Shown here piece by piece: positions 1-27,090 of a DNA stretch of 27,090 bases; positions within the stretch are counted from its first letter, which is position 1; each line of letters starts with the position of its first letter. Location of the stretch: contig NW_004797277.1 of assembly GCF_000002075.1 (NCBI RefSeq), positions 1,013,946 through 1,041,035 on the forward strand. The letters are read 5' to 3'. This stretch comes from Aplysia californica. Taxonomy: Eukaryota. The notes under the pieces were generated by a model. It saw nothing but the letters and a program-made list of their open reading frames with translations, searched no databases and had not been told where the DNA came from. The translations under genes were made by a program, and so were the position numbers.

Positions 1-140
1 TGTCGTTGTATTTCTAAGATTGTCGTTGTATTTCTAAGATTGTCGTTGTATTTCTAAGATTGTCGTTGTATTTCTAAGATTGTCGTTATATTTCTAAGAT
101 TGCCGTTGTAGTTCTAAGATTGTCGTTGTATTTCTAATAA
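1..140. repeat. 20-bp minisatellite (TGTCGTTGTATTTCTAAGAT)x7, probably continuing upstream of the window
   Basis: There are four perfect copies, then variants tgtcgttata..., tgccgttgtagttctaagat and tgtcgttgtatttctaataa. Confidence 0.95.
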
Positions 141-1118
141 TATTGTCAGAGTTGTCGTTTATAGGGATAGATCTAGAATCATTAACGACGCCGAATTGAG
201 AACCGCAGCTACATGTATCTGTTTTGTGAAGAAAAAAAACTTCCAGAAATATCTCCCATCCCAAAATAGTATCTTTGGAAGGGAACAAAGATGTCTGTCA
301 TTGTAGGATTATGTCGAGGTGCCGAGAAAAGAGACGGTGGGGGGGCTTTTGGGTTTAGAATCAGTGACAGCTCCGTTTTTACTCGCCAACTTTGAGCACT
401 GCTAGCGTAGCCATAAGGAAAAACCGCCACAACAAATACAAGAAAAATGAAAAATATTCGATTGTAGCATTCATTGATTATTCTGGCAAACAGGTTTTTC
501 TAGTTTAATATTTAGAGATGGTGTCGTGTTTTGATAAGGACCTTGTGACTATGAAAGACGCTGGTGCGAAGTAATCATAACAACTGAACTAAAAAGACTG
601 CTTCCGCATTTTGTTTTGATATCATGAACTGAGCAACAAAGCCGGAGAAGCCTTTTTTCTGTACGAATAGGCTCTTGTTTTTCAAGCGGATGTTTTCAAC
701 AAATCTGTTGCATCATTTTTCCGAGTCTGTGGATCTGTTACACGTGCCTTGGGGCATGGAAAATGGTGTTGGTGGAGAGATATCAACCAAAAATAGGCCT
801 ACTGTGTTATATAGAGCATATTACAAAATGTGTAAAACATCATACCAGGCTACAAAAAAAAAGTCATGAAAAACGAAAGGCCATATTGTCTATTCACGTC
901 CGCTAACAAAATGTAACAACAGCAGGAACAGCAGCCTTGCTGTTACCCTTCCTATCTTTCCATTTCGAATATTACTACTATAATCAGCACGGTTTAGACC
1001 ATTTAGGAAGGGAGCTGCTCCAGGCCTCCCTATCTGTCAGGGCCAGTCCGAAGAGTTTGAAATGCTACATGTCAGCAGTATGACAGACGAGCTAGATTAC
1101 TTCCGCTTTCGTCCCTTG

Positions 1119-1202
1119 TTCATCGACTCATGTTAGACAAAGACAGCACAATCAGCCTTGTACATAGACTCACGCTAGACAAAGACAGCGCAATCGGGGT
1201 GT
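1119..1202. repeat. About 42-bp tandem duplication (x2)
   Basis: gactcatgttagacaaagacagcacaatcagcc and gactcacgctagacaaagacagcgcaatcgggg. Confidence 0.7.
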
Positions 1203-3249
1203 GGGGTGCATTATTTAGGTGATGCCTGCGTTACAGAAATTATTTTATTGAGATTCCCCGTTCAGTATGCTGAGAGGCAGCCTGCACAACATAGTCAAGG
1301 CCAACCTCGAGCCCAGCAAGCAGCCCATCTCTTACATTATTTTTATGTGCGAGTTTAATGCCGTACTAGGCACAGATATACCATTTTGAAAATGTAGCAC
1401 TTGGCTAGATAAGAAAAGTAAAGAAGAGTTAAAATACACAATGAGCCAAAGAGTATATTATGACATATATATCATGTATATTTGAGCATAATCATCATAG
1501 GATCATGAGAGTTATTCCACCATTAGGAAGGTTACCCCCTTCCACCCCCACCCCAACTCCCACATCATTACACTCTCATTCGGCCAACTAAATTTTGGCC
1601 TAAATTCATGATGAGAGTGAATGGTGTAAGGTATAGGTTTCAACCCCGGCAGACACTGTTTAGTTATTTAAGAATTGTATTGTTTTCTTCGTGCCCTTGG
1701 ATTGTTTTCATCTGCTTTCTTTGCAGAACCAGGGAAACGTTATAATGGGTTTTACTAGTATGATGAATTTTTTTTTTTTAAGGGATTTTAGAAATGTTGT
1801 GTAAACATCCGCTTAAACAACACACTCAAATCTCCATTTTATCTGAGCGAAAACGGTGAAAAGCCTTGAAAATTCCATTAACAACGCATTTTCAAGAACA
1901 CCCTGTTTAAGGACAGTCGACTCTGGGCTATTCAACACGTAACCCAGCATATCACACAAAAACCCCACCAAACCTATCGGCGAACCCTACAATGGAGGCG
2001 CAGAGTAAAAAGAAATGATTTTGAAATTTCAAGTAACAGACGCCGCCGGACACGGCCAAAAGAACGACCTAGTTTCCACCAACATTTTCCATATACCGTA
2101 TAGCTGCATCAAATGTATCGATACGTATTTTATATTTCACGCAGAAAGTTTGATGGACACATAATATCTTCAATTTCACGAAATCTTCTCATGTTCGTGA
2201 GACGGAAGTCATAAATATTATTTATGTAGTAGGGTGCTTCATTTTTTGTTGTCGGGTAGTCATCTGCGTAGGCGCTGTTTACAGCTTCACAAGGCTTGCA
2301 TTTCTTGTTCGGTTCAAAACAATATTTTTAAATATTTTACTGATCGTAGAAGCCAAATGGGGTATTCAATAACAATTTGTTGAAAGGGAATGGTAAAAAA
2401 AAAGTTTTAAAAAAAGCTGTAGGATACAGTTGGTGCCATTATAAAATGTTTGATTTACGCTAACGAGGACACAAACCGTAAAGGAACACCCCTCCCCTTG
2501 CACAAATACAAATAAATCATCACATTTTTGTAAACGTCGTATACGAGACCAAAGTACAGCAAAATTAGGAACAGCGTCTCCTTGAAGTTGAAGTGCTCCT
2601 TACCTCTTTCCTCTCCCGGTTCCACTTTTCTTTTTTTTACATCGTCTCATGCATCTGTTCTCTTGTAATTATTTTGGCCAACAGAGCAGACAACATTAGA
2701 TACGTCAAAAAGAGTGACCTTTGTTTGCGTCGGCGTTTATTTATTGCGTTTATTTTGTAAAGTGGGAATTTCTTCTGAGTAAAAAGGTTGACAGATAAAA
2801 TTACCCTTCCTCCTTTAACAAGGCCGTCTCAGCTTCCAAGACTTGAGACAATAATTGTGTTGTTTTGTAGTATGCCCTACTGCAGTCGCATGCGTGGGTG
2901 TAGTTATAATTATATGTTCCAAAGTCTTGAACCTTGAGTTTCGTTCAACCGTATGTGGGTCATCTCTGCGCCGGATTGTGTTTCGTCGTTTACAATATAT
3001 TCCGAAAAAGTTTTTTTTATACATCAAAACTCTTTATAGCTTTGCCCTGTCTCAACAAAGAAAGCAGATTAAAAACGAAACCCAAGGGCACCAACAAAAC
3101 CAAACTACGCTAAAGGCTCTCAGGAACCGAAAGACAATTCGTTCCGAGGGGCTGTGTCGTTTAAATCTTGCACTGAGACTGAGAGTAAAGTGTAAGCTAG
3201 TGTCAACCGATCAAATAGTGATTGATTATTGTAGGTTTTAAACTCCCCA

Positions 3250-3700
3250 GTGGACACTATCGATATCAATTTGGAGACGGGCTGCTTCGACCCTGCCAGT
3301 CAGAAACAACACGGATTCAAAAGGATTTAACGTCCAAACATATAATTGTTCTTTTCACTCACCGATTGACACGATTTAGATTGTAAAGAAGGCGGGCTTC
3401 CGATCCTGCCGGTCAGGGTCAACCCGGACGGATAGGGATACAACTTTCCAGAAGAAAAACCAGGATGCAAGATAAATATTTCTCCCAACTTAGGAATCGA
3501 ACTCGGGTCTCATGTGTGTGTCAGCGAAGCGCCTAACCGCTTCCCCACATATCGGTATACGTCCCAGTAGACAAATTGGCACGCGATAAAAACTCACCCC
3601 ATACAAGAATCGAATTCACTTCTGCGTGTGACAGCCAAGCACCTAACCCCTACGCCACAGACGCTAAATCTAACAAGGACATCCACGACAAAATAAATAT
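3250..3700 (-). repeat. Cluster of degenerate tRNA-like (pol III box A/B) SINE-like units on the minus strand. The two clearest units are at 3493-3549 and 3605-3664
   Basis: Minus-strand unit 2 carries gTGGCGTAGGGGttagg (box A-like TRGCNNAGNGG) and gaattcgattc (box B-like). Unit 1 carries gcggttagg and gaGTTCGATTCC (box B, 10 of 11). The A-B spacing is about 35 nt. The units are about 80% identical to each other. Weaker related units lie at 3270-3300 and 3385-3440. None folds into an intact cloverleaf. Confidence 0.45.
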
Positions 3701-4189
3701 ACAAAACAAGCAACAAACTTTGTGTGTTTTGAGCAAAAATTATAAAACAAGTTGGTTTAGAGACAACGCCGGCCTCTACAGAAGGTCAACATCACTAGGA
3801 TGTCAAGCAACATTTTTCAAGAGAGACAAAAATGTTTAATTCCATTAACAACTGTACCTATTTATATATTTCCCTTGCTTTTTGCGACATTTGGAATTTG
3901 AATTTCATAGAAATATTTCCTGAGCACACATACAAACGATACCACAGATTCAGAAACCGCAATAGAGATTTTTTAAACCCTAAAAAATAACAACGTTGGG
4001 CTCACTGCACAGCTGGCCGACCATGTAGGCCTACGTTTTTTCCCAGCGTGCTCCTCAAAGGACATAAATACCCCGCACACCCTTCACTAATCAGTTGGAA
4101 CTGTCTGTTCTGCTCGTGGTCACTGGGGACACACTGTTGTCTCCAGTCCTGTGTGGCTCACCATGTAATCATCGTGGAGAATATAAAGT

Positions 4190-4846
4190 CTATAGTGCGG
4201 TCAAAAATTCGTGGTGCAACCTATCCTCAAATATCTCTTTAACAGGTGAATCAATGTCATCCATACTTTGCATAGCAGTTTGTATCAACTTGTCATAACT
4301 AAATCTCATTTTTCTAAAACAATTGGGTCCAGATTAAAAACATTTTCTCCATAAATTTATATAAAATACTTGAAATCTCTGTCACGCGTAAATTTGTATT
4401 GTTCACAGCACTTCCCGCTTCTCACTCATATTTTGATTACTCGTATGGCCTACGTCACAGCTCATCAAAGACAATTTTTACTTGCAAAACTTGTTACAAG
4501 ATATTATTGTTATACTGAACATATTTTTGCACTAATGGCTCTCAAAACATGCGTTCAATAAGCATAATGTCCCGATTAGAAAAACCTGACAGACTTGCTA
4601 TTAAAAGCTATATTGCCCCAGCTGTAAACATTTAAAAATCTGTAGAAACCGCCCACTTGGATGTTTTATTAGTATTTATTAAGTAATTTTCTAGAATACA
4701 GCTTGCAGGTGTTTGAAAAAATGTTGATCTGCTAAGACAAATTGATACAAGTCACTGTGCAAAAATTGGAGAACCTAGATCTATGTTCGATAGTTCAGCA
4801 GATATTTGAAAATAAGTCGCACCACGAATTTTTGACCGCACTATAG
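4190..4846. mobile_element. Putative MITE bounded by about 46-bp inverted repeats (4190-4236 and 4801-4846)
   Basis: ctatagtgcggtcaaaaattcgtggtgcaacctatcctcaaatatc against the reverse complement of gatatttgaaaataagtcgcaccacgaatttttgaccgcactatag (about 41 of 46). The internal 560 bp is AT-rich and non-coding. Termini and TSD are not resolved. Confidence 0.4.
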
Positions 4847-6514
4847 TACAGTACTAGAATGGGATTCACTTCGCGCAGAGGTATGACGTCAACACAGATT
4901 TACGCAGCAATGCTCCTCCAAAGACGAGCTGTACTACATTCATCACCCAGTTTTTCCAATAAACAATCACCAAGGGCACTTTTTGTTGCAATTCCACTGG
5001 TGATTGTGCTTTATGAATGCAATAAAAACTACAACATCCAGCATGACTACAGAAGCAGAGAAGAGGCTATCGCCCATTCTGCCTCTCAGGCCGGTGCACA
5101 CGAGGAAAATTTCTTCTCATGACACGGCTGCAAAGTATGACGTCAGCACCTAGACATGGATGGCTGATGCCCAGTGCAGTCTAAAGTATCTAGCACAGTG
5201 ATTAGGCCCTACTATACATAATATAAATACAGGTATGGTCTCTGATCGATCCCACACTGCTGGTACTGCATCTATAAATAGAGTATTCATAATTATAGGC
5301 TGTGAAGTACGATGTCGCTTGGAAGTGAAGAGAGACAAACGGGCCAGAAATTGCTTAATTTGCATACAAGCAGCAGTGCCACGAATGAAAATTTTCCTGG
5401 TGTGCAGGTGCCTTATGCAGAAAGGAATTGTCTGCTCTGTAAGGCCCAGACCTGCTTTGGTCTTGTGAAGTTGATCTCGGACTAACCAGAAGCTTCATTG
5501 GAGTCCTCATTATGACGGATGGTGGATATGACAGTTTTTCATTTGTTTCAATTGGAATATGTCCTCTGGTCGCTTCCTTGAAAGGGTCCGTTTTGCAAGA
5601 ATCTTTTTTTGTTTTTCTAACAGTCCCAAACATCATCAATCCACAGGCCTCGAGAGCTAAAGCAAGAGTCATATAAAATTAGATACCAGTAAACCAGTCA
5701 AAATTCAGTTGCTTTTTTTCCAGTTAATCAAAATACCTTTCCCGCCCTGGCAGGCACTTTGTATTTTTTAGGGGGGTACATTTTGGCAGAAAAATGTCTT
5801 AAGGGGGGGGCAGCTGAAGGCTATCTCGCTTATTAGAAGATCAAATGTTACCAAATTCCACACAAAATATAACAAGCACAGTAAGGAGTCTTAAAATTAT
5901 CCAGAATCAAAATTGAGAAAGAAAAATTAGTTTCCATGGATAAGGTGGCCAAATTGGATTTTGTTGATGTCTTACGTAATTAATATCACACTTAGATTTC
6001 ATGGAATTAAATTGGATTTTTTGTATGCATTTTGGCAAAAAATAGATCTACAAATCTGTGTGATGAATTTTGACTAAATGTGCTTGAACATTTTTAATTA
6101 ATTTTTTCCTGCGGTAGTATTCACGTTTGCAAAATATCCATGAAAGTCCACACTCCAAGCACCACCAATAAAAACTATTCCGTACATCAAAAATGCATGA
6201 CACAGAGAGAGTTTTAGTATTACACCTTTTCTTCATTCTGAGAAAATACCATTAAGATTGGATGAAAAATGGTGGAGTCATTTTTAAAAAGTATTTAAAA
6301 ACCATGTTTTGAGAAAACGGGTTATAAAGAAAAATAAAAGATTGACTTTATGAGAAAATGGTGGTGACAAACATGCCCAGTACAGGAAGAAAGAAGGCTT
6401 TAGGGGGTTCTTAAGCGATGAAACAGTTGTAAGAGAGGCTGAAGAAGCTAAAAATGCCTACAACTTAAAATCCATAGTTTTGAGCCGAATCGGGACTTTC
6501 AGGGTGCCGATCCC

Positions 6515-6531
6515 CCCCCCCCCCCCCCCTT
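6515..6531. repeat. Poly-C homopolymer (17 nt)
   Basis: Direct reading. Confidence 0.95.
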
Positions 6532-6750
6532 AAACTTTACTAAGAGGGATACAGCATCCAAGCACGAAAGAGTCTTATAGTCACTAAAACTTGTTAAAAA
6601 GATCAAAGCTAACATGTCAAAACTGTACACATACATAGTAAGAAACGCAAAACGGTAGATTAAAAACCATAATTGTATACTTTTTATTAGGAAGAAAACA
6701 ACCCCTATATAGAATTCAGGTTGGGTCCTTGTGTGTGAGTTTAAGAATAT

Positions 6751-6759
6751 GTGTGTGTG

Positions 6760-6831
<72 letters not shown>

Positions 6832-6834
6832 CGA
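6751..6834. repeat. (GT)n microsatellite, about 38 units, one interruption, GC-rich decay at the 3' end
   Basis: Direct reading. It drives the track ORFs 6499..6846(-) and 6729..7023(+). Confidence 0.98.
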
Positions 6835-7689
6835 GCGTTCAGGCATGCAAGCTTGTATTACATAGGCCTACATGCTTGTCAAGTGAAAGCCACAGGACAC
6901 CTACTGTGTCTACACCTATATGTAAATGTGTTTGAACATATGTATGTAATAAAAAAGGACAGTGCTATCACAGTGATAAGCTCTAAAAATAAGTTAGCTG
7001 TGTCTGCAACTGTTTTAAAATGAGCAGTAAGAATATATAATAAAAGTACCATGAAAAATTTCATCAGTTAAATATTATCTTATCAAAAGGCACCTCCACT
7101 GACTGAAACCAAACAATCAGAGAATATACGCAGACAAACGAAAGCATACATAAATAGTGGCTGCTCACAACAAAGCTGGTCCAGATGGTAAAACGATTCA
7201 GAATTGGTATGCATCAACTCTGTATAGAGATATGAAATTATGTTAAAAAAGAACAGATAAACAAAGCATCAATTAAAGGCCCATTTGGAACATCTTAATT
7301 CTTAAGAAACATAATAAGACAAAGCAACAGGGAGCAGGATGTTAAAGAACAACCCCAAATGCACACTCACAAAAAGATACATTTTTTAAAGAGTACACAC
7401 GCACTCATTGAAATCTAAAGAATCTAAACATGCATTGTGAGCTGCCTCTATGACAATTTTGAAATAAAAACCTGACGCAATGTAAGAGCTCACAAAGTTA
7501 GTATATCACAGGAGGAAATATCTAAATACATGTATGTGTACAAAAAAAAAAGAGCTGTTCATTACTTTTACCAATACATTTGGGGCAGGCAATAGACAGC
7601 ATGAACTGTGTAAAACCGGAAAAAACTTGAGACTGGGCAAAGACAAGAGAGCCATTTTGTGGTGTGACATACCAACTGTCAGGAGTCTC

Positions 7690-7900
7690 GGAGATGAAAA
7701 GTCTTTTCGTTTTAGTAAGAGAAGAGTTTTACAGCGCTTGCAAAACAATAAGGTAATGAAAATGCCATAGATTAGAGGTGTTACAAGAGAGCAACAAACA
7801 CATAAAAGAAGGAGGAGAGATAAGGATGATAGATAGATGTCAGATAAGAAAAAAGGTGCAAACAACACCAGAGCACCCGGCAGCCATCTACAGATGTATA
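7690..7900 (+). repeat. Dispersed repeat family C, copy 1 (about 200 bp)
   Basis: gttttagtaaga...cttgcaa...gccatagattagaggtgttacaagagagcaacaaacacataaaagaaggaggagagataagg...gataag...caaacaacaccagagcacccggcagcc, against 24770-24980. Confidence 0.65.
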
Positions 7901-8299
7901 GTCAAAGGACCCAAAGTAGCAAAGTGTTTAAGTTGGAATGAGCACAGAAACAAAATTTATAACACAGAATTTCAAAAGTTTAATTCTTATACTTTTCACC
8001 AAAGCCAGAATGGCTCAAGAATAACCTTTGTAATCACAGACTCTTGCCTTTCTGCTCAACAAACCATGCACAGAGACATGTCATACCCAAACACATTTCT
8101 TGCACAGTTCACATGATTAAGAGTACAAAACAGCTACGGAGGTATCTTATTCTACTACTGCAGAAATTATGCGAGGTATTCACAAATTAAGTACACCCAG
8201 TGCCCACAATAAACATATGCTTTCATAACTCTGAATGAAAAATGACTTAGAGGAATAAAAAAGATTGGGAAATATTTTCTCGGAAAGATATAAAAGTGA

Positions 8300-8790
8300 G
8301 CAAGCTGACCATTGACCAGTAGATTGATGCACCACAAACATCGAACATTTGTGAGACATCATGGTGAAAGACAGGCGCCTGTCAAAATAATGAAATCAAG
8401 GAAACCAGCATTTTCCGCCGGTTTGCCAATCTTTATCAGATTTTTGTTTTTTGGCTCAACAACTTTCATATTCATTTTATTAATACATTTCTGTGTGGAT
8501 GTTACTCAAAAACACTGACTTTAAAAAATGCAAATTTGCAGCTTCCTAGGACTCTCAAACTTTGGAAGTCGCCAGCTTAAGGGGCGAATTTCTCTATAAT
8601 TTTACCTCAAGACTATGCAACCCCCACCTCATTCAATCCCAAATATCTCAACTTCTATTCAAGATAGTTGAATATTTTTAAAATCTAAAGCAAGACAAAT
8701 GAACAAGATTTAATAGCTCCCCAAGCCCAATACCTGATGAGCACCTGATTCCATGGCATCATGACACATTTGATCACTGCTAGCAGTTCA
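8300..8790 (+). repeat. Dispersed repeat family B, copy 1 (about 450 bp, unclassified)
   Basis: It is colinear with 23930-24392. Shared blocks include gtcaaaataatg, tttctgtgtg.at, aaactttgg, attcaatc.caaata, ttcaaga.a.atag, aagcaagacaaatgaacaag, tgatgag.gcctgatt and catgacacattt. Confidence 0.7.
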
Positions 8791-9020
8791 TGAAAACCTG
8801 TAACTTTCCTTTCACTGTGGTAGAGTACAAAGGACTGCATAATCCATGACAGACAAAGGTCTCTACGTGTCATTCAATACATTTTCTTTTTCCCCAACAA
8901 TCTTATTTTTGCACTTAATAATATATTATGTCATAATAAAATTATATCCACCAAAGATAGCAAAGTGTGGATACTAGTACAGTTTCTTTCATTCTTGAAT
9001 TGGTTAAATATGACTACATA

Positions 9021-9199
9021 CAGTGGAAACCACATATAACAGGCCCGGTAATAACGAGGATCCGGAAATAATAGGTATTGTTTAAATCCCCGTTTTTTCC
9101 TACTCTTTGTCTCTATTAAAAGTAATCGGCAATAACAGGGCCTCATCGGAGCCTAATCGGTTATAGCAGGGACAAAGGCTCGTTAACAACGTGTAAAAA

Positions 9200-9286
<87 letters not shown>

Positions 9287-9644
9287 TGTGTGTGTGTGTG
9301 TAATGCAGTGATGGAGCAAGCCCACACAAACAAGCGACACCACTGCAAGCACACGCAGCGGTGAAGCGAGAGAGGACTGCGGTGTGCTGGCAGACTTCGA
9401 TCCAGCCCTAAGCCTAGCTACAAGCACGCATAATGTGTCATGTGCAGGCCTGCCACATAGCCACAAGAGAGGACTGCGGTGTGCTGTTCTTGTGTACTTG
9501 TGGCAAGGGAAATTACCAATAAATAAATACAGCTGGATTAGTCCACAAATGCTTACTTCCCTTGCATTTCTGATTTAACAGGGATCTGATACAATAGGAC
9601 TTTTTCTCTGGTCCCATCATCCCAGTTACATTAGGTTTCCACTG
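9021..9644. mobile_element. Tc1/mariner-type MITE (about 624 bp). Termini are CAGTGGAAACC...GGTTTCCACTG with about 26-bp imperfect TIRs and TA flanks. It contains a (GA)n microsatellite
   Basis: Left end ta|CAGTGGAAACCACATATAACAGG at 9019-9043. Right end CCAGTTACATTAGGTTTCCACTG|ta at 9622-9646. About 22 of 26 TIR positions match. There is no ORF with transposase motifs inside. Confidence 0.65.
9203..9300. repeat. Compound microsatellite (GA)n of about 40 units, then (GT)8, inside the first MITE
   Basis: Direct reading. It drives the track ORFs 9100..9466(-). Confidence 0.98.
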
Positions 9645-9656
9645 TAAGTGTATGTA

Positions 9657-10486
9657 CAGTGGAACTCGGATTCAACAAGGTCGTCGGGCCTGACCTAAAA
9701 TCTCGTTGAATCCGAGTGTTCGTTACTGCAAACACGAGGTTTTGTGTAGATAATTACAGGCACTGAGCAAGTAATGTACAAGAGAAGTCATAAGTAGTGC
9801 CTGAAATGCCTGCATATTATGAGCTGTGTAAAAAAAAAGACCGATTCGTTCAAATACACATGCCTGTGTAATCTCGATTGTTTACCACAAAGTTGTGTTG
9901 CTGTAGAGCCTAGCATACGGCAAATTTTGATTCCATAGACCAGCGCACAATTCAGTACGTAGATCTACGTCAAGACTAGCTTATTATTAATTATTGTAAT
10001 ATTGATCAGTTGCCGAGGGAAAAAAAGACTATGACACGTTTGTATGCGACGTTCAACACCCGGACCGCAAGTGCCCCCTCCCCGACACGCACTCACAGTC
10101 ATACGTGTGCAGGCCGCCCATTCGACCCAGACACACGCCTGAGTAGACACATGCACGTGCCAACTTCACATGTGTTGGTATTTAAGAAGGCCGCTGATTG
10201 GTCGCATGCAATCGGTTAAGTGAATAATGGTTCACGATGCAGGTGCAATGGATGGTTTTCGAGAATAGATACAGTTTGTTCGGGGAGAAAAATTAGCGAA
10301 GCCAAGTCTGCGGAGGCTGTTCACCCTGGAAGCGACCTCGTTTAATCCGAGCTCGCTGATTTAAGTACTCGTTGAATCCGGGTTACTTTTATTGATTTTA
10401 AAGGAAAAAAAACCCAGGGAATTTATCTCATCTCGTTGAATCCGAGTTCTCGTTGAATCCGAGCTCGTTAAATCCGAGTTCCACTG
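9657..10486. mobile_element. Second Tc1/mariner-type MITE (about 830 bp). It has 24-bp TIRs CAGTGGAACTCGGATTCAACAAGG / CTCGTTAAATCCGAGTTCCACTG, TA TSD, and at least 5 subterminal copies of TCGTTGAATCCGAG
   Basis: Left ta|CAGTGGAACTCGG at 9655-9669. Right CCGAGTTCCACTG|ta at 10474-10488. The motif TCGTTGAATCCGAG (the inner half of the TIR) recurs at 9702, 10338, 10368, 10431, 10449 and 10464. It is separated from the first MITE by only 10 bp. Confidence 0.7.
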
Positions 10487-10772
10487 TATAAAAAAAAGAC
10501 AACTAAGAGGAGTAACAATCCAAAAGATAGCTATGTACAAAGCTGACTGTATATACAGTCGACAGAGTCTACTCAAAGTAGCAGACTTTACACTTTTGCT
10601 TTCTACTCCATATTCCTAGTAAATAATATGTGACATTGTGAGCTGCTGATGTGAAGTCAAGTAAGAGTAGACAACAAGAAAAGGGGAGACATAAAAAGCT
10701 CCAGGTATAAAAATATGTAGTGCATATAAAAAAACAAACTGATATGTCTTTATGTCTTTATTGCCAAATATG

Positions 10773-10776
<4 letters not shown>

Positions 10777-10817
<41 letters not shown>
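10777..10817. repeat. (CA)n microsatellite of about 20 units, preceded by (CT)3
   Basis: Direct reading. Confidence 0.98.
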
Positions 10818-10820
<3 letters not shown>

Positions 10821-11479
10821 TAAATACCTACCCAAGAGAAAAAATGCTATGAGTTTGAAACACTTTACCAAGTGTGACACATGTTTTCAGAAAAGAAAGA
10901 GAGAAGGTAAGAATTCGATCTGACTCTAAGTTGACCTTTATCATACTTTATGAGGACAGTATTTGCTCCTACACAAAGAACTCAACAGACTAGGATCCAT
11001 CGCAGAGTAGAACTAAGCCCTTGAAGAGCTGGGAAAGTTCATCAACTAACAGCAATGTGGCAAGAGGAAGATATAATAAAAATTATTCAAATATCAAAAC
11101 TTCAAAATGTTATATTGGCATTAGGAGGCCTAAAATATTGTGAAATGTTCGAAACAATTATCCTTTATGGCAAATTTTATACAAACATAATAGAACTATT
11201 ACAAAAAACTGTAACAAATTCATTTTGTTTCATTGTTGTAATAAAAAAGAAAGCCAAATAAATCCTAATAATTGCACTCCAGAACAATAACAGTACATAC
11301 ACACAACATATAGCCAAATAAAAATAAACAAAAAACAAATTGATTGAAAGGAATCCACTCAAAAGGAAACTAATTGTAATGATTAATGAATGCACAGCGA
11401 GGTAAAAAAGAGGAGTCCAATCCCCATTATCGCTAGCCAGCTGTTCAGGTAAAGTTAGCCTAAAATTATGATACAAATT

Positions 11480-12218
11480 TTTATTTACTGATTCTTAATC
11501 TGTTGTGTACCTTGCATGTGACCGAAAAACATTTGTCCAAATTTGATTTCTAAAAGTTGAAAAAAGCAAGAAAAGATACACAATGTAGGTGCAATTTTTC
11601 AACAGATTTACTTTATCTCTAGGAAAATTTCGTTTTCTGGGCGTAGACCAGTTGACCAGCTTGCCTGCAATATGAATTCCACTACAATTTTCATGGCCTC
11701 TATTTCCTTCTAATGAAGGTCATAACAGTACACTCAATCATTTCAATTATGTTTATACTATTGACTTTGAATCAGTCTGTGACTCACTGCACAAAAAATT
11801 CAACAAACCTCGAAAGTTCTACAAAATACTTAAAATCTAGTCTAAAGTTAAAGTCCAATTCCAATTAAAGAAAAGTCTGAAAGAAACATGTACGTCATTT
11901 GATCTTATTCAATCCATCTTCAAAAACAGAGATTTGAACAGGATATTTATAACATTTGATCTTATTCACAGCCTGTGCTCAACAAATCAAGAGTTCAACA
12001 AAACATTTATATCATTAAGAACAGATCATATTCACAGTCTGTACTCAACAAATAAAGAGTTCAACAAGACATTTATATCATTAAGAATTGATCATATTCA
12101 CAGTCTGTACTCAACAAATAAAGAGTTCAACAAGACATTTATATCATTAAGAGTTGACTATATTCACAGTCTGTACTCAACAAATAAAGAGTTCAACATC
12201 ACAGCAAGACGTCGGGAG
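11480..12218 (-). other. MVP: Putative MVP 3'UTR. It contains a 66-bp tandem repeat. The first minus-strand AATAAA downstream of the stop is at 11480-11485
   Basis: This is the region immediately downstream (minus sense) of the TAA. Plus-strand tttatt at 11480-11485 is the first canonical poly(A) signal on the gene strand. The transcript end cannot be set from sequence alone. Confidence 0.25.
11880..12205. repeat. 66-bp tandem repeat, about 4.5 copies (3 near-identical, 1.5 diverged), starting about 15 bp after the MVP stop codon
   Basis: The unit acatttatatcattaagaattgatcatattcacagtctgtactcaacaaataaagagttcaacaag starts at 12003, 12069 and 12135 (period 66). Diverged copies lie at 11880-12002. 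It produces the artifactual plus-strand track ORF 11934..12317. Confidence 0.9.
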
Positions 12219-12335
12219 TTATTCTTGAGGGTTCTGCCCCCCAACCAGGCCAGAAGCAGTGTTCAGAAGGTTGATCGGGCTGTTACCATCAGTCAGCAAG
12301 ACGCTCTCGAGGCCTAGACCTTTCAGCAAGTTCAC
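12219..12335 (-). CDS. MVP: MVP terminal coding exon: [38 protein letters not shown]. The TAA stop is at 12219-12221
   Basis: Acceptor cacctcatcag|GTG, in phase 0 from exon 15. It matches human [32 protein letters not shown]. There is an in-frame TAA. No donor is needed. Confidence 0.88.
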
Positions 12336-12686
12336 CTGATGAGGTGAAAGGTTGAAATTTAAAAAATCAATTTCAACTACTCATTGGGAAATTTTTTAAA
12401 AGCCAACTATGAAATTAAGGAAAGGGAAAAAGTAGGTTGAGTACTTCATACTGAATTAAAGAAAAAAAGAAAAAGAGGAAGTTAAAAGAAGGGAGCACTT
12501 GCCTTCAGGGTAAACTTCATACTTATGAAGTCACTTTCAAATAAGAAAAGAACAAGACCAAATCGTTTCTGCATAAATGACTTACACCTATAATATACTA
12601 TTGCTGCAAACAAATTTGTAAACATTCAAAGAATGGCCAAAAAGGGTGAAATATCTGGGAAAAAAGGATGAAAAGATGATACCAAC

Positions 12687-12767
12687 CTGACTTTCAGGTC
12701 CTGCATTTGCTATGGCAACAAGGGTATCAGTCCCAAGGGTTTGAACCATTTGACGGAACTTGTTAGT
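12687..12767 (-). CDS. MVP: MVP exon 15: TNKFRQMVQTLGTDTLVAIANAGPESQ
   Basis: Acceptor tcttgtattgcag|ACT and donor AGTCAG|gttggt. It matches human [27 protein letters not shown]. Confidence 0.9.
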
Positions 12768-13105
12768 CTGCAATACAAGAATAAAATTTGGATACGATAA
12801 GAATATAAGGTAAAATACTGGTTTTTCCCATATACAACACTATTTAACTCACTGACTACTGTCATCGCAAAACTTGAGATGTTTTTTCACAATGCCTGAC
12901 TACTGCCATTTCATTTGTTGCCACATCAAACTTCAGAATTGTTTTTCTAATACTGGCAACCCAACTGTCATGATGCGGACAGTGATCAAAGTTGTAACCA
13001 TTCCCATTTCCATTAAATCAAAGTAGAAGTCTCTAACATGAAATGTTTCATTCAGATTTATGATTTTCTTGTTACTGTTACCCGTAACATTATCTGTGTG
13101 ATAAT

Positions 13106-13120
13106 GGGGGGGGGGGGGGG
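13106..13120. repeat. Poly-G homopolymer (15 nt) in an MVP intron
   Basis: Direct reading. Confidence 0.95.
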
Positions 13121-13950
13121 TTGACGGCGAGAAGTTAAACAGCATAATCCTACTTGCTGGCTCATTAAGCGCAGCAATGACAATGATATCCATCCACTAA
13201 AAAACAAAAATTTACCTTTATATGAAACTAGTGGCAGATCTTCGAGTCAAAATCTGTCACTTCAGTTAAATCAGTGAATAAAACTTCAGTTCAGCAAACC
13301 TCTGGCTCTAAATCTTGCAACGCACCTAGACCTACGGCAAATATATTTCATTTATTCCCTGCTAACTATAGCTGTTTTAGTCCATTAGATTCAGAGACTA
13401 ATAACAATAATAGTTTGTCCAATAATGTCCGACGAGGACAATGGTATATCCTCTTAATGTGTGTCAGTAACATATTCTTAGTCATGTAATGTTCGAAGAG
13501 GAATGAAACAAAGTGAAAAAAATTGAGGATAAATTAGGGTCAAATAAAGAAATTAAAGCCCCAAAATTAATTATGATAACCCCTTTTTGATCATTTCAAA
13601 ACAAACCATACTTGTATAGATATAGAACACCTTCTGTGAATGATTTTTTGAATAAGTATGGACAAAATTAATGTTTTTAAAATACCTTTCATTTGACTAG
13701 TCACTAGGGGTCAATCCAGGAGAAAATTGCAGTTAGTCCGTGAATATCAAGACCAGGGAAGCTGGGCCTTATGGCGGGAGTTACGGGAAGCCATTAACAA
13801 AATGTCAATCATTCAAGGTCAGTTCCTTACGTGCCTTCAGTTTCAAACAGACCCCAAATGAATTTCTCTAAAATGGGAAAAATGATGAAAACTTTTTCCC
13901 ACACCATTTAAAACAGGATACAAAGAATGAATATTGTCTAAAAGGCATAC

Positions 13951-14031
13951 CTCAAGTTGTGCAAATGCATTCTCTTTGCCAATGGTGATAGAGTTCATTT
14001 TCTTCTGATAGTCCAATGTTTGCCTCCGCAG
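13951..14031 (-). CDS. MVP: MVP exon 14: LRRQTLDYQKKMNSITIGKENAFAQLE
   Basis: Acceptor ttttgatcttattcacag|CTG and donor CTTGAG|gtatgc. It matches human [26 protein letters not shown] (L.Y pattern, then KA.QLAE.E). The track ORF 13952..14137(-) is a different frame and was not used. Confidence 0.78.
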
Positions 14032-14439
14032 CTGTGAATAAGATCAAAATAATATCATTAAAAACTATTACTAAAGTTTTCAAAAGACAAAGTACGAGAT
14101 TGTTTATTCCATATTGTCCTTCCTTCTTGTTAGGCAAACACTCACTTAAGTCCGCCTGCTCATAGCTCTCTTCGTGGTGTTTCCCAATGACAAAGAAGAG
14201 CAGTTAAAAAAAACTTATTTTTTTTTTTTTTTAAAACAAACACTTATAAAGGAAACATCTCTAAAATAAACTTCTAATCAGCAGCTCTCTCACTCAACTT
14301 AATTTGTACTTCAACTGATTCCCACATTTAACGAGTAATATATTAACTAAATACCATATCAGACTGAATTATCATTTATCTAAATAACGCAGCACATAGG
14401 AGCAGAAATCTAATAAAATCCACACTGCCAGACTCTGAC

Positions 14440-14504
14440 CTTATTCTCAAACTGTAGCTTGGCATCATGCTCTATCTGTGAGGCTTCAGCCTTCAGTCTG
14501 GCAG
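14440..14504 (-). CDS. MVP: MVP exon 13: (A)ARLKAEASQIEHDAKLQFENK
   Basis: Acceptor gtatttctcattctag|CT and donor AATAAG|gtcaga. It matches human QAKLKAQALAIETEAELQRVQKV. Confidence 0.85.
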
Positions 14505-15070
14505 CTAGAATGAGAAATACATACGGGTTACTTCAGGACAAGCAGTCTATCTAAACAAAATTCAAGCAGAAATGATTTATAAGATAATCAATCTTTTAAA
14601 ACAAACACAAGAGGACGAAAACATAAATTCACACTCTGCATGTGTTTTCAATAAGACATAACGTTTGAGATTTGGGGATGTGGGCACCAAGAAAAGCACA
14701 GTGGAAATTGTCAACAAACGATGATTTGCCAGTTTGTAAAAACTAGCCAAATTATGCCATGTGAAATTACTCCAAACCAAGCCGTGTACATAGGAAGGCA
14801 GGCCTTTAGTAATCTACCTATAAAGTGGCCCTAAGCAAGACAAATAACGATTTGGTTTCTATTGTACATCCTTAAAAAGTTGTATTTCTATTTTAAAACA
14901 AACCATAAAACAACAGTCGTACCTGGAGGGGGTCAAGTACTTTCTGTAAATCACTGCAAAAAGAAGTAGATTATTTTGCACCAGTTACAACCAGTCTACT
15001 TTTATTTAATGACTCATCCCATTCAAGCATAGCCCCAGTGTGTAAAATCTTGGTGTAAAGAGGCACGTAC

Positions 15071-15297
15071 CATCAATCTGACTCTGGCACTCGATGAGGA
15101 ATCTCTCAGCCTTGGCTTGAGCCTCAGCCTTGGCCTGTCCCGTGGATTCAACAGCTGATGCCAAGGCCCTCAGCTCGTACAATTTTGCCCTTTCTCGCTC
15201 AGACTCTTTCTCCGTTACCAAAATTTGTCTCTCCAGGTGCCCTTTGGCAATCTGTTCTTCCCTTTGAGCTTCATGTGATGCAGCTGCTTCAATAGAA
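15071..15297 (-). CDS. MVP: MVP exon 12: (N)SIEAAASHEAQREEQIAKGHLERQILVTEKESERERAKLYELRALASAVESTGQAKAEAQAKAERFLIECQSQID(A)
   Basis: Acceptor tttgtatttttccaacccag|T and donor GATG|gtacgt. It is a strong match to human [74 protein letters not shown]. It overlaps the track ORF 15006..15344(-). Confidence 0.92.
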
Positions 15298-15816
15298 CTG
15301 GGTTGGAAAAATACAAAAATGCTTTTGTTCTTCGGCGCTGGCAAATTTCTAATAGGCTACTAAATTTATTTATATTTCATTTTGATCTTTCACAGTTGAA
15401 AAGTATTATCAATGAGGAAATAAACAGCAAAAATGTACAACTCTGGACAAAACATATCATCTGAATAATACATAAAAATCAACATCAGTGTTCTTATAGT
15501 TTTGCCTCTTAAATTGAAACACAAGGAGGGCTGGTTGCAGGAGAAAAGTTGCAGGAGAAAAGATACTAAGACAAGGTAATGAGATACACTTGATCCCACC
15601 AAGTAATTTCCTACAAAAGCCCAATAACAATTATTAATACAGCATTGAAGGCCACTTTAGGTCACATCATTATCAAACAAAGGGGCACAATACTTTCAAA
15701 TTTATCGGCCCTACCCTTACCAAAATGTCACATTTATTTCGGTGTATCATCTCTGCCTTCCATTATCATTATCTACTTTTTCCCTTTATTATTATGTAAA
15801 ACCACTCAAGGAATCT

Positions 15817-15830
15817 CCCCCCCCCCCCCC
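15817..15830. repeat. Poly-C homopolymer (14 nt) in an MVP intron
   Basis: Direct reading. Confidence 0.95.
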
Positions 15831-16043
15831 TTTAACCCTAGCCTACTAACCAAAGAGATCTCTACATTTGTTTCAGAAAAATGTATTCGATACTAATGCA
15901 CAAATCCTTCCAAAACACAACTGAACAATAAATAAAGCTATTTTTAAGTGCAAATTTTTCTTTACTTGTGAACCTTCTCACTGACACAAATCACTGCTGA
16001 AAAGAGTTAGAAAACAATTTTTAAAAAGTCCTACTGAACTCAC

Positions 16044-16144
16044 TTTGTAGCAATTTCAATAGCAAGCTGCACTGATTTGCTCAAACTGTCTCTCATCTTG
16101 GCATCAGAGGGTTCAATGCTCTGAACATCAATGCCACTGATAAC
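16044..16144 (-). CDS. MVP: MVP exon 11: [33 protein letters not shown](N)
   Basis: Acceptor ttatttcttcactag|GTT and donor ACAAA|gtgagt. It matches human [34 protein letters not shown]. Confidence 0.9.
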
Positions 16145-16880
16145 CTAGTGAAGAAATAACCAATCACACACAGAACATGAAAAGGAGTAAAACTCATGGG
16201 CCTCAACTCAGAATTTTAAAAAAGGAGGAACTTTCCTCGTGATCGTGACAGAAGACCATTTTTGCGAGACACCCATTATCATTATACTGTAAAACCCTAG
16301 AATGCTGAAAAAACCCCCACCAATTTATCAAAGCAAGGTTATTTCATACCAATTTGAGGGTATGGAAGATGATTTCAAGTAAAAGAGTAGCAGTAACTGA
16401 GTTTAGCGGAGGAAATGGTGGTAGCGGGAATCCACTAAATAGCAGAATATTGAGACCCATAAAAACTAAACGGCAGAGGATGGTGGGAGGGGGAGAGGGA
16501 TGGGGAGAAACAAGTTGATTAAAGACAAAATGACACAATGAGGACAGTGTTGACAACAAAGTAAAGAATGTTCCCTTGGACCTATGAACAAATTTCTCAT
16601 TTATTTAAGATCTTGATCCCCTTGGGCAGGTCCCCCAGCATAAATCATTTTAAAAAGTGGTCAGCCATCTTCAACATATTCAAGATTTCGATCATTTGAA
16701 TTGACACCCCCATCCCCAACCCCCCATACATATCTTTGCCCAACCTATTTTCCACGCACTTCAAAATGAGATGCACTTTAACAATCATCAACATACAGTA
16801 GTAAGTTATAACAAAGGGTGGGACAAAAATCTGTGGATGGGGATAAATGGAAACGACACAGAGCGTGTTATTCAGGCCAG

Positions 16881-16903
16881 TTGTTGCTGTTGTTGTTGTT
16901 GTT
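16881..16903 (-). repeat. (CAA)n 3' tail of the LINE (reads as TTG repeats on the plus strand)
   Basis: ttgttgctgttgttgttgttgtt lies immediately 3' of the ORF2 stop on the element strand. Confidence 0.7.
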
Positions 16904-17294
16904 ATCGATCCAGCAACATCTGGGCTCTCGCCCTTCTGTCCAATGCCATGTAGTGATAAGTGCAGGTTTGCTGCAGTTGCTGTAATGTTCCGTAGAGTGT
17001 GTTGTCGAAGTTAGGTCTCGGAGGGAGAAGGGTAGCTCTGATGTCATTTAGGGCTGTACAGTGGAAAAGGTGATGTTCCACTGTCTCATATGCATGGTCA
17101 CACAAAGGACACATTGGGGGAAGTTCTGGTTTTATTCTGTTTAAGTGAAAGTTGAGCTGTATATGTTCTGTTCGTAGGCGGAAGATCGTGGTCTGTTTCT
17201 TTCTCTGTAGGTGGTTGATATTGTCATTTCGTTTTGTTGTAGTCATATGTTTGAAAACTGCTCTGCCCGTCTTTCCCAAGGCCCATCTGTTCAT
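16902..17294 (-). pseudogene. LINE ORF2 C-terminal cysteine-rich (CCHC zinc-knuckle) domain. It is frameshifted relative to the RT/RNase H frame
   Basis: CPLCDHAYETVEHHLFHC in the track ORF 16902..17294(-). This frame differs from the upstream 17291..18856 frame, which is a decay frameshift. The stop TAA at 16902-16904 directly abuts the (CAA)n tail. Confidence 0.75.
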
Positions 17295-18856
17295 CCAATC
17301 TTGTTTGCTGTTGCTTTTAATGATTTGTTTTGCAGTGTGGTATGAAGTTGGAATGTTGGTTGTTCCTGTCTAGATCCCCTTTTGGCGAGTGTGTCTGCTC
17401 TGTCATTTCCAGGTATGTTTGAGTGTCCGGGAATCCACTGCATCACCAGGTTGACGCCACAGAATGTTATCAGATGATGGGAGCCAAACAGTATATGTGT
17501 CAAGTCTTCATTTAGATGGTGATAATTTTCTATTGCTTGCAAGACTGATAATGAGTCAGTGAAGATCACTATACTCTGGGTTTTGTTTGGATGAGTGTCA
17601 AAAACTGTGCGGAGATGGTATAGTGCTGTTTCAATTGCTATCATTTCTGCGTCGTAGTTGTTGCATTTCTCTCCACAGGCTGCAGAGATCTCATTGGAAC
17701 TTCCATCTGGGTATTGTATTAGTATTCCATATCCGGCTTTGGTTGTGCCTTTGAATGCTGAGCCGTCTGTATAGACCTGTATCCAGTCATCTGAATAGCT
17801 GTCGATTGTTTGGTGTGAAAGCATCAACTTCACTGGGTCTGAAGATTTTGTGCTATTGTCTCTAAGAGAAGTTTTAATGATTGGTTTTTCCATAGAAAAG
17901 TGAGGAGGGATGTTTTGGTTGACTCTTTTGGTTTCTCTTCTATTTTGTGGTAGGTGGTGGCTCTCCATTAGTTCTGTGATGCGATGCATGACTGATTTTT
18001 GTTGAAGTCGTTTCTTTGGTTTCCATGTTTCTACTAATTTCCTGTTTGGGTGGTTGGGGCACATTCTTTTGGTTCTTTCATGAAGCTCCAAAACTGTTTT
18101 ATCTCTGCGTATTCCCAGGGGTTCAACATTTGACAGAATTTCACATGCGGCAGTAGGTGTAGATCTCATGCCACCATTAATGAAACGAAGGGCATTATTT
18201 TGGACCTTGTCAAGGGTATTGCAAGTAGTTGCACTACACGTAGTGAGTAGGCTATTGCTGTATTCCAGGGAAGATCGGACATAACCAAGGTATAGAGCTC
18301 TCAGAATTTGTTTGTCTGATCCCCATGAACTGCTCGCAAGTTTCTTTAAAAGTTGGAGTCTTCTTTTCGCCTTGTTCTTTATGCTCTCCACTTGGCTTTT
18401 CATTGTTAGACTTTGGTCAAGTTTGACTCCTAGATACGTTGGTTGTTCTTCTTTGGGGAGATTTTCATTTCCTATCTTCAGTTGGAGTTTTTCTTTGGCT
18501 ATTTTATGGCTCTTTGTAAAGATGGTGTATACTGTTGTCGAGCAGTTTATTTTGAGCTTCCATTTCTGACAGTAATTGTGGAGCCTCTTGAGGTCTTCAT
18601 TTAATTTTCCTGCTCCTACTACCGTGCTGCGATGTGTCTGCCAGAGAGCAAGATCATCAGCGTAGAGAGTCTTTTCTGATTTCAACACGTTCGTCACATC
18701 ATTAATGAAGATCAGGAACAAAGTGCAACTCGGAGAGGAACCTTGGGGTAGGCCCTCCTCGAGTACTTCTCTTGATGAGTGGGCATTGTTCAGGCCAGTA
18801 GGAGTTAAGATTATATCAATAACTCCACTTGCCCAAACATTGACAAGCGACTGATT
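17291..18856 (-). pseudogene. LINE ORF2 fragment: reverse transcriptase (motifs A-like, B, C and later) plus RNase H. The open frame is bounded upstream by a stop at 18857-18859 and has no true start
   Basis: This extends the track ORF 17291..18721. Its first 'M' is actually TTG, and the frame stays open upstream through GLPQGS (motif B) to a TGA. The motif 2 to motif A spacing is collapsed to about 6 codons (internal deletion), and the catalytic D of motif A is lost. Confidence 0.85.
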
Positions 18857-19349
18857 TCACAGCACCATGACACATATGAGGAGTGAAATCCTGACTCTTC
18901 ATGAAGGGAAACATTGTATCATCACTCTCTTCAAAAACCTTCAATACTTCTACAAACCAATCAGTAGTCTAATAAATATATTTTCATTCCCATTTCTTTT
19001 GTACAAACATACAGCAGTGCAAGTGGACTTGATACATCATCATCATCATCCAGTGCCTTGCCGACTGGATTGGGCGATCATGGACCTCCACTTCACTCTG
19101 TCTTGTGTTGCAGCAATGGTGTCTGTTGTTCTTGCTGCTCCCAGCCATGTTGTCATCTTGTCCAGTATCTTTTCCCTCTATCAGCCTCTGCCTCTCTTTC
19201 CACCAAACTTGCCTGTTGTTACAATATTCTCCAATGCTTCTTTCCGCATTGTGTGTCCAAAGAAATTTGCCTGTCGCTTTATACATATTCATGAAAAAAA
19301 AAAGGTGTGGTTAGACCTCTTGGGTCCTTTTACATGCAGTATGACTCAC

Positions 19350-19474
19350 CAGATTGTTCACATCAAATCTCAAAGACTGCTGCTTCCCAAACACTGCTGC
19401 TTGTATGAGCTGGGCAGAGTGGCGGTGGAACTCGTCAAAAGTAATCAATGCAACCGAGGCACGGATACGGCTAG
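19350..19474 (-). CDS. MVP: MVP exon 10: (A)[41 protein letters not shown]
   Basis: Acceptor ccttttttatgcctcttcag|CT and donor AATCTG|gtgagt. It matches human [31 protein letters not shown]. Confidence 0.88.
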
Positions 19475-19923
19475 CTGAAGAGGCATAAAAAAGGTCACAC
19501 TGTACACTCTATTCAATGAGTCTGAGATGTCTCTAATAATGGCATATCAAAACACTGAGTACAAAAAATCCTTAGAAATAAAAAATAAAACAAAAACAAA
19601 AAACTATATACTCTGCAGATATCATTACCAGTCCGACATAGTACAATTTTAGTACAAACCAAAGATGACACAAAACAACATTATTTGTGAATCTACTTTG
19701 CTGGGATTGCTAGAAAAAGAAGTTTAAGAAAAAAACAGCAACCCAAAACTATTCTACTACACAGCTAAGAGCCATCAACCAATATTTTAGGAAAAATTAT
19801 ACCCTAAAATTGCACAAAAACAATTCTTTTAAAAAAGAGTCATCCAAAGCTAGATTTAATTGTAAGATTGATGAATGCTAAATATTGCAACATCATTTCT
19901 TTAAAACTACTCATCATTTCTCA

Positions 19924-19974
19924 TTTAGTAGAGGTTTTACGGCGCTCGCAGCTGCATAAGGTCATATGAGCGCC
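19924..19974 (+). repeat. 51-bp hairpin-containing element, copy 1 (inverted partner at 21500-21550)
   Basis: tttagtagaggttttacGGCGCTCgcagctgcataaggtcatatGAGCGCC. It has an internal 7-bp stem (GGCGCTC/GAGCGCC) and a gtcatatgac palindrome. Confidence 0.85.
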
Positions 19975-20053
19975 AATCATCATTTCTGATTTTAAAAAAC
20001 CAAAACAAGTACACTGTCAATGTTGCCAAACTTCAGATAGCTTGTAAAATTAC

Positions 20054-20132
20054 CTATCTGACGACAGGCAAATCCGATGAAATCAGGCACTGAAAATATT
20101 TTGCGAGTACTCTCCAGGTCTGTTTTGTCCAC
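20054..20132 (-). CDS. MVP: MVP exon 9: VDKTDLESTRKIFSVPDFIGFACRQI(A)
   Basis: Acceptor ctctctgtgtttttaag|GTG and donor ATAG|gtaatt. It matches human [28 protein letters not shown]. Confidence 0.9.
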
Positions 20133-21185
20133 CTTAAAAACACAGAGAGAGTAGAAAGACATTTTAACACATAAATTTGAGTATAGAAATGTTCATGCTG
20201 AAAAAAATGTGTCCAGTTTTATTAAAGCAATGGGCATCGCTGATTATTCTTTAAAAAATGAAACGAGACATTTTTAATGGATGCAAACTTAAGTTTTAAA
20301 TCTCTTTTACAATGCTCTGGAACTTCACTTTTGTTTTCAAGGACAGACGGAAAAAAAGAGCATATTGAACTATTTTCCCAATTCAGTCTATTGTATTTAT
20401 CAAAAAACATACCAAACAGAGATATATTGAAAAGGATATAGATTACGATTTGAAAATACAACAAGACACATTTTTACAAACTTTATTAAAATTTTTATTA
20501 TTGCAAACAAGGTAATAATAGTTTTACCATTATAAGAAATTGTATCTACTCCTTCAGCTAGATCTTAGGGTAAGTAAGAATAGAATGTCAACCTGGGTGT
20601 TACTAATTTGTTTTCCTACAAGAACAAAGAGTCCTTCACCTTTCAGAGTGCTAAATGCCATTCCCAAAGGTTTTTTTACTTATTTGTACCAAAGAGTATT
20701 TCTTCTCCTCCGACTAAGGATGAACTTGGAATTACAAGTGCTTTTCCCTTCCTTTAACATTCAAGTACCAAGGAGTTTGTAAAATATATACAAACTGTAA
20801 AACTTTTGGCCTGCTACATCCTTCCCTATCTATTTTAACCAAGGGAGGAAACCTGCATAGAAAACTAACTCATCTTCAGCTGCACAGTGGTGATCAGCAA
20901 TGGCATGTTTGTGAAACTGTTCTGTATTGGTGTGATATTGTGTATTTATGTATAAATTCAAATGTGCATTTATGTATCTATTTCTTATTATGTATTTACG
21001 TATGGGTGTTTGCCATTGTAACCCAAATTTCCCTACGTGTATCAATAAAATGTAATTTATTTTCTTTCTATTTAAACACCACTGTACTAATCTTTAGCAG
21101 AACCTGCTTCTTTGGAATAGTAGGTGTGCACAGTGCATATATCTCCACACTACCAAGCTCGTCAGTCAGCATCTACATTACTTAC

Positions 21186-21245
21186 ATCAAAATAGTTGTT
21201 AAAGGCAAGGCGAATACGCAATCTGGCATGATCAGAAGTCTCCAC
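21186..21245 (-). CDS. MVP: MVP exon 8: VETSDHARLRIRLAFNNYFD
   Basis: Acceptor cgtctttttcag|GTG and donor TTTGAT|gtaagt (perfect donor). It matches human [20 protein letters not shown]. Confidence 0.9.
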
Positions 21246-21499
21246 CTGAAAAAGACGTACATAAGAGAAAATGGTCACAATATATGCATTCTTTTCTTAT
21301 ATATACAATAAGTTGGTAATCTGTTCAGAAGATAGTTCTGCCACGATCAAATGATTATAAAGGACTCCGCTCAACTATTTCGATTATGCTGCAGCATGAA
21401 AACAAACAAGATGAAAGTTTACCAAACATCTATCGTCCTTATCTCCCCTCCTTCTTTTTTATGTTTTATGTTACTCTCTTGTAACAGCTCTAATCTTCT

Positions 21500-21550
21500 G
21501 GCGCTCATATGACCTTATGCATTTGTGAGCGCCGTAAAACCTCTACTAAA
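21500..21550 (-). repeat. 51-bp hairpin-containing element, copy 2 (reverse complement of 19924-19974, about 47 of 51 identical)
   Basis: ggcgctcatatgaccttatgcatttgtgagcgccgtaaaacctctactaaa. Flanks beyond the 51 bp are unrelated. Confidence 0.85.
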
Positions 21551-21615
21551 ACTAAAAAATACAAGATGAATAATTAGGAAATAAGTGATGAAGATAAAAT
21601 GTGACAGGTTCTTAC

Positions 21616-21695
21616 CTCAATAACGTCAGTAATGAAATCTGGACCAAGCATGAGGCACAATGATTTCAGTGCATTGGGCAGCTTTGGTTTGCCAG
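21616..21695 (-). CDS. MVP: MVP exon 7: (A)[26 protein letters not shown]
   Basis: Acceptor ttattgtttatgcag|CT and donor ATTGAG|gtaaga. It matches human [29 protein letters not shown]. Confidence 0.9.
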
Positions 21696-22484
21696 CTGCA
21701 TAAACAATAAGAAAAGAGAGAATTATGTCAAGTTCTTAGGTTCTGCAAGGTTCTCAACCACAGCTAGAGCTGAGCACCATAAAGAATTTCATTTACAGTT
21801 TGATCTTGACTTAAGCTATACATTTTGATAAATGCAGTTATCTTTGTGTTTTCTTTTAGTTTAATTCCAGAGCAGCAAAATCAGTTCGGCACAATATGGT
21901 GAAAAGGCTACGACAAAGTGAAAAAAAAATCTAAACAGGACAAAAAAGCAAAACATAAAAAATTGTGCAGAATTTTCCAATTAATACACAATGGGATCAC
22001 AATGAACACCAAATTAAAATAAAGTATTAACTAAAACATCCCCATAAAAATGATACTCAACCTCATCAGCAATGGGAATGCATGAAAAGCTTGATGTAAA
22101 GATCCTTATACAATAGGAAATTCAGGAAGTAAGAATGACTAATAATAATTTTGAGATGTCCAAGAAAAGCTAAATAATCAAAAATGAGTTGTAGTTCTGA
22201 TACCAATGAGAGTGATATGTCCTTACCAAGTCACAATGCTGTATGTACCCCATGGGAAATGATTGTAAATTGATGTAATAAATACTTGATAAAGAGAATC
22301 AGTGCTAAGTTATGTGAGCCAGTCCTGGATCGGAAAAGTAAAAAGTATGTGAGCCAGTCAACTGAATGGATGTATGAATAAAAATGTTCCTATGTCATTT
22401 TTTAAAAACTCCCTGGAAAACAAATAATGTGAGAGAAGTTAAAAGGACATGCATGAAGAAAAGAATGACATGTTTGTTCTTTAC

Positions 22485-22638
22485 CGCTCAGACTCAAAAC
22501 GTTAAAGTTTTCATGAGGCCCCAAAACAACGAGATCGGGTCCAAAGATCACTCGTGCTGTCTTCTGCAGGTAGTCGTAAACCTGCACAGCTGTATTGCTG
22601 GGACATCTGTAAGTGACAACCTTCGTTTTGTCCCGTCC
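22485..22638 (-). CDS. MVP: MVP exon 6: [51 protein letters not shown]
   Basis: Acceptor ttttctactgccattcag|GGA and donor AGCG|gtaaag. It is a strong match to human [51 protein letters not shown]. It overlaps the track ORF 22402..22659(-). Confidence 0.92.
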
Positions 22639-23677
22639 CTGAATGGCAGTAGAAAACAATACAGTTTGTTAACACCCTGAGGTAGAGTAGGAGATGAAAG
22701 CTAAAAGAAAATAATTTCTTTAAACATTATTTAAGCAATTGAATGCCAACAAATAAAGCTATTCCTGCTTATTCTATTGTTGTTTCCTCTTAGTGTTGAA
22801 ATACCAATGTACTTGATCCCATTATTACAGCAAATGATATGAATGAGATCATTAACATAGCACCCATAAAAGGTAGCGGGACAAAACAAACAAAACAAAT
22901 AAAAATGGTTTAAAGTTTTATATCTCTTCACAAAAACAATGTCAATGTTGCCCTATAGAGGACCAAAAAGACTGTATCAAGTCTAATCTTTTTTTGTTAT
23001 TTTGTAAAATAAGATTACAAATTCAGCATCCATTCACATGAATATTTCTGTAACAACCAACAAATCGAGTCCTGCTGATCACAGAAGTAACTAAATACTT
23101 TTTAAAATATTTCAATATCAATACTGACTTTCTGGAACCCTGAGAGGGATTTTCTTTTTAAGATGGCTTTTATGAACTATAATGATAATGTTTTTTCTAG
23201 GTGATATAGTATCCCAATACAGTTTTACTTGCTGATGAGTGAAAGTTTATCTTGAGTCCACACAAAATGGCCAGGGGTCGCAGTGAACAGATTAGAATAA
23301 TATTTCACAAAAGAGTAGATCACATCAGAGCCCTACCTACCACCCTCTACTAGAGCTTTACTCCAAAGCAAATCCTAGATAAGATATAAAAATAAATGAA
23401 CACTTGAGAAGTGCTTTGTTACTTTCATGAACTTAAAGAGAAAGCAGGAATCTGTATCTTTAGCATTTGCTTGAGCTCAACACCTAAAGAGACACAAACA
23501 ACTCATATCAAATGAAGACCAACTGGCCAATAGAGCAGAACAGTGGAGAAGAAAGAAAAAAAATAATGGCTTAATGACTATTGGGCAGTTATTCCACTAT
23601 CAGAGAGGTTACATGTCTGGCTGGCATGACGTGAGTCTATTTGCTATTTCCCAAACCCATCGTAAACGTATCCTTAC

Positions 23678-23756
23678 CTCAGCGTTCATTGGGTCAATAG
23701 ACTGCTCATAGTAAGCAAGCTTCCTGATATCACCCTCTCCAGAGCCACCACCATGT
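23678..23756 (-). CDS. MVP: MVP exon 5: (R)HGGGSGEGDIRKLAYYEQSIDPMNAE
   Basis: Acceptor tcttgatcttacag|A and donor GCTGAG|gtaagg. It matches human NKGQDPLADRGEKDTAKSLQPLAP loosely. Phase is consistent on both sides. Confidence 0.8.
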
Positions 23757-23929
23757 CTGTAAGATCAAGAAAAGGAGCTTTTTTGCTGTCCTGCATGTTT
23801 AGCCACAACTTCTTTATCAAGATGATGTCAACCATGGGGCAGTTTTATTTTTGTTATGAGGTGTCTTAGAAAATAAAGTCAACAGATTCTTCATCATAAG
23901 CTCAAAATAACTTAGATGAAGAAACTTAA

Positions 23930-24392
23930 GCATTTACACTTACATATTTGTCAAATGTTAAATTGGCAAAACACATGGCAGCACAGTGAAATCAGGTGCT
24001 TGTCAAAATAATGTAGTCAGAGAATCAGACATTTTTGCCCCCTCTTGGGCAATTTTAACCATTTTTTTCCCCTTTGACTTTTCACATTTTACATGTATAA
24101 AGTCACATTTCTGTGTGAATTTAAAGGAAAAAATTTTGATCAAGGCACCAAAAAAGCTCTTTTAAATCAATAAACTTTGGCGGCCATTTTCTCAGTAATA
24201 TAACATTTAACACCAGGAGACTAACCTCCTTCAATCACAAATACCTGGACTTCAATTCAAGACAAGATAGGTATTTTTTTCATCAAAAGCAAGACAAATG
24301 AACAAGTTTTAAGATTATACAACCGACTCCATATGCCCAAAAATTGATGAGTGCCTGATTACACCGCGTCATGACACATTTTTACAGTCTAT
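23930..24392 (+). repeat. Dispersed repeat family B, copy 2, inside an MVP intron
   Basis: See copy 1. The block order is the same over about 400 bp. Confidence 0.7.
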
Positions 24393-24397
24393 CTTGT

Positions 24398-24560
24398 TTA
24401 AGTTGACCATCTATTATTGAGGAGAAAAGTGGTCATCTTAGACAGCTGGTTCTCCTGGAGAGTGTCATTATAATATAGATAACAGATACTGGGGGGGGGG
24501 GGGGGGGGAGTGGAAAGTGGTTGTTTGAACAGATGATTGTCATGGACAGGTGGTCTTTGA
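24398..24560. repeat. Dispersed repeat family A, copy 1 (unclassified, possibly SINE or MITE). It contains the G18 tract
   Basis: It shares attg.cga.gagaaaa.t.gt...cttagacag..g and tgtcatggacaggtggtc modules with 26440-26610 and 26975-27060. Confidence 0.55.
24491..24508. repeat. Poly-G homopolymer (18 nt) in an MVP intron, inside a dispersed repeat copy
   Basis: Direct reading. Confidence 0.95.
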
Positions 24561-24619
24561 GTGAGCAGATTTGACTGTAGTCTGTAGAAACTGTGAAGTC
24601 GCCAGTTCAAAAGTTGTAC

Positions 24620-24714
24620 CTGAGTAGGTTTTCTGTTTCATTACTAAGTTCCTTCTGCCAAAGGTCCTCCGTGGCAGTCAGCATGTAAGCACAGGGGCCC
24701 ATCACCAAGCGAAC
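24620..24714 (-). CDS. MVP: MVP exon 4: VRLVMGPCAYMLTATEDLWQKELSNETENLL(R)
   Basis: Acceptor ttattttgattgtcag|GTT and donor CTCAG|gtacaa. It matches human [30 protein letters not shown]. Confidence 0.88.
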
Positions 24715-24769
24715 CTGACAATCAAAATAATATACACTTATAGAAAAAGAATGAAAAAGGAAGTACCTT

Positions 24770-24980
24770 TATCCCTGAGGATAGATTTGTTATGTTTTAG
24801 TAAGACTTTAAGGCACTTGCAACGAGAATGGGTCATACAAGTGCCAGAGATTAGAGGTGTTAGTTACAAGGGAGTAACAAACACAGAAAAGAAGGAGAGA
24901 TAAGGGGGATAGATATCTGACGGATAAGGAGGAGCAAACCACACTAGAGCACCCGCCAACCACCCACAAAGGCTTGTTGA
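24770..24980 (+). repeat. Dispersed repeat family C, copy 2 (MVP intron)
   Basis: gttttagtaagactttaaggcacttgcaacgag...gccagagattagaggtgttagttacaagggagtaacaaacacagaaaagaaggagagataaggg...gataagga...caaaccacactagagcacccgccaacc. Confidence 0.65.
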
Positions 24981-25518
24981 TTTTTTACAAAATAAACATA
25001 ACACTGTATATTTGAAAACAATTTCTAAAAAGCACAGTTGGTCTCTGGAGGACAGCAAGTTTTTAGTAAAAATTTTTTATTTATTTATTTATGTATTTAT
25101 TATTTGTTTGTTTTTGTTTTTTTGGGGGGTGGGGTAAGGAGCCAGAGGACACATCTAGTGGGTACCACCCAAAAGGCTATGATGACATCAATGTCTACAC
25201 AAAGCATGGTCATTTAATCACTATTCACTCCTCCATTAAAACCGGAGTAAACTTCTCCATGCGACCCTCCTTATATTCAAATATGCAAGAAAGAGTGAGA
25301 GGTAAAGACAACAAACTAACATGAATAGTTTCAATAAAAGAAGCAAACTTAAAACACAAGATTAACCAGGTAGAAGGACATAATAAAGCTAATTATAAGA
25401 TTAAAAATACTGTATAGAATCAAACTAACCATTTCAACTCCAGGTGTGTATGAAAATACCACATTACTCCTATCAAACAAGAGTATATATCGAGAAAAAG
25501 CATAAAAAACTAACTCAC

Positions 25519-25579
25519 CCTTCCTGAATGTGCGTCTTGAATATACACTCCTTCATTTTTGCTCAGTGGAATTTTTTTC
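25519..25579 (-). CDS. MVP: MVP exon 3: (R)KKIPLSKNEGVYIQDAHSGR
   Basis: Acceptor ttttttttcag|G and donor GGAAGG|gtgagt. It matches human AIPLDENEGIYVQDVKTGK. Confidence 0.85.
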
Positions 25580-26005
25580 CTGAAAAAAAAAAGTTTGCAA
25601 AATGTGTTAATAACCTGATGAGGCTGAAGAAACTAAAAGTAACCAAAGTCAAGAAGTACATCGAATTCCTTAATCTATGTTTCAGAGGTCAACTGATATT
25701 TTCCATGACTTGACGCTGGTCCACTTTATTTGAAAGATGCAGTATAAATATGCAGGGTTTTTCAAGATTCAAACCATAGTTCATTTTTTCATTGCCCACC
25801 AGCAAGAAAAACTACCAAACTAGTTCCCATTATAAATGTTCTTTAAGAAATGTGTTATCTTAAAGTTTAACTATGTGTCTTCTATGATTATACGATGTAA
25901 GTATCTTCACAACACAAAAAAGCCATATTTTGAGGTATTTAAGACAGTGCAAATTTTACAGATAGCCGTAAATGTTCGTTCTGAAGTAAGTATAACAACA
26001 TGTAC

Positions 26006-26096
26006 CTCTGCTTAACAATTTTCACATGGATTGGTGGTATGTAGATCATTGGGCCTTTGATGAGCCATTTGTCACCTGGTTCACGCTTCACTTTTG
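26006..26096 (-). CDS. MVP: MVP exon 2: (A)KVKREPGDKWLIKGPMIYIPPIHVKIVKQ(R)
   Basis: Acceptor gtttccctttccag|CA and donor CAGAG|gtacat. It matches human [31 protein letters not shown]. The phase links to the G left by exon 1 (G+CA = Ala). Confidence 0.88.
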
Positions 26097-26439
26097 CTGG
26101 AAAGGGAAACACAAACATTTAATATCAGCTTGAAAGAGGAAGCATGCAGAACAGATCCCTAGTTGTTTTCTACTTCACTTTCATGTGTAAGCCTTTAAGT
26201 CAAGAATAAATCATTTCAACTCCACTATACATCCTCAGCATAAAACCCATACATCTGTAAACATAATTTACTTTTCTTCAGTACTTACAATAGGATAACA
26301 TCCTTCAGGAAAAAACTACGACATTTTGAAGGCCTGTTCCATGCTGTAGGGTTTATGGATCTATATTCTTAGTATTAAAAAACTATCTGTCAACAGACTG
26401 ACATAAAAAACAACTGGATAGAAGGCTGTAAGTATAATC

Positions 26440-26610
26440 AAAATTGTCCATGACAGCCATCCATTGTCGAGGAGAAAATTAGTTGCCTTAGACAGGTACA
26501 GTACAGTGTCATGATTTAAAAAGAAACACAAGGGGTGAAGTGGGACGTGATGGGCTGTACAGGTGATCGTCTTGGACATGTGGCCGTTAGAACAGGTTCA
26601 ACTGCATAGG
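26440..26610. repeat. Dispersed repeat family A, copy 2 (MVP intron)
   Basis: tgtccatgacagccatccattgtcgaggagaaaattagttgccttagacaggt ... acaggtgatcgtcttggacatgtggccgtt. Confidence 0.55.
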
Positions 26611-26842
26611 GAAAAGAAGCCAGCCCTTAGTAGGGAAGATGTGGTGTAGGAGTGACACAGCTCCTCAAACAGTGTTGATTCTCAAGATGGCGTACAGCAT
26701 ACTAGTATCCCCACCAACACACAGATTGGACTGAGCTGTCTTGAAAAATGTAAATGACACAAGCATTAAAGAAATTACAGTTCTTCATCAACCCTCAAGT
26801 CTCACTTTCGTTGCATAGCGAATGAACAAACAGAAGACCAAC

Positions 26843-26947
26843 CTTCACCCACAGTATCAATAAATTTGTCCAAAGCTTGAAGGACAACAGAATCATCCTC
26901 AGACAGCACTCTTGCATCTTGGATCTTGCCAAATTCAAGTTTTTCAC
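26843..26947 (-). CDS. MVP: MVP exon (window exon 1): (G)EKLEFGKIQDARVLSEDDSVVLQALDKFIDTVGE
   Basis: Acceptor cctcacctcag|GT and donor GAAG|gttggt. The exon starts with 2 nt completing a codon and ends with 1 nt (phase 1). It matches human [36 protein letters not shown]. Confidence 0.85.
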
Positions 26948-26974
26948 CTGAGGTGAGGAATGTAACAAATGATA

Positions 26975-27060
26975 GAGTCAAAATGGTCGGACAGCCACCC
27001 ATTGTCGAATAGAAAAGTGTCTGTCTTACACAGGTGACCGTCTTACCCAGTGCCCTTATA
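26975..27060. repeat. Dispersed repeat family A, copy 3 (MVP intron)
   Basis: atggtcggacagccacccattgtcgaatagaaaagtgtctgtcttacacaggtgaccgtcttac. Confidence 0.55.
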
Positions 27061-27090
27061 ATGTAAAAAAATAACTTTGGTGTGTGTGTG

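What the first reader, a model, noticed from the sequence alone, without database searches (positions are those of the whole stretch)
9019..10488. Two tail-to-head Tc1/mariner-type MITEs sharing a CAGTGGAA terminus, each flanked by TA
Element 1 (9021-9644) and element 2 (9657-10486) both begin TA|CAGTGGAA and end TTCCACTG|TA but differ internally. They lie only 10 bp apart. Element 2 has an IR/DR-like architecture. The 14-bp motif TCGTTGAATCCGAG, which forms the inner half of its TIR, is repeated at least 5 times near the right end and once inverted near the left end. This resembles the multiple transposase-binding sites of Tc1/Sleeping-Beauty-type elements. Shared termini with different bodies suggest two MITE families mobilised by one transposase. 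It may also be a nested insertion hotspot.
Basis: seen in the sequence. Interest (0 to 1): 0.6.

Follow-up and report, generated by a model that had tools for sequence, protein, structure and literature searches.

The report
Two adjacent TA-flanked non-autonomous DNA transposons
Two short, non-coding "cut-and-paste" transposon relics sit side by side just downstream of an animal's major-vault-protein gene; they look real but are an ordinary kind of genomic parasite, and I could not test copy number, a partner transposase or an empty site.

Summary
E1 (9021-9644) and E2 (9657-10486) each start TA|CAGTGGAA and end TTCCACTG|TA. Their terminal inverted repeats are 28-29 nt long. The 15-bp motif CTCGTTGAATCCGAG occurs 7 times, only inside E2 (0.07 expected for the 14-mer). 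The interiors are unrelated, non-coding, and match no Pfam or Rfam family.

The window is animal DNA. The pair lies 1.8-3.2 kb downstream of the stop codon of a minus-strand major vault protein gene.

The best reading is two independent insertions of non-autonomous Tc1/mariner-superfamily elements at neighbouring TA sites. E2 appears younger: its TIRs are better preserved, and its CpG o/e is 1.13 against 0.2-0.3 in the flanks.

A metagenome scan found E2's exact 18-nt terminus in five contigs of one unrelated eukaryotic assembly (JAAUYM01). Those contigs are dense with TA-flanked mini-elements carrying CAGTnGAAC termini, so this terminus type does mark mobile elements.

Three things were not shown: other copies of E1 or E2, an autonomous transposase, and an empty site. 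The source species is absent from the searchable collections.

"IR/DR-like" is only partly apt, because the motif array is asymmetric and the TIRs are short. "One transposase for both" is unproven: only 7 of 15 positions in the presumed binding region are shared.

Verdict: a new member of a known kind, of low interest.

The parts
9019..9020 (.). TA flanking E1 on the left (putative target-site duplication)
   Evidence: no longer direct repeat in the flanks
9021..9644 (.). E1, a 624-bp non-autonomous TIR element
   Evidence: (I2); no Pfam or protein-database hit
9021..9043 (+). E1 left TIR, CAGTGGAAACCACATATAACAGG
   Evidence: I2: 28-nt arms including TA and flank, 82% complementary
9622..9644 (-). 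E1 right TIR, read inward as CAGTGGAAACCTAATGTAACTGG
   Evidence: I2
9203..9301 (.). (AG)41 and (GT)8 microsatellite inside E1
9369..9389 (+). First copy of a perfect 21-bp direct repeat inside E1 (AGAGAGGACTGCGGTGTGCTG); the second copy is at 9466-9486
   Evidence: D5
9466..9486 (+). Second copy of the 21-bp direct repeat inside E1
   Evidence: D5
9645..9646 (.). TA flanking E1 on the right
9647..9654 (.). 8-bp host spacer AGTGTATG between the two insertions
9655..9656 (.). TA flanking E2 on the left
9657..10486 (.). E2, an 830-bp non-autonomous TIR element; GC 44.7%, CpG o/e 1.13
   Evidence: (I1)
9657..9683 (+). E2 left TIR, CAGTGGAACTCGGATTCAACAAGGTCG; contains the motif copy at 9665-9679 in inverted orientation
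   Evidence: I1 (29 nt with TA, 90%)
9702..9716 (+). Exact motif copy CTCGTTGAATCCGAG near the left end, inverted relative to the left TIR; the two form a 16-bp-stem hairpin
   Evidence: (I6); fold z = -4.05
10337..10351 (+). Motif copy, 1 mismatch
10368..10382 (+). Motif copy, 1 mismatch
10431..10481 (+). 17-bp x 3.1 tandem array holding motif copies 10432-46, 10449-63 and 10464-78; it runs into the right terminus
10460..10486 (-). E2 right TIR, read inward as CAGTGGAACTCGGATTTAACGAGCTCG
   Evidence: I1
10487..10488 (.). TA flanking E2 on the right

Best explanation
E1 and E2 are two different non-autonomous cut-and-paste DNA transposons. They are MITE-like, though at 624 and 830 bp they are at or above the usual MITE size. 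They belong to the TA-targeting IS630/Tc1/mariner superfamily and inserted independently into two TA dinucleotides 8 bp apart, in the AT-rich 3' flank of a major vault protein gene.

Inferred mechanism, by analogy with Tc1, Tc3 and impala: a transposase supplied in trans by an autonomous relative elsewhere in the genome binds the inner part of each TIR. For E2 this is the 15-bp unit CTCGGATTYAACRAG at nt 9-23. For E1 it is a different sequence, ..ACCWNATRTAACWGG. The transposase cleaves next to the terminal CAGT and integrates at TA, duplicating it.

The extra motif copies in E2 are either additional binding sites or, for the three terminal ones, a product of replication slippage.

E2 is probably the younger insertion. 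Its TIRs are 90% against 82% complementary, and it is not CpG-depleted although the surrounding DNA is. Neither element encodes anything, and nothing indicates a host function.
For: Shown:
- Exact TA|CAGTGGAA...TTCCACTG|TA architecture twice, with 28-29-nt TIRs.
- No direct repeat in the flanks longer than TA.
- Seven copies of the 15-bp motif, confined to E2.
- No coding capacity: no Pfam family in E1 or E2 or in any open stretch of at least 55 aa in the window apart from MVP and a non-LTR retroelement. No protein-database match to any E1 or E2 frame. No Rfam family.
- Unrelated interiors.
- GC 45-47% against 33-36% in the flanks; CpG o/e 1.13 for E2 and 0.55 for E1, against 0.22-0.31 in the flanks. 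This marks them as foreign inserts of different age.
- The 18-mer TACAGTGGAACTCGGATT hit 5 contigs of one eukaryotic assembly, out of only 7 metagenome hits. Those 32 kb hold 19 TA|CAGTnGAA termini. Several are paired at 67-160 bp with TA on both sides and have heterogeneous interiors.

From the literature: Fusarium mimp MITEs have the TIR consensus CAGTGGG.GCAA[TA]AA (PMC6131394). Six families are defined by their TIRs, and mimp1 is mobilised by the Tc1-like impala transposase (PMC5579170).
Against: - No second copy of E1 or E2 was found: none in the window, and none in 5.8 billion predicted proteins by translated search.
- No transposase with these ends was found.
- No empty site is available. 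The orthologous locus of a related species (L010) aligns only in exons. The TA could therefore formally be part of the inverted repeat rather than a duplication.
- At 624 and 830 bp the elements are larger than classical MITEs.
- The adjacency of two elements with identical 8-nt tips is not explained by independent insertion alone.
Confidence: 0.75

Rival explanations
1. E1-spacer-E2 is one composite unit, or a fragment of a larger repeat. It moves or was duplicated as a whole using the outermost ends, rather than arising from two separate insertions.
For: The outer tips (9021-9028 and 10479-10486) are perfect inverted copies of each other, like the inner ones. The two elements are only 12 bp apart.
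Against: Each element has its own well-matched TIR pair extending to 28-29 nt, and the cross-pairs match only over 8 nt plus scattered positions. The two differ in CpG decay and TIR preservation, which suggests different ages. No repeat extends beyond the outer TAs.
Confidence: 0.07
2. They are TIR transposons of another superfamily. The TA is either part of the inverted repeat (no TSD, or TSD lost) or the 2-bp TSD of a non-Tc1/mariner group, for example the TRC subgroup of CACTA or ISL2EU-type elements.
For: Without an empty site, TA duplication is not proven. Groups with 2-bp TSDs exist outside Tc1/mariner: PMC4298943 describes CACTA 'TRC' elements with 2-bp TSDs.
Against: All four flanks are TA specifically, and so are nearly all flanks of the related termini in JAAUYM01. 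The termini begin CAGTG like Tc1, Tc3 and impala/mimp (own knowledge; PMC6131394), not CCC or CACTA.
Confidence: 0.1
3. The multiple motif copies in E2 are not functional transposase-binding sites. They are by-products of slippage or tandem duplication of the terminal 15-17 bp and of an internal partial duplication of an end.
For: Three copies are a contiguous 17-bp tandem array abutting the terminus. Segment 10356-10383 is a 79% direct copy of 9690-9717 including flanking bases (D15). The distribution is asymmetric and one copy has the 'wrong' orientation.
Against: All seven copies keep at least 14 of 15 positions. Subterminal repeats of the binding site are common in functional DNA transposons (established knowledge: Tc3, Sleeping Beauty, pogo).
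Confidence: 0.4
4. These are chance palindromes in AT-rich intergenic DNA, not mobile elements.
For: No other copies were recovered.
Against: The 10-mer occurs 5 times against 0.11 expected, and no shuffle reached 5. TIRs are 28-29 nt. The compositional boundaries fall exactly at the termini. The same terminus ends many elements in another genome.
Confidence: 0.02

Closest known systems
mimp MITEs and the impala transposon of Fusarium oxysporum (Tc1/mariner superfamily)
   Same: These are short non-coding elements with a TIR starting CAGTGG (mimp consensus CAGTGGG.GCAA[TA]AA, PMC6131394). Several MITE families with different bodies are defined by a shared TIR, and mimp1 is mobilised in trans by a Tc1-like transposase (PMC5579170). 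TA target (own knowledge of the superfamily).
   Different: mimps are 180-220 bp; E1 and E2 are 624 and 830 bp. Beyond nt 6 the TIR sequence is different. The host is an animal, not a fungus. No impala-like partner was found here. mimp families share about 16 nt of TIR, whereas E1 and E2 share 8 nt plus scattered positions.
IR/DR-type Tc1-like elements (Sleeping Beauty, Tc3, Minos, Paris)
   Same: TA target, a CAGT terminus, and more than one copy of a roughly 15-bp presumed binding site near an end (own knowledge of the family; for E2).
   Different: IR/DR elements have 200-250-bp inverted repeats with an outer and an inner direct repeat in the same orientation at both ends. E2 has 29-nt TIRs, five copies at one end, two at the other, and the inner left copy is inverted. 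E1 has no such array.
Stowaway / MADE1-type MITEs mobilised by mariner-like transposases (Osmar, Hsmar1)
   Same: Non-autonomous, TA-flanked elements that depend only on their TIRs and subterminal sequence, with heterogeneous interiors (established knowledge).
   Different: Those are 80-300 bp and have different TIR consensus sequences (Stowaway CTCCCTCCGT...; MADE1 from Hsmar1 ends). No sequence similarity to E1 or E2.
Mini-elements in the public assembly JAAUYM01 (L002, L004, L006-L008)
   Same: The first 16-18 nt are identical to the E2 terminus (TA|CAGTGGAACTCGGATT) or close variants (CAGTAGAACACGGATA and others). They have TA on both sides and unrelated interiors.
   Different: They are only 67-160 bp and come from a different organism: GC 43-49%, with no other similarity to the window. 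They lack the ...TCAACGAG continuation and the repeated 15-bp motif of E2.

Membership tests
Tc1/mariner (IS630-Tc1-mariner) superfamily, non-autonomous member | Insertion at TA with duplication of the TA | tested here: inconclusive
   TA is present on both sides of both elements and no longer flank repeat exists. Duplication itself needs an empty site, which could not be obtained.
Tc1/mariner (IS630-Tc1-mariner) superfamily, non-autonomous member | Terminal inverted repeats, typically beginning CAGT/CAGTG in the Tc1-like branch | tested here: met
   TIRs of 28-29 nt at 82-90%, all starting CAGTGGAA. The comparison with Tc1, Tc3 and mimp termini rests on own knowledge and PMC6131394.
Tc1/mariner (IS630-Tc1-mariner) superfamily, non-autonomous member | An autonomous relative with the same ends encoding a DD(E/D) transposase | not testable with these tools
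   There is no transposase domain in the window. The source genome is not in the searchable collections: best MVP-exon match 76%, best RT match 86%.
MITE (miniature inverted-repeat transposable element) | No coding capacity | tested here: met
   Longest ORFs are 101 aa (E1, mostly microsatellite-encoded) and 69 aa (E2). No Pfam hit and no protein-database hit.
MITE (miniature inverted-repeat transposable element) | Small size (usually under about 500-600 bp) | tested here: not met
   E1 is 624 bp, or about 525 bp without its microsatellite. E2 is 830 bp. 'Non-autonomous TIR element' is the safer label; PMC5579170 gives <500 bp for MITEs.
MITE (miniature inverted-repeat transposable element) | High copy number of near-identical copies in the genome | not testable with these tools
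   There is no second copy in the 27-kb window and none by translated search. The genome itself is unavailable.
IR/DR subgroup of Tc1-like elements | Long (about 200 bp) IRs, each with outer and inner direct repeats in the same orientation, symmetric at both ends | tested here: not met
   The TIR is 29 nt. There are five + copies at the right end. The left end has one TIR copy plus one copy in the opposite orientation, and no matching inner copy.

The most novel reading that the evidence does not exclude
E2 belongs to a recently active, still CpG-undepleted family. Its 16-18-nt terminus is shared exactly with a very abundant mini-MITE population in an unrelated eukaryote (JAAUYM01). This would point to a widespread, possibly horizontally transferred Tc1/mariner lineage in marine eukaryotes. 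Its transposase would recognise a 15-bp CTCG-N7-CGAG unit, and tandem amplification of that unit at one end would tune mobilisation.
Probability: 0.1. Interest if true: 0.4.

Novelty: new member of a known kind. Interest (0 to 1): 0.2.

Why it matters
On its own this is routine repeat annotation: two more non-autonomous DNA transposons in an animal intergenic region. It has modest value as a seed. The E2 terminus and its 15-bp repeated unit give a specific probe for finding the family and its transposase in the source genome. The exact match of the terminus in an unrelated eukaryotic assembly could be followed up as a possible case of a broadly distributed or horizontally transferred Tc1/mariner lineage. 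The CpG contrast offers a cheap relative-age marker for insertions in this methylation-depleted genome.

Tried and rejected
- Scan of viral contigs with the E2 TIR: one hit, inside a phage coding region with no TA flank and no mate. This is chance.
- Scans of metagenome and genome contigs: hits L003, L005 and L009 are GC-rich or prokaryotic coding DNA, also chance. Only the JAAUYM01 hits are meaningful.
- Fifth TACAGTGGAA at 17057, with TTCCACTG 9 bp later. I considered a tiny element or an excision footprint. I rejected this because it encodes the conserved zinc-binding motif of a retrotransposon ORF on the minus strand and lacks a right-hand TA.
- Translated search of all E1 and E2 reading frames against 5.8 billion proteins: nothing.
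- Exact look-up of the window's RT ORF: not on record.
- Orthologous empty site: the related MVP locus L010 aligns only in exons and a microsatellite.
- Paralogous empty site: the dispersed repeat at 8626-8771 ends 250 bp before E1.
- Literature search for the terminal sequences returned only PCR primers. The search for the accession JAAUYM found nothing. A sponge/MITE search led to an irrelevant paper, in which 'Spongebob' is a CACTA element.
- Rfam: only sub-threshold noise.
- Pfam scan of all open stretches of at least 55 aa on both strands: only MVP and non-LTR retroelement domains.

Full report
**What is in the sequence**

E1 runs from 9021 to 9644 and E2 from 9657 to 10486. Each begins CAGTGGAA, ends TTCCACTG, and is bracketed by TA.

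The 10-mer TACAGTGGAA occurs five times in the 27-kb window against 0.11 expected, and no shuffle reached five. Four occurrences are the element ends. The fifth, at 17057, is followed 9 bp later by TTCCACTG. It lies in a minus-strand ORF matching zf-RVT, where it encodes ...ETVEHHLFHCT..., and it has no right-hand TA. I treat it as coincidence.

The inverted repeats reach 29 nt at 90% for E2 and 28 nt at 82% for E1. The two elements are separated by TA-AGTGTATG-TA, which is 12 bp between element ends and 8 bp between the TAs.

**Internal anatomy**

The motif is best written as the 15-mer CTCGTTGAATCCGAG. It has 4-bp palindromic ends, CTCG...CGAG. It occurs seven times at up to 1 mismatch, all inside E2, and nowhere else in the window even at 3 mismatches.

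- Five copies are on the + strand in the last 150 bp: 10337, 10368, 10432, 10449 and 10464. The last is the inner part of the right TIR.
- The final three form a 17-bp x 3.1 tandem array.
- At the left end, one copy is inverted within the TIR (9665-9679).
It is inverted relative to the left TIR, and the two form a hairpin (DNA fold -14.9 kcal/mol, z = -4.05).

This arrangement is asymmetric. It is not the outer-DR plus inner-DR design of IR/DR elements.

E1 has no comparable array. It carries an (AG)41(GT)8 microsatellite, a perfect 21-bp direct repeat (9369 and 9466), and a few TAACAGG-like heptamers.

The interiors of E1 and E2 are unrelated: local alignment is no better than shuffles in either orientation.

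The four termini are identical for 8 nt. They then share 7 of the next 15 positions, giving CAGTGGAA..C..AT..AAC..G. That is suggestive of distant relatedness but not statistically compelling.

**Coding and RNA content**

There is none. The longest ORFs are 101 aa in E1, largely microsatellite-encoded, and 69 aa in E2. They have no Pfam hits. A concatenation of every open frame of E1 and E2 found nothing among 5.8 billion predicted proteins. Rfam gave only sub-threshold noise.

**Context**

The window is animal DNA. Minus-strand open segments hit the Pfam families Vault, Vault_3 and MVP_shoulder. One exon ORF retrieves major vault proteins, and the closest named one is from the sponge Amphimedon. 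Five exons align to a related species' locus, L010.

The last coding exon ends with ...GGQNPQE-stop near 12245. The element pair therefore lies 1.8-3.2 kb downstream of the MVP stop codon, in the 3' flank.

A 5'-truncated non-LTR retrotransposon (the C-terminal part of RVT_1, RNase_H and zf-RVT) occupies 16900-18856 in an MVP intron. It is 88.7% identical over 1 kb to a Tara Oceans contig.

No transposase domain exists anywhere in the window, in open segments of at least 55 aa on either strand.

The species itself is not in the protein collection. The best MVP-exon identity is 76% and the best RT identity is 86%.

**Composition**

E1 and E2 are 45-47% GC within 33-36% GC flanks. CpG o/e is 1.13 in E2, and 0.95 in its interior without the motif-rich ends. 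It is 0.55 in E1, 0.22-0.31 in the flanks, and 0.49 window-wide.

The boundaries coincide with the termini, as expected for inserted DNA. Together with the better-preserved TIRs, this suggests E2 arrived more recently than E1. This is an inference: it assumes CpG decay through methylation in this genome.

**Related sequences elsewhere**

Five come from a single WGS assembly, JAAUYM01. The other two, and the single hits in bacterial genomes and in viral contigs, are isolated matches in prokaryotic or phage coding DNA.

The JAAUYM01 loci are eukaryote-like, with GC 43-49% and no other similarity to the window. They contain 19 TA|CAGTnGAA termini in 32 kb. Several are paired at 67-160 bp with TA on both sides and have unrelated interiors. 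Examples are L004 3727-3877, L004 11656-11816, L004 4965-5082, L008 2385-2522 and L002 985-1051.

So the E2-type terminus does function as a mobile-element end in at least one other genome, and there too one terminus type is attached to many different bodies. This is the strongest external support for the transposon reading. It is not evidence about the copy number of E1 or E2 themselves.

**Mechanism**

The best-supported explanation is two independent insertions of non-autonomous IS630/Tc1/mariner-superfamily elements into neighbouring TA sites.

By analogy with Tc1 and Tc3 (established knowledge) and with impala/mimp, a transposase provided in trans would do three things:

1. Bind the inner TIR. 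For E2 this is nt 9-23, the 15-bp unit.
2. Cleave at the CAGT tip.
3. Integrate at TA.

The mimp TIR consensus is CAGTGGG.GCAA[TA]AA (PMC6131394). Six mimp families are defined by their TIRs, and mimp1 is mobilised by a Tc1-like transposase (PMC5579170).

What is shown here is the architecture, the non-coding nature, the compositional discontinuity, and the reuse of the terminus elsewhere. What is inferred is the TA duplication, the superfamily, the binding role of the motif, and the relative ages.

Because nt 9-23 differ substantially between E1 and E2, I consider mobilisation of both by one transposase unproven and rather unlikely. A shared CAGTG tip is common to Tc1-like elements that do not cross-mobilise (own knowledge).

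The tight adjacency could reflect chance in a TE-rich region, a locally favourable AT-rich target, or targeting near a resident element. None of these could be tested.

**Comparison with known families and verdict**

The elements behave like Tc1/mariner MITEs, and mimp/impala is the nearest analogue. They exceed the usual MITE size, and three defining features could not be tested: copy number, the partner transposase and a demonstrated TSD.

They fail the IR/DR definition. This is a new member of a known kind: real, but ordinary. The only mildly unusual points are the asymmetric seven-copy motif array, the CpG-rich state of E2, and the exact terminus match in an unrelated eukaryotic assembly.

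Noticed in passing
window 12241-26800 (- strand): Major vault protein gene. Pfam Vault, Vault_3 and MVP_shoulder hits. Exons at about 20050-20135, 19387-19447, 16038-16147, 15064-15303, 12693-12760 and 12241-12340; the last ends in a stop. The closest named homologue is from the sponge Amphimedon; the same species is not in the protein collection.
   Followed up: partly
window 16900-18856 (- strand); L013: 5'-truncated non-LTR retrotransposon (C-terminal part of RVT_1, RNase H, zf-RVT) inside an MVP intron. It is 88.7% nt-identical over 1011 bp to a Tara Oceans metagenome contig (PRJEB4352). The closest named proteins are molluscan.
   Followed up: partly
window 11896-12198: 66-bp tandem repeat (about 4.5 copies, 84-89% identity) immediately downstream of the MVP stop codon, probably in the 3' UTR.
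   Followed up: no
window 4190-4846: Another 657-bp element with 54-nt inverted termini (87%), CTATAGTGCGGTCAAAAATTCGTGG..., and no obvious target-site duplication. Unclassified.
   Followed up: partly
window 7704-7892, 19924-20060, 21428-21560, 24785-24968: Dispersed repeat family of about 130-190 bp (74-94% identity). Two copies in opposite orientation (19924 and 21550) bracket the MVP exon at 20050-20135. A second dispersed repeat links 8626-8771, 18805-18875 and 24224-24381.
   Followed up: no
window 1600-3100: CpG-undepleted stretch (o/e about 1.0-1.15) bounded by an imperfect inverted repeat (1682-1753 and 3026-3100, 77%). Apart from E2 it is the only such CpG-rich stretch in the window. 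It could be another young element or a CpG island of a neighbouring gene.
   Followed up: no
window 1-146: 20-bp tandem repeat (TGTCGTTGTATTTCTAAGAT, about 7 copies) at the window start.
   Followed up: no
L002, L004, L006, L007, L008 (assembly JAAUYM01): Unidentified eukaryotic contigs, with homopolymer-rich sequence and GC 43-49%. They are extremely dense in TA-flanked mini-elements of 67-160 bp with CAGT[AGC]GAAC termini: 19 termini in 32 kb. L006 shows a duplicated tip (TACAGTGGAAC-TACAGTGGAACTCGG).
   Followed up: partly

Follow-up and report, generated by a model that had tools for sequence, protein, structure and literature searches.

The architecture of the vault has been described previously (PMC13347060; PMC3762200), and the solved structures include those of human MVP (major vault protein; 893 aa; PDB 11dr and others) and rat MVP (861 aa; PDB 4hl8/4v60). 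In human MVP, the cap-helix comprises residues 647-814 (PMC13347060). MVP of Aplysia californica has also been reported, both from RNA-seq (PMC6042401) and from mass spectrometry, where it is listed as XP_005108623.1 (PMC9829102). Fungi and insects, and probably also plants, have lost MVP (PMC3762200). The statement in the initial annotation of the locus studied here, that MVP is absent from insects, nematodes, fungi and plants, was upheld with one caveat: PMC3762200 counts nematodes among the invertebrate groups with MVP sequences, although the 'parasitic nematodes' named in that paper, Clonorchis and Schistosoma, actually belong to the flatworms. The source organism of the DNA analyzed here is a mollusc.

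Our results from this study showed that the minus strand of the window, the whole 27,090-nt stretch of A. californica DNA that was analyzed, almost certainly carries the 3' portion of the one annotated MVP gene of this species. The gene model, which was rebuilt independently of the initial annotation, consisted of 16 coding exons on the minus strand, from 26947 down to 12219. Its spliced translation was identical at 532 of 532 positions to residues 316-847 of the annotated 'major vault protein [Aplysia californica]' (NCBI, 847 aa; P0047), and two bases of codon 315 were also present ahead of them. Given this identity, the window codes for about 63% of MVP, its C-terminal part, which includes repeats R7-R9, the shoulder, the cap-helix and the cap-ring. 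The initial annotation had likewise proposed 16 phase-consistent exons that make up the 3' two-thirds of an MVP gene, and its exon count and outer limits were reproduced exactly. The exons for residues 1-315 (R1-R6) are upstream, past position 27090, the high-coordinate end of the window, and no N-terminal MVP exons were found elsewhere within the window. Apart from these exons, the product of the window does not differ from the annotated protein.

The two long minus-strand open reading frames (ORFs) to which vault-protein sequence had been ascribed, 15006..15344 (112 aa) and 22402..22659 (85 aa), both exist and both encode MVP. The former matched residues 668-739 of human and rat MVP in PDB (E 1.3e-12), and the latter matched Pfam Vault_3 (E 1.1e-23). 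A homology search with 124 aa from these two ORFs returned short gene-caller fragments, and the full 530-aa model was required to retrieve named full-length MVPs. A human MVP sequence was used as a tblastn lead for locating exons only; the conclusions were re-derived against the PDB sequences and P0047.

The first exon in the window (26843..26947, 105 nt) contributes two bases that finish codon Gly315, residues 316-349 and the first base of codon 350, at the start of R7. Its acceptor is ...cctcacctcag/GT (the slash marks the exon boundary), and an 'FL' match upstream of 26947 was rejected as coding sequence, being a translated polypyrimidine tract. At the other end of exon 1 are two in-frame donors 6 nt apart, 26849 (GTGAAG), the upstream one, and 26843 (GTTGGT). 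Splice-site reasoning preferred 26849, which departs from the annotated protein by 6 nt, whereas the donor AAG/gttggt at 26843 gives that protein exactly and was taken. Support for the 26843 junction thus comes from the annotation and from the conserved length of related heterobranch MVPs. Alternative use of the two donors could yield MVP isoforms that differ in whether the R7 loop contains Gly-Glu, although we consider this unlikely.

Exon 2 (26006..26096, 91 nt; residues ~350-380) has canonical splice sites, carries the GDKWLIKGP motif of R7 and was 100% identical to P0047 350-380 by tblastn; the Pfam Vault domain covers exons 1-2. Exon 3 (25519..25579, 61 nt; residues ~381-400), with acceptor tttttttttcag/ and donor AGG/gtgagt, was 100% identical to P0047 380-401. 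It is covered by Pfam Vault_4 together with exon 4 (24620..24714, 95 nt; residues 401-432; R8). Exon 5 (23678..23756, 79 nt; residues ~433-458) encodes the variable loop HGGGSGEGDIRKLAYYEQSIDPMNAE and was located by a phase-constrained AG..GT scan; it is backed by an oyster protein fragment, P0008 (GGGLGTGDIRKMAYFEQSIDPQN), and by an exact match to P0047. Exon 6 (22485..22638, 154 nt; residues 459-510) encodes R9 and Pfam Vault_3 inside ORF 22402..22659. It is followed by exon 7 (21616..21695, 80 nt; residues ~510-536), in which R9 ends and the shoulder starts, and by two shoulder exons, exon 8 (21186..21245, 60 nt; residues 537-556) and exon 9 (20054..20132, 79 nt; residues 557-583).

The shoulder continues in exon 10 (19350..19474, 125 nt; residues ~583-624), whose donor is CTG/gtgagt and which was 100% identical to P0047 583-625, and ends in exon 11 (16044..16144, 101 nt; residues 625-658), where the cap-helix starts. 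The cap-helix is encoded further by exon 12 (15071..15297, 227 nt; residues ~659-734), which carries AVESTGQAKAEA inside ORF 15006..15344, exon 13 (14440..14504, 65 nt; residues ~734-755) and exon 14 (13951..14031, 81 nt; residues 756-782), the last located by a phase-constrained scan and matching P0047 exactly. It ends in exon 15 (12687..12767, 81 nt; residues 783-809) with ANAGPESQ. The coding part of exon 16 (12219..12335) comprises 114 nt, or 38 aa (residues 810-847), encodes the cap-ring, closes with a TAA stop at 12221..12219 and was 100% identical to P0047 809-847. All of these exons are on the minus strand. The small exons proposed in addition to the two ORFs, 14 in number and said to be 60-154 nt long, are thus real. 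Their true range is 60-125 nt, as the 154-nt exon sits in ORF 22402..22659.

All 15 introns, which ranged from 351 to 3205 nt, were of the GT..AG type with each acceptor after a pyrimidine-rich tract, and the phases agreed at 15 of 15 junctions. Moreover, an independent related locus, L001, showed conservation of exons 9-16 in colinear order, but not of the introns. The amino acid identities in L001 were 81% for exon 9, 91% for exon 11 and 94% for exon 16; exons 10 and 14 were also conserved there and exon 13 weakly so. The predicted junctions rest on identity to a predicted, annotated protein and on cross-species conservation. Several exons are short (60-81 nt) and many phase-compatible AG/GT combinations surround each exon, as would suit an exon chain put together by chance from short open frames between AG/GT dinucleotides. 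The spliced translation, however, aligned colinearly, in a single block, with human MVP 315-850 in the solved structures from PDB (E 1.2e-157) and aligned with rat MVP 314-850 (E 7.6e-154). The comparison of the concatenated translation with MVP proteins that the initial annotation had suggested as a check thus reached E 1e-157, and the vertebrate MVP order that it had assigned to the exons was borne out. The weak exons 5, 13 and 14 are, moreover, conserved in other species. Given this colinear match and the exact match to the annotated protein over 532 residues, chance assembly is refuted.

The spliced translation contained Pfam Vault (PF01505; 53.7 bits, cut-off 27, E 2.1e-14), Vault_4 (PF17796; 37.7 bits, cut-off 22.9, E 2.3e-9), Vault_3 (PF17795; 118 bits, cut-off 28.8, E 2e-34) and MVP_shoulder, the SPFH-like shoulder (PF11978; 141.5 bits, cut-off 25, E 1.5e-41), which was matched over profile positions 1-118 of 118. 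The cap-helix and cap-ring were also represented, as one alignment runs through residues 647-850 of both human and rat MVP. As in the homologous rat and human particles of solved structure, 78 copies of Aplysia MVP would build the vault shell, its two 39-mer halves would meet at the MVP N-termini, and the cap-helix coded in the window would form the coiled-coil bundle that holds each vault half together. Thus, the Aplysia protein probably assembles into vault particles.

Intron 10 (16145..19349, minus strand) is the longest, at 3205 nt, and harbors a retroelement fragment (16902..18721) that has the same orientation as the gene. Two ORFs of this fragment matched Pfam RNase_H (E 1.6e-16) and zf-RVT (E 4.5e-7), and in the retroelement ORF no reverse-transcriptase core was detected by Pfam, even when E values of up to 10 were admitted. 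This fragment, along with the visibility of just the 3' 63% of the gene in the window, might point to an MVP copy that is duplicated or does not function (a partial duplicate or a pseudogene) and not a working gene. Such a copy is highly improbable, however, given that the retroelement is entirely intronic, no stop interrupts the 532 codons of the spliced model and every splice site is canonical. The product is also identical to part of an annotated full-length protein that has all five MVP Pfam families, including Vault_2 (PF17794), along with the 315 N-terminal residues, and the homology search with the 530-aa model returned a single A. californica MVP. The locus is therefore best read as the working gene. 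Downstream of it, a 66-bp tandem repeat (11956..12198; 3.7 copies, 93% matches), for which no strand is assigned, starts 21 nt after the stop codon and is probably within the 3' UTR; past the stop, AATAAA first occurs at 11485, and another copy is at 10762. Separately from the donor pair of exon 1, it is conceivable, but again unlikely, that this repeat or the intron-10 retroelement modulates expression. Rfam (including vault RNA) and tRNA scans of the whole window gave no match, and nothing credible came from Pfam scans of seven ORFs in 1..12000, each 80 aa or longer, and of two ORFs inside intron 10.

This gene is already known, as a conserved, annotated orthologue, and neither the locus nor its C-terminus is unusual. 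Its importance is small, given an ordinary annotated orthologue whose expression was reported earlier. The result is that a multi-exon animal gene can be correctly reconstructed from raw sequence, as the initial annotation did, and that the window is identified as genomic DNA of A. californica.

Human and rat MVP were colinear with the Aplysia protein from R7 to the cap-ring, with the same Pfam domains and with the motifs AVESTG.AKAEA, GPE.Q and TDG..PINL in common. Different from Aplysia, vertebrate MVPs contain a stretch of about 13 additional residues in the shoulder loop, following human ~609. A missing exon for human 610-633 was considered and rejected, as this stretch is a vertebrate-specific insertion in that loop. 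The protein had been noted to end 38 aa after the GPE(M/S)Q exon, with the hint that this was short. The 38 aa are those of the last exon, whereas the hint fails, as the tail after TDGxxP[IV]NL is 15 residues in Aplysia compared with a median of 14 across 78 MVPs. Judged from these sequences, the Aplysia C-terminus is normal for MVPs, shorter than that of human and close to that of rat; the residues past the aligned end numbered 43 in human, 11 in rat and 6 in Aplysia. Given that rat MVP is almost as short, it is human MVP, with its long tail, that is exceptional. Similar to the Aplysia protein, other molluscan MVPs, such as those of Physella acuta, Biomphalaria, Elysia and Crassostrea, had short tails of 10-18 residues after TDGxxP[IV]NL, and their polypeptide lengths ranged from 806 to 875 aa. 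Their identities to the Aplysia protein were 62-75% over the whole 530-aa segment, as for ordinary orthologues with diverged sequences.

The spliced translation of 530 amino acid residues from the minus-strand exons of the window was aligned in a single stretch to residues 315–850 of human major vault protein (MVP) (E 1.2e-157) and to residues 314–850 of rat MVP (E 7.6e-154). Four Pfam domains were present in it (Vault, Vault_4, Vault_3 and MVP_shoulder), and each scored far over its curated cut-off. Its best database match was an annotated protein of 847 amino acid residues, "major vault protein [Aplysia californica]", with 100% identity and 100% coverage, and the next-best matches were the MVPs of heterobranchs and other molluscs, whose identities ranged from 62 to 75%. 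When the donor of exon 1 was placed at position 26843, the translation was exactly residues 316–847 of the annotated protein, and the first two exon bases at the 26947 end completed the codon for Gly315. Given the alignments with human and rat MVPs and this exact match, the initial observation is confirmed and its interpretation as MVP is supported. The feature is a conserved gene that is already annotated. Previous results showed that Aplysia MVP was up-regulated in aged sensory neurons (PMC6042401) and that mass spectrometry of kinesin transport complexes detected it as XP_005108623.1 (PMC9829102), so that its gene is not only annotated but also in use.

The window was AT-rich, with a G+C content of 32–44%, and resembles animal genomic DNA. 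The two minus-strand ORFs from which the gene was first recognized, 15006..15344 and 22402..22659, were both present in the ORF list for 12000..27090. The latter matched Pfam Vault_3 (E 1.1e-23) and the core of the former matched residues 668–739 of human and rat MVPs in the PDB search (E 1.3e-12). Exons were located by tblastn with an approximate human MVP query, used as a lead only, which gave 14 colinear minus-strand matches from 26960 to 12240. The two exons without a direct match, 23756..23678 and 14031..13951 (both minus strand), were located by scanning the gaps for open segments bounded by AG and GT in the required phase, and all phase-compatible donor and acceptor combinations were enumerated for each adjacent exon pair. 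The rebuilt model had 16 exons, as the initial annotation had proposed, and identical outer coordinates: its first exon base was 26947, following ...cctcacctcag, and the last base of its TAA stop codon was 12219. All introns started with GT and ended with AG, with a pyrimidine-rich tract. No tblastn match to residues 1–310 of full-length Aplysia MVP was found anywhere in the window, which places the 5' third of the gene beyond 27090.

At the end of exon 1, two in-frame GT donors are found 6 nt apart on the minus strand, TGG|gtgaag at 26849 and AAG|gttggt at 26843. Pairwise comparison showed a single difference: where exons 1 and 2 meet, the annotated protein is two residues (Gly-Glu) longer than the model with the donor at 26849. 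The latter was rejected, as position 26843 restores the exact match. The junction spacing of the nearest homologs equals that of the annotated protein, also supporting 26843. Given that the upstream donor has the better +3 purine, alternative use of the two donors is conceivable.

The weak exons are also supported independently by comparison with other species. An MVP fragment from oyster (P0008) reads GGGLGTGDIRKMAYFEQSIDPQN..GRDKTRVV over the junctions of exons 4, 5 and 6. A related locus (L001; 1126..14853 of a 333662-bp contig of ENA assembly ERZ26859052), which is probably from another mollusc within that assembly, contained colinear counterparts of exons 9–16, whose order and ends match those of the window exons. 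Amino acid identity to the window exons was lowest for exon 14 (45%) and highest for exon 16 (94%), whereas the introns were unrelated and not conserved.

In the MVP monomer, nine N-terminal repeats (R1–R9) precede an SPFH-like shoulder, which is followed by the long cap-helix and, at the C-terminus, the cap-ring; 78 copies, 39 per half-shell, form the vault, which is stabilized by the coiled-coil bundle of the cap-helices (PMC13347060; PMC3762200). Pfam and PDB alignments were projected onto the exons. By position, Vault (exons 1–2), Vault_4 (exons 3–4) and Vault_3 (exons 6–7) would correspond to R7, R8 and R9, respectively, while exon 5 encodes a variable loop with no domain match. The shoulder (MVP_shoulder) is encoded by exons 7–11, the cap-helix, equivalent to human residues 647–814, by exons 11–15, and the cap-ring, at the C-terminal end of the alignment, by exon 16. 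Judging from this homology, Aplysia MVP probably assembles into vault particles.

The longest intron, intron 10 (19349..16145, minus strand; 3205 nt), contains a sense-oriented retroelement fragment (16902..18721). Its first ORF of 476 amino acid residues starts near a YADD motif and matched RNase_H (E 1.6e-16). The second, of 130 amino acid residues, follows a frameshift, matched zf-RVT (E 4.5e-7) and has a short (CAA)n run (~16883–16906) in its 3' end. Only RNase H was matched in the PDB search. These features suggest a frameshifted retroelement, which also appears 5'-truncated, because Pfam found no reverse-transcriptase core in it.

A 66-bp tandem repeat (11956..12198; 3.7 copies, 93% matches) starts 21 nt after the MVP stop codon and is probably inside the 3' UTR. 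The plus-strand ORF 11934..12317 (127 amino acid residues) is a spurious, repetitive product of this repeat. The downstream 12-kb region (1..11900) showed only microsatellites and simple repeats, including (TG)41 (6750..6831), (AG)41 (9203..9284), (CA)20 (10779..10818) and 6.8 copies of a 20-bp unit at the window edge (1..137). Neither a gene nor any Pfam domain, Rfam family or tRNA was recognized there.

MVP had initially been described as absent from insects, nematodes, fungi and plants. Vaults were indeed lost in fungi, insects and probably plants (PMC3762200). The same paper includes nematodes in its list of invertebrates that have MVP sequences, but the "parasitic nematodes" that it names, Clonorchis and Schistosoma, are flatworms, and thus the claim for nematodes is not directly confirmed by it. 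An MVP gene is what a mollusc may carry, and the species is identified as Aplysia californica by the exact match to the annotated protein. Full-length MVPs of the centipede Hemiscolopendra marginata and the horseshoe crab Limulus polyphemus (P0140 and P0161) were among the database matches, so MVP is not missing from all arthropods. MVP was reportedly also described in the salmon louse in 2024. Given these three arthropod MVPs, the 2013 statement that none had been found in arthropods is outdated, while the loss in insects may still be valid.

The last exon codes for 38 amino acid residues following the GPE(M/S)Q exon, as first described. The suggestion that this C-terminus is shorter than that of vertebrates holds for human MVP (893 residues), which extends 43 residues past the aligned end, compared with 6 in Aplysia. 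It does not hold for vertebrates or MVPs in general, as rat MVP (861 residues) extends only 11 residues past that end. Moreover, among the 78 retrieved MVPs with a TDGxxP[IV]NL motif, the tail after the motif had a median of 14 residues and ranged from 10 to 58, and that of Aplysia MVP has 15. The C-terminus of Aplysia MVP is therefore not anomalous.

What the first reader, a model, noticed from the sequence alone, without database searches (positions are those of the whole stretch)
19924..21550. 51-bp near-perfect inverted repeats in flanking introns bracket exactly two MVP exons
Copies at 19924-19974 (+) and 21500-21550 (-) sit in the introns either side of exons 21186-21245 and 20054-20132. 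In pre-mRNA they can pair across about 1.5 kb. Intronic inverted repeats flanking exons are the known driver of back-splicing (circRNA) and can also promote exon skipping. The two bracketed exons total 139 nt, so skipping them would frameshift. Each copy also contains its own 7-bp stem hairpin, so this is a small structured element (a MITE or SINE fragment) rather than random similarity.
Basis: partly seen in the sequence, partly recalled or inferred. Interest (0 to 1): 0.55.

Follow-up and report, generated by a model that had tools for sequence, protein, structure and literature searches.

The report
Inverted retroposon fragments flanking two MVP exons
Two truncated copies of one small mobile element landed in opposite orientations in the introns around two exons of the major vault protein gene, so the pre-mRNA could fold back on itself there, but this is an ordinary by-product of transposon activity and no effect on splicing has been shown.

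Summary
Window 19924-19975 and 21499-21550 are a 52-nt inverted repeat with 49 of 52 bases complementary, far beyond chance. It brackets exactly two minus-strand MVP exons, 21245-21186 (60 nt) and 20132-20054 (79 nt), which encode shoulder-domain residues 529-575.

The arms are not a dedicated structure. They are the shared 3' ends of two independently inserted, 5'-truncated copies of one non-LTR retroposon family. The window holds four copies: A 19924-19976, B 21416-21558, C 24786-24976 and D 7701-7900. All four share one 3' end (stem-loop, then ...CTACTAAAAC). Three have target-site duplications of 12-16 bp, and none has terminal inverted repeats. So the family is SINE-like or a LINE tail, not a MITE.

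Predicted pairing is strong: -90 kcal/mol, with pair probability 0.93 in the 1.7-kb pre-mRNA context. Repeats this short can drive back-splicing in human and fly minigenes. Against an effect here:
- the circle would be only 139 nt;
- the upstream intron is only 370 nt;
- copy C in an upstream intron is transcribed earlier and can pair with B over about 140 nt (-134 kcal/mol);
- two related species' MVP loci carry no recognisable copy of the family.

Skipping both exons would frameshift to a stop after 9 codons. No expression data were available, so any circRNA or exon skipping remains untested.

The parts
19924..19976 (-). Copy A: about 50-nt, severely 5'-truncated retroposon copy containing only the 3' stem-loop and tail. 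It is the downstream arm of the inverted repeat and lies in the 579-nt intron after exon 20132-20054, 78 nt from that exon's 5' splice site. It is sense to the MVP transcript.
   Evidence: nhmmer E = 5e-14 to the family profile.
19911..19926 (.). Target-site duplication of copy A, left copy: TCATCATTTCTCATTT.
   Evidence: (D8). It matches 15 of 16 bases, and 0 of 2000 shuffles reach this.
19977..19992 (.). Target-site duplication of copy A, right copy: TCATCATTTCTGATTT.
   Evidence: (D8).
21416..21558 (+). Copy B: about 140-nt, 5'-truncated retroposon copy. Its 3' part, 21499-21550, is the upstream arm of the inverted repeat. It lies in the 370-nt intron between exon 21695-21616 and exon 21245-21186, and is antisense to the MVP transcript.
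   Evidence: nhmmer E = 1.6e-40. Flanking 12-bp duplication A[A/T]ACAAGATGAA at 21404-21415 and 21559-21570 (D3, 24, 41; 18 of 2000 shuffles reach it).
21186..21245 (-). MVP exon, 60 nt, phase 0, encoding VETSDHARLRIRLAFNNYFD (human MVP residues 529-549). This is the first bracketed exon.
20054..20132 (-). MVP exon, 79 nt, encoding VDKTDLESTRKIFSVPDFIGFACRQI plus 1 nt (residues 550-575). This is the second bracketed exon.
21616..21695 (-). Upstream flanking MVP exon, 80 nt, residues about 502-528. Its donor GT is at 21615-21614.
19350..19474 (-). Downstream flanking MVP exon, 125 nt, residues about 576-617. If it were joined directly to exon 21695-21616, the frame would shift and stop after 9 codons (LAVSVPRLH*).
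24786..24976 (-). Copy C: older, about 190-nt copy of the same family, in the MVP intron between the exons near 25581-25516 and 24717-24622. It has the same orientation as A, so it is also complementary to B and is a competing pairing partner. Its stem is kept through compensatory changes (GGCACTTG/CAAGTGCC).
   Evidence: (D7, D11, D12).
7701..7900 (-). Copy D: older, about 190-nt copy of the same family. It lies downstream of the MVP gene and therefore outside its pre-mRNA. Candidate 12-bp duplication GACT[A/T]T[A/T]CATCT.
   Evidence: 18 of 2000 shuffles reach the duplication.

Best explanation
The inverted repeat is a by-product of two independent insertions of one small non-LTR retroposon family, either SINE-like or a LINE 3'-tail fragment. 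Both insertions went into neighbouring MVP introns, in opposite orientations.

Both copies are 5'-truncated and keep the family's 3' end: a 7-8-bp GC-rich stem-loop followed by ...GTAAAACCTCTACTAAAAC. By analogy with 'stringent' LINE/SINE pairs, this is the part a partner LINE reverse transcriptase would recognise. That step is inferred.

Because A and B belong to the same young subfamily (94% identical), the pre-mRNA contains a near-perfect 52-nt complementary pair about 1.5 kb apart. The pair encloses exons 21245-21186 and 20132-20054. This is shown from the sequence.

The duplex is thermodynamically able to form (shown in silico). It would bring the 5' splice site at 20053 next to the 3' splice site at 21246. 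It may therefore allow low-level back-splicing to a 139-nt circle, or skipping of both exons, which would frameshift and probably lead to nonsense-mediated decay. Both outcomes are inferred.

The most likely biological status is a neutral or nearly neutral, lineage-specific pair of transposon insertions with at most a minor effect on MVP splicing.
For: - The repeat is real and non-random.
- The window holds four family copies with a common 3' end and different 5' extents: D 7701-7900, C 24786-24976, B 21416-21558, A 19924-19976.
- Flanking direct repeats are 16 bp for A (0 of 2000 shuffles), 12 bp for B (18 of 2000) and 12 bp for D (18 of 2000). They differ in sequence between copies, so the insertions were independent.
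- No copy has terminal inverted repeats, only the internal hairpin.
- The hairpin is kept across diverged copies: 90.6% of cells paired, against 31-56% when the partner columns are slid, and 3 of 8 pairs change on both sides.
- A and B are 94% identical to each other but only 74-79% to C and D, so they are a young subfamily.
- MVP exon identity and splice sites are confirmed.
- Pairing is strong: duplex -90.2 kcal/mol, against about -29.5 for the two self-hairpins together and -24 +/- 4 for shuffles; 49 inter-arm pairs in the minimum-free-energy fold; mean pair probability 0.93.
- In human minigenes, inverted repeats of 30-40 nt are sufficient for circularisation (PMC4201285). In fly laccase2, pairing over an approximately 55-nt complementary region between transposon copies is necessary for it (PMC4617980).
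- The MVP loci of two related species (L001, L002) show no copy of the family. L002 contains both homologous exons and their flanking introns.
Against: - No RNA data exist, so no splicing consequence has been observed.
- The partner LINE, and any full-length element with a pol III head, were not found. The only LINE fragment in the window (16880-18721) ends in (CAA)n and shares no tail with the family. ARAGORN and Rfam find no tRNA, 7SL or 5S head. The choice between SINE and LINE tail is therefore open.
- The genome-wide copy number could not be measured, because the species is not in the searchable collections.
- Only four sequences support the hairpin covariation, and the shuffle control is modest (25 of 500).
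- Against a splicing effect: the exons are short (139 nt in total), and ZKSCAN1 exons of 400 nt or less circularised poorly or not at all. The upstream intron is short (370 nt). Copy C competes for B. Not all repeats support circularisation, and very stable hairpins can inhibit it.
Confidence: 0.8

Rival explanations
1. The inverted pair is a functional cis-element. A-B pairing in the MVP pre-mRNA drives appreciable back-splicing of the two exons into a 139-nt circRNA, or an intron-retaining circle of about 1.2 kb. Alternatively it drives regulated skipping of both exons, giving a frameshifted nonsense-mediated-decay substrate that tunes vault protein output.
For: - The near-perfect 52-nt complement lies close to the relevant splice sites: 253 nt upstream of the 3' splice site and 78 nt downstream of the 5' splice site.
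- Duplex energy is -90 kcal/mol and pair probability is 0.93.
- Repeats of 30-40 nt suffice in human minigenes, and pairing over an approximately 55-nt complementary region between transposon copies is necessary in fly laccase2.
- Skipping gives a premature stop after 9 codons.
Against: - No expression data are available.
- The circle would be very small, and short exons circularised poorly in the one systematic test read here.
- The 370-nt upstream intron is likely to be removed quickly. This is inference.
- Copy C is transcribed before B and can sequester it (-133.7 kcal/mol).
- The insertions are young and absent from the MVP loci of related species, so there is no sign of selection.
- 'Not all repeats support circularization'.
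Confidence: 0.12
2. The element is a MITE or other DNA-transposon-derived foldback element. On this reading the internal hairpin is what remains of its terminal inverted repeats.
For: - Each copy contains a palindromic GGCGCTC...GAGCGCC stem.
- The elements are short and lie in introns.
Against: - The stem is internal, followed by a unique tail of about 17-20 nt, and is not at both termini.
- The longer copies B, C and D have no terminal inverted repeats.
- Flanking duplications are 12-16 bp and differ in length. MITEs give a fixed short duplication; this contrast rests on general knowledge of MITE biology.
- Copies share one end and are truncated to different extents at the other, which is typical of target-primed reverse transcription.
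Confidence: 0.03
3. The main consequence of the intronic duplex is not on splicing. It would instead be a double-stranded RNA substrate for ADAR (A-to-I hyper-editing) or Dicer (endo-siRNAs) within the MVP pre-mRNA.
For: - The near-perfect 52-bp RNA helix is predicted with high probability.
- ADAR is reported to act on such intronic repeat duplexes and thereby antagonise circularisation (as cited in PMC4617980).
Against: This rests purely on inference. No RNA-seq or small-RNA data are available, and the organism and its ADAR or Dicer repertoire are unidentified.
Confidence: 0.05

Closest known systems
Inverted DNAREP1_DM transposon copies flanking exon 2 of Drosophila laccase2 (Kramer et al. 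2015, PMC4617980)
   Same: - Lineage-specific transposon copies in opposite orientation sit in the two introns next to the exon(s).
- The critical complementary region is about 55 nt, against 52 nt here.
- The copies are not conserved in related species.
   Different: - In laccase2 the back-splice product and its dependence on base-pairing were shown experimentally. Here nothing is measured.
- Laccase2 has a single exon flanked by introns of more than 9 kb. Here two very short exons (139 nt in total) are flanked by introns of 370 and 579 nt.
- The element type differs. This is a retroposon tail, not DNAREP1.
Inverted Alu pairs flanking circularising human exons, e.g. ZKSCAN1 exons 2-3 (Liang and Wilusz 2014, PMC4201285)
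   Same: - SINE-type retroposon copies in opposite orientation flank a pair of exons.
- 30-40 nt of complementarity is sufficient there, and 52 nt at 94% is available here.
- Competition between alternative repeat partners is expected in both cases. Here that competitor is copy C.
   Different: - ZKSCAN1 exons of 400 nt or less circularised poorly or not at all. Here the exons total 139 nt.
- Alu is 7SL-derived with a poly(A) tail. This family has a stem-loop plus a short unique tail, and no identified pol III head.
'Stringent' LINE/SINE 3' tails with a conserved stem-loop, e.g. eel UnaL2/UnaSINE1 and CR1/L2-type tails (from my own knowledge of Kajikawa and Okada 2002; mollusc SINE tails shared with CR1 LINEs are described in PMC4758252)
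   Same: - A conserved stem-loop lies about 15-20 nt from the 3' end and is maintained by compensatory changes between subfamilies.
- 5' truncation is variable.
- Target-site duplications are present.
   Different: - No partner LINE with this tail was found. The only LINE in the window has a (CAA)n tail.
- Recognition of the stem-loop by a reverse transcriptase is inferred, not tested.
- No sequence match could be made to the published mollusc SINE families. Their consensus sequences are not in the accessible text, and the organism itself is unidentified.

Membership tests
Intronic complementary sequences that promote exon circularisation (Alu or DNAREP1 type) | Reverse-complementary sequences, one in the intron upstream and one in the intron downstream of the exon(s). 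| tested here: met
   Arms at 21499-21550 (upstream intron) and 19924-19975 (downstream intron) on the minus-strand transcript.
Intronic complementary sequences that promote exon circularisation (Alu or DNAREP1 type) | At least about 30-40 nt of base-pairing, stable relative to local alternatives. | tested here: met
   49 of 52 bases pair; -90.2 kcal/mol against -29.5 for the self-hairpins; pair probability 0.93 in the 1.7-kb context. The length threshold comes from PMC4201285.
Intronic complementary sequences that promote exon circularisation (Alu or DNAREP1 type) | No stronger competing partner elsewhere in the same pre-mRNA. | tested here: not met
   Copy C (24786-24976) pairs with B over about 140 nt, at -133.7 kcal/mol against -91.7 for B-A, and it is transcribed first. 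In a 5.1-kb equilibrium fold, B's 3' part still pairs with A.
Intronic complementary sequences that promote exon circularisation (Alu or DNAREP1 type) | An observed back-spliced junction or RNase-R-resistant product. | not testable with these tools
   No transcriptome data are available for this unidentified species.
SINE / non-autonomous non-LTR retroposon | Flanking target-site duplications of variable length and sequence. | tested here: met
   A 16 bp (15 of 16 matching, 0 of 2000 shuffles); B 12 bp (18 of 2000); D 12 bp (18 of 2000); C not significant (177 of 2000).
SINE / non-autonomous non-LTR retroposon | A common 3' end with variable 5' truncation among copies. | tested here: met
   The nhmmer profile positions covered are 2-190 (D, C), 52-190 (B) and 129-181 (A).
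SINE / non-autonomous non-LTR retroposon | A pol III-type head (tRNA, 7SL or 5S derived, with A and B boxes). | tested here: not met
   ARAGORN finds no tRNA-like gene. Rfam gives nothing at gathering score and only chance-level hits in the 5' regions of C and D. The longest copies may themselves be truncated, so this does not exclude a SINE.
SINE / non-autonomous non-LTR retroposon | A 3' tail shared with an autonomous partner LINE. | tested here: inconclusive
   The only LINE fragment in the window (16880-18721; RNase H and zf-RVT domains, (CAA)n tail) shares no similarity with the family.
SINE / non-autonomous non-LTR retroposon | High genomic copy number. | not testable with these tools
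   There are 4 copies in 27 kb of window. Two metagenome scans, one exact 22-mer and one degenerate 41-mer, gave 0 hits. The species is absent from the protein collections.
MITE | Terminal inverted repeats at both element ends. | tested here: not met
   There are no terminal inverted repeats in B, C or D, only the internal 8-bp hairpin.
MITE | A fixed short target-site duplication. | tested here: not met
   The duplications are 16, 12 and 12 bp, with different sequences.
Major vault protein gene (host gene) | Sequence match to the MVP shoulder domain and to solved MVP chains across the exon junctions. | tested here: met
   Pfam PF11978, E = 6.2e-37. PDB MVP residues 503-609, E = 3e-38.

The most novel reading that the evidence does not exclude
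In this lineage, the young inverted retroposon pair might have created a new MVP isoform switch. One outcome would be an unusually small (139-nt) exonic circRNA from the shoulder-domain exons. The other would be an unproductive exon-skipping isoform degraded by nonsense-mediated decay. Which outcome occurs would depend on whether B pairs with A or with the upstream copy C. That would be a natural three-way competition between repeats that tunes vault protein levels.
Probability: 0.07. Interest if true: 0.35.

Novelty: new member of a known kind. Interest (0 to 1): 0.17.

Why it matters
The practical value is modest. Inverted transposon copies in flanking introns are the textbook route to exon circularisation, and they are common in repeat-rich animal genomes.

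This case gives a clean, well-delimited candidate in a non-model invertebrate. It has a 52-nt near-perfect pair, two tiny exons, and a third competing copy. If RNA from the species were available, it could test how small a circle and how short a flanking intron the repeat-pairing mechanism tolerates.

It also documents an apparently undescribed short retroposon family whose 3' stem-loop is maintained by compensatory substitutions. That would be useful for repeat annotation of this genome.

Tried and rejected
1. Genome-wide copy count. The exact 22-mer TAGTAGAGGTTTTACGGCGCTC and a degenerate 41-nt hairpin pattern both gave 0 hits in metagenome contigs.

2. Identifying the organism.
- A single MVP exon gave at best 82% identity, to unnamed ENA fragments.
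- A 276-aa spliced MVP query gave at best 65%. The named hits, a rotifer and a contaminant, were uninformative.
- The best named relatives of the LINE ORF are the gastropods Elysia marginata (53-55%) and Biomphalaria glabrata (43%).
- The source is probably a mollusc or another spiralian, but this is unresolved.

3. Matching the element to published SINE families.
- A full-text search for six 11-14-mers of the element returned only chance matches.

4. Rfam and ARAGORN, for a structured-RNA or tRNA-head identity, gave nothing above chance.

5. The LINE fragment in the neighbouring intron as the partner element was rejected. It shares no tail similarity and ends in (CAA)n.

6. A local inverted duplication as the origin of the pair was rejected. 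Homology stops at the element boundaries, the two copies have different target-site duplications, and they are truncated at different points.

7. I used the human MVP sequence recalled from memory only as a tblastn probe to locate exons. The exon model was then verified independently against PDB and Pfam.
Full report
**1. The observation**

The inverted repeat is real. The repeat finder reports arms 19924-19975 and 21499-21550, 52 nt, 94% complementary, with 1523 nt between them. A 34-mer covering the hairpin and a 22-mer covering the tail each occur only at these two places with up to 3 mismatches. Dinucleotide-preserving shuffles of the window gave 0 matches. Each arm folds on its own into a 7-bp GGCGCTC/GAGCGCC hairpin, extendable to 11 bp in the 21499-21550 copy.

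**2. The gene context**

The window carries the 3' two-thirds of a major vault protein (MVP) gene on the minus strand, from about residue 309 to the stop codon at 12221-12219.

The two bracketed exons are:
- 21245-21186: 60 nt, preceded by ...TTTTTCAG and followed by GTAAGT.
- 20132-20054: 79 nt, preceded by ...TTTTTAAG and followed by GTAATT.

Their joint translation aligns to residues 529-575 of solved MVP chains (E = 3.5e-11).

I defined the flanking exons as 21695-21616 and 19474-19350. The four-exon spliced product aligns without interruption to MVP residues 503-609 (E = 3e-38) and matches Pfam MVP_shoulder (E = 6e-37). So exactly two exons lie between the arms.

The introns measure:
- 370 nt (21615-21246), which contains arm B.
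- 1053 nt, between the two bracketed exons.
- 579 nt (20053-19475), which contains arm A.

The arms lie 253 nt upstream of the 3' splice site at 21246 and 78 nt downstream of the 5' splice site at 20053. Skipping both exons (139 nt) shifts the frame and gives a stop after 9 codons, LAVSVPRLH*.

**3. What the arms are**

They are two of four copies of one interspersed repeat family in the window:

| Copy | Window coordinates | Element sense strand | Length | Position relative to MVP |
|---|---|---|---|---|
| D | 7701-7900 | minus | about 190 nt | downstream of the gene, outside its pre-mRNA |
| C | 24786-24976 | minus | about 190 nt | in an upstream MVP intron |
| B | 21416-21558 | plus | about 140 nt | in the 370-nt intron |
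| A | 19924-19976 | minus | about 50 nt | in the 579-nt intron |

All four share the same end: a stem-loop, then GTAAAAC..CT(C/T)TACTAAAAC. They differ in how far they extend the other way. The nhmmer profile positions covered are 2-190, 2-190, 52-190 and 129-181.

Three copies are flanked by direct repeats:
- A: the 16-bp TCATCATTTCT[C/G]ATTT (0 of 2000 shuffles reach this).
- B: the 12-bp A[A/T]ACAAGATGAA (18 of 2000).
- D: the 12-bp GACT[A/T]T[A/T]CATCT (18 of 2000).

C has no significant flanking repeat. None of the longer copies has terminal inverted repeats, only the internal hairpin.

A constant 3' end, variable 5' truncation, and long target-site duplications of variable length are the signature of target-primed reverse transcription by a LINE enzyme. 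This interpretation rests on established knowledge of non-LTR retroposition. It is not the signature of a MITE.

On this reading the element's sense strand is the one ending in ...CTACTAAAAC. The 52-nt arm is then the 3' tail of the family.

The stem is maintained between diverged copies. C has GGCACTTG/CAAGTGCC, with two compensated positions. In D's sense strand, two of the stem positions are G-U wobble pairs. Overall 90.6% of cells are paired, against 31-56% when partner columns are slid, and 3 of 8 pairs change on both sides. With only four sequences this is suggestive rather than proof; 25 of 500 shuffles do as well.

A conserved 3' stem-loop just upstream of a short tail is what 'stringent' LINE/SINE pairs use for recognition by the reverse transcriptase. 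This comes from my own knowledge of UnaL2/UnaSINE1. Mollusc SINE tails shared with CR1 LINEs are described in PMC4758252. That role is inferred here.

A and B are 94% identical to each other but only 74-79% identical to C and D. They therefore come from a younger subfamily.

**4. What could not be established about the element**

- No tRNA, 7SL or 5S head was found.
- The only LINE fragment in the window (16880-18721, minus strand; RNase H and zf-RVT domains) ends in (CAA)n and shares nothing with the family.
- So whether the family is a true SINE or a set of LINE 3' ends remains open.
- The source species is not in the searchable collections. The best MVP exon hit is 82% identical and the best spliced-MVP hit is 65%.
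- Two metagenome scans for the element gave nothing.
- The best named relatives of the LINE ORF are gastropods: Elysia marginata at 53-55% and Biomphalaria glabrata at 43%. This hints at a mollusc but does not prove it.

**5. Conservation**

Two MVP loci from related, unnamed organisms were retrieved (L001 and L002; the queried exon is 77-80% identical in protein).

L002 contains the homologues of both bracketed exons (6189-6266 and 7075-7164) together with their flanking introns. L001 covers only the second exon, so only L002 is informative for the upstream intron. Neither locus has any recognisable copy of the family. The insertions are therefore lineage-specific, and there is no evidence that selection keeps them.

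**6. Pairing potential**

- On the minus-strand transcript the two arms form a duplex of -90.2 kcal/mol. The two self-hairpins together give about -29.5, and shuffled partners give -24 +/- 4 (minimum -38).
- In the minimum-free-energy fold of the 1721-nt pre-mRNA segment, 49 pairs join the arms.
- In the partition function, the mean probability of the in-register pairs is 0.93, with 47 of 52 positions above 0.9.
- Copy C lies in an upstream MVP intron in the same orientation as A. It is complementary to the whole of B, with a duplex of -133.7 kcal/mol over about 140 nt, against -91.7 for B-A.
- C is transcribed about 3.2 kb before B, and A about 1.5 kb after B. Co-transcriptional folding could therefore sequester B with C. 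This is inference.
- In a 5.1-kb equilibrium fold, B's 3' part still pairs with A: 49 bases with A and 0 with C.
- C-B pairing would instead bracket the exons encoding about residues 397-528.

**7. How it most likely works**

Shown:
- two independent retroposon insertions;
- a strong potential intronic duplex enclosing two exons;
- a frameshift if the two exons are skipped.

Inferred: the duplex may bring the 20053 donor and the 21246 acceptor together and permit some back-splicing or exon skipping.

Literature read here supports feasibility:
- Inverted repeats of 30-40 nt suffice for circularisation in human minigenes (PMC4201285).
- In fly laccase2, pairing over an approximately 55-nt complementary region between lineage-specific DNAREP1_DM transposon copies is necessary for circularisation (PMC4617980).

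The same papers give reasons for caution:
- Not all repeats work, and strengthening a hairpin can inhibit circularisation.
- ZKSCAN1 exons of 400 nt or less circularised poorly or not at all.
- ADAR and competing repeats modulate the outcome.

Here the circle would be only 139 nt, the upstream intron is short, and a competitor exists. My estimate is that the pair is essentially a neutral transposon by-product (about 0.8). I give about 0.12 to a real, measurable splicing effect, and less than that to a selected function.

**8. Novelty and verdict**

Inverted transposon copies flanking exons are a well-known kind of feature. This is a new instance, formed by what appears to be an undescribed retroposon family in an unidentified invertebrate.

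It needs two corrections. The element is a retroposon tail, not a MITE, and pairing is not specific to this pair. The functional claim is untested. Interest is low.

Noticed in passing
window 24786-24976: A third copy (C) of the same retroposon family lies in an upstream MVP intron, in the same orientation as arm A. It is predicted to pair with copy B over about 140 nt (-133.7 kcal/mol). It is therefore a competing partner that would bracket a different set of exons, encoding about residues 397-528.
   Followed up: yes
window 16880-18721 (minus strand): A 5'-truncated LINE fragment lies inside the MVP intron between exons 19474-19350 and about 16144-16046. It has a reverse-transcriptase C-terminus, RNase H (PF00075) and zf-RVT (PF13966) in two frames, and ends in a (CAA)n tail. 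Its best named relatives are gastropod proteins (Elysia marginata 53-55%, Biomphalaria glabrata 43%). It is unrelated to the hairpin element.
   Followed up: partly
window 8372-8771, 23993-24381 and 18805-18875: A second interspersed repeat family, about 400 nt and 73-77% identical between copies. All copies are in the same orientation, and two of them lie in MVP introns. It was not classified.
   Followed up: no
window 4190-4321 and 4710-4846: A foldback-like element of about 657 bp. Its inverted arms are about 139 nt (73% identical), with an inner 54 nt that is 87% complementary (CTATAGTGCGGTCAAAAATTCGTGGTGCAACC...). It may be a MITE or another DNA-transposon relic with terminal inverted repeats, and it lies downstream of MVP.
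   Followed up: no
window 11956-12198: A 66-bp tandem repeat of 3.7 copies (93% matches) begins about 20 nt after the MVP stop codon (12221-12219). It therefore probably lies in the 3' UTR.
   Followed up: no
window 1-137; 6750-6831; 9203-9284; 10779-10818: A 20-bp minisatellite of 6.8 copies runs off the window's start. There are also long dinucleotide microsatellites: (TG)41, (AG)41 and (CA)20. The (TG)n and (CA)n tracts are about 4 kb apart and form a spurious 'inverted repeat'.
   Followed up: no
L002 6189-7164 (related species' MVP locus): In a related organism, the homologues of the two bracketed exons have the same exon structure, with introns of about 700-950 nt. None of them carries a copy of the hairpin retroposon.
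   Followed up: partly
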